64,000 nucleotides of DNA, taken from the NCBI GenBank assembly GCA_040954595.2, contig CM082598.2, forward strand, positions 682,001-746,000, read 5' to 3'. Shown piece after piece: positions 1 through 64,000 of this stretch (the first letter of the stretch is position 1; every line of letters starts with the position of its first letter). This DNA comes from Balanoglossus misakiensis. Its lineage: Eukaryota > Animalia > Hemichordata. Under the pieces are notes generated by a model. It saw only the letters and a list, made by a program, of their open reading frames with translations, searched no databases and was not told the DNA's origin. A program made the position numbers and the translations under genes.

Positions 1-1216
1 CGCGGTGTTGGCCGCTGCTGGATTCCATGCATGCAGGAATCATAGGCGATCACAAACACCGTCGACTGAGAGCCTAGCCATCTGACATCTGACGGGTGAT
101 AATGAATACAGCATCGAATTACTGGAAGAAAATTGGCTGGCTGCGCGAACCTGGGCCTCGAGCAAACGGCGGGTCGTTGTTTACTGACATATGACGGCCG
201 GCGTACAGCCAAGTGTCACGAGCGGTCCACTCAACACCGGGCAAGTTGTCAACTGCGGAGAAATTTAATGATGGAAAAAAATACTCTGACTCAGATACGT
301 TGTAACTGTATCGGCGACTTGTAAACAACAGTGACCGCTTGGCTGACCTCTCCCCTTAAAGCCCCGCATATGTTGAATGAATCCAAAGATTTTCTGTGAA
401 GGGGCTGCATTCTTAGCTAGCGTAAAAATAAAGTCAGCTAATTTTAAAAACAGGTCCCCTGGAGTCGCCAAACAGAAACGCCGAAGCTGTAACAATACCA
501 CTTCCATTGTACCTCCCTGACTTGTCTTAATTAAGTCAATTTAAAGCCAGTTGTTCAAATTGTACTTGCACCTCTACCTTAATTAAAGTAAGATGTTTTA
601 TTGTTTGTCTTGTCTAGCCCAACAATTAGTGCAATGCAGTGCATTAACCCTCTGCAAATCACTGTCTTTAATCACAGAATTGCTTTGATGTCTGTCCAAC
701 AGATTTGTGATTTTTGGTCAAAATTCCTCAGTACTGGTGTTCCTCGTAAATTGTGAGTCCCGTTCATGGATAACAGCACCCTTCAAATCTGTAGGTGCAA
801 AATTCCGACGAGGCTATAAGTTTTACTTTTCTCTCTGTGTCTCCTTGCTCAATCCATTTCCAAGAGCACTGTAGGGTTTTGTCATATCTAGACAATACTC
901 ATCATGTAATTTGAGAGAGGACTTTGACAAGCCTCGTGGCAGGCACGATAACATTTCTATGTTATTAATACTCGGCCTTGTAAGTAAAGTATAAATTTCC
1001 ATCTATGGCCAGAGATTTAAATAACACAGAGGATGACAACGATGGGTCCTCGATGAGTCACCATCGTAATCGGTGACACGTCATGGCTAGAACAATACTG
1101 TACACGTGTTCGTTTATTTCTTGCTGTGATGCATGTAATCAGAGATGTTTGTAGCCATATCAAGAGTTACCAATGTCTGAACACTATTGACGCTTCAGTC
1201 TTTCATCTTGCGTCAC

Positions 1217-1273
1217 TACCATCCTCCTCCTCCTCCTCATCATCATCATCATCATCATCACCATCATCCTCCT
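1217..1273. repeat. (TCC)n/(TCA)n compound microsatellite
   Basis: Seen directly. Confidence 0.9.
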
Positions 1274-1794
1274 CGTGCTATTTTGAATTAATTTGGAAAT
1301 AGTGACGTGAATAGCTCTTAACAAAACTGTCCATGCTAACTCCAGTATTTATTTGCATATAGTGGTACAGTTAATACTACAGTGAAAGCCTGTCCATTAC
1401 GCCATTTCAGTGTCATTACAATTGTGTGTATTCATCTCTGGTGAACGTTTCCAGTGTAACTTCAGTGTACCGTTTTAAGGTCATTGATTGTAGTCTGGCA
1501 AGAGGATTTAGAGTTTAGACCGGGTTTCATGAGTCCATTTTGTGCAGAACAATCACAGATTTGTCTGACACAGTTATTTAACAGCTGATTCAGACACAAT
1601 GTACTATTCAAATTGAAAGCCATTCATTTTTTGCTTGATTCCTATTGGGACCTGATAAGTAGAATAGAATCTGATCCTTCGCTCATTATCAATTCCTAAC
1701 GAATCTGATGAAAGGCAGTCAGACTTTAATTCTTCATCCATCCACAAACAGAACTCACACAACTCACGAGCAACATAAGACATTAAATCAATTT

Positions 1795-3567
1795 CACACA
1801 AGAATTTGCTTTTTATTTACAAGCTTAAAGAGATTATTAAATATAAAAGCACAAAATTGTGTCTTGTCAAAGATTACAAAGATTTCACTTGGAAATACTT
1901 CAAGAAAATCTTCAGAAATTTGACCAAATTGCAAGGGAAATAAATAGAAAACTGTATAAAAATATCACACTTTGTCCCTCCATACTGACCCTTCCCACCC
2001 CTTAAGTCAGGAATTGTATGGTATGATCTCATTGTGCGAAAATTCATCCTTAAATATTAATTCAAATTATTTCATTTTTTTAACATCAGAGTAATGAGTT
2101 GCAAAAATGGCACTTTATAAGCATGTACTTTGTCTTGGTGACATTCTTCACGTAATTTTCCTTTTTTTAAAATTCATCATTACTGTACGACACTTTTCAA
2201 CCATTGCCAAATGGTTTGATCAACAAGAAGGCCATTCAAATCACAGATTTTACATCTAGCCATGTTTTTGAGACAGAGAAAAATTACTTTAGCTGAGAAG
2301 TAATAAATATGCACTGGTCATGTGCTTTTGATTGTTTTGAGAAATTGCTTATAGATAATAGTTCATGTTTCTATTCTGGTAGAACAATGGACCATACCAA
2401 TTTAAAGTGGGGTAGGTCAGGATGGTTGCTATTTCCAATAGGAGTGCGATGATTAGAAAATAAATTTCCCAATTACAAAATATTACCTCATTCTGATTCA
2501 AAAATACATGGAATGTTGAATGGTTTTCTGTACAACATCGACCAATGGTGATACATTTCTGCTTCAATAATTTCACCTTGTAAAAGAGATTTCAACATAA
2601 TTGAAAATAACAATGAACATAGTGATTGCCAGCAATTCTTAAATTGCAAAAATTGTCCAAAAAATTCTTTAAAAGTTCTGAAAAATTAACAACAGAAAAA
2701 AACATTGAAATTTTGTATTTACAAAATGTGGTAAAGCTTAAGTTAGCAGTTTTGATAACTGTATAAAGAAACTCTCCTTGTGGGGAAAATAATGCCTTAG
2801 TACTGGCCGTGATTTCATTCTTTAAAAACTTTTGTGCTTAATGCAGAAAACTGATACTGGCTATAGAAGAAGCATTCTCTTTTGTTTTATGTCTAGATAT
2901 TCAAAAAGACTTTAATGTATTTCAATTGAATAAAGCTAGACATCGTCTGGCAGTGACAAGTAATCACCCTCTGGTGCTGCAGCCATTGGAAGATTCCATT
3001 TAGGGAGGGGCAGGTCTGAAACATGATAATTTACATATCTCAATCACACCTCACCCCTATCATAAATGGAATGTTCCATTTGAATCTTTGGTGTAAATAC
3101 ACACAAAAATATCTCTTGAGTGTATGCCACAAAAACAATAGAATTGCATTCTAGAATAGAATTCTGAAACGGGTAATATACATTTTGTTATAAAAATTAT
3201 GGTTTCAGTGAAATTATATGCACAATGTAGTTTTGTCTTTCTCATGCATCTCCTGATAGGTTCAGTTGTTTGGACTCAGCCAATCAGTAGTCCTGATAGA
3301 TTAAGTTCTTTGAGCTCAGCCAATCAGTGGACAGAAGACTTCTTGATGTCTGGTGATGTACGTTTCAAAGTTCTCCTTGTGGATTGCAGACCCCTTGATT
3401 GTTGGCAGCGTGCCAGGGTTACTTGATGCCTTGGCAGAATGCCAGGTCACGCTTCTTCAGCGTCCTGCATGCTGCTCCTTCAATTTTGATATAATTTGCT
3501 CGGTATGGGGTGGCCCTTCTGGCAGAGGTGTCCACAGCACACCATGCTGAGCACTCTAACTTGACAT
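1795..3567 (-). other. Probable non-coding terminal exon (AU-rich 3' UTR) of the CDK inhibitor
   Basis: Strong donor ATG|GTAAGT at 8124, 33 nt after the stop. Strong acceptor TTTTTTGTTCTCTCAACAG ending at 3568. All three frames close early. AATAAA on - strand at 1812-1817. The 3' end is approximate. Confidence 0.6.
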
Positions 3568-6500
3568 CTGTTGAGAGAACAAAAAAGGCCACAAACATTT
3601 AATACACAAGCTGTGTTTTCGCCATATAAGGTCTCACAGTTGACAGTTAGATGATGAAGATCTAGCCCGGGTGTGGACGCTCAGATATGCCACTATTCAA
3701 AGACGAATATGCATCTAGTTATAAATGCTCTCCAACAGAAAAGTTCCTGTTGAGCGCACCAGTGTTTGCTTTCAAGAACACCCAGCCGAAACATCAGTTA
3801 CTTGTTATATATGATGTAGCAATTTCAAAACCAATGGAAACATTTAGATCAATGACAGTTGGTGAAAGTTTGGTGTCTCAAGTGCAAATGGTGCAAAGGT
3901 GTGAAATTGTTTTCAATCAAGATCACAAATTCCTAATAATAATGCAACAGTGTAACAGAGACGACATTAAATAGTGCCTGGAATTCTTTTGTTAGGCATG
4001 TCATTACAGTTGGCAAGTGTGACAAACACAATGATACTATGTAACAAAGAAATAGCTACAGTTTAATACTAATGTAGCAAACTATGTTTAGTTATTAACA
4101 GCTAAGCTAAAATCCAAACAAAATACTTATTTTCACATTCTTTTCTGACCACTGGTGGATGGAATTCTGCAAATTTTTGTTATAAATTACCAGCATGTAT
4201 TTAACAGGAATTTATCAATTATTAAAACTGATTATTTGAAGTATCAAATTACAATCCCTGGCACCAGACAAGACATATATAAGAACTCCAATCTAGAATT
4301 TCCTTCAAGTGTCTAAAAATAATCAAAACGTGATTTGAAAAACTCTGGTTGTGACTCATCCCTTACAGAGAATAATATCATGGAGGTCATCAACTATTAC
4401 CTTTATAACAAGATGTCCTTTTGCTGTCCAATCTGACAGAATTTGTGTCCTGCAGTTTCACTAAAGATTACAATGTTTATTGATGTGAACCTCTTTAAGT
4501 CTTAATTTGTTTGTTTTCTTAAAGTTGTATCTCACCCTTTCCAATTAATGAATGTTAATAAAGATAAAAGATGATTCTGTGAGGGGCTTTTATCCTAATG
4601 ATGTGATTGGACAAATAGTCTGTATTCTGTAGTTCTAGTAGTAAGCCGTCGAAATCCTCAAACCTTTGCAATGTTCACAATTAACGAAGGACGCATAGTT
4701 TTGGATTTCTGAAGTCGTTAATTTTCTTAATTCCTCTCCAGGGAGAGAACTCTTTATAGAATCGGATGCAACGTCCTTCGTCAAAATCGCCAACTGAAAC
4801 CCCACTTTTGAATACTGCATTTTTCATTATCTGTAGTCTTTTCTGTCTGTTCATCATGACACAAAGAGTGGGGAGGGGGAGGAGGGTGATATGACTGGCA
4901 GTCTGTCATTGATGGATTTGATCCCCTGCAGTGTGGGGGCAAAGTAGAGTTGAAGGAGACCAAGTCAATTGCCTAGCAGGTGCCTTGTTGCCAAGATGTA
5001 TTGGCCTTCACTCAACAAGAACTGCCCACAAGGCAGACCTTCGGCTAATCAGAGCACATTCAGACTTCCCAATTTGGGATGGCACAAAAAAATACAGAAC
5101 TGTGAAAGCAGAACCAAAGCCTCAGGCAAATAACTGTTGCAACATTCAAAGGATGACGACCACAAGGATACCTGGTTGTACTTCCTAAATACCTGTTTTG
5201 TAACCATAGTAACCAAGCATGCAACAAACAGTTGATACATCTGATGAGATCGCGAAAAACCTTTACTCAAGTAAGACCCCTTTTTGATAAGAATTTACAC
5301 TTTTTTCTGATCAGTATGTCAACAAACACACTTCCCCTTACCAGGACAACAATATTTTCAGTGGAATATTGATCGCAAAGTCCTTGATGGAGAAGAAACA
5401 ATTGAGAAATTCTGATCACGTACGCTTCCTTCCAAAAGACGACCCATTGATCTGTTACCTCAGTGTCCTTGTAAAATGACCAAACTAGGGAAGCTTAAAC
5501 AATCCTTCGAGGACATTTATACAAATCAATATGTCTGTTGTTAGAACAGAAGAAAATCAAAATTTTGTGTCTGCTTAGAATTGTGTAACGTCTGACGCAG
5601 AGGACGTCTTCAAAGACAAATCGACTGACGTAGTCACATCCCGCAGGGGAGGAGTCTAAAACCCCCAGACGAATCACAATCAATACAGATTCTGTCGCAA
5701 ATCTGGAACTTCCATTGGGGTTTTTCAATGGATTTATTTTTTATGCCGATCCTAGTTGGCCTTGAGAAGTTTTCCAGTCTGAGGAAACCTATTATACCCC
5801 CTAGGAGGATTAAATTTATGCAAATTGCCAAAACAGGTGACGCCTGTTTCAAAATCATTTTTGGGGCAGACAGTTCTCTTTTCCCAGTCAGACTTGTTTG
5901 CAGTTCAAACAATACATTTCAATGAGCTTATTGTTTATATGTTTTCCATCCAGGCACCCCAAGGATATATGTGAATACATTGAATCTACACATTTGTAGT
6001 TTTATTTTGACTTTTTTTTCATGTTTGTTAAGTCACTTTTGGTTTAGTAAGCATATACCCACGAAAGAGGGCATTTTCGTACAAAAAATGCAGTTAAAAC
6101 GTACAAAAGAAACGGTTCAAACCTTGAAGTAAATAAGTACTTTAAAGTTTGATTTGAATTAACCTCACCAACAGGTGAAAGATTTTTTCTCTGAGTTTCA
6201 GACATCACATTCTTTTTGGTTAAGTCAGTGTAAAATTTCAATCTCTTTCGCGACATATTTGAGCATGTCAAAGGTGAACGGGCCATTTAAATGAACACTA
6301 TCCCCATAGGGACTTGTCCTTGCTTTCAAAGCTGATCAAACAAATCCCAAAGACAGATAAGTCACCAAGCCAGTAATTGCGTCACATCGCCACTTCAATG
6401 TCCTTGGAAGGGATTTGTTTTTCTATTCATTTCTTCATTTGTAGACGAACACAAAAATCAAACACCCAGCATGTCGCTGTCAATCATGACTAATTACATA

Positions 6501-8157
6501 TCAGACATGTGTCCACTTATAAAAGACAAAATTATCTTCACTTAGTTATTTACACAAGCCTTAAGTGGCTAGTGTACAACTGGACATTTTTTTTCATACA
6601 TCACACTGCAACTGAGGAATAATTAATAATCACTATTGAGTACACAGTATGTTTCCATGACAACAGACTTAAACAAAAGTGACTGTCAAACACTTGAATA
6701 TTGCATTACTGAATTAATAATTCATATTTCTAGGTTTCTAAACACTTCTGGAAATTAATTATTAATATGTCTCTTGTTCAATCTTGCTACAAGTGTTAAG
6801 TGTAGCAGTTTTGTCTAGGCACTTCTGCGTTTGATATCTTCTTTTGTTCAAATTACTTTTTCCGTGTTTGTTACAGTCTTGCAATTTTAGTAACAATCAT
6901 AACACAGTAACTATTAATGGACCAAATAGGAGAACATAATAATATGTATCTGAACAGAGTTTTCTGTGATATTCTCTTCACGAGAAATGAACTTATTTAC
7001 AGAAAAGAATTCCTAACCACTTAACTGGTATATCAACGACAATGAACCTATGCATTTTAAGTTGTACACATATTCCTGGATTGAAAATCTTCTGCAACAG
7101 TTTGAACACAAAGACAGATTACAGAAACAATTCATCCACCAACAGTTCACAAAAACCTGATATTGATTATTTTCTGGATTTCAAATACCTCAATACATTG
7201 GTTAAAACTGTGATTAGTTCAACTAAATAGGACTTGAGGCATCAAACAAAAAGGCTTATCCCACAAAGCTTGTATGTGACACAAATATATATCTTCTTAG
7301 TTTCACTCCTGGATTTGGGGGTTGAAATTTTAGCCCTGTAGAACCCAGGTGCCCCCCTCCCCCCACAGGCCCCTGGATAAAATGGTCACATGTATGACTT
7401 GCAACTTTAGATGACTGTGTTTGAGTTTGTGGTACATTTTATGATAATCGCTGTTGGTTTGTTTAAGTGTCTTTGTCTCCTATGTGATTTTTTCAGACTT
7501 TTGTTCTGCCTTCGTACAGTGAATAACAGTTTCAGCTTTCTCTATTCTGATTTGTCATGCAACTGGTTGGAACAGAAATTCAGCACTTGTCAAGCACTTT
7601 AAAAGTCCAGACTCCACCTGTCTGTGTGTTTCCGCCTGGTTTGTTGGACGAGGGAGTCCCAGAAAGAGCGACAGGTGCAGAGAGCTAGGCTGCTAAAGGG
7701 GGGACCCTGTAAGTCTAGATTGCCATGACAAAGGTATGCAAATTAGCAATGATGAGGTCGCAGTTAGCCGGTAACCAAGCAACGCAACTCAAGGCACAGC
7801 TGTTGCAAGCTGCATTTCAACGGAAAATCAGTTCAAAAGGCTGATTTTCCCACGCTCCCCTATATTTAAACAATTGCAACCTTCTACTGGCGGGCGCTTG
7901 ACAACGGGGATGTGTTTTCAAAGTCAGCTGGGTAGCGCAATTAAAATTTAGGAAAATGGCTCGATTTAGTAGTAATTGGAAAATGTGTCTAAAAATAATA
8001 TATGAGCGTCCGCAAAAATTACACATAGATCAGTTTTCAGAGCTGCTTTTAGAAATAGTATTGGATTGAAGATAACCAAACCATATAAAGACATGAAAGA
8101 AAAGTATAAATAACTCACACTTACCATAAATGCCCCTGGATTTCGGAATGTCTTTAG

Positions 8158-9582
8158 TTATACCAAAGTTTCACTTGATTGTATATCTGCACTGGCCCCT
8201 GACACTTTCGAAAGTTTCGTTGATGATGCGTCCATGTTCAAGCGTCGTTGCCGTTTACGCTGTTTCAACATCTCTGAAATAAAAAGATCGGAGATGAAAT
8301 TTAAGTGTTTGAAAAACCATCCACAAAGTTTAAAATTCAGTTATCTGTTAAACAAAATCTTAAAAACTCTTTATAACAACCGTAATGTATCTTTCACATA
8401 GTGCGCTGATGTACATTTCACTTTTAATTTTGGCGTCCCTAGAATTAAATTAGTTTCGCGTCTTACACGTCACCAGAAAAAGAAAATATAAAGGCGAACG
8501 GAACCAATGCGGAGCCTATTGTAGTTTCACTTCCGAATGCATACATTACGACATGTTGAAACTGGTTTCGTAAACGGAAACTTTTTTTGAAATGCGCTTC
8601 GGTGAATCGACAATCGGAAATGAAATCTACTGGTCTATTGTCCAGGGGCGCGCATCATAAGGGAAGTCCCCAGTGCATGATCTGACTTGCAAAGGCGAAC
8701 AAAGACCCCGGGTAAAGACAATACCGTTGCTGTTGTGTCAGTGCCGAGAATAGACATCGGGTCCTGTTTACAAATGTGACTCCGAGGACCCTACCCCCGA
8801 AGTGGGTCTTGCAGTCGAAGGTCGATAGATACGACCGCAGTAGAAATAGAATGCGTACACACAGGCGATGTTATTTATCACCCCGAAATGGATCCATTGT
8901 AACCTAATGCGATAAGGCCACAGTCGGTTTACTACACGAGCGTACTATACGTCGCGAGGGGTTTAAATTTTTACTATAGCTTGGCAGAATTTCAAGTTAG
9001 GTTACCTCGGATGTCTGGCTGTCTCTTGGCTGGTCTTGTTGTTGCACGATTATTGTTACTGCACTGGGGTGTTGATGGTGTCTTTGGAGTACTGACCGGC
9101 GAGTTTAGTTTTGGTTGCACTGGTGTGGACGGGGTTGTAGAAATCGGCGAAAACTCGTCCGCCCGCTTGGGGCGTGTAGATTGTCCTCTGCATTCGACAC
9201 AGTTCAACGGGTTTACGTTCCTCGTACTACAATCACTACGTCGACTTGTAGCTGTACTGCATTGAGGGTCCGTGTATCGGGTACTTCTGTTTGCAATCGT
9301 CGACACAACGACTTTCGCCTCGTAAAACTTGGGCACATAACCATCCGCTGGCTCCCACTTGTATTCCCCATCCAGCGGAGAGTCCGTTTTGAAATCAAAA
9401 TTCCATTTACTGATCTTTTCCTCATCAATTTTATCCAACTCGGCTCGCAGGATCGAGTTTACTCTTTCGTGGTCCACCGGTCCGAAAAGATTCCGCCGTA
9501 CGCTAGATTTCTCGCCGGCAAGTCGACGTCTCCGTAATGAAAAACCTTCCATGTTATTAGCGTCGATTGCAACGGCTGTCAT
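8158..9582 (-). CDS. CDKN1: Cip/Kip cyclin-dependent kinase inhibitor (p27/p21-like), 230 aa. Coding exons 9582-9006 and 8273-8158.
   Basis: CDI domain motifs: RRNLFGPVDH (Cy motif), KWNFDF, Y.WE, VPKFY. Phase-1 donor G|GTAAC at 9005 and acceptor TTTCAG at 8274. Exon 2 reads EMLKQRKRQRR...ETLV-stop, with a basic NLS-like stretch. Confidence 0.93.
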
Positions 9583-9699
9583 CGGTCGATTCGTCGTCGT
9601 AGACTATGCCGTGTATCTCACCGTGTGTAGATCGGTTTTGATAGTGACACGAAATCGACCGGTACAGCGTATTTTTGAGTGTTTATCTGTGCGTAACAA

Positions 9700-9930
9700 A
9701 GTCCCGCCAAAATGACGTTTACGTCCATGTGATGATTGGCGTATGTCTAGCACGTGATCCAATCCTCAACGCTGAATGGGTCATTTATGTAAATTTATTC
9801 CAGTAGGCGGAACTTTAAGATAAATAGATACTGGCACAAATACATGATCATTTGTATGCAAAATTAAATCACTTGATTGACACGTTGTTTACAACACCGT
9901 AACTGTCAAGCCCCTTGCTTGTGATTGGCC
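9700..9930 (-). promoter_or_regulatory. Proximal promoter of the CDK inhibitor
   Basis: E2F-like TTTTGGCGGGAC 9701-9712; CCAAT boxes near 9734, 9759, 9924; CACGTG 9751; TTATGTAA 9785; forkhead TTGTTTAC 9885-9892; CpG-rich. Confidence 0.6.
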
Positions 9931-12900
9931 AGTTTACTGACTGGTTATCTGTCTGTCAGATCTCACGCAAGTCAATTATCCCTGGCATACTGTATGTTTC
10001 TCTTCGATCTTGTATGTTTCTGGCAGATTGCCAATTTCATTGTTTTCTATGGTTCCGGCCGGTTAACACCAATTCACACCAATTTTGATGGTGGAATATT
10101 CCCCGATTTGGAAGCAATATTCTGCGGGTCAGTCCTTCTTGAAGACAGTCGTATTGTTGGGATCAAGTCCAACCATGACAAATGGCATCTTTTAGCGTAA
10201 AAAGTTTCAATGTATATACGTACAAGTACACGCCCCTATAATACTACAATTCCTGCGTTTGTCTGAACCAGTTAGTTGCCCTTTACGAATAATAACTCAT
10301 CAGGTTCTTGCGAAAGTCGTGCTTTCATACTTTTCCCCAATAACACTTTTCAGCAGATGACGTGGCAAACATATAATATATAACCAACCATGATGAAACT
10401 AGTGACCAGCCGTAACATTTTAGCTGTCATGTCAGTGTTGTAACATTTCCACAAACGTAAACACAATATGCAATAGTGCAAAGATTCAGTATATCTGCCC
10501 TCAGTTAAGTTTAGTTTTGATATAAACATGTACAACTTTTACGTCGTGTTTCATATTTCCTATTTTAAAGTACGTTTGACAAGATTCTTTGCGTTTGGGG
10601 ACCACTGCCATATTCACGTTACAAATCAGCAGTCACCAATGCAATGATATCCCATCGCCTAAAATCAAGGGTCCTAAAAACGTTCGCGTGTATAGGATGT
10701 GTCGAGAGATCACCTTCCCGGCGTGTGCACAATTCAACGCCAGGGATTTTTTTAAACGTAACGGCAGTCAGAGTTATGCACTGTGAAAATCGTGCGACAG
10801 GCAACGTTTTTTCAGCGCACGTGCGTTGCACGTAATGGTGTATCTTAATACAATTTAAGTAAGATAGTTCAGGATAAGACATCTTAAAATCTTGATATCT
10901 TTGCGTCAAACGAGAGCTGTACGATAGCTATTACGTAAAACCACTTAATGGCCCTTAACTGCCTTTAGAGGGCGATATACAATTCGAGTTAGATATCACA
11001 GATCAGCTGATATTAATACGACATATATGTCCTTTTTTGATGATGTGGGTCATTCCATTTATTGGTCTGGACTACAAGTAGGCCAAGGGCAAACAAACAA
11101 GTCGAAAGTGGCACAAAAATAGAATTTCCAGGTCAAGTTCGGGGTCACCCAAGAAGGTTACACACTCAACGATGAGTACATTACCAAACTCAGTCGCAGG
11201 GCTGTGTGCCTTAGAAGAGAAGTCAACTAAAAGCAAAAAGTCCGCCATAAGTCTGCAGATGCAAACAGACAGTCAGTCAGTCAGTCAGTAAGAAATGCCT
11301 TTCCCTATTGTTACTTGTGTGTGTAAAACAGATAGGTACAGTACCTACTAGTCTAAGAGTCTGCTGTGACTAGTGATGAAAAAAGTCGATCTGCAACAAA
11401 CTTCTTCATTTCTGTTAAATTAATAGTTTTATGGACAGCTAGGTCAAGTATCTAAGTTCAGTTTTATTGCATATAGTGACAGCGAAGTAAACACTTGCCC
11501 CAATACATGTAGTAGAAACTAGTATTTACAGACATTTTAATGGTCTATCGAAGTGTATATCAAATGACGTCACGCTACAAAGAGACCACTGTTGTCTGGA
11601 GTCCAACGATGTTCTCGCCTTCGAAACAGACAAGTAGCACTCGAAAAAGGTTAGCCGCCATTTTAAGTACGTATTTGGCAAAAAAGTTCCCAGGGTTTGG
11701 AAATATCTCTGATCTGGCCATGGTCACACTCCGAGAACTGTGGAAAATGTCGAGGTAGACGACGCCGTAATGACGTCATGTTCAGGGAAATAATTGGGCA
11801 AGGGTAATTTTAATACGACTTGAGTTCTGGAAAAGTACACACCTCACAGTTAGCGTTGAATTGTTCGCGGCCTTGAACTTTCTACAAAAAACAAGCCAAT
11901 GGAATCCCGTAAACCACGTGACCATGCTTGGAAAGAGGGAAGGTGTGCCCACCGGACGGCTCCAAGAAGATTACCATAGCAACAATGCACAATAGAGGTC
12001 ACAATACCAGAGTGTAAACACATCACGCGATTTTTAAATCTGGGTCATGGATTCTGTAGACGAAAAACTTGTAGAGTTCTTCACGGAAAAGAAGTTTCAT
12101 AAGTGTTCTTCTGAATGTCTATTGGTCGGGCCGTTGGTTCCCATTAGACGCTATTTGTATGTACTGACTCTAGGCCACCCGTACCTTAATGATCTCTTCA
12201 ATACGAACACCGTTTGCTCAAGAAGACGAGATCACCCCTCTCTTAAGAACCACCACATATACTGATCACGTCCAATACCAATCGATATCGATAGGCAAAG
12301 GACGATGTCGTCAACCGCAGTTCTCCACAAACCTTTCCGCAAGGTAGCAAAGATGACCATACCTGTAAACTGGAGAATCGATGATGCGGTGATAATTCTC
12401 CAAATTGTTCGGATTATTGATCGACTCATTAATATATCTCCGGCAGGGCTCAGGGATATCCATATTACACATGGGTCATACGATATACATTGTTGGACCT
12501 GGTGGTACTCTCTGATTAAACAGTGGTCAGTTCCACTGCTTCGGTTACTCACGGATTTCTCTGCAATGCTATTGTACAAGACTAGTTATTACAAACATTC
12601 CACATGTGTATTGCACTGTATGTTTTAAGTGGACCTGTTATTATCAAAGCAACAAGAATCACCCCCACTATTGTAATTCACACGTGCGACCTGTCCCCAG
12701 CAAAGAAAAAAAAACACCCAGTGAATTAATTCACAGTCACAAATAAACACATTAATTTTACAAGGGCCGCGATTATCACGATCTTGTCATGGCAACGATA
12801 CAATTTCTTCCGGTCACTGGCGAGCTGTTTTTCTGTCCTGAGTGACCGTTATCGTGTTACACGTGCAACTGAACCCTGGTAACGGAAGCGTCTCTGATCA

Positions 12901-13508
12901 GCACAACCGCGGAAGGGATCTTATATCGTGCGTGTGTGAAGGAGTATTACGTACCACCTGAGACCTAGGGTCTATGGTACTACAAAGATTATTCTGCATG
13001 ACACGGACCTGTGTTGTTATCGACTGCACTGTGCCTCCAACCAGAGGTTATTAACAACGGAGCTATGGTCGGTGTAAGATATCGTTCTCTATCTCGATCA
13101 ACTGTGATTTCACGCTGTGTTCGTTGAACAGAGCTGGTATTACAAATCAGTTGGCACTGTGGGTTTCATTGAAAACAAGTACTTTCACCCCAGGGGGACT
13201 ATTTCAGTTTTTGTCTCGATCTATCTTGTTTGTTTATAACACTTAATGATTATCACTGTTAATCGGACCACTCCGACCTTGCAAGGTGGCCAAAATTAGC
13301 CAACACAGGGTCACTCTGCAAGTGACCGTGGCCAGAATCTGTAAATCTAAATATTCCAAACATCAAGTGATTGACGAACAACGCGAAGGGATTTGGCAAG
13401 CGATGGTCATCCCAGTGACCTAACGATGAATCAACAAACCAACAAACCATAAATATGCGTTGACACAGAACATGTAGAGAGCTGGCATGACCAGCCTTGT
13501 CAACTGGA

Positions 13509-13543
13509 CCAACCAGCCAACCAACCAACCAACCAACCAACCA
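13509..13543. repeat. (CCAA)n microsatellite
   Basis: Seen directly, within a wider degenerate CCAA-rich tract. Confidence 0.9.
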
Positions 13544-16500
13544 AAACACCAACCTAGCAAACAAACCCAACAGCCAAAGACAACCACAGGCTGAATCATT
13601 GAAACAGATATAAACATCCCAGTGGACAAATCAACTTGAAACTACCAGTAATTGGCCAAAACTGCCCACCAGTTTCGGGGCATAACTGCCCATCAGGATC
13701 CTGTTGAGTCCTTCACAAGTCTCCTTCCAGTCATTGTGGATGAGACCCCCGAAATTTGTTTGTTAGTTAGGACAATGCCCTTGGACTCGCCATCCAAACT
13801 CTTTTTTGGCCAATCGACGTAGCGGCGAATCAGCCAATTCCTTGACCGAGTAACCCAGATATCGACAAGCCAAGCAGCCTGTCGACTTAACAGCCAATAC
13901 CAGCAACCACACAGTTCACATTTATCTAGTCAACTCCAGGCGAAGATGTTTCCATTTGTCTGTGAAAAAACCAACATGTAGACTTGTTCATGAAAAACTT
14001 CTTAGTTGCCCCCAAATACACTGAATCTATCTATACCAGTCATACCACATCTTCGCATGTCGATCAACTTCCAGACACGTCATCAACCGACCTCAAGGCC
14101 AGCCAACTATGCTCTAGCCTAGTCCATTCATTCGTTCGTTCATACACCCACTCTTTCGTTCGTTCATTCTTAAGTGTATAACAAGCCAAAACCATGACTG
14201 CATCTTGCATCATACCATGAAACTGTCAATCGTGTTGGTAGTTCTTGAAAAAGCCAATTACACTTGTACTCTGTTTGCGTCTTAGTTTGTGAAGACACAC
14301 GGACAATTCGGATGACTCATATCACATTTGTCACTTGTTTTGTTTGGTCACTTGTTTTGTTTGTCTTTTTGCGAGCTGAGTCACCGATAAGGGCGTGGCA
14401 AATCGGTGTGGAGTGGAGTGAGTTACACGTCGAGTATGGCCTCGGGTCAGTGAGTTAAGATGAAAGCTTTCTAGATTTGTGGCAAAGCTTTTAGACGCCC
14501 GGCCACACATTGGGATGCTCCATTGCATTTCTTTGGTTGTGATGAGTTGCGGGTACAAGCTATTAATTACAATAGTTGCTGTCTTCTTTACAAAGATCTG
14601 TAGTTGTTCTCTGAGACTCTGAAAAGCTACCATTCTGTGCAAAAAACTACGTTTGAGGTGCCTTGACAGTAACATGTGTACTACCAGACCATGTTGAAGA
14701 AAATAGACTGTAAAAGAAAGTGTATTGCACAAAACACTGTCCATATAGCGGTCATTCGCCCCGCTTTGCTAACGGCGCAAATAGACTGGTTTCCATAGCA
14801 GCGTAACTTATTGTACCATCACAAATACTGTTGACATACCAGGGCCGTGTTTACCCAAAGCTTGCTTGGTCCACCCCCCCCCCCCTAACAATCGCCATCT
14901 GAGTCCGAAGTTTACGTGTGCTGTTACGTGAACCCTCTCTCGTATGTCAGAGATATTTATACTTGAACAAGTGAGAGGATGAAACAGGAATTTGATGGGT
15001 TATCTTGTTATGAAAGTAAATTTGTTTGTAAACATAGGCGGTGGGTTGTTAACAAGCTAGAAATTGTAATTTTATGGATATTTCACGTCAAGAGAACGCA
15101 AAACTGACGAACTAAGATGGCGCTATACTAGGCGAAAATCTAGAGGTCGATGCTCCCAGATTTTGGCATCTTGCCAGATGATGTTGTTGTGGCAGCTCGA
15201 GGGTAGAGATTTGGCGGGAAAAGAGTGCGTATATTTGGGCTTCATTTCCGGTCGGATTCAAGTCACTCCCATCAATTAGTTCTGACCGCGTTTTATGTTT
15301 GTGCAGATCTTAACCTGCCCCCTAGGACATGAAAATAGCCACGCCATGAATAACAAATCAGCTGTGTCATTAAAATTTCGACTTCTATTTTTAGTAACAG
15401 GGTGGGCTATTTATTTTAGGCGATGACTTATTCATAAAGGAGAATGCACCAACGTGATTGTGCAGGACCAAGGGCGTTAACTGTACGTTAAAAGAGAAAT
15501 GCATTTGGTCCACTTCGAATATCTATAGGATACCTATTTGCAAATGGTAACTTTGTGAAGCATATGTTTGTCTGGATATATGACACATCTGCGTTTTGCA
15601 AAATATAGCCTTGTGGCTTATTTGGCTGAATATCCAAACGACAGATTTAACACTTGGTCGCACTGTACACGTCGAGAGACTCCAGGGTTCGGAAACTGCT
15701 GTCAAACCCTCCCTGGGGCGTCTTCACGCGAACCTGTCAATCACAGCAATTGGACACGGTTGAATGCCAACAGGTGGATACTTTGTTTAGAGACCAGGCT
15801 AGGGGGCATGCTCTTTCTCTCTCTCTGACTGGTCCACTCCAAGTAATTGTATCCACTGTGGTGTACTTTAACGGCCGTGTTGTGTAACGATGTGATTTAA
15901 TCGTGTGCAGTTTACGGAACTGGGGTGTTTACTTGGCACCTAGAAATTCTCAGCAGGGGGTAACATTGCATTGAACATGAACTTCAGTGCCCATCGGCAG
16001 CCTTTTGCATTTTGCTTCTTTTCCAAACTGTCGTTCACGTTTACTCGAAATGTCTTCAGACGTTTATTACAATTCTAGTGCCAGGTTGAGATAGTCTGTA
16101 AAACGTTAAGTTTTGATAGGCAAGACAACGGGACAACGATTGCGATAGTGGGATTAAGGTGGATTAGAGGATTAGCTAATTTACAAGAACAGTTGTGTTT
16201 AGTAATGTTGGTCAGTCTCCCTTTCTCCCCCTCTCTATCTCCCTCCCTCCCCCTCACCATGACAACATATAGCCGACAAAAAGACCAGTACATGTAGTCT
16301 ATATATAGCTCTACATTGAACAGATCGAAGTACAACAGGACATCACGTTCACAAATTGTGTGTGGTTCACGTGGTCTACGTCACGTGAGATAGTTGGAAA
16401 GTTGTTGACAGTTTCGGAAGTTATGATTGTTCATTGCCAGTAATTGCTATGTAAGTCAGTCAGAAAAACAGAGTTGCCATTCACACAGAGAAGAACTATA

Positions 16501-18602
16501 GCAAGTCATCTCTTATTCAATGCAATACAAAAGGGCGGGAAACACGGTTAACTGTTAAAGGTAACCTTTGTACAACCAAGGAGCTACCTCTGTAGCACAA
16601 CTCAATGTTTACAACCTCAGATCTCCCTCGCTCAGCCCAGGCTGTCACGTGATACCAGTCAATATGGCCGTTCCCGTAGATTGCTGTGTGTTTACGCAGA
16701 TCTGTTTTTCGTAAGTGACCAACCCCTTCAGCATCATGGTTTGGTCCAACTCCATTGTTTTCCATAGCAAAGCTGGACCTTTGCACATGTAAATGGGGTG
16801 AGAGGGTTAGGGTCAGCATGAGAGAAACCAAGGCATCTGAAAGTGTTTGAAATTGGCCAAAGACGCCGCGTCAATTGCAGCGCCCCCTTAAGGAACGGTT
16901 TGCAAATTTTGGGTTTCACGTGGCGTTAAACACTTTCCAAAACATTCTAGCATAGACAGGCGTACTGTTTCACTAAGAAAAGAATGTACATCAGAACAGA
17001 TATACACAGATACCAGGCAGAGACAGGAGACGGTAAAGAATGAGATATAAATCAGATAGTCTTAGAGGCAAATAAAGCGACAGCCTTTCTATTAGCATTG
17101 GCAGGTCGTTGTAATGACCACATTAATTACAAAACACCAGCTATCGGGTCACAGTACAGACAAAATGGATCAACCATCATAAAAATGTTCGCCTCAAAAA
17201 GAAGATCATTAGAGCATAACTTGTTTACTCTGGGTTCTAAAAGATTCTGGAAGGAAACGTTTCATAGCCTGAAGGGTTCACCCTGCCTTCCATTGTTTTT
17301 TACGGTTCAATTTTTCCATACGCGTGCAAAACTGCGCGACTGTCATTTCAGTTTACAACTGCATGACTCCGCGGTCCCTCGTGGCGTGACCTAGTCACTG
17401 AACAACCAGGTACGACGTTTAACTTTATAAAGAAAGTTGAACAGAATCGCCATTTCCTCGAGCCAGGGTCATCTATTGTCGTAAAGAGGTTGTGGTTTCA
17501 TCCCATTCATTTTTCCTTCTTATTTAGATGATCATATTTCTTCGGCAAACTTCATACACTATAGTAGATTAGCTTTAGTAAACTGTATGCAGAGCGTTCA
17601 ATTTTGCAGTTGCAGATACTGACGAATTGTCAGGAGAAATTGTAATATTGTTTTGTTGTTTTCCATTTGTTAGAAGAATCTTGAAAAGATACCCTTGTCT
17701 GACAGGTATGGGATTGGGGTGCTACTGGTCTTTATATTGCAAGTTCTTCTTACGATTGGCCAGCACAGTAAATTGAGGAATAAGTAACTGTCAATCTCTC
17801 TGAAAGGAAATACTGACTATACTACCAAGAGGGCGATCTTATCCGCTGTATACATGATGAACCCTCTCGAAAGAAAACACACACAAAAAGAAACATAAGA
17901 CGAAAAAGTTTCCAAATATACAAGCAGCAGACCGTGGCAATTGAAGTGCACACACGCACTGTACTGCTTTGTGTATTGACTGAAGTCTCTATGTGGTGTG
18001 AGTTGGTCAGTCTCTGGGTCTGTCATGGTCACTGATGTTGCCTGTTATTCCGACGTCTGGGTTTGGTCACAGTCTGCTGACAGAGAGGCCGTCTCCATCC
18101 AGTATGCTTTTCAAATGAACACGTGTTGTTCTCTGTCAGCGTGTGCAGGACACATTGTGGTCATTCAAGCTCTACCCTGGCCGCCTTTGGTTCCAAAGTC
18201 TTGAAATTTCACTCCAACTTTGCTGAGGATGACTTTGGGTCATTATACTGAATTCAAGTCCGGACTTGAAATCATTTGACTTGTGATGACTGATGAAGAC
18301 AAAATGGTGTGCGGACAAGAGCTCCATCACTCAATTGTGTTGTGTGCAATAGTGGCATATCAGTGCTTGCAGTTGTTTACCGACTCTAGTTCAACAAAAT
18401 GATTGTAGTTTCCCGCGTAAACAAAGTGTTCATGGCAGAAGTGGTTAACCACTTTATGACTGTTAGCTAAACACTGGTACATCAACCATGCTTGGATAAT
18501 CAATCACAGAAAATGGCATTTTCATGATGATGGGATTTTGTGTTGAATTAATTATTGGTCATACATTGGCATTGGCGATTTGACCAAAAGTGATTTTGAT
18601 GT

Positions 18603-18706
18603 GAATGAATGAATGAATGAATGAATGAATGAATGAATGAATGAATGAATGAATGAATGAATGAATGAATGAATGAATGAATGAATGAATGAATGAATGA
18701 ATGAAT
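18603..18706. repeat. (GAAT)n microsatellite
   Basis: About 26 perfect units. Confidence 0.98.
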
Positions 18707-20475
18707 AGAGATATTGATTGCCATGGACCACTCAAGCAATAGGGAAAAGATGAATGAACGTGGCAGCAAAGAACGCAGAAAAATCAATAAATACCAACAG
18801 GGCCTTCGTGTAAGCATAGTGATAGTGGCGGGCATGTGTTGTGGAAGAGAAGCATATCCACGTGGTGATAACCAACTCTCTTACGTAATGTGTCTTGACA
18901 GAAAGCAGAGGCGTTCGTGTTGTGAACGTGACCAATGACGGTTAATTACCTTCACAGGTGACCCCATCACACACGGGGTCAACTTCAACCCCCCCGGGGA
19001 GAATCACAATTTGGACGTTGAATCGATCATGGTCACACGTTTGTCAATTTGGACGTTGTGTGCATCGATCATGGTCAGATGTCAGCCAATTTATGGACTT
19101 TTGCTGACAAACAATTTGAAAGAAAACCCTGCATGATTCTGTGTACGGGCGGAAGGTGTCCTAACGTCCTTGCAACACGTGTTCTGAAGTCAGCCCCGGT
19201 CACTCTCATGACCTACTGGTATCTTTCATTGACATAAATCACACACGAATTGCAAAACACTTGATATAATTTCAAACGTCCTCTATCCACGCAGGTAAAC
19301 TAATAGTTGCAGTCTATTTACATATAGCAGGCCTGGCAACTTTATTTTCCAAACGGCAACGCTGAACAAAAACTAATCCTCGGAGCATAAATGACAAGAC
19401 ATACAATGAATGAGAAACAGCAAAAATCCACGTGTCAGCTTGACGCCTTGTCAGTATACAGCTGACAAACGTTCATGGTCCTCGTATATTTGGAACCAGA
19501 CAAATTCCACAAGGCTGTGACCATTACCACTGGTGACTGTACACTTAACTACCCATTTAGTCTAAGTGAGGTCACCTCTATCAAGGCACCCGGTATTTTT
19601 GTAGTCACCGTACAGCTACGTTACTATGGTTATCCATTGGCAGGCAAAGACACGAGGACACATTCTCGCACCGCGTAACATAGTTTTGTATGTAAATTGT
19701 GCAAAGTGCAGACAATCTGCAACCGTTCATTGCAAATAGATGCACGGATGGTTGGATATGTCAAGGCAGGGCCAATCCGTTCTGAATCGTGGCACAAACA
19801 CTTTAAAGAGACACATCCTTTGACTCAGAGTTGGTTGCGATGGCTTGACTTGAAAAGTCGTTTATTTTGATCTGACAATTACTGTACGCGTAATCAATCA
19901 TTGTCCTGAAACAGGTACATGACGTAAACATTTCATGACACAACTTGGGGGGATAAGTTATGCAGCATAAAATATGTCGTTTGACTTATCTCGTGGAGAT
20001 GATTGCAGGTTAACAACACAGGTGGCCACCATATGCGGAAAATCCACGACTCCTTTGATTAGAATAAATTGAAGTTTGACCGCAGATCGGATATCGGTCG
20101 AGGAGAATTACGATTTATGATAAAATAGATTGTTAACTTTTGAACACTGACGTCATTAACGGGCGATGTCACTGAACTCTCTGTAATCACAACAGTTTGA
20201 TTCGATATAAATATCTAACACATTTTGTATGCAAAGGTCCTGTTTGGCGCGAAAGAGTTTGGTGGAATGGGTGTGTCTACAAATGTTAATCGTTGCAAAC
20301 AATCATCGATTGCGTTCTGCGACCTTGAGGGGGTAGACTAATGTGTGACGTCACAAGACAGGTAGAGCTTGCAGAAAAACTATATCATTCATATCTGCGG
20401 GAGAGTGGAGAATGGACATTTCTGAACTAAAGTCAAGCTTTATAACCTTTCTGTCGCAAGAATAGTTCTCAAATT

Positions 20476-22285
20476 TCACTCAGTGAACTGAAAAGTCAGA
20501 TCACTGTCCTTCATGACCTTGTTGTACCACGTGTCAAATTCTTCACTTTGGGCCACTGTGAAGTGCTTCTTCCAATCTCCTATCACACCTAAAAACGGAA
20601 ACAGTCGGAGAATGACGGAAACACCATGTTAATTCTCAGTCACTATGGAAACAGATTGGTATATACTAGTATATACTTCACATTCCACACAAGTAAATGT
20701 ATACTGAATTACAACTCACCGGTTCTGACAAACGGCGACTGCTGAGCGTCAATATTGAGAGCTTTCAACATGAATTCTTTTGGTTTGATTTCACGGTTTC
20801 GTGTTGCCTCGATAGTGGTTTGGCTGGCGATCAAATTAATTGCCTCGTTGTCCAAGTTGATTCCTATGAACTCAGCTATGGTTTTAACTGACGACTTCAA
20901 ATCCTAGTGAAGGCGAATAAAACACATCCTAGTTTAGATGATGACAGATAGACAGACAGATCATTGGGTGCCACAGAGCTAGAGGTACATTATCTCCCGG
21001 CATTATCGTGCAAGTAACACAAACAAACAAACAAACAAACAGAGAGGGGGGAGAGAGAGATGTATGGACTGCATGTATGTAGCTTTCTTTTGTATTAGTA
21101 CCTTTTTCATGTCTTCATATTTCAGGAACAGAACATTGTCATCGTTTCGTTTGTCCCACCAGTGTAATACATGGGTATGCCATTCACCAAAGACTACTGT
21201 GATTTACGAAAAAAAGGGGGAAAGATTAATGTGATATCAAAAATAATGGAATATTTGCATTCAGTCTTTCAATGTATACCAAAAGTGGTAAAATATGGGC
21301 ACTGTATTTTGCGTATTGCCTCGGCAGTTTGCGGTAAACAGTGTATAATAATTTTTACAGCAGTATCTAAATATCTTACTATCTCCTGACATGAACACTT
21401 CCGATAATTTTTGGATTGTTGAATAGTCTTCTTCAACTGGAAGATGTTTGAAATGGTGGAGATATGAAGCGATGACATCCTTTGGGTTTCTGGCGACTGA
21501 GATAATCTGGGGAAACAAGATCAATACATACATGATTCCAAAGGGGGTTTTAACATCTATATTGTCTTTTTACTGGTTTGTGTCGAGCATGTGTGCAAAG
21601 TTGAAGACACGTTTAGCTTGTTAGTTGAAGGGCGCAGAACTTGAGATTAATGTTATTAAATAAATCTCTCTTACCTTTGGTTTCTTTTCAGAAAGTTGCA
21701 GTGGTAAGAATTGCGGCAACAGGTGTGAGGTGATGACTCTCGGTGAGGGCGCTTCATTGAAGAGTTCATGATTGGACCGAGGGCCTGTATTGAATTCCAG
21801 GTAAGGAGCATGGTCAACAGTTGGATCATCGGTGGCGCGAATACCATCGCTGACGAGAATTTTGTTGACAATATCTGCAATCCATGTAGTTCCTGTCATG
21901 ATTACATAAAGTAGACACAACTGTGATGAGATGTCCATAGTTGAATATACAAAATAATTTGGTTGTAGTTTAATTACAACCATAGATCCTAGTCGCTTGG
22001 TGATTTTTGGTCCTTATAGAGTATCTATCATGGTACAAAACATCACCCACTATGCGGAGCTAGTAGTTCGCTGGTTTGTTGTAACGTCTCCATATACAGG
22101 TCTGTATAGCAAACAATGAAGCCCTATACCGTACCTGATTTCGAGTATGTTAACAACCAGATATCGGCCCGTCTCACTTCAAAGTCCGGAATTGCTTCGA
22201 GATTAGATCGTGATACCAACCAGGGAAACAGTGTCCCTTTGTATTTGTGGGAAGCAAGGGACGGCGGACCACTTTTATCTGACAT
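20476..22285 (-). CDS. Cytosolic sulfotransferase (SULT1-like), 295 aa. Exons 22285-22135, 21892-21675, 21506-21380, 21196-21102, 20903-20720, 20588-20476.
   Basis: 5'-PSB-like TYSKSGTTW, catalytic-His region ITSHL, 3'-[41 protein letters not shown]. All introns GT-AG with consistent phase. The 127-, 95- and 113-nt exons match typical SULT1 exon sizes. Confidence 0.93.
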
Positions 22286-23000
22286 CTTGGAAGCAACAAT
22301 TCAACCGGGTGGCTCTTAGCACCAACAGTAGTTTGGTAAAAAGCAAAGGTCCGATTTTCTCACGTGATATTGCTGGTCAGACGTCGCTGGTATCCAACCA
22401 CTAAAAGGTCAGGTCAGCCCTCGGTCTTTTTAGAGAGATTGTGGCTTGGTGTGTAGAGTCAGGCTAAAGGAATATTGTCTTTGTTTTGCATATTAATTAG
22501 CAAATATTTATAGATTTGGTAATAAAGGTGGTAGGTGTAAATTGCTATTTGTGGGGTGGTGGGTTTATGCTGGTCACCCCGACCAATAGTTGTGTTTCCA
22601 CAGCTAACTTGTAGGGTCCCAACGCATACCGCACTTTAGTAGCAGTGCTAAAAAGAAAATTAAAATTGTTTTTTTTCGTCAGTCCCTGGTCGAAATCAAA
22701 CTCATATCGCAGAAAACATTCGATGTACGAGAGCCTTCCCTTGCACATAGACAGTGGTACACTCAATGCTTAAACTAAATATTGACCTAGATAAACTCTG
22801 ACTCTGCTCACGTGATTCGAGCGCTTTGTTCACGTGAGCGTTGGGAACACTTACACCTATTTGTAATCGTTATATTTAATTATACAGTACATTTTGGGGT
22901 TATATCTGAGGTCAAAAAGAATTCTGAGGTCCGGGTTCTGAAACTTCAGAGGGGAGCCCTCTGACTCAGAGGGCTCTGAAAAGTCAACTCTACCCGCGAG

Positions 23001-23362
23001 ATTGTCCAAAAATGACCATTTCCCGACTTTGGGAATTTTGGTGATCTTGTCATTTCTGGACATTTTTCATGGGTTATAGCTCATGAAAATTGTCCAAAAA
23101 TGACCATTTCCCGACTTTGGGAATTTTGGTGATCTTGTCATTTCTGGACATTTTTCATGGGTTATAGCTCATGAAAATTGTCAAAAGATGACCATTTCCC
23201 GACTTTGGGAATTTTGGTGATCTTGTCATTTCTGGACATTTTTCATGGGTCATAGCTCATGAAAATTGTCCAAAAATGACCATTTCCCGACTTTGGGAAT
23301 TTTGGTGATCTTGTCATTTCTGGAAATTTTTCATGGGTCCATAGCTCATGAAAATTGTCAAC
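23001..23362. repeat. Tandem array of 88-bp units, 4 copies
   Basis: ATTGTC.AAA.ATGACCATTTCCCGACTTTGGG starts at 23001, 23089, 23177 and 23265; copies are near-identical. Confidence 0.95.
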
Positions 23363-24386
23363 AGATGGCAAATTCCCACATTCGGAATAGACAAGGAAGG
23401 TATGATCGATGGCTGGTTGTCTAAATTGATTTAAAAGTAAAAGACGACAACAGAACAAACAGCCATTAAAAAAGACAACAATTTTATTAAATATAAATTG
23501 TCAAAGAAATCGAACTTACAATATTGCAACATCAAACCAATAAAAGCACATAGACCAGAAAAACTAATATTCCAAACGTTTTTCGTGGGTCCTTTTTTAT
23601 TTCCAAAATTTAGGATTGATTGTCTCTCATATTACTAATTAGCTTTGGCTACATTTTTCTGCCAAAAATCATGGATAAAAAGTGATGTCCTTCAAATAAT
23701 TTGACATTTGCTCATGTGGCGAGCTTATTACATGACAACTTATAATCTCTAAGTACTGATTCTTCAAGTCTCATATCAAACGTCATTTTGAGAATATGAT
23801 CAAAATCTAACATTTTTGCATTTTTCCATATGATTATTAAAAAATGATTAGATGTAAACATATTGTAACCATGGATACATTCATTTTATACTCTCCTGCA
23901 AGTTTGTTTAAACTGTGATAATTAAAACTCTACGAAAGATAGAACAATCAAAGATTGGTGATTCTAGATGAGAAGTACGTGACCAGCATTTCATCTCTCA
24001 AATTTTATACTCAAGGAAATATAAAAGTGACAATTGCATTGGTGACAAAAAGGTCTTCAAGTCCAGTTTTCTGTGCGAGAAAGCGTTATCAAAGCATGCA
24101 GACGAATAGATACAAAAAAGTTGGCATAAATGTACAATACAACACTGTGTATATGTTACAATACAGGACTGTAAACTCAAACCATTGATATAGTAGACAT
24201 ACACTGTTTTTTTAAATCAAATATATAATTTCAAAATAACAAATGTGACACTTAATGAACTCATCATTTTAAAAAATGTTCATTTTTGTATATTTTTGGA
24301 TTTAAATTGACTCTTAATCAGCATTTTGATCACTGTTGCATTAAGATGATTTCGGTCGCTGTTAGATTCGTACCCGTTGCTTTTAA

Positions 24387-27300
24387 TTACTTGCAGTTTC
24401 TGGTGATAGAGGCTTTCTTTGCACACCTTTCTCCTCCAGCCAATAGAGGGCGTGATTTCGTTCGCTTGCCATCTGCACACTTGCCAAAGTTTTCCCATGG
24501 GCCAAAGAAACACTTTTCTGTGAAGGCAATGAAATAAATAGTAATCTGGCATTCTGTTAATTTTGTACATTTATACAGAACTATACTATAATATACTGAA
24601 CTATACTATATAGAACCATTTAGGAATGATCAAAGGCCTTGTGATTAACCAAATATATTTTCGTACCAACGCCTTTCTTGTTGTAGCAGTTTCTCGTCTG
24701 TGTCACATTTTCGAGGCAATCAGCTGGAGTGATCCCTTTTTTGCGCGATAGGACTCCCGCACGTGACCGCGTCCTGGCCGTTTCATCGCACGCACTCCAT
24801 TCTTCAAATGCGTACTTGCACGCTAGAAAGAGAAATGTTGGTAATTACATGTAAATGAGTATATGGTGAATCAACGTTCGACCACACACAACTTCCATCC
24901 CTCTTGTAGACACGAGAGTGGAAAATGAATAATCGTTCTTTACCATTTCTTCATTTTGGCAAGATTTTTACTCGCATATCAGACAAACGGGATGGAAGTT
25001 GTGTGTGGTGGAGCATTGATTCAATATATATTCACATCATGTATCAAACATAATTAATGGAAAAAGGACAGCGAGAGAGAGACTTTGTCCCTTTAAGAGG
25101 CCAATATTTGTGGCCAACTCACCAAAACCACATTTCTTGACAACAACTCTCTCAGCTGCACATGCTATGTCAGGATCACTCTCAGATTCAATCAGAATGT
25201 CCAAGCGCACACGAGTGTTCGTCATTGTATCACACAAACCCCATTGACCATGATTGTATCTACATGCTGCAAAGAGAAATAAAGCTTCATTTTAAAAAGA
25301 AAATTGCACAAAACCACTGAAAAAATCAAGCAGACAATAACTGTGTAGACGAAACGCCATGAGGTTGATGAGGCACCATGCCTGATATATGTTACGTGTT
25401 TGGCAGTTCTAAAGTATAAACATCCTTGGGAAAAAAATTTATTGAATGCCGCGATGTTGTTTGCCTGTCACCTAGAAATGACAATGATGACGTTGGTCAC
25501 ATGGCCAGATCATGTGATTGATAGCAACGAATGACAGGGCTGCATGAGACAATAATTAATTGGCTGCCTGATACTCGAACTAAAGCTAACACTAACAAGT
25601 GATGGCTTCTTTTTCTCACCCTTCTTTCCTTTCATCCCTTTGCATTTCTTGGTGACAGACTTCTCTTCAACGCACGTCTCAGGGTCACCTTTCTTCAAAC
25701 GGAGAGTAGCAGTTCTCGTGCCGGTCGTCTCATCGCAATCGCTGATTTCCTCCACTGCATATTTGCATTCTGTAAACAAATCAAACCCCAGTCACTCATA
25801 GGAATGCAATCGCATCTTATTTACATATGCCCATAAATGGTCTAAAGGGTGTGTCTGAGTATTCTAATTACCATGTGGTGGCGCCCTTTATTGTGTTGCC
25901 ACCCAAGTGAAAATCAGTGATAGGCTATTGTCCATGGTAAATTTGCTTTAATTTGTTTGTGTATATCTCTTTATTTCTGTTGATGTCAGGGACTGATTGA
26001 TGTTTAACTGATGGGTGATCATGAGAAATTTGACACTTGCTGAGTTTTTGAGGGATAACTATCTCACAAAGAAATAAATGAGAAAATAGTTTGCTTCCAT
26101 CTGGGTGGGTATCAGTCAGGCACAAATGCAGACAGCGTCACCCCACCCCCACCCCCACCCCCCACCCCCAATAACACATTACTCAAGAACCAGAACTGAG
26201 ACTGCTCCAAACACGCATGCACAGAAAGTGGGAAATGAAAGACATAATGAAGAAAAGGAATGAATAAAGGTGAAAACAAAGATATGAAGAGTTTGGCCTT
26301 AGATTTATAGGTCTCAGTATTCTGAGCTTTAAAATGTCTTTAAAGAACTGAAAAATAACAGAAAACTTTGATTTTGCGTTTTCAGAAACCTTCATGTTAG
26401 TTACAAATTGAACTTTGCTTGTTCACTTATTTTGTCGTTTAATAAGAAAACGTTTGCTTGAACCCCCCCAAAAACATCGCGTTTGGGCGTTGGTGGCGCA
26501 CTGCAGAAAAGCGAAGCCGAGCTGTGACATGCTATCTCACCTTTCCTCCGTTTATCGCCCTCACACGGTATGCGACATCGTTTAGTTTTGGAGATAACTT
26601 TACAGTCAGCACCATCACGGGTCGCTTTTTTAGTTCCCACGCCACATTCACCCTCCGTGGGCTCACAATCACCCCAGACCCAACCAGCACAATCTCTGCC
26701 AGCTTTATCACGTTGCGCTGCAGTGGATGGGATGAAAATGATTGGAAGAAGAAAGATTGTGTGAAGAAGTTGGAATATCTGGAGACAAGTGAAGCTGGTG
26801 ACGGTGATGAAAATACCCACACAGACAGACAGGCAGAAAGACACAAACAAACAAACACAATCAAGAACGAAATTCTGATTTATCACAATAATAAGGATGG
26901 CACAACAGGAATTTCGCAACTACTACATTTTAAAGATAATATCAAGTCTACTGATACCGACGTAAGAAAGACGCTGCTCATTCACGTGTGACCAACTACC
27001 GTGTAAAGTAACTCATACTGGGAGGCGAATCAACTCATAAATTCACACCGAACATAAGACACTCATCCAGACCGAGTTCAAAGTTTGCAAGTTTTACAAC
27101 AGCGTGTTCCTTCCGACGGTTGACACGAAAGCGTTGAAGAATGCTCGGCGCGTTTGTATGTTCATCAAAGTGTGACTAACGAAGTCCCCTCGATTTTTAC
27201 AACTTTCTGCGGGAGTATTGTCCGCTTTGAAGTTAACGAATGGGTTCAGAGGTCATCGAGACGGATCAGTGGATTGTATTCTGTAAGTGTTAATCTGGAG

Positions 27301-29356
27301 TAGAAGAGTGATGTCCAGGAAAGCTACTCTGTCATTAAGTGGATCCCAAGGGATTAAGTACCGATGCCAAATCTTGTTACGCTGTTCAATAACAATCCGC
27401 GTGACTTAAAACAGACCACACGTAAACACTTAGTGAGTAACACAACCAGTGTCCACCTTGTACTTAATGAAGAGGAAATGCCTTTTGAAGTTCTTTGAGG
27501 GTCGAAGAATTGAGAATGTTTGCAGTACGTGTTATGGTTTGAGAATGAAGTCAGCTCTTTTGTTGGTGTCACCAAAGAGGCGAAGGTTTTGCAGTAAGAC
27601 CTCCAAGCAGAAGAAATAATGTCACGTTTTCCTGACGTGCGGTTCAACTTTCAAGTGATACTTCCAAAGTAAAAATAAGATCGAACGTGCTTGTGTGATA
27701 CAATTTAAGAAACTTAATTTACAACGCCCATCTCTAGTGATCTGCAATTTGGCGTCTTACGACGTTCGTGTCATAAATATTTTGGTAGCTGCCATTCAAA
27801 AAAATTAATTGCTTCGTTGGCGGTGCAGTTGTTTAGTAAATGGTCTTTCAACGATGTTTTTTTATATGTTTGATAGATTAGCTGTTTTGCGCTTTTGGCG
27901 ACGTCTGTTCGTTTGTGTATGACGCATAACGATTTCTAGCAAAGAGTTGTCTTGTTTTGCCCCCGATCCGTTCGTGATTAAATCTAGTCTAGTACATATA
28001 GATCTAGGTTTCGGGGGAAATCAACGTCTAGAGCGAATCACCAATCGATCGTGGCAGACTCGTGGGAACAGCCGGTGCCAGACCAAACTCATCACTGTCC
28101 TTCTGCCAAGTCTGCCACGACTTGTTGACAAAGTCTGCGCGAACTAATTTTTCTGAATTCTGTGGCGGAGAGAACTAGCCTGTTTGCCAAAATTTACAGC
28201 CAATGCGAAAATGAGAATGTGGAAAGGTCGACAGGTTGCAATCAATCCCCTATGAAACGTCCCGGCCGTAAACTCGTAAGAAATCATCAAGGCACTTTCA
28301 TTGTGGTCTCACGGACAATCACCGCTATACCAGCAGTGACCAGCAGTGAAAATCATGAAACTCCGTCAACCAGCGATACAGTGGCCAAAATCCCTGAGTT
28401 GTCATAAATAACGATATATATATTTTTTCAACTTGGGTGAATGCAAAATATATATGTTTGTAATTTGCGCGTCTCGCTCGTAATAACTCATCACCGAAGA
28501 AAGAGTTTGAGGTACGGATGTAAACTAAAAGCGCGATAAATTTATGCAACTTGACAAGACGTTGCCACGTCCTGTCCGGTGCTGGACATACTAGATAAGT
28601 TATGAATTGATTGGGGGCATTTTAGATAAACATATCAACGAAGAATGCCGCCTTGTATATGGGCGACATATTGTTGAAAGTTTGTAGACTTGGCATTACG
28701 TTCAGGGACTGACCAGTTTCTCCAAACCCAATGCCGTTTCAGAAATTGGCCAAAGAACTTCAACTGGCCAATGAGGCTAAAATTGTAAATAGTTAAACAT
28801 GCCTAATGATAAGTTCATTACTGTGGATAGTAGTATGATAAAGGTTGTGATATGTATAATTTATACAATTGCTGGCTGCTATGATGTGAAATTTTCATCC
28901 ATGAAAATTAGGAGACACTACTTGGTCGGGTAAAAGTTGTTGGCCAAAATGACGCACCACGTCACATGCGATTGAGATCACATCGACCAATCACATAGCA
29001 CAGGGAATTGACGAGGTGTAGTTCAAAATAAATCTTTGGACGGATAAATTTGTACTTGGTCGCGAACATATTACACCATAATGTGCCTAAATCAAGGTCA
29101 ATCTTATGAGGTCAGTTACTGTATCATATCGTTCAGCAAAACATCTGTGAGACAAAGGATGTACTCGTCAATAAGCACACGAGAAGAAAGGATTCCCTCC
29201 TCATTGAAAACTACACAATTACTTACCACCGTGATTTCGCATCCCACCACCGCGGTTCTTATTGCCTTTGTTCATTTTCATTTTCTTTTTCTTGCCAGCG
29301 TCGACAAAAGTGGCAAGTACGACAAGAAAAACGAAAAGAAGTAAAGCCAGCCTCAT
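24387..29356 (-). CDS. PTN: Pleiotrophin/midkine-family secreted heparin-binding protein with extra modules, 295 aa. Exons 29356-29227, 26717-26541, 25769-25620, 25266-25123, 24822-24667, 24517-24387.
   Basis: Signal peptide MRLALLLFVFLVVLATFVDA, then Lys-rich tail. N-module DCAGWVWGDCEPTEGECGVGTKKATRDGADCKVISKTKRCRIPC follows the PTN six-Cys pattern. Four 4-Cys modules follow (CKY..., CRY..., CKY..., CFF...). All introns are phase 1 GT-AG. Confidence 0.88.
24860..25030. mobile_element. MITE with about 40-bp terminal inverted repeats, in a PTN-like intron
   Basis: Left TGAATCAACGTTCGACCACACACAACTTCCATCCC versus right GGGATGGAAGTTGTGTGTGGTGGAGCATTGATTCA; TA-rich ends. Confidence 0.75.
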
Positions 29357-32300
29357 CTTGGCGTCTCTGCAAATCGAGACAGAAAAAAAAATCTCTGTCA
29401 AAGTCTTCTTGATTCGGAGACACCGGTTGGTGAGGACAGCGAACGGAGCTAATACACCCAAAAGGCAAAACCCCGGGGGGCAGTTTGATATCGGTAAGTG
29501 AGCCTGTATAAGCTTGGCTTGTTTGCGATTACTGGGCCGTATTAGCGCGTACAATAGACGTTATAACTGAACGATAACTCCCCATTTTCTCCTTCTAACA
29601 AAACTGTACAGTATCAGCCAATGAGAGAAAAGCTACGCGTAAAATTCAAGCGCCGTCAAAACATGTAAACTCTGCCGGACAACCCCGCCTAACAAAGCAA
29701 AAAATGTTCCCCACGAAAGTGATAAATATTTTGCATGTTTACTATTGTTGTAGAGCAATACTGGAACTGGCCAGATACCACGGCGTAAGAAATGCCCCGG
29801 CTATTACAAATCAGTTAGCACAAGTAATTTGTTCGCCTTGAAGATAAAAATGAACGCAACTTCTCAATTCAAGCGACCAACCCTCTATGGAATAAAGACA
29901 TACCCCACAACGCGTTCACTCGGCGCAAAAAAGACCAGACAGGGAAAATGTTCAAATGTTAAAACGGACTAGTAGAGTCTATCTTTACGTGATCAGATTT
30001 CGATCAGGTCTTATCAGTCAGAAAGGTTTAACTAGTAATCAATTAAGAGTTGACGTAGGTGTTGTGTAGGCGTTCAAAACCATGGTTACTCAAAACCATG
30101 GTGATATCGCCCTTGGCCTTTTTTGAAGTTCTATATTATGTGAATCACACATAATATAGAACTTGTTCATTTAGGCATCGTTTGACAGGATACGGGTGTG
30201 TACAAGTTATTTTTTCTCCGTTTAGATCACAAATGGTGTACTGCCTCTACAAGCCAAGTCCAGATCTGTATGCTATGTAAATGCGAAACTGTTCATACAA
30301 GTAAATCGTACGATGGCATCCAGATAAAACCAGTTTGTTGCACTAATCTTCCACCAAGTGACGTATCACTGGGTCAGCTCCTACGAGTATACGCAACTAA
30401 ACTATACTCATATTGCCCCCACCACCACCACAGTGCTCGAACGCTTTGCTGTTTAACTTACACAATTGAGAATAGAGAAACTTCTAAAGACTTCAGACAT
30501 GCGAAAACCAGGGATTGAAAAGAGCGGCTTTACAAGAAAGATAAACTTACATCAAATCAAATCACACGAGATAGTTTGATATAGATCTAATCCGGTGCAA
30601 AAAATTAATATAGATTATCGACCAAACTCCCCGTTGAAGCCTCACGGTAATACTATGTATTCTTGTAGGTTGATGGTCATTTTGATAAGTTAATTACTTA
30701 ATACTTTGAACAAATACACACGTTTGATGATGGTCCAATAGAGTTGCTTAATAATATCTTCACCACTACAGTTTCATTAATTCCTAGTATATCATTAGCT
30801 ATGACTTAAACACCATAGTCCCAAGGTCACTAATGACCAATCGTAAAAACACGCGTGCAGTGATTACCGTATAGTTTCAAACAATATTTTGCACTTTGTA
30901 AGATTTCAGACTGTAACAAGGAGGAAGTATTGAAACCGTCACGAAGGCGTTAATAATGAGTGTGTCTAAAGCGCGTCGTGTACTAACTATGTCAGTCTTC
31001 GCCCTACCTTATATAGGTGTTTCCTGTGAAAAGACGCAGACAGTTAAACTATATCACTAATGATATTACGTGCCTCTAGTTCGCTGTCCACCACAGTAAT
31101 CACCGTCCGTCGAGTACGGTACGCAAACTAAATTTAAACCAAAGCTAGCTGCTTATAATGTGTCTGTATGTCTCGCATACGGGGACTTTACCCTCTACGT
31201 CATATTCACTTGGTCCACAGAGAAAATAACATTCCTGACCGATTGACCAATGTCAATATGTCAAAACGATTAACCTGCAGAGGGCGCAGGATATTGGCTG
31301 GGGTTTCCCGCTGTGTAGCACGCACCTGGTTAACATGGAAACGAAATCAGCCAATCAGCTGTCACCAGGGGTACCTGTATAGTACTCTTGTCCATGTATC
31401 AGTTATTAAAACCAAAGCGTTTGAAGATATAAGTTGATAAAAGTTGTTGAGGTTATCCACGGCCATTGACATTTGACAGAGGTCATCACATTTAAGGGAC
31501 AGCTATCACAATTGGGAAACTATATAAATGAATGTAACAACAAAAGTAATAGAAAGAATGATAATACTATAATAATCCTTTGTTTGGAATATAGCCAATC
31601 ACAAATTTTAGTTGGTTGGCACACGTGGTCGTTTGAATACGTAGACACGTCCCTTTGACCATATATTGTCTCAAATATGAACTGTTTTATTATCAGTTAT
31701 CCACAAGGGTGCGCCTTGTCTGCCGTGTAATGTAATCTCCTAGCAACGACCACAGGACGTAGGCCTAATCCTGCTTCCAGACGCCATAATTAAACACATA
31801 TACCTTGCATTAACACTTCAAATGATACAGGATATTAGTTTCTTTCAGTTAGGGTTGGGCTTATTGTTTACAAGAAAAGATTGAAATGCCTACAAACCTA
31901 AAACATGTAGAATGCCATGCGCGTCGCGTCAGCTAAAAATCGTCCGACGCGTCCGCGCGATAGTATAGCGCGCGCGCGTTCATGATCACCCATAATACTT
32001 TGCTGCTGACCCAGAGTTCAGCCCGGAAATATGTCGTCTGCTACAAAAAAACCAAGAGCCTTGTTGTCCCTGAAGAAGCGCGTGTATTTGGTGATCGACA
32101 TCGGCGACAATATTTCGTAAAGAGGTATATTTCTGCTATTTTAGTGCAAACTCTCAAGTAAAACTGCCAAAATTATCGGCAGAAATAAGCTTGAAATGTT
32201 ACTAAGCTTGAAATGTTACTGTCTTCCATTCTCAGACTTGTCACAAATTTCAACCCGCAGAGTTTCAAGCCAGGCCCTGTTTGGAAACGGCTCACTTCAA

Positions 32301-32403
32301 CTTTTGAACAACCCGTGGAATGTTCGATGATGGATATTCATGAACTCTGGAAGGTAGGGAAGTTTTAAGCTACCTTTTTTCAGTTTTTGGGTATAAGATG
32401 TTA

Positions 32404-32582
32404 TAGTGATTCTGCAAGGTTGTCCTCATTCGGGTCATCGCCAGGTCAACATGGCTGCCCCATGCATCAGTCCTTGAGGCGGAAATCGAGGGAGTCTACG
32501 ATGGACCAAGCCACGAGGACTGATGGGGCAGCTATGTTGTCATGGTGATGACCTGAATGAGGGCAACTTTGTAGAAACACTA
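32404..32582 (+). other. Long imperfect hairpin (about 75-bp arms, 29-nt loop)
   Basis: 32404-32480 is complementary to 32510-32582, with 7 G-U pairs, 4 mismatches and one 4-nt bulge. Confidence 0.85.
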
Positions 32583-34194
32583 AGCGCCCTCAAGTGGTGA
32601 ATCTGGTATCTTATCTTTATACTAAGTATAATTAGCAGAAATTAAGTACAAATAATATACATGTACAAATATGTGTACGTGTATGTAGGTTTCTATTAGA
32701 CTCCTGAACTTCATCCGTGAGGATTAAAACTCGTGCTTTCTTTCAAGAATGATGTTGGAAAGGCTTTAAGACTGGCCTGACATCGAGTGATGTCTTTGGT
32801 TTAACATTTCACCATGAGTAAAACTGGCAACCACGGCAACCAGGTCAAAAAGACACCACTCTTCCAAGAAGTTTGTGACAAAAATTTATTTTAATATTTG
32901 AAAGTTACTAGTTGACCTTATTGCAGTTAAAGCCTTGTTTTCTGAAGACAGAAAACTTTGACAAGAGGATTGTAACTAATGACATCAACATTTCTACTTT
33001 CTATCAATATTTAATATGTAAATAAACTGTTTGACATCAAAGTCAACTGATAAAATCATCAATTCTTGAGAAAGACTGAGTGAGACATGGCAATCCATAC
33101 ATTGGACATCTCTAAGACAATGTCAACCCATGAGGGCGCTATATCTAACCCCCATATTTAGGATCGCTACGACAACATTGACCCACTGACTGTGAGGGCA
33201 TAGATTTGATCCCATCCAATGAAGTGGGAATTAAAATCACTTTATGTCACTAAATGGAATCAAAATCATTCATTATATAGGAAGCATAAATTAAGTAAAA
33301 ATCAGTACAAATATCTAGTTTTGGGAGGCAGTAAGAGATAATTTAATTTTGGAAGTCAGAACCTGGTGAACCATTTCTCGGGTTCTAAACAAGTCATTAA
33401 AATGCAACAAACATTTTTTTAGCTAGTGCATGGCTATATAAAGATAATTTCTATAAAAGTATTGCTGAGTATACATAGAAGGAACCGATGATTATATGAT
33501 ATTTATTATGAACAAACAGCAACTAAAAGAATTTGTAAATGTTTCTAGTTTCCAGACATGTAATGCTTCATACTTTCTTGTCTTTCTTATAATGATGTTG
33601 TCTGTTTGTAAAACACTCTCCATAAATTTCATTATAATCGCGGAATGCACCATGACAGACTTGAGACAAGCGAGAATGGCATCAAAACTGAGATATGAAG
33701 GAAATTATGTCCACACATGTGACAGCAAAGGTAGTGAAGTCAATGATAAACAAGCGGTCATCAAGGTTCAAAGTGCCTTTCCTTGCAAAGTAAAAACCAA
33801 ATCTTGCTACACACAGAATTAATTGTACGAATACTGAAACTGTATTTGTGAAGTATTTATATCAAACTGTAATTATTATAATACATTTACATATAAACAT
33901 TTGGTAAAAATTACCATATTCTCAATAGAGTGCTGATATCTACTAAGTGCAAAGAGTTATTAAATATGATGCACCATGATATTGTAAATTCATTTAATTA
34001 TTGTATCAAATGTTTTGGTCTTTCAAACATTATTCCAGTCTCTGTATCTAGTGTAAATCTATGTAGTAATTTACAAATTCTGAATAGATATGAACTTTTC
34101 AAAAATGTTGGAAAATTCATGGGATCGGAACTACAAGGCAAATGACAACTATTACTATGGCAACCCAGACTATGCTAAGTGATGTGTTTGGCTG

Positions 34195-37100
34195 TCAGTG
34201 CTTTGTTCCCTCTAATAATGATTCTAGCGTAAACATCTGAAACACAATTTTTTCGTACGGAAAATCTGTCGTCCCACATTCATAAAGGCATGCAAATCGC
34301 TGAACGAGACTGCCATTCTCAGCCTCTGTTTCGAAGTACGTCAGATCCGAGTACGCACTTGGTCCAGGACATAACGGCCATGGTGAACTCCAAGATTTGC
34401 AGTTATCCATACTCAGTCGTACTGAGAGATTTATCCTGGTTTCTTTATCTGCTGGGTTGGAGAAAATCGCCCATGTTTTGGGATGACCATTCGGAACACC
34501 ATCAGGAGCAGGAAAGCCAAGAATACTTCCCTGAAATAAAAAAAAAATAAATTCTTGACTGACCATATTCAGATAATAGCATGACATCGATTCCCACCAA
34601 GACTGTGATAGTCACATCATCTCAAAATGATCTGTTTGCTTCAGCTTTGGAGACAGACAATTTTGGGAGACCCACATTGCCTTGGGTAAATAGCTGTATG
34701 CTGTTGCCCTCATGCATGGCCAGTCAATATGTACTGGTATATACTGTTACATCAACCAAGTCAAATGTTGGACAGTGCACAACAAAAGTTATGAACCATG
34801 ATGAGTCCTTGGCAGTCTAAAAATTGTCACGATTTGAGGGAAATTAACCTAGTCTAGTATCTAGAAATGTGTTGTCCGCTTTTCTTCCAAAACTACGTTC
34901 GCGTTGGACAGTGCAAAGCAGACAACACACAGCTAGATACCAGACAACAACCTACCTGGCAACCACCAAAATTCTTCGTACTTGGCATCCATCCTCCTGT
35001 GTATCCCGGTTCCACCAACTCCTCAACTATCTTGGCTTGGGCAAATGATATACCTCCATCTTTGCTGTATGCTTGTACGCGAGGCGCATCGGGACCCAAT
35101 GATCTGCTGTTAATGCAGATGAAACCATTTTCCAATTCAACTGCCTGTGAATTAAAAAAATGCCATTTCAAGATGCTGAAACTACTGTCATATTGCAATA
35201 TGGTCTCCATTGTTTGTCAGCATCTTGTGTGGATTTCACAAGAACTGTCACCATGGTGATATAGTCAAACAGGAACAGTTACTATGAAAGATGCCCTCCA
35301 ATGCCAAAACATAGTAAAGGATAGAGCACAACAACAAAAATAAAATATAGCTGTGAACAGCAATAAGCGGGTTTCGAGACACTACTAGCCCTATTGGTTC
35401 GCCTGGAGATAGATTTGTGCATATTTAATTACTGCATTAGTTGTTCTATCACTCCAAATGCCAAGGGTGTATGTGCTGTGGATGCTGAGATGTGGAAAAG
35501 TAGGTCAAAGGTCACGTGAGGTCACGCTTAATATGAGTAGAAAATGTTTACGCTATACTGGTCCATGTCAAACAAAAACCAGACCTGTAGCCCTACTGGT
35601 TTGCCTGGAATTAGGTATGCACATAATTAATGAGTTAGGCAGGTGTCACAGGTGACTCTCAAATTTGGCTTCTTATTTTGGTCCCGTCCACCCAAACACC
35701 TAAGCTGTACCTGCTCTGGATGCTGAGGTATGCGAAAGTAGGTCAAAGGTCACCCAAGGTCACCCAAAATTTGGGGAAAAAATTTGACCCCATACTGGTC
35801 CATGTCCGACAAAAACCAGACCTGTAGCCCTATTGGTTTGCCTGGAATTAGGTATGCACATAGTTAATGAGTTGAGCAGGTGTCACAGGTGAGCCTTAAA
35901 TTTGGCTTCTTATTTTGGTCCCATCCACCCAAACACCTGAGCTGTACCTGCTCTGGATGCTGAGATACGCGAAAGTAGGTCAAAGGTCACCCAAGGTCAC
36001 CCAAAATTCGGGGAAAAAATTTGACCCCAAACTGGTCCATGTCCGACAAAAACCAGACCTGTAGCCCTATTGGTTTGCCTGGAATTAGGTATGCACATAA
36101 TTAATGAGTTGAGCAGGTGTCACAGGTGAGCCTTAAATTTGGCTTCTTATTTTGGTCCCATCCACCCAAACACCTGAGCTGTACCTGCTCTGGATGCTGA
36201 GATATGCGAAAGTAGGTCAAAGGTCACCCAAGGTCACCCAAAATTTGGGAAAAAAATTTGACCCCATACTGGTCCATGTCCGACAAAAACCAGACCTGTA
36301 GCCCTATTGGTTTGCCTGGAATTAGGTATGCACATAATTAATGAGTTGAGCAGGTGTCACAGGTGAGCCTTAAGTTTGGCTTCTTATTTTGGTCCTATGC
36401 TGCAGACTATTGCACCGACCAGAATTCTACAAAACTATGTGGCCATAGCTTAAGTATAGTGGAATAAGTATAGGTATAGATTTCATAAAAAAATTAATAT
36501 AAAAAAATCGGTCGATTTTCCATATTATTTTTTCCAGTTGGAACTGATTGTCGGAAGGTAGGCTAGCTGCACACAAAATTTGAAGCTGATCAGCCCAGCG
36601 GATGTTGAGATATTGGGCATAAATCTAAAATCCTAGGGGGGCCATTGCTTAACCATGGAAAGTATAGGCCAATGGCTGGGTCCAATGGTCATGGAAAATA
36701 TGAAAAATAATGCTTTAAAAATCATCTCCTCAAAATCGGCAAGGACTTAGACATTGAAATTTGGCATATAGGACCCTGGCCATATGGTCCACAAAGTTTC
36801 TGAACAGAATTTGGATTCTTCATTTTTTATGCAAATTAGACCAATTTAAAAGTTTAAATCCGAGATGGCTGCCAGGTCATGTGACCTGTTGCCATAGTGA
36901 CATGATCAAAAAATTACTTGCTTTGAGTTTTACCTATGAGCCAAATTTCAAGTCATTGGGTGCAACGGTCTTCGAATAGCGGCTGTTTTTAAAAGTGGGA
37001 AGAAGAATAATAATAATAATAATAATAATAAAAAACAACACGATTTCAAGAGGGTTTCGAGACCCCTCTGGTCTCGAAACCCTAACAAGGGATAGATAAA

Positions 37101-40100
37101 CATCAACACAAAAATACTGAACAGATTAGCAGAGGCCATGCATTATAATGCACAAATTATGTGAAATCCATGCTTGCATCATGCAATTATTAACAACATA
37201 GCAACATACATGACGTGTAATGACACCCTGGTCCTAATCGCAGTTTCTCCTCTGACTTTAATTGTTTGAACCTTCCCGATAATGCACAAACCACAGGCCA
37301 ACAACACCTTTTCCACACACAGTGGACATTATTTGTGAATTTATTTAAACTTTAAAGTTTTTACTATCAACAGGTGCATGTAAATTGAGCTGGACAAACT
37401 CACCCTGATGTACATGGATACAAGATGGATGAAATGTGATGTGCGTGAACACAGCTGGCATGATGGCTAACAAGTTTCCATGGCAATAGGTAAGTCATAT
37501 TTTCAACATTTCTTAATATCTCTCCATGCATGGATGAATGAATGAATGAATGAATGAATGAATGGATGAATGGATGGAAGCTGATTTAAGATACAGACTC
37601 ATCAACCTCAGAAGATTTTGAACGTAATGCTTTAACGTACACAGCTTCACCAATCACAAACACTGTTACAAAATAACCAAGCACTTGCAATACAGTTTCA
37701 CTTTCACAGAATTCCTACCTGACTTTCATTACAATAAACCACCCTTCTTCCTCTGTCCTCTGCATTGCAAATAGCGCCCCCAACCTGCCAAGACCTACCC
37801 CCGTCATCACTATAGATTATATTCGAATAATTTGTGCAGCCATGCAGAAAGTGGAAATGTGTCCAAAACCAGGCTTTAATTTCTCCCAGGATTCCTACGG
37901 ATTTATAAAATAACCAACGACATGCATTCAATATAAACATGCATTTTGAGTTCCTATTCTGAATGTCAGTGTTCCTTCTAAGACAATGATCTCAGGTATA
38001 ATGGGACTGGAAGACGCAAAAGCTACTTTCAACATTTGTACACTCAGAACCAGTCAAAATATCCAGGGATTTCCTTAAGTTCTTCCAGTGCTTTTCCAAG
38101 AGCTTTCAAGGGCACAAATACCATTTCCCAGAATTCATCATGTGGAGTTTACACTTGCGTAAATTATCATTTTTTAAGGACTTTCAAAGACCAGTATCAA
38201 TTACATTAACCTTTGATGGGGACGTGATAACAAGACCTCTCACAATAATCTTTACAATTGTTTTCAGGTTTCAAAGTGCAGTGAATTTGCAAGCAACACC
38301 TGGTCGTTATTCATCTAGTACTCCTTAAGGTAAGATCTTCATTGACGTACTTAATTTTTGTTAGCTCGAAGTTTATACAGGGAATTAAGAAGCTTAGAAA
38401 TTTAATACTAAGTGCAGTTTACCTCACTCTTAAGTGTTTGAACAAAAATTACTTGTAGGCTTTCAATCGGCCAATGTTTCCCATTTTAATAATACTGTTC
38501 AAAGTGGTTTCTCATGGCTATTAATTGTATAAAGTAATTATGACATTATAACCATGTTTGACAGCTGACACACTGTGTACACGATTCTGTAGGCCATACA
38601 TGTAAATTTAAACACTAAAACAGTAATAATCTACCAGAATAACAATAATGATGTCTTAGAAGGAACACAACATTTGAAGTGAATATTAACTCAAAGATAA
38701 GATGTGTGCTTTTAATCTCCAGATGGTAGTTTAATACCATCAAATAAAAACTGTGCTGTAAAAGAAAAAAAATGTAAAATCATCAATAAGTACTAAGATA
38801 TGATGATCACTGGGTACTGAGCTGTTGGTAATGCTGAAATAAGATCTGACTGTAGTGTTTTATCTAGGCTGTAGGATTGTGAAGTTTTCTGAATTTAAGA
38901 CTTGTTGGATGTAACTGATGTAGTTGATAATTATTTAAAAATATCATCACAGACCCTGTTCTGGAGACCTCTGTCTTGTGCACAAGTGTCGGACCCCACC
39001 ATAAAAGTCTGACATTTTAATGTGTTTCCGTGTGAAAGCCTAACAGCTCAACTTCTTATTTTACAAGAAAAGAAAATAATTTTAACCTAAAACAACACTG
39101 ACTTGATTACCATGAGATGAGACCGCAACAAACATTGTTGCTGAGTCCAAAATAACATTTTATCAAATTATTCACGAAATAAGGTGTCATATCTAAGAAA
39201 GCCCTTTGTAAACTACTTCAAGCAATTCAGAATAATCTTGTTCAAGCTCGCAGAGTTCTTAGAAAGTTTAACTGCTGATAAATGAACGGCCATATGGGTA
39301 AAACCTATAATGATAACAACAAACAGCCTATCACATGTAGATTAAGTCTTTTGGTGCGAGAGAACAACATAAAACAATTAACAGTCACAAAATGATTGAG
39401 TACTGGGGTTGTAGTTGGCACAAAAATTATGTCACAGACCATTACACAGGGATATTGGCAAGCCTTGAAAGCAATAATTCAGGAGTGGAATTGACAAGGG
39501 GAAAAAATAGATTGGGGAAGGGATATGGTGAGATGGCGAAAATTGGCCACTATCACTCCTGGGTATGGGAGAAAGCATGAGAAGTAAAGTGCCTTGGTCA
39601 CGGTCAAACATCGCGGCCATGTCCTGGGTCTCGAACCCACAATCCTCTGATAAAGTGAGCTGAATATCCTCGTCAGTCGACCTCAATGTCTCCCAACTTA
39701 TTATGACATAGTGAATGAATGCCGAAAGTCTATATGTTCAGAGCGTATGACTGTAGAAGCCCTAGAACTGGACCAACACTTGTGTCAATGCATAACGTAC
39801 ATGCTGTGAGGTCCAAACAGTGTATCACAGTGCAGATGGTATAACAGTCACCTGGCCATAGGGTTACATGCAAGCATGCATGAATGTATTAATATTATCA
39901 GCTAAACTTTAGAGTATACACACACCTATTCAGAACCAATAAATTAGGGGTTTCCTGGCAGTGAATGGTATGTATACAAGACATGCCAAGATATGTTGTA
40001 CTATGTTAGCATCATAAGGTTTTGCTGGTTTAACAGTCACATACCCATAGGGATGCAATGCATTAGATAAAGGATCAAACAGGGAGTGCCACTTAAGTTA

Positions 40101-43100
40101 CACCATGATGGATATTGAAGTATTACTGCATTCTTATCCCACTTAAAGGGTGATTGTGAATTCTTTAAAATCTTAAACTTAGCAACAGACTTTATTCTTG
40201 GGGGTTCATTTAAAAATATTAACTCAAATTTAATACACCGAAAGAGATTATAAATTTTTGTAAAAATAAGGATTTAGAGATATTTACTAAAAAAGTATTA
40301 ACCTAACTACAAGTTAAAGATGATTTTACAAAAAACTAACCTGAGCTTCATTAGAGTGAATTATTTTGCCTGTTTCTGTTGCCATGGCAGCAGGAACACT
40401 GCCCCCAACGTGCCAAGTAGCACCCCCATCATCACTATACAGTATATTGGATGTCATAACTGAACCATGTAAGGTGTCAAAAAATTCCATTACAGCTGTT
40501 TTAATGTGTGGCCAAATTCCTGCAACGAAACAGTACATGCATCAATCGCATTGCAGATAACCTTAATTGGTACAATTGTAACATCATCACATATAAAATT
40601 ATGAAAAATAAATGAGATATTATGCTCTCTCTGGGCCTAAAAGAAATTGGACAATTGGACAAAATTAAAAATGTCTGCATGTTTGATTGTTGAATGCATG
40701 AACTTCCAGTTAAAAATATGTGGTAATCAAATTTTAGTATACACCATATCATGGGGATATAATCAACTCATGACACAGTTTATAAAATAATATGTAATAC
40801 AGCTTTTAGTGTAAGCTCCTGGGTCACTTTAGTTTAAGTATGGCTATTGCAATCAACACTTATGTAAGTATTATATAAAATGCAATTTCCATAATGGACA
40901 TCAATAAAATGACTGGGGCATAACTTGTTATGATGTGGTCAGATGTAATCTAATTATGAGAAACCAAAAATACATATATTAGCTTCAGTGTCACAGATTT
41001 TATAGATGAAAAACATGAACTGGTCTCCACTCTGTATAATAAATTATGTGACTCACTGAGTCTTTGTGTAATGGAATAGGAATGTTTTCTCTGGAAATGA
41101 AAAGGTGTGTCGCACTAGAAATGAACAAAAAGTTATGTTGTTGGCATTCACAGTAAAATCTCAGGTCTCCAAAACTCCTTGAAGTAAAAGCCATGCATCA
41201 AGAAAGATAAAATCAACATGATTTGAATCTCTCCCATCAGTTCCATGTTGAAACTTCTAGTCTCTGGCTTGTCAACTTCAGTAACACTGTTAGAGGACAG
41301 TGTAATAAACAAGAATACACTGACTCCAAAAGAAGTTATACATTTGCAATAAAACAGCAATATTTGTACTTAAACCAGGGACAAATACGTAAATTCATTA
41401 CTAAAACGATAAGAGAATGATTACCTGGTTCTACAGGATCTTTGATGCAGTAGTTGCCCGGTACAATAAGACGACCGGAAGACAACTGAATACCATGGCC
41501 AGGACCTACAATAAAGCACATACAGTTAAAGGGACATAGTCTCTCTCTTGGATATATAGTGAATCAACGTTCGAGCACACACAACTTCCATCCCGCTTGT
41601 AGACACGAGAGTGAAAAACACGCCAAAATGAATGATCGGTCTCTACCGTTTATTCCTTTTTGGCAAGATATTTACTCTCATATTCTACAAACAGGATAGA
41701 AACTGGTAGGATACAAATACCGTACCTGGTGAATAGATAGCCCAAGGTTGATCTACACTCCCTAATGTCATCTCTGTGATGTTTGTCGGTTCACCCCAAG
41801 TGACTCCATTGTCTGTGCTTTTCATCACGTACAGAGTTTGATTGTAGACACCACTTTTCAGCAAGTCAGTTTCTGTCAGGTCTGGTGGGAATGTGTTGAA
41901 TACTAAGATGATGGTGTTGTTTAATTTGTCAACAATTGGCACAGGGTTCATAGTTCTGTAACGAAAAGTGAAACAGTCAATACTGAAAGACTTCTGGGTT
42001 GCAATATGGAAATACCAGATGGGATGATACCCATCCTTTTAAATATTCTAATGCAATGTACCATCAGCAACAATGATGAGTAAATGTGACATTTTTAATT
42101 GCCTTGGAGACAGCATCCCTCATGAAGTCATTCAGTTCAGAAATTATCCTGTGATGAGAATTTTTGTTTTGCAATTCTATATTTCCCAGATGAGCACCAT
42201 TATTATAAGTCATCTTCTGAATTAATGATGTTTTCATAATTTATGGTGAATTTTTATTTTCAAATTTAAGCGTTAGGGAATCTTAAATGAAAACATGTCA
42301 CATTCAGTTGTTGGATCCGCCTTTCTTCTTGACCACATGTACTTTGCACAAACACACTTGCCTTTTGTTTTCAATGCTGGCTATGACTTGAATATCTCCC
42401 CACTCAACTCCCTTGTCTCCAAGGACTCCTCGTCTCAGAACTAATTCCATTTCTCCCCAGTCACGGAAGGAGTTCTTCCGGGCTTCACAAAATGCCAGGA
42501 ATACTCCTTTGTTGTAAACCAATGCCGGAATTCTGGAAATGAAACAGAAAAATGTGTCATCAAATGAGCGATTCCTAGCAGTCAAACAGAAATGGCATTT
42601 TATATAAATATTATATGAATACAATTTCTAGTGAGAGACATAATTCAACTAGGGACACATATGTCTCTGAAAATATTAATATGAAACATTAATTGATTTC
42701 TTGAGATAACACACACCCAAAAGACTCGTAAAATAATTGCATTCCAGAAATCATTAATCTATGATGAGTTTATATCTGTCACTTTGTCGTGTATGTTTTA
42801 GTAATCAAACTGACTTATACAGCTTTCAATAATAAATAGTTTGAAATTCTAGTGATTTTATGAAACCAAGATGTGAACACCATGTTTTCTTCTTTGATTT
42901 CAAAAACACACCTTGGTTTGGAGGACTCTGTCCATGCGGTGCAAACTACCTTAAGACTGATCTTTCGTTAGAGTGTTAACACTAAGGGAACAGCTGAATA
43001 AACGGACAGTGGCTGACAAATATGATTAATAAGAGTAACAGTGAAGTTCAATAGGTATAACATATCTCATGGGGAAATGAAAATTCAAGTTAAATATGAC

Positions 43101-46100
43101 AGATTAGCAGAGACATCAACAGCTGATGGGAAATATGTAAAATTGACACTAATGGCAACTGTGTCCATGGCAACATGAATGAACCATCTAACATGAGCAG
43201 ATTGTATAATTGAATTGAGCAGTCGCCCATCATGCATTCATTGTAATCTAGTTACTTCCGACTTTTAATTTCATCAGAATGAGTGTATGACTTCCCCCTA
43301 GGATCATGACATCAATTTTCCAATGGAACAGACACAAAGAATATTGTGCAATTTCTCCGACGTACCACGTGGAATCGCAATTAAATTTCTAGTGTTACGA
43401 ATTGATAAAACCGAAGTGGGTAATCATCAATTTTATTTCTACCACTGTCATTTGAAATTGCATGCTAGTTTTAAAAGCTATGTACAGGGATAATGTTTAA
43501 ACTCCAAAATCTGCTGATTTATCCCCTATGCAATTGCTGCTGACCGCCAAATTTTCCTTTGACAGCAAGACTGCATTGATGTATATGTACTCATATTGTA
43601 GTGATAACATGAACAATAATTAAACATCTTTTTGTCCAAGCAACCTTGTAGAAACACTCCTTTTAGTGGATTAAGTAATCTGCGTAAAAAATGCCATAAG
43701 ACTACTATTAAATGAATAAAACATCACCATGGTAATCAACTCTGTCATAAAATAACTATTGTCAACTCAAAGTGGTTTTAGTGATGAATGACTCACAATA
43801 CTTTCTCTAAAAGTTTCTCAACCTGATACGCAATTGATGGTGTTGCTATGGTGACTCATGCGTAATCAAGCTAGTCCTTCATTAATGGAATTGTACGCTG
43901 AAAATTTATGCATTGAAGCAAATGTTTTAAGAGATTATATAGGAATTTCTCACCATGTATTCAATAAATGGTTCTTTTTATATACGGGACAAAGTGACTA
44001 TCTTTCAGACATTCATGTTTCAAGTACTGGGTAGTTTTTTTATCAAGTTATAATGTCTCCAAGCCCACTTAGCTTGCACTTGTTTCAATGCTACCGCAAT
44101 TTGGTCACAAAAGGAACAGTTGGTAGTTGTAAATATAAATGATAAATGGGAGAGAGTTTTATTTAGGCTATTGGGTAATCAAAATGCAAAACGACAATCA
44201 GAAAGTTATTCTCAAGGTTTCCTGTCCTGGAAACCAATTACTGAAATGTACCTGACATAATTGTCAGGATGTCTGGATTCATTACAATCATTCAGAAGTT
44301 CAATGCATATTTTAGCTCCTATTTGCCATATATGTTTAATATTTCATATTGAGTCCTGCCTGCTTATGTTGCGTTAGAGTCTAACAGACTATATTGATAA
44401 GCATATCAATTATATAGCAAAACTTTGACCTACCTGAAGGTTTCATAGCCATGGTCTCCTTGCCCAAATATTTCTGTAAAAACAAGATCAACAAATAGAA
44501 TTTATTCAGTACGAATCATATTTGGAAGAAACAAATTCTATCCATTACAAAATGACCACAGACTTAATTATGGTCATTAGAAAAGGATTAATGTGATCGT
44601 CATATGTGTTTCCTGTCACACGGGTATCAACCATCCCAAAGGGATGACTTGTACTTTTTGATGGATTTGATGAAAATGATATTCTAAACTTTAAGAATTT
44701 GCAGCTGTGACACATCAAAAGACATCAGTTAAATATATTCCTGAAAGAGAAAAGACCATGTTAAACTTGTAAATTTCAATCTTTTGGGTGAGCGCTTTCA
44801 TTTAATAATCTGCCATTTCACTTAGATTCCTCGCTTTTAACAAAATCTGATTAAAAACATGATAGCGCTTTTAAAGTCTGAGATTGTGAGCTTATAAAAT
44901 GTAAAAAATGGTATTTCAGATAAGGAAAGCATTCTGTCTTTTGTCTGAACATAACACGGTCTGAACTGTGATAGGAAGCGGCTTAACATATGGTACCTTT
45001 GTGAACTCAGTATGAGTGAATAAAAATCTGATGCAAAACTATGAAGACATTCTAGAGCCATATGGTTGGGGCTTTGACCTCTGCAAAAATCCATAAACCT
45101 CTTTATTTACTGTCACAAAAAGAGATTCCATGTTTCGAAAACTATGACTCTAGCCTACATGTATACTTTTTAACAGTTAAAGTATGCAAATCTGATCAAA
45201 AGTAAAAGTTACCATGGCAATAGAAATTCACTGACCCTGCTATTATGAGTCCCCCCATGGCAACAGCTTGTAACTATTTTTAGTAGCTAGTATTTGCAGA
45301 CAATGTGATTTCACTCTTAATTACACACCAGACATTTTAATCCCAAATCTTTTGCGATACACTTAATTGTGTGATAACCTCTATGAATGGACCACTCCAT
45401 ATGACATTGTTATTGATGACTATGTCTATATGACCTCTGACCCAGTTGAACAGACTTCTCCCATATGGTATTGCAATTGACATCTTTCATTTATGATATC
45501 ATAATCATACATTGTCAGTTTCCAGCATCAAACACTGCACTGTACAAATAAGCCATTGAAAAACAAAGCCAAAAGATATAGCTAATGTCCCTTTAAACCA
45601 AAGTGTTTCATGAACTGCCTTAGAGAAGCAATATGGTATATCATCACTCCACCTACTTTAAACATTTATCGAATTTATACCGGCCTTTGGGAAATTCAAA
45701 GCCATTAATTATTTCATCATCTAAATTAGGTCAGAAGGGACAGGCAGATAACATTGCTTAGGTTCCATTAGGCATGCTTAAATGTGGTGGTTTTTTTTGC
45801 TTTAGCTGCTGAACTTAACTCAAAGTAAAAATTCCACAGTTTGTGATGTGTATCTTTTCACTCATCCATGGAAAAGGGCGAATAACCAATTTCCGTTCAA
45901 AAAAAACAAGGAAATAGTGGAACTTCTTTGATTTCTTTTCAAAATGACAACTTTGAAAACAGGAAAGAATAGAACGTGCACAATTATTCATTTCTCACCA
46001 AACCTGACCACGATGTGAATTCGAAAACAGTTCTCACATATGTTTTTGTTAATAATGATGTGACTAAATGTTCCTAAGCATGAATACATGCCACGATAAT

Positions 46101-49100
46101 TGCATCCCTGCTCGCTGAACTGTGACTAATGTATTGCAAACCTGGTACTACACTTTTCTGCCAGCATCAATTTAATCAATATGAGATAAGAGACATGTTT
46201 CATACACCTTATGTGGTGAATTAACTTGCCCACATCATTGCATAATACTGGAGCCTGAATACTGCAGAGAATTATGCATTCTTTCTAATATTTCAACCAT
46301 AGCCACTGCCATTTTCTGATTGATAATGTGATCAACATTGTACATAATATTGAAATATAAAATGAAACAAACAAGAAGTATAAATTTCCTTATACATGTA
46401 CATAATAACAACTAGCATGCAAAATGTTATGGTATTTAAGGTTTTAATAATTGACAATAAAAAGGGAAGCTGTGTTCATCGCTTGATACTTTGGTTGCCA
46501 TGACAATTGGTCTAATACAAAAGAATGCCTTCCGTTGACTGTTGAATGCATATATACATCAGCAGTGAATTTCAATTCAGAAAGTTGTGAAAGAATTATT
46601 TGTTTAAGAGAACAGATGAATAAACCACCATTACCAACCATGTATGACACATGTGCGTCAAAAAGGTAAACATTGATGGCTGAAAGTTGCTATTGAGGCC
46701 ACTTAACCAGTCCACCATTGACATAGATTATATACACCAACAAAATACTTTATAAGATCATTTTCAGATGTACCTTCAGTTCAGGGTTTGTTCATGACCC
46801 TATCTACAGTACTAATCCTTAATTAAACTTTAAAATAGTACCTCTAGGTACCGGTATACCTGCATAGTCCTATCCTGTTACCCTACAATCTTCAAATTAA
46901 AGTTCTTACAATATAATCATTTAATAAATAAAACCATGAATTTAGAGAATACATTTCACCATCGTTAATGGACAACCTACAAAGCTACCATATTTCAATA
47001 AATGACAAGAATGGCAGAAAATTATTTGAATTGAGAGAAAAGAAAGCACACATACTGCAAAGTGGTATTGATGTACTCTACTCTTCAATCACCTCAACTT
47101 CAATTCATACTTTTAAAAATGCATATGCTAACACTCTAGTCTTTGTATATAGTGTAATTACTTGCTCATGTGTACATATATTGATTGGTAATACATTCTC
47201 TCCATTTGTATATCGCATAACTACAGATGGTACTTGACTAAATTATCCCAGATCAATATTTTGTTTATATAAACAGCAAATTTCACGAAAATAATCGCCA
47301 TGTTTGTTCTGGCAAGGTAAAACTGAGATCTTATGGTAGTTTGTCTGAGATTGTTGAGAACTTATGACACACTAATTCTAGGGAGATATAACATTTTCAT
47401 TAAAACTTCTATCATTGTTCCTCTGAGTTTGAATATTGTTGATAAACATCTTGATGCTATCTCTCAGATTCAGAATCTCTCCTAAAAGTTTAACAAAAAT
47501 TACTTTGATCATTTCTGATCAGATTATGTTTAATCAGACTTGGAATTACTTTCACAATTAATTTCAGTTTTATTGGATTAGAGTTTAATCAGACTGTGCA
47601 TCGAAGTGCACATTTAATAGCGGAAGTATTATAACACTATTTGTGGCTAGCTTTTGTCACAGGTCATTCACCCTAATTTCATCGTCTGGTCCATTGCGAT
47701 AGTAATCTCTTTCAAAACAGGACTTGCAAATGTCAGCTATTTCAATTAGATGGCTTTGATAAGTAGTCTTCTATTTCAGCACTGTGCTACTAAAACAAGT
47801 CTAGTATCTAGTCTTGATTTGTCCGCTGTACTCCAAATGTAGCAAAGCGGACAAAACACAGCTAGATACTAGACTATAAGAAAACTAATATGTACGGATA
47901 GTTGTATTGATGGTATCTGTAGAGTAGAATTTTCCAGATTCAAGTGATTGGACACTGAACCAGTATTTCAAAAGCCCATCATTCTGTTGGATTCTCACAG
48001 CTGCTGATGACTCAGTTATAGCAAGCTGTCGCCCCTTTTATTCTACATCCCTGGATATTTCCATGGCAACAACCACACTGGAACATAAAATTAATAACAA
48101 CCAGATTTCAGGATCATATGGAATATTGCATACTCATCAATTATACATAAAAAAGTAACATCACTGATATAGTGATAGATACATTGTAGATGTTACACTG
48201 ACAGTAATGAAATTTCTGTTTAATTCAATTGAATTCCATCTCAGCTTCTTTAGTTACATCACTTTTATCACTTTCAGTTTCCGCGATATCTAACTGGTAC
48301 AGAAATCCAAGCCTTATCAGTTTCATCACTGATGAGAAAGATCGCTTTTACCATGACGTTCAATCACATCAATCATGCCAGAAACAACCACTCACTGAGC
48401 TCTAAGTGGACACATCACACTAATTAAGGGAATCAAGATTTCCCAAAGCTTTTATTTTCGAAAGTTTTCCTTATAATTGCCATGGTAACTTACGTCCTGA
48501 TCTGATACTAAACATATGGCAGACACGTTATAGTAATTAATAGAAAGGCTGTTTTCCAACACTTTTTGCTTCCAAAGTTACCAATTGCTATTAGCTTTCA
48601 AACTTTGGTTGCCAGGGCAATTTTCTAATGTAACAGGGGCCAGTGTGCAAAATTTTGAATAAGAGAGCGAAATTGTCTCAGATTTTGAAATTCAAAATGG
48701 CCACTAATCTCTATATTAACTCTATAGAGAATACTGAAAGTGGCAATTTTCATGAAAATAAGACAGTGAACAGAACACCCTGTTTTCTGAATCTTCTTTG
48801 TGTTAAAAACGATTCCCCACACACTTTAATTGAAAGATTTGGGGGACTATAATCTAGCCCTGGAGTGCATACCACCTTAATAGATCCGTTTAACATACAG
48901 TGATGTAGATTAGTTCTGGACTGCATTGACATATTGACGGATAGGGTCCAATACATTGAAAGCAAAATCACTCAATACATAGATAGCTAACTCTAATCGT
49001 TTAATGCTCCACATTTCCACATTTCAACTTCCAATTACTTATCCCAGTAGTCCCTCGGAATCCCGGCATTCGCTCTAATTCCTTGTGGCTCAGTCCCAAA

Positions 49101-51189
49101 TCTAGAGAGATAAAACTGAGGCCACATGGTTGAAACCTTATGTTTCTACTGTCCAATGGAAGTCATATTTTTGCTGTGAATAACATTCAGATAAATTATA
49201 TTGCGATTAAACCATGATACTAAAACTGTAGCTAAATTGACCGGATACCTTTAAATTGGCAATCCTCGTAAAACTGTGTAATATTCTCAAAAGCTAGGTT
49301 ACACTGCATAAAACGTTTAAATTTATCGTGGAGACACTATAGCTTTTAAGTTTTATATTTAAACAATTTCAAATCTAGAAGATTGGAAGGTTTGTAAACC
49401 CTCCATAACAAGTTGATAGTTATCAAAGTATACTATCGATGACGGAACAAGTTCCAGACTAAAATTCAAACTGCAGAGTTTTAGAGACTTGTAAAGTACT
49501 GCCATATTTTTTTATTCCGCGGCATTTGATAGCTCTCGTGGTAGGATTAAATGCAGTGTATTCACTTACAAATGATCTTAAAGTCTACAAACATTTATCA
49601 ACCTCAGTCAAAGGTGGATATGTATGATCGCCTTCACAACATTTAATTGAATTCGGGTGACTGCAGAAAAAGCCATAGGGAAATATGCAGAGAGTATATA
49701 TCATATAAACACCAAAAAAAAAACCCTCCCAACTCTAGTTACAATCTCTCGTTAAATGTGCAGTTTGATAAATTGGAACTCGAAATCCCAGTTTCAAGGA
49801 CATCAGAGCAATCATCAACTTTCCCTGCCAACAAGAACAACCACCCTTCACCAAATCTCCTTCCCAGAGTACCCAAGTACTGGAAAATTGACATGTCAGG
49901 ATATTGGATTACCCGAACCCAAATGCCTACTTCTCTACTAATCTCCAAGGTATTAGACGTTGACAGGTGTATTAAGATGGCCTCAGTACCTTGGAAGTTG
50001 CCTAACCTCTTTAACCTTAACACCATCACTCCAATTCAAAGAGCCCTAGAAGCCAATAAAGCAGGCCACTGACACACCTATATTCTCTTGCTTTCAAGGA
50101 AATTATTAATTTTTCATCTGTAATGACTGTTGATCTCACTCATAGATGAGTTTAGCTAATTCCTAAACTGATTTGGGGGAGGGGGGGGGGGGGGGAAGAA
50201 GAAATGTATTAGCGTTTTAGAAGGCATACTTCACTTTTTATATCATTTACCACTTGACACCTCTTGTCATATAAATGAAAGACTTCAAGTCAAGGGGAAG
50301 TCGTTCACTTATTTTTGGCAAAAGCTACTGGCACTATGGCTTAAATAAAATAAGAAAATGCAAGATTAAAACTGTTTTCGATTCTTGAATTAACAAATAA
50401 AAAATAAAAATTTATTTATTTATATCTTTGGTACTTCTTTCCAATTCAGCATATGATTGTTTGATGCAGAGTCTGACTCAAAAAAACCTTTTAAGGTCTG
50501 TTTTGTTGTTCAATTCATTGAACTCTCCAGAAATGTCCTTCTGAATAAGGAAGCAGGTGTTGGAAGGGAAACGCATATTCTCGATAAATCTATAAATTTA
50601 AAAAAAAATGCTGACTGCAAGGACTGTGTGATATGACTGTGTGTGCATAAATTTATGATCTATGTGCAGCTTACTAGTATATAGTCACGACGTGGCTATA
50701 AATTCACCCGAATTAAGTTGTTGAAATTAATGCCAAAATATGCAGTACAAATGTATTTGCATCATTCATTCAGCCCAAAACGTTTGTATGTTTCATGCGG
50801 ATGATGTCACAAGCGCGCTGACAGTTTTCACAATCGCTGTCCATTTCAAAGTTTGATATATACAAAGAAACAGGTGATTAGACTAGTTTCCGTTTATTTC
50901 ACACGCGACATTGTAATAATTGAACGATTCATGCGCGCTTGTACTTTTCAATGGGCTGGCCAACGAGCGCGATCCATTTCAAAGTTTCCACCAAAACACC
51001 GGCAGCTGATCTGAGTGAGAGAGTCGCGGCGATCGACTAGTTATGCAACCGCTGATTAACACCAAGTGCAGCCGACAACACAACGGCCCAATGAGTGAAC
51101 AGAGTCTATACCGTTATATTTAAATTCTCACCTGTCAAAGGGAATTCCTTGAGACCACCAGTGAAGGTCGCCGAAGCAGCAGCTGACAT
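34195..51189 (-). CDS. NEU3: Sialidase (GH33, NEU2/3/4 type), 426-427 aa, no signal peptide. Exons 51189-51132, 44473-44434, 42532-42362, 41955-41726, 41505-41425, [40519-40341 or 37894-37719], 35144-34956, 34530-34195.
   Basis: FRIP motif split by an intron, FCEAR..D, MNP, Asp-boxes STDNGVTW, SDDGG.W, SKDGG.SF, SMDNCKSW, GPGHGIQL, NE.Q, AYSDL, LYE. Phases are consistent. Exon 1 is the least certain, and the NEU3 label is at family level. Confidence 0.9.
34851..34945. repeat. Short palindromic element, copy 1
   Basis: AGTCTAGTATCTAG...TGTCCGCT...AAAGCAGACAA...CTAGATACCAGAC; same family as 47798-47875. Confidence 0.65.
35343..37088 (-). mobile_element. Non-autonomous Helentron/HINE (DINE-1-like) element in a sialidase intron
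   Basis: One end has the palindrome AGGGTTTCGAGACC-cctct-GGTCTCGAAACCCT (about 37051-37083) next to an (AAT)n microsatellite. The other end repeats GGGTTTCGAGAC (35369-35380) next to a short GCTGT-ga-ACAGC hairpin and an A-rich boundary. Internal tandem repeats. Confidence 0.75.
35385..36396. repeat. Tandem array of 237-bp units, about 4 copies, inside the Helentron-like element
   Basis: CCTGTAGCCCTA recurs at 35584, 35821, 36058 and 36295. The first unit is more diverged. Confidence 0.92.
37719..37894 (-). CDS. Sialidase alternative exon 6b (176 nt, phase 1-0)
   Basis: CCGTAG| ... CAG|GTAGG. Encodes GILGEIKAWFWTHFHFLHGCTNYSNIIYSDDGGRSWQVGGAICNAEDRGRRVVYCNESQ. Confidence 0.85.
39560..39700 (-). 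mobile_element. tRNA-derived SINE-like repeat; related copy at about 58160-58280
   Basis: Pol III B-box GGTTCGAGACC on - strand (39627-39637). Core ATGAGAAGTAAAGTGCCTTG is shared with 58168-58187. Boundaries are approximate. Confidence 0.55.
40341..40519 (-). CDS. Sialidase alternative exon 6a (179 nt, phase 1-0)
   Basis: TTGCAG| ... CAG|GTTAGT. Encodes GIWPHIKTAVMEFFDTLHGSVMTSNILYSDDGGATWHVGGSVPAAMATETGKIIHSNEAQ. Confidence 0.85.
41553..41683. mobile_element. Truncated second copy of the same MITE, in sialidase intron 4
   Basis: About 125 bp aligns to 24860-24980 (GTGAATCAACGTTCGA.CACACACAACTTCCATCCC.CTTGTAGACACGAGAGTG). The right TIR is missing. Confidence 0.75.
47798..47875. repeat. Short palindromic element, copy 2
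   Basis: Perfect 14-bp TIR AGTCTAGTATCTAG / CTAGATACTAGACT plus inner TTTGTCCGCT / AGCGGACAAA. Confidence 0.7.
48424..48880. mobile_element. Possible degenerate non-autonomous DNA transposon with TTAA ends
   Basis: Bounded by TTAAGG (48424) and CCTTAA (48880). The terminal similarity is short and there is no second copy in the window. Confidence 0.3.
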
Positions 51190-51561
51190 CGTAGAAAGGT
51201 CTTCCCCGACTAAATTCCAATGTGTGTTGGCAGCACTCAGACCACTTATCTCGGTGGAAATTATCGAGAGATATTTGCATGTAACGGGACGCGACTCTAG
51301 GAGCCTATTAAAAGTTTTAGTTTATGAAAACCGACAGCAGATTATTTACTATGTTGAGAGCATTGACAGCAAAATAGCAATGTGTCATAAATATTTACTG
51401 GTAGCATAAAACCAAGCGCGTGTATAAATAGACAGGGCATATTGGCTGTGCTATGGCAACCAACCAACCAACCAAGCAAATGAAATCTAACTGCACCCAT
51501 AAAGTGGCCATTTTTTCCAACTTCTCTCCTCTCATCTTCCGTGATTTTTCGCAGTATAATA

Positions 51562-51562
<1 letters not shown>

Positions 51563-51597
<35 letters not shown>
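51563..51597. repeat. (CAT)n microsatellite between the two sialidase genes
   Basis: Seen directly. Confidence 0.92.
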
Positions 51598-53881
51598 TGC
51601 TAAAAAGTTTACATATTTTACCAATAAAATTATGTATAGAAATACGGTTATATTGTTTAATGAACTCAGTTTAATTAAAATCAGCTGTAGAGATGATCGG
51701 TGCCTTTGCAATACTTGAAGTTGGTGTGTGTGTCCTTAGTTGAACTTTGAAGCTTTCCAAAAGGTCATGACACCCGGAAACTGTGGTAAACAATTTATAT
51801 AGCCGCCATCATTGCATTTAAAAGTTCACCCTATTTTTTGTGCTGTTCAGCATTGTGACTGACAACTATTCCATGATTAATGACTGAAATAGTGCTTTCC
51901 TTGAGCCTTCATCAACGTGAAATGGGACAGTGGTGGGGTGAAATGCTACATCAGTGAAATAGCGCCCCCAAGAGAAAATATATTCTTTTCTCTTTTCTAT
52001 GATACTGAACCTATCTCAGACAAGTTTGTACACGCATAACTTGTCCCAGAAATACTTATAAAAACTGTCTTGAAGATTCTATGTGTGTGTGTCGAACGTG
52101 CGCAACGCGTGCATGTGCGTCTGATCCAGAAAACTATACTTTTTTTTACTTAAAAGAACAATCATTAAATATTATGTATATATGTATTCTTGTTTACAGG
52201 GTAGACAGAGTAAAACTGAGTTCTCCAACAAAGCTAGGATATAAAGCTCTTTTTACCATCATGGATCGACTTTGACCATTCTGGGCAGATAGATGTATGC
52301 TATGTCCCTGGCATCAAAGAACCAGACTGGGAGGGATTGAAACTTGAAGAACAGGTAAGGATAACTTTAATAATAGCTTTAGTTTATCAATGTTCTTATA
52401 ATATATACCCCCTGTCAAAATGTGGTAATATCGATGATGGATAAAAACGGCTACCCTGTCAAAGATTAAATAAAGAAAGACAGATATAAAATGTTTACAT
52501 TGTACAACGTTAATTTTTAAAGTTATCTCTAGCACATCGCCCTCTGCTTGGTTCTGATTTTGTCTTGAGGAAATCGGATGTATCTACTGTTTATTTCAAT
52601 TGGGTAGTTTATATCTTCTGATACATGAAACATCGCTCCCTATGGTTGAATATTACTTTTTCGGGTCCCAGAAGCAGACTATGTCATTAATATTCACCAA
52701 TAAAACATGTACAATCGAGCAACATACTGTACTCTAGGAAGTTCCCTAGTATTCGGACAAGAGGCAAGTTTTGCTGTCAACGTTACACAATAACTACCAA
52801 GTTAAGCGGTCCAATGAGCCTATATTGCATATACTTTGTATCGTCGCGACTTGTGTCGATTTCGTGGACTCGGCGGGCGCGCTCACCATTTGATCTGCAG
52901 GACACCCATGTCTATTACTCTCGCGTCAAATATTAGGTGAGTATAAACAAATATTGTATGATCTTAAAGTGGGACCAAAGTTTTTGAGTCAAATCTCGAT
53001 CATGACGGAGGGCTTGGGGAGCGTATGGTTGACATGACAATGAGGGACGCGCACGGGGGACGCGCCTACACATAGGCAAGTTGCGTGCTCCGAGTGGCCT
53101 GACCGGTATACATGTATACGATCAGCGATCGGCTCTGCAGCCCTTGTTTGTTTCATCTTGGCAGAGATCGATCACTCATTGCAGTGACCCTGCTTGGCAA
53201 GGCTGTGTTTTTACCTATTGTGATTTCCCTATAAAACAACCCAAAGCCGGTGTCCTCATTGCTCGGTTGGCTGAGTTTGCAGACAAGGTGTGGGACAGAA
53301 ATGAACACACGTCCGGTGATCAGCCATTTTCTCCCAAGGCAGTTAGAAATTAAAACGATTGATTGTTGAGAAATGAATTAAAACAGAAAAAAGCACTGCT
53401 TTGGGTAATTTTCATCGTTGTCAGTATGATATACACTTTCCTGAGGGGGGAGGGGGTTGCAAAGAAAATGCTGATAGGATATGTTTCAACATGTGCAGGT
53501 TTCTTTGAATGCCATTTATAGCCATGATGAATGTCCATACAATCTTAGAATTGGACGATCACCTTTAAGTTGGAAGGTATAATGTCAGAATATTAAACAT
53601 TATTTACACACCTGTTGCACGGTTTGAAAGTAATTATTGGTCTGACAAAGAAACAAAACAATTAACACTGCAATATTATTGGTATATCGAAATAAATCAT
53701 ACTTATACATTATCTGGTTACTCATGTTTTTGTTTTGTTTTGTTTGACAGGATGCTATTACAGGGACATTATTTTGCCAACATTATTGCAAAGATATATC
53801 AAGCAACAAGGACCTTGTCTGATTTCAAGAGTAAATCTCACATTTCAAGGCATTGCAGTGAATGTCAGCTGACATGACTTA

Positions 53882-56800
53882 ATGTCTGACATTGCTGGTA
53901 TAATTCAAACAAGAGACTGTTTTACCAAGATGAAGATCTTTCATCATTATCGATCTAAAAGAATAACACTTTTGACAAGTGCGATACTTTTCGTCATACT
54001 TACAAAGCAATATTGGTTTTCAAAAAATACTCCAGATCATTTCAATACAGACTATAATATTCAAGGTCCTCTTGGACCAAAAGTTGTGATCAAGAAACAT
54101 CTAGAGAAACGGGGACCAGGACCATTCCAATTTCAGTCTGGCAAAAAGATTGGAGGATTGGAGAATGAAATGGTCTATCAGTTACCAATACCCTGGAATA
54201 ACAAGAATGTATTCGCTTCAGAAACAGTTGGTAAGTTTTCACGTCTGTTTCCATGGTAATTGATTATGTTCAGTATAAAGCAACAGACCGATAGTGGCAT
54301 TAACATCATCTTAAAAGAAATAAAAATAGATTCTATGTATGTATACGTGGCAATGCCAAGACTTGAAGCTGGTAGTGTCAGTTTTAATGTGACTTACTGA
54401 CCTTCACAGTTTTCCGCATGTAACTCCAAAATCGGCTCTTAAACTTAGGCTATATTCTCCCTAAGAATTCCGATAATTCAACCCATAAAATTTCATCACT
54501 GCCTTGGTTCAAGATACATTACAACCCAACAGAGCTGCGATGTACTTAAGTGTCGCTCAGTAAGATCACAAAATAAAGTGGTGCTGGGGATACTTACTGA
54601 CCTCATTGAACCATTCGTAGAAATCTGATATTTTCTTTGAATTTGCTATTATTGCATGACAAAAAGTCCCACAACCATGGTGATAAATCTTATCCCATGC
54701 CCTTTTTGGAGTTTGAGATTCTAGTAGTCTTATTTGTAACTTGAGGACAAAAAGGAAACTGTATACTGGTGCTAAGACCATAATTCCTGGTGCTGACATG
54801 GACATTACCACTGATAATAAACACTTGCTGTTGTCATTTTATTTTATTACAGATGTTTTCAGTGGCACAGAACAGGGATACCGCGTTGCAAGGTCAGTTG
54901 GATTTCATCTTCACTCAACTGCATCCTAAAAACCATCAGTTGCTGATCAGTCAAACTTGTTTTCTGTGGTAAAGTTGGACCTCTAGAAGGAACTGGGGGT
55001 GAAAGGGTTAAAATCCCACGATCAGCCGACAATAGCTCAGTAACACACAGTCAGAGTCTGGTCACTACACCCATTTTACTGTCTATAGAAAACTTTGTCT
55101 ATAGAATGCTTTTTGTGACATGTGTAGAGTGCTTGAGTGACATCTTCACAATCAGAAAAAATTGTCCTTGCAGTCTTCAATGGGGTATGTCCCTTTAACC
55201 TTCTTATGACCTTATCTGACCTCATTCCCTAGACATAACAGTTTATGAGGACATATAATTGGCATCTTCGTTTGGAGAGAAAATGGGTCAGGGACATGGG
55301 CCATCTGTATAAGCAAAGAATATAATAAAAATGTTCGAGAAGGATAGTGGAAATGCATGTGTATATTTACACAAAAGTTCCACCATAAAGTCATTCTCGC
55401 CAGCAGTAATCACTCACACATTTCAACAAAAACTCCTTCCCTGCCTACTGAGTTTAAGCAAGAAATATATATTCATAATTATAACTTTTCAAATTTACAT
55501 ACGGTTGATTTGTCTGATGATAAATTTGGGGGGGTCAGCCCTCACCCCCAAAACTAGAGGAATGAAGTTTTTGAACTTATGATACTGCCGCCCGTTTGCA
55601 AGTGTCATTATTATATCTTTTAAAATATGTTTCCATTATCCATTGCAGAATACCAGGAATGATTTTCCATGATGGTAAATTTCTGATATTTTGTGAAGCC
55701 CGATCAACTGCACATGACTATGGAAATATGACAATTATTTCCAAGAAAGGAACGCTCTTACCTGACAACTCAGTATCTTGGGAAGCAAGCAAAGTTGTAG
55801 TGCAGATACCCCGAAAAAGGTGAGAAATATTCACAAACCATCTCATCACCACAATGGTTCAGTCCAAACTATTTGTTTCCTATGGTAAAGTGGGAACTGG
55901 GGTGAAAGGATTTACCCTTTCACCCCCAGTTCCCTCTATATAGAGGTCTAACATTATAGAAAACAATGGGTTTGGACTGAACCATTCTCGTGAAAGGGTT
56001 AAAGGACTACAATCACTACTACATATCCCCACATGATTAAAAGCTCTCATGTCATAAAATGTTTTAAAGTTTGCTACTGTGTGATCACTTTATCCCACTT
56101 TATTTACCATAGTAAATAAAGAGAAACTTTTGCATTGGTGGCATCTAAAACAGTGAATTAACACACCTAGCTAAAATAATGTGCTTGATAAATAAGCATG
56201 TTTTACAGAAGTTTATACACAGAAACATAATCTTGTGTCTTTAAAACTTTATTTTTCAATCAGAGTGATGAATCCCACAGTTGTCTACGACAAACTACGG
56301 AATAATGTCGTTCTAGTTTTCCTGGCAATTGAACGACACTTATCAGAACGGGAAATGGTGAGAAATGGTCGACATCAGGTCAGAGTGTGTGTGGTCAAGG
56401 TAAGTACGAGAAGAATCTTTGAGAAAACCTCTCTTTGTAAAGAGCACCATCTAGTGGTATATATATCAGTCAAAACATAGTTACCAATTATATTAATTTG
56501 AACAAATGTTTCTTTTTATTTTGCAGAGCAGCAATTTTGGAAATACTTGGACAGACATTCATGATGCCACAGATTCTACTATCAATAAAGTCCAAAACCC
56601 ACATGTGTCTGCCTATGCACCAGGTAACAAACAATTTCATCTGTGATCAACGTGTTTCACACTTCAGTTCTTTGTCCCAAAGAGTACAATTTATCCAAAA
56701 TGAACATTGTAAACTACAATGTTGGTTTAAATCTAAAATCTTTGAAACTAGAACTTTTACAATTATCTCCATGACTCGAACACTTCATGTAACCTTGTTC

Positions 56801-58776
56801 TTGCTTTCTGAAATGACTCGACTCTAGAAGGCGTAATCATCAATGATGACTTGAACTTTCAGGTCCAGGACATGGCATACAGTTAAAATCCGGAAGATTG
56901 CTTATTCCGGGAAATCTGTATCAGAAAGATTGGAGTGGTCTTGGTAAGTTGTGCACTTAGATTTCATCATTTATATTTGACTCAAGTATCATTTGATGGA
57001 TATTTGAGATTCGTAATCTACAACTATATTAGTCCCTTTGATGTTCAGTTTACATCCAAATATACCAGCTACAGTAGATTCTCCCAGCAGCTATCCGATA
57101 GTTTTCCACCAAAGATATTATAAGAACTGTTCTGGACCGTAAATTCAGCATTGATCGATTATCAATTGTGTCTTCCAGTTGGACCAAAACAATTCTTCAA
57201 CAACAGTGATTACAGTAATGTGATATACAGCGATGATGGGGGTGACACTTGGAACATGGGTGGGATCTTACCCAGATCTAGAGATGATAAAGGAAGAAAA
57301 ATATTTGCCAATGAAGCTCAGGTAAGTTCAGAAAAGTTGAAGCAGGATTAGAAACAGATCTACCTTCGGGTGAGGTCTGGTTGAGATTATCTCTTTACCT
57401 TCCATCCATCCATCATCCATAGAATAATATATCCAATAGAGTTTCTATTGAAGTATCTATAATTTCTGCTGCTGTCTGTAGATCTATATGTAGTTTTGGC
57501 CCTATTTTCTATTGAATTCTATAGAAACATGAAATCTATACAATGCTATAGAACATTTTTCGTAAGGGAACCTTTATTCATCCATCCATCCATCCATCCA
57601 TTCAACATTCATTCATTCATTCGTTCATTCATTCATTCAATTTGACTCTTTCAGGTTGCTGAACTTGACAACGGAGTGGTTGTCATGGCAATGCGTACCC
57701 TGGATCACCACCAGTCTAGAGCACAGGCTTTCAGTTACGACGGAGGATTGTCATTCAGTCGAGCACAAGTTGTTCACAATCTTGTAGAACCTGGCTACAA
57801 AATACATCACAATGTTCTGGTACCAAGGGTGTCACCAGGTTGCCAGGTGAGTTTCTATCATCCAGGGGCCCACTCCCCTGCTAGAATAGAATATTCCATC
57901 ATACATAGGCCCTTTCCAGAATAAAGTATCGCACATAGACGACTGTAGTGTTCTGTGGAAAAGAGCTTTGGAAGAAATCACATCATAGCAGTACAGTCAA
58001 ATTCACTTGGCTGAGCATGTGTATTGGAATACACACATTTCTATGACTGTTTTGTGTATGTTTATTGAGTGACTACATCAATAGCAAACATAGAAAGTAT
58101 GTCTACCTAGGAAAGGATGACTTGAACAGGTACGAATCACCTATACAAAGCCAGTCCCAAAGAGCAATGAGAAGTAAAGTGCCTTGCTCGAGGGCAAATG
58201 TCGTGGCCATGAAGTAACCATCCCTCAGATAGAAAATACACAGCCATGTCTGGGTCTGGGAATGGCACCCACAACTCTTGTGAGTCCGATTGACCACTAG
58301 GCCATGATGTGTGTTTTGTTTGTATCATAAGAGTGGCCCGCTCCAGATCATAGACTATATTTTGTATGGTCAGTGATCTTGTACATTCAATCTTTGAAGT
58401 ATGTGTTGTTCATCCCAATTTCTTCCTCCAACAGGCCAGCATCATCACATTCCCTGCACCAAAAGGAGCCCCTGGTAACCAAACTTGGGCACTATTTTCC
58501 AACCCGGCCAGTGAAACGTTACGGAAATCCATGTCTATCCGGTTAAGTTACGATGGATGTAAAACATGGAGTAATCCATGGACCATTTATCCCTGGTATT
58601 CCGGTTATTCCGACATGAGTTATCTCGGTGATGGAGAATCTGGACAAAAGTTTGCTATTATTCATGAAGGTGGGCATAACTCAGAAATAGATAGTGTTAT
58701 GATGAAAATTTTTACTTTAGATGCTTTGCTGAAAGGACTGACGGAAAAGAGGCATGTGTTCAATAGTAACAGATAA
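53882..58776 (+). CDS. Second sialidase (GH33), about 516 aa, with N-terminal signal-anchor-like segment and stem. Exons 53882-54230, 54853-54892, 55649-55819, 56264-56399, 56527-56623, 56863-56943, 57179-57321, 57655-57846, 58435-58776.
   Basis: ARIP, FCEAR..D, MNP, GPGHGIQL, Asp-boxes SSNFGNTW, SDDGGDTW, SYDGGLSF, SYDGCKTW, NEAQ, GYSDM. The 40-, 171- and 81-nt exons equal those of the - strand paralog. The start could be Met 53882 or 53930. Confidence 0.9.
55845..56002. repeat. Two inverted copies of a short interspersed element; further copies at about 54925-55011 and 16720-16810
   Basis: AATGGTTCAGTCCAAAC...GGGAACTGGGGTGAAAGG followed by CCTTTCACCCCCAGTTCCC...GTTTGGACTGAACCATT. The copies end in GGTGA.AGGGTTA. 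Confidence 0.7.
57578..57639. repeat. (CATC)n/(CATT)n microsatellite just before a splice acceptor
   Basis: Seen directly. A similar (GAAT/GGAT)n tract lies at 37531-37578. Confidence 0.9.
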
Positions 58777-60122
58777 AGTATGTGTTTTTCTTCAATTAAT
58801 CTCCACTTTGCAACTCAAAGTAGCATCTCAGATCAGGTAATATTTTGTCTGATCATTCACTGATAATCAGACTTCCTTTAATAAAAACGTCACCTAATTT
58901 AGCCGCAGTTATTCTAGAAAGCGGAAATCTAACAAATCTTAGATTTTCTCTGGTTGACCATTAGGCTTAGACATAAACAGATGATTGTAATACTTTAAAA
59001 CCTTTGACTGTACCTGAAATAATTATCCAAAACCATTCCGTGAATTCTAATTGTGCAATATTTTGTACGCATCAGATAAATATTGAGTATTGCTCATCTA
59101 CGTGGGAGTTTGGTTCGGAATGACCATTCTCAGTGAAAACAGATAATTATATACCAGTGTTCATCTTATTACATCGGATCCCTGTATTTTCATCATTGAA
59201 AGACAAGAACTATTCCATCAATAGTGCCTGTATTACCACAGAGAGTCGACCCACACCTTTTTTTTTTATAAATCTCTCCTTTATTCAAACTAAAATGTTT
59301 AATCCATGATATTTTTCCATTGGTGTATGGGTATCTATGCAAATGTTGCCATTTACCAGTGAAAGTGGAGATCGAGGCAATCACAGATTTTCACTTGGCC
59401 GTCCATGTGAAAAAAGTGCATGTATATAAACAACTCATTGTGAGAACTCACGAGACTTGGTTAATTACTGTAGCAATGGGCTGCTAACAAAGATATACAA
59501 AGCTTTGTATGAAACTAGAATAGGTACAGAGTTTATGTGTTAAACAAAAATTAAAAGTTTTGTGCTGTTCAACGATAGTCTTTCAATAAATTTAACTTTG
59601 ACTGTGGTTTTGAGGCTTGATTTGTGACCCTTGTTTTACAAATTTTAAAATTAAGTTCCAGAAATTTGCAGCTCAAATACCATCCATGTGTAGTGTGACC
59701 ATTTTTGCAATTATATTTTGATTCACGGGGGATTCTTTATTTGGCCAGTGCCCAGAAACATTTCTTCACTTGTTTGTTATTTATTTTTATTTTTTGTTTG
59801 TAATTTATTTTTGTTCTTATTTAGTTCAATTCATTGTGTTTCGCATAGTTTGTTTTATTTTACCCCCATCCTTGGTTTCTGTTCTGTAAATGTTTTATTT
59901 TTATCATTTTCCTTTTCTTTGAATAAATTCTAGTTTAACATGATGGTCACAACTGCACGTTGCCATGGTTTCTTTTTTATAGTAAATATAGAGTCACTGT
60001 CACTATCAACCCCCTCCCCAGGTGTATATACATGTTATTGTCACCATGACAACTGTTTCCTAGGCAGCAAACATAGTTTACTTCATTGAAATAGGGACAA
60101 TCATTTGCTTTTGAATGGTCTG

Positions 60123-62826
60123 TTATTCCCACGGAGACCATACCCCTCCGTACAATGCTGGATTTGCGTGTTTCACGTCTTGCTGTGGAAAGTTTGGTGG
60201 CACTGATGATGCATAGTACTGTCCTAATCGCCACAACATTTCAGTCACAATCTCTGTCTTTTCTTCGGCGTAGTTGTATTTCTCGTGGGGGTCGGTTGCG
60301 ATGTTGTAAAGTTGCACTGCTTTGCCGTTTACTCTTGGTGGATGAATAGATTCAAAAGTGGACTCTGAGGGCGCCATCCAACTACCATTACCTGTGTGTA
60401 ATAGGGAGAAGTTGGTTGTCATGCACAAGTCAAAACTATGAAAGTTTGTCTAATTAAATAACATTGTGATTTGACGGCATCATTAAATATGGCACAACGA
60501 ATCGTAAAGCTTTAGTAATCCCAGTTTCCTAAGTCATGTGAAAATGTTCCTAGATGTTAAAACACTTCTTGTATGCTACAGATTTTTTGTGAAATGAACT
60601 GTATAGTTGTGCAAAACAACTTTTAAAAATCTAGAGACACTTCACATGGTTTTTCTGGTCTAAGGAAACGATATTGATGGCAATATTTCAACCTACCTGG
60701 GGCTCCAGTTATTAATTTCCAATCACAAACTCTGATCGCTGCTCTCATTGAAATATTGAAGTATGGATTTTCTGAATAGATATCATCCTTAATGTTTCTG
60801 ACTGCAGGGTAGAGGGGATCTATGTGAAGTAACATTTCCTGACGCACTGATGGTGCCCCTTGACTGTAGAAAAGAAACAACAAACTTTTAAAACCTGCCA
60901 CCTGTTTGTCATCAGTAAATGGTGAAAATTTCGACAAATAATAGTATTGTGTATGCTAGATATTGGATAATAATAAGTGCAAGGTACATTGTTGCAACCC
61001 TGAATGCAAACAGGTGTCCAAATCATGCCTTATGTTTGAACAATGCCTGTTTCCCGACCGTGTGTGGACGGACTATGCCCTGGCACAACTATTAGTAGCA
61101 TATTATGTTTTCAAATTCAAATGACTGCTATCCGTGATCTGGTGTTTCATTTTGTAAAACTGTCCTGGTGTCAGACTTTACCTGATGGTTTCCCATTGGT
61201 TATAACCATCTAACTTCTTTCCACCAATCAGACTCCCTCCTGCCACTGTAACCAATGTTGGGAACCAATCACTGATATGTATTAGCTCCTTGCTGATGGT
61301 TCCTCTGACCCGGTCGCTTAGCAACGGACTGGTAACAAAGCCTACACCTCGAACACCACCCTCATACAGTGTTCCTTTACCACCCCGTAGTGGCCAGTTG
61401 CTTCCAAAGAAGTGAAGACCACCATTATCTGAGCAATCAGAAAAACAAACAACAATCATTCTTGGTCTGGTATAAACAAACCAAAACTATTGAATCAATT
61501 AGTATAATAAAAAAATGAGCAATCATCAATATCACTCATTACTAACTCAAATCAAATGAAAGCACAGTGACTATCCAACAATCAAATCGTAGCAAGAAAA
61601 GTGCAGAATACCTAATCTTAATAATTACCTGTTGAGAATATTAACACAGTATTTTCCCACAGTCCACTCTTTTTTAACGTCATTGTAATGTTACCAACAG
61701 CCTCATCCAAACAGGTGATCATCCCAGCATAGATGCGTCGTGACTCATCATTGGGCATGACATCATTGTATATATCTGAGTATTTAGATGGTACTTGTAG
61801 AGGAGTGTGGACAGCTTGAAATGATAGGTATAGAAACAATGGCTGGAAATGGACAATGGTAATAATCAATCATACAATAAACAGCTGTCTTTAGTTTTGT
61901 GTTCTGTACGGTGAATAACTCATACTGTTGGAACTTGTGTGGTATCCATGTATAAATATTTTAATCTGAAAAGATCATCATACCATTTTGAAACTTAAAT
62001 ATCCAACACGATAAAGACCCAACAAGTTCAGGAGGATACAGATCATTGGCCAATTAAGTCCCAGTTATTTGAATATAAGCAGAACCAGATGTACTCACCG
62101 TGTTTACATTGTGGTTCATAATAATATTCTGCGCTTCATTTGCATAAACGTGAGTTGAATATTGTCCACTGTACTCTTGGACCACAATATCATCATTTCT
62201 TCTGAAATCCCACCCATTGAATGGACCTGTACTGATATTATGGCTGTAGTAATCTTCCATAGCTTGGTAAAAACCTGTCAAATGTTGAATTTACAGGATA
62301 AGCTCTTAAATTGCAAGAGAAAAGTACTAAATATCAATCATGGAACTAGTAGACCAATTTATGAGATTTCTGTTTGAACAAACCATTCTAAACCACAGCT
62401 TTCTGTCAAAGTAACCATTTTAAACCACAGGTATCTACGATAGTATAACCATTCTGAACCAATATATCTCACATTATGCCTACTCTAAACCCAAACCAGT
62501 ATACTTGAGAAAACTTAAATGCCCCACGTTTTGGTAAGGGGTTGAACCAAAGCAACCTCAGTCAACTTCAAAAACCATTTACTAACCAACTATCCTACCA
62601 CCAGGGTTTAAACAGTATGCTTGGTGTTTTTTTACTCACCGAGAAAATTGTCAAAACCACGATGGTTTGGTAAGCATTCCTTCCTATAAAATCCTAGGTG
62701 CCATTTTCCAACCATATTTGTTGAGTAGCCATATTCTTTGAGTTTCTGTGGCAGTGTGATCTCATTGAATGGAAGACATAGTGGTTGCATCATCAATATT
62801 GTCCCATGTTGTAAACCAGTATGGAT
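60123..62826 (-). CDS. ARSB: Arylsulfatase B-like (ARSB/I/J family), 5'-partial. Exons 62826-62640, 62274-62099, 61842-61629, 61428-61182, 60863-60697, 60391-60123.
   Basis: [74 protein letters not shown]-terminal GVWSPW. The first exon with the CxPxR motif was not found and probably lies beyond the window. Confidence 0.92.
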
Positions 62827-64000
62827 CTGGTAAAAGATGAATGATGAAATGTTATACATTCATCACTTGCTTTATAGAAAGGGAAAGTTTACACTTGGTG
62901 ATTTATGTGGTCAACATTTTCTACTGTATAAAATGATGCATTCATAATTGTGACAACTTCCAGGCAGAAAGTGCTACAGATCAGGTTGCATGGACATATT
63001 GCCTCTCTTAATTGTAACATCAGTCCTGTCCAGACTATCAGATTGACAGATGTTGTAAAAGCTGTGTATACAAAATCCAACTGCTTCTGTCCATTCTGTC
63101 AGATGTTTACACATTTGCTGACACTTTGAATATGTGTCATAATGGTATCTGAAGCAGAACCTTTATGGATCTTAAAATTGGCCAAATCTCTTGTTTTCCC
63201 CTTTTATGTGCAATGGTGAAGATGTGTTGTTTTAACAGCAAGGACTATGTGATCTATAACTATTTGTCATAAGTTTTGTCACATTTTTATGTATCGCCAG
63301 CCTAATTTCGACATATGAAATAATTTCTTCAATCAGAATACATATGCATGTCTAGGTGCCTGTGCAGAATGGGTATTTAATTGCATAGCAGTTGGTGGAC
63401 ACACAGCTGGTACATGAGTTACAATGTGCAGTGCAAATACTCAATGTACATAATATTTGAATTATCTGGTGATTGATGCAATGCTTTATTTTTTTAGTCA
63501 TCTTTATTTTGATACAAATGTGGATCTGATCATGACTACCTTGACTCTAATACCCATGCTGTAACCATTAAAATGAAATGATAATTTGATAAAAAATATC
63601 ACTGATAAAAAGGAAACAATAATTTAATATCACAGATCATATCTTGATGAAGAATTCTAAATATACTGATTTTCTGTTAGTGGATATTTCAGTTAGGTAA
63701 AAGGGAATTTATGGCAGTGTATAAAACAAACATTATGTCATGGATTTGATGGTTTCAAACAAAATATGTGTCTGATGTGGGATTATAGGAGTTTGAAGTG
63801 TCGTTATCATTGTGTGTATACTCCATTAAATTTCAGTAATTGACTCCTTAATGACACTAGTCCATTTGAGAGTTCAGTATGCATATTGGCTGACCATGAG
63901 GGCAAGGTTTACCTGGATAGTATGAAACTCTGGTATAAAATTCTTGTCTAAGGTCAAATTCAATGTCATTTACATAATCTTTCAATTCTCTTCAAACAGG

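What the first reader, a model, noticed from the sequence alone, without database searches (positions are those of the whole stretch)
37719..40519. Tandemly duplicated, mutually exclusive exon in a sialidase that swaps a hydrophobic loop, an Asp-box and the catalytic-Glu segment
Seen: two homologous exons (179 and 176 nt) lie 2.4 kb apart. Both are open and have intact AG/GT sites. They keep the core LHG....SNI.YSDDGG..W.VGG...NE.Q but diverge elsewhere. Both are phase 1-0, so including both, or skipping both, frameshifts the protein. No other exon of this gene is duplicated, and the neighbouring paralog has one copy. Established: the Glu in NE.Q corresponds to the active-site Glu of NEU2-type sialidases. 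The loop just before this Asp-box is the hydrophobic loop (WFFCF-containing in human NEU3) proposed to mediate membrane association. Inference: splicing switches between isoforms with different amphipathic loops (WPHIKTAVMEFFDTL versus aromatic-rich LGEIKAWFWTHFHFL), and so different membrane targeting or substrate range. I know of no mutually exclusive exon in animal sialidases.
Basis: partly seen in the sequence, partly recalled or inferred. Interest (0 to 1): 0.88.

Follow-up and report, generated by a model that had tools for sequence, protein, structure and literature searches.

The report
Swappable active-site exon in acorn-worm sialidase
An acorn-worm gene for a sialic-acid-removing enzyme carries two conserved copies of one exon, only one of which can be used at a time, and the same exon appears duplicated, likely independently, in amphioxus and sea stars, which suggests these animals likely use splicing to make enzyme versions with different substrate preferences.

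Summary
Exons A (40519-40341) and B (37894-37719) are intact homologous alternatives in an 8-exon NEU5-type sialidase. Using both, or neither, gives a premature stop. Ptychodera flava RefSeq isoforms X1/X2 differ only by these exons, each 78% identical to its window counterpart, while A versus B is 44%. This rules out an assembly chimera and argues against decay.

The same segment is swapped in 11 of 21 isoform sets compared, including amphioxus, sea stars and a brittle star. A single origin of all second exons is rejected (p-AU 5e-9). The residue before the catalytic Glu (NEU2 L217 position) is Asn in 26 of 26 single-form genes but Ser or Ala in one exon of 8 of 9 pairs; the window's own B is the exception. 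The exon carries a predicted helix in loop 4 on the catalytic face.

Substrate tuning is the likeliest role. Membrane targeting is possible, but the NEU3 precedent was not established in the papers I read. No RNA data were available for this species. New variant of a known kind.

The parts
51132..51189 (-). coding exon 1 (ATG at 51189)
   Evidence: 18 of 19 aa identical to P. flava P0037; GT donor
44434..44473 (-). coding exon 2 (40 nt), ends in the Arg codon of the F-R-I-P motif (R33)
42362..42532 (-). coding exon 3 (E49, R51, acid/base D57); GC donor
   Evidence: 93% to P. flava; residues checked
41726..41955 (-). coding exon 4 (E118, Asp-box at residue 136)
41425..41505 (-). coding exon 5, constitutive, donor in phase 1
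40341..40519 (-). alternative exon A (179 nt, phase 1-0): predicted helix 195-207 in loop 4, Asp-box at 222, N250 and catalytic E251; the form shared with Saccoglossus, Glandiceps and echinoderm orthologs
   Evidence: 78% to P. flava X1, 73% Saccoglossus, 71% Glandiceps; model of the P. flava ortholog
37719..37894 (-). alternative exon B (176 nt, phase 1-0): aromatic-rich predicted helix, Asp-box, N249 and catalytic E250
   Evidence: 78% to P. flava X2, 44% to exon A; model of the P. flava ortholog
34956..35144 (-). coding exon 7, constitutive, acceptor in phase 0 (R267, long loop 6)
   Evidence: 75% to P. flava
34195..34530 (-). last coding exon with stop (R348, nucleophile Y376)
   Evidence: 91% to P. 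flava
37137..41197 (-). cluster of 10 sense-strand UGCAUG elements (recalled as the RBFOX site), including one 22 nt above acceptor A and two 32 and 49 nt above acceptor B; candidate splicing regulators
   Evidence: 10 observed against 1.4-1.8 expected; at most 4 in 362 overlapping control windows; no other acceptor of either gene has one within 100 nt
37955..38680 (-). perfect 17-bp inverted repeat (arms 37969-37985 and 38652-38668) whose extended stem overlaps the only YURAY branch-point match within 100 nt above exon B; a lead only
   Evidence: 3 of 9 other window tiles hold inverted repeats as long
53930..58780 (+). neighbouring head-to-head NEU5-type paralog (500 aa, hydrophobic N-terminal stretch) with a single copy of the homologous exon at 57179-57321
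   Evidence: 70% to P. flava P0068

Best explanation
The gene carries two intact, conserved copies of one active-site exon that cannot be read in frame together, so it likely makes two alternative sialidases by mutually exclusive splicing, and these likely differ in which sialylated substrates they accept. Shown: the anatomy, the frameshifts, the conservation of both exons with Ptychodera flava, and the same swap in annotated amphioxus and echinoderm isoforms. Predicted from models and alignment: the exon supplies a helix inserted in loop 4 beside the glycerol-binding pocket, an Asp-box, and the strand carrying the NEU2 L217/E218 equivalents, while the other five catalytic residues stay constant. 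Inferred: exon choice is regulated, plausibly by RBFOX-type proteins at the UGCAUG cluster, with nonsense-mediated decay removing double-inclusion and skipping products. Inferred: swapping the exon reshapes the pocket rim (aglycone or lipid contact, and side-chain-modified sialic acids). In this hemichordate the main difference between forms is the more aromatic helix of B, which would favour lipid-linked substrates.
For: P. flava X1 and X2 share a 194-residue prefix and 175-residue suffix and differ only in this exon. A:A and B:B are 78% identical, within the 75-95% range of the constitutive exons, while A:B is 40-47%. Both P. flava isoforms model as full propellers (pLDDT 92.1 and 93.2); the B form matches human NEU2 best (TM 0.77). 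The catalytic sextet is present in both window isoforms. In PMC3431349 (section 13), loop 4 lies near the glycerol part of DANA and L217 is an inhibitor-contacting residue. PMC4164519 (passage citing unpublished work) lists NEU3 V224, which is next to E225, in a hydrophobic aglycone site. The same segment is swapped in 11 of 21 isoform sets. One origin for all second exons is rejected (p-AU 5e-9), as is amphioxus-2 plus echinoderm-2 (0.003). The residue before the Glu is Asn in 26 of 26 single-form rows and Ser or Ala in one exon of 8 of 9 pairs. UGCAUG is enriched around the exons.
Against: No splice junction was seen for this species (one search listed no run; a blank, not evidence). The window's own exon B keeps Asn before the Glu, so the recurrent substitution does not apply to it, and Asn-to-Ser needs only one base change. 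The 'second exon' labels were assigned after I saw the sequences. B is known from only two species: Saccoglossus and Glandiceps are annotated with A only, and a search of cluster representatives found no further B-type sequence. The exon trees rest on 47-58 columns, and hemichordate B plus amphioxus 2 as one clade is not rejected (p-AU 0.058). dN/dS between A and B is about 0.55 on 35 synonymous sites, which is uninformative. Relatives were seen as proteins only, so their gene structures are inferred. No enzyme data exist.
Confidence: 0.6

Rival explanations
1. The splice switch mainly changes membrane binding or subcellular location through the amphipathic helix, with little change in catalysis.
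For: Both exons begin with a predicted 13-residue helix. Over the same 32-residue loop, B has 7 aromatic residues against 4 and a more favourable interfacial score (-1.9 against +3.9; scale values typed from recall). The N-terminal part of the B helix is identical in the window and P. flava. Amphioxus isoforms include or omit a separate 25-residue basic and aromatic segment at this position. The protein has no N-terminal hydrophobic anchor, unlike the neighbouring paralog.
Against: The echinoderm pairs swap the same segment without such a helix, in a clade that includes proteins with an N-terminal hydrophobic stretch. Amphioxus swaps the Asp-box/Glu segment independently of the loop. NEU3's membrane anchor is unresolved in PMC5482835 and PMC13770669 (passages). 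The helix is amphipathic in both forms.
Confidence: 0.25
2. Exon B gives an enzyme with changed chemistry (pH optimum, turnover, or a near-inactive sialic-acid binder) rather than a changed substrate range.
For: The exon carries the Glu of the Tyr/Glu nucleophile pair and its neighbour; these positions affect binding in a pH-dependent way in NEU2 docking (PMC5669518 passages). The neighbour is changed in 8 of 9 pairs.
Against: All six catalytic residues are kept in both window forms, and the window's B keeps the Asn.
Confidence: 0.09
3. Exon B is a rarely used or decaying duplicate with no function.
For: Only A is annotated in Saccoglossus, Glandiceps and the echinoderm orthologs looked up. 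No RNA evidence for this species.
Against: B is as conserved with P. flava as A is (78% each), keeps frame, splice sites and catalytic Glu, and is in a RefSeq isoform.
Confidence: 0.05
4. The region is an assembly chimera or the remnant of a second gene.
For: NEU5 paralogs are clustered, and one lies head-to-head in the window.
Against: An independent genome (P. flava) has both exons in one gene, and no other exon is duplicated.
Confidence: 0.01

Closest known systems
NEU5 sialidases of invertebrate deuterostomes (Giacopuzzi et al. 2012, PMC3431349)
   Same: Multi-exon gene, long loop 6, full catalytic sextet, and grouping with hemichordate, echinoderm and amphioxus sialidases apart from vertebrate NEU3/4.
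   Different: The paper's main text has no occurrence of 'splic' or 'isoform'. No NEU5 alternative exon is described there; its supplements were not read.
Ptychodera flava sialidase-2-like isoforms X1/X2 (XP_070542504.1, XP_070542512.1)
   Same: Direct orthologs, 85% identical overall, with the same A/B exchange.
   Different: Automatic annotation only. P. flava B has Ser before the catalytic Glu, where the window's B has Asn.
coq-2 exons 6a/6e (Tan et al. 2020, PMC7434440)
   Same: Homologous mutually exclusive exons that remodel an enzyme core; an ancestral-type and a derived exon; recurring residue changes near the substrate; found in several phyla (abstract and passages).
   Different: Different enzyme and fold. 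The substrate switch is shown by experiment for coq-2 and only inferred here.
Tandem duplicated exon substitutions in general (PMC9741552; PMC5740500)
   Same: Same class of event; exon length not divisible by three; convergent origin in several lineages is documented for other gene families (passages).
   Different: 'Sialidase' does not occur in the main text of PMC9741552. Vertebrate NEU2-4 have only 2-3 coding exons (PMC3431349).
Human NEU2 and NEU3
   Same: NEU2 is the best solved structure by sequence and fold; Asn-Glu aligns with L217-E218.
   Different: About 31% identity; NEU2 lacks the loop-4 helix. Vertebrate rows have Val (12 of 14) before the Glu.

Membership tests
NEU2-type (GH33) exo-sialidase | Arg triad, acid/base Asp, Tyr/Glu nucleophile pair | tested here: met
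   R33, D57, E251, R267, R348, Y376 in both isoforms (B numbering minus one after the exon); aligned to NEU2
NEU2-type (GH33) exo-sialidase | Beta-propeller fold with Asp-boxes | tested here: met
   Models of the P. flava orthologs; NEU2 is the top fold match for the B form; Asp-box patterns at 136, 222, 280, 356; Pfam BNR_2
NEU2-type (GH33) exo-sialidase | Sialidase activity | not testable with these tools
   Needs an enzyme assay
NEU5 subgroup | Separate clade of invertebrate deuterostome sialidases beside vertebrate NEU2/3/4 | tested here: met
   41 invertebrate rows split from 4 vertebrate rows, SH-aLRT 100. No NEU1 or lamprey rows were included. My label of P0049 as B. floridae NEU5 is inferred from a truncated record name.
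NEU5 subgroup | Long loop 6 | tested here: met
   15 residues against 3 in two shark NEU4; the pattern matched 34 of 45 rows
NEU5 subgroup | Exon structure unlike NEU1-4 | tested here: met
   8 coding exons per isoform against 6, 2, 2 and 3 (PMC3431349)
NEU5 subgroup | Subgroup-specific residues E92, L223, E245, F294, C355 | tested here: inconclusive
   The numbering did not map onto P0049 (0 of 5 matched), so the reference numbering is unknown
NEU5 subgroup | Similar BLAST scores to mammalian NEU3 and NEU4 | not tested
   Mammalian NEU3 and NEU4 were not fetched
Mutually exclusive homologous exons | Neighbouring exons with sequence similarity, similar length and the same frame | tested here: met
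   44% identity, 179 and 176 nt, both phase 1-0
Mutually exclusive homologous exons | Junction reads bridging each exon, and no productive joined form | tested here: inconclusive
   No RNA run was listed for this species. The joined form is out of frame. Indirect support from P. flava RefSeq X1/X2; that such variants rest on transcript alignments is my recall, not a call.

The most novel reading that the evidence does not exclude
Invertebrate deuterostomes have duplicated the same catalytic-Glu exon of NEU5 sialidases three or four separate times (acorn worms, amphioxus, sea and brittle stars), each time replacing the otherwise invariant Asn beside the catalytic Glu in one copy. This would be a convergent splice switch that retunes the glycerol-side-chain pocket, for example to handle modified sialic acids or glycolipids, and it points to one residue and one loop as natural specificity determinants of animal sialidases.
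Probability: 0.35. Interest if true: 0.75.

Novelty: new variant of a known kind. Interest (0 to 1): 0.55.

Why it matters
What sets substrate preference and membrane association in animal sialidases is still open; a 2026 review calls NEU3's topology unresolved (PMC13770669, passages). These isoform pairs are natural controlled experiments: the same enzyme with only loop 4 and the strand beside the catalytic Glu exchanged, repeated in several lineages. Amphioxus even splices the hydrophobic loop and the catalytic segment separately. Assaying the pairs would test pocket against membrane roles directly. It also adds a glycosidase to the gene families with likely convergent exon duplication. The class of event is well known and the isoforms are already in RefSeq, so the interest is moderate.

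Tried and rejected
No whole genome is held. No RNA holder was listed for 34400-42600; this is a blank, so no reads could be laid.

A word-based protein search with exon A alone found nothing. A search of cluster representatives with exon B gave 37 hits, mostly multi-repeat Asp-box proteins plus P0003 and P0070, and no new B-type exon; clustering at 50% can hide isoforms. A metagenome scan with exon B gave 34 loci with short, mostly Asp-box matches; not pursued. Earlier scan notes: nothing in three look-ups.

Competing RNA structure: one perfect 17-bp stem (0 of 100 shuffles reach it) overlaps B's predicted branch point. But 3 of 9 other window tiles have inverted repeats as long, and none of four scans found a competing partner better than shuffled sequence, so a docking-selector mechanism is unsupported. 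Steric exclusion is unlikely with a 2446-nt intron. dN/dS between A and B was uninformative.

A single ancestral origin of all second exons was rejected. The age of the A/B split could not be fixed: the best tree puts Saccoglossus A with window A (88/90), but a later origin is not rejected (p-AU 0.08-0.11). The NEU5 signature residues could not be mapped. The fold search was obtained for the B model only.

Literature searches that found no description of this exon pair. The library lacks most subscription papers, and I read no supplements; those of PMC3431349 hold gene models that might show the exon.
Full report
Observation. Both exons lie on the minus strand at the stated coordinates, are 179 and 176 nt long, have AG/GT ends and are open in the same frame. 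Using the P. flava ortholog as a guide, the gene runs from ATG 51189 to stop 34195 in 8 coding exons per isoform. Joining exons by coordinate gives 427 aa with A and 426 aa with B. Including both stops at residue 278 and skipping both stops at residue 195, 287 and 181 nt above the last junction; by the usual rule (recalled) both would be targets of nonsense-mediated decay. No other exon is duplicated, and the head-to-head paralog on the + strand has one copy.

Both exons are conserved. A search with the last exon found hemichordate proteins first: P. flava 91%, Saccoglossus 81%, Glandiceps 77%. The P. flava cluster holds two RefSeq isoforms of 427 and 426 aa that differ only in this exon. Window A matches P. 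flava X1 at 78% and window B matches X2 at 78%, against 75-95% for the seven constitutive exons and 40-47% between A and B. Saccoglossus and Glandiceps are annotated with A only (73% and 71%); I could not see their genomes. The best exon tree groups Saccoglossus A with window A (88/90), which would date the duplication before the 373 Ma split given in PMC4729200 (passages), but a later origin is not rejected. No RNA run was listed for the window's species, so its splicing is inferred.

What the exon encodes. The protein is a NEU5-type sialidase by tree, exon number and long loop 6 (PMC3431349 sections 12, 13, 21 and 23 read in full), with all six catalytic residues in both forms. AlphaFold models of the two P. 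flava isoforms are confident and have the same secondary structure, with a helix at 195-207. The B model matches human NEU2 best. By alignment the helix is an insertion in NEU2 loop 4, and the Asn-Glu pair matches L217-E218. PMC3431349 places loop 4 near the glycerol part of the inhibitor and lists L217 among inhibitor contacts. B's loop has 7 aromatic residues against 4 in A. I could not inspect model coordinates, so whether the helix faces a membrane or packs on the propeller is unknown.

The same exon is swapped elsewhere. I looked up 25 protein clusters, not all deuterostome clusters found, and compared 21 isoform sets. Eleven swap this segment: P. flava, three Branchiostoma species and two hybrids, Patiria, two Asterias species, and two Amphiura genes. 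One Glandiceps paralog swaps a different internal segment, and nine differ only at the ends or by small indels. These are protein comparisons; the underlying exons are inferred. Amphioxus also includes or omits a 25-residue hydrophobic segment just upstream, independently of the swap. The echinoderm genes with the swap lie in a different paralog clade from the window's gene (25 rows, SH-aLRT 100).

Origins. On a 47-column exon tree of 44 rows, one origin for all second exons is rejected (p-AU 5e-9), as are amphioxus-2 with echinoderm-2 (0.003) and hemichordate B with echinoderm-2 (0.008). Hemichordate B with amphioxus-2 is borderline (0.058), although the free trees join the two amphioxus exons. 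Three or four origins are therefore likely and at least two are supported. The row labelled Bbel_1 came from a hybrid; the A. amurensis pair and the other hybrid pairs were left out of these trees.

A recurring substitution. The residue before the catalytic Glu is Asn in 26 of 26 single-form rows and in one exon of every pair. It is Ser (7) or Ala (1) in the other exon of 8 of 9 pairs. The exception is the window's own B. The nine pairs are not independent (about four lineages), I labelled the second exons after seeing them, and Asn-to-Ser is a single base change. It is still the one feature shared across lineages, whereas the hydrophobic helix is not. This is why I rank pocket and substrate tuning above pure membrane targeting, as in coq-2 (PMC7434440, abstract and passages).

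Regulation. UGCAUG occurs 10 times on the sense strand between the flanking exons, against 1.4-1.8 expected. It ranks 4th of 4096 hexamers, and no control window of the same size has more than 4. Acceptors A and B are the only ones of 17 in the two genes with a copy within 100 nt upstream. The antisense count is also somewhat raised (5), and the identity of this motif as the RBFOX site is recalled. A 17-bp stem over B's predicted branch point is a weak lead, since equally long repeats occur in 3 of 9 other tiles and no competing partner was found.

Novelty. Four literature searches found no description of this exon pair. The founding NEU5 paper's main text does not mention splicing, nor does a 2024 sialidase review (PMC11416241, passages). 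The library is incomplete and no supplements were read. Mutually exclusive homologous exons, and their convergent origin, are a known class (PMC9741552 and PMC5740500, passages), and the isoforms are in RefSeq. PMC4164519 and PMC5669518 were seen as passages only. Verdict: real (about 0.93 for mutually exclusive splicing), a new variant of a known kind, function inferred; interest 0.55.

Noticed in passing
window 8995-9603 (-): Open frame of 203 codons with a cyclin-dependent kinase inhibitor domain (Pfam CDI, E 1e-17); a Cip/Kip-type gene.
   Followed up: partly
window 42362 (-): The third coding exon of the sialidase ends at a GC donor (GC-AG intron).
   Followed up: no
window 35386-36395: Tandem array of a 237-bp unit, about 4 copies at 90-94% identity, in the intron below exon B.
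   Followed up: no
window 52261-52355 (+): A short ATG-started open segment ending at a GT donor lies upstream of the paralog's main start at 53930; possibly an alternative first exon (read).
   Followed up: no
window 57108-57179 (+): The frame of the paralog's single homologous exon stays open for about 20 codons upstream of its acceptor; a longer alternative acceptor is possible.
   Followed up: no
proteins P0188/P0057 (Glandiceps talaboti, 414 aa): Two isoforms of another NEU5 paralog swap a different 37-residue internal segment that includes loop 3, a second site of apparent exon duplication in this family.
   Followed up: partly
proteins P0180/P0169 and relatives (Branchiostoma): An optional 25-residue basic and aromatic segment in loop 4 is spliced independently of the swapped exon, giving four isoforms; a natural test of a membrane role.
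   Followed up: partly
proteins P0055, P0193 (sea urchins): The urchin orthologs of the sea-star gene are annotated with one form that resembles the second exon but keeps Asn before the catalytic Glu.
   Followed up: partly
window 29225-29355 (-): An ATG-started segment encoding a hydrophobic leader followed by a lysine-rich stretch, ending at a GT donor; looks like the first exon of a secreted protein (read).
   Followed up: no
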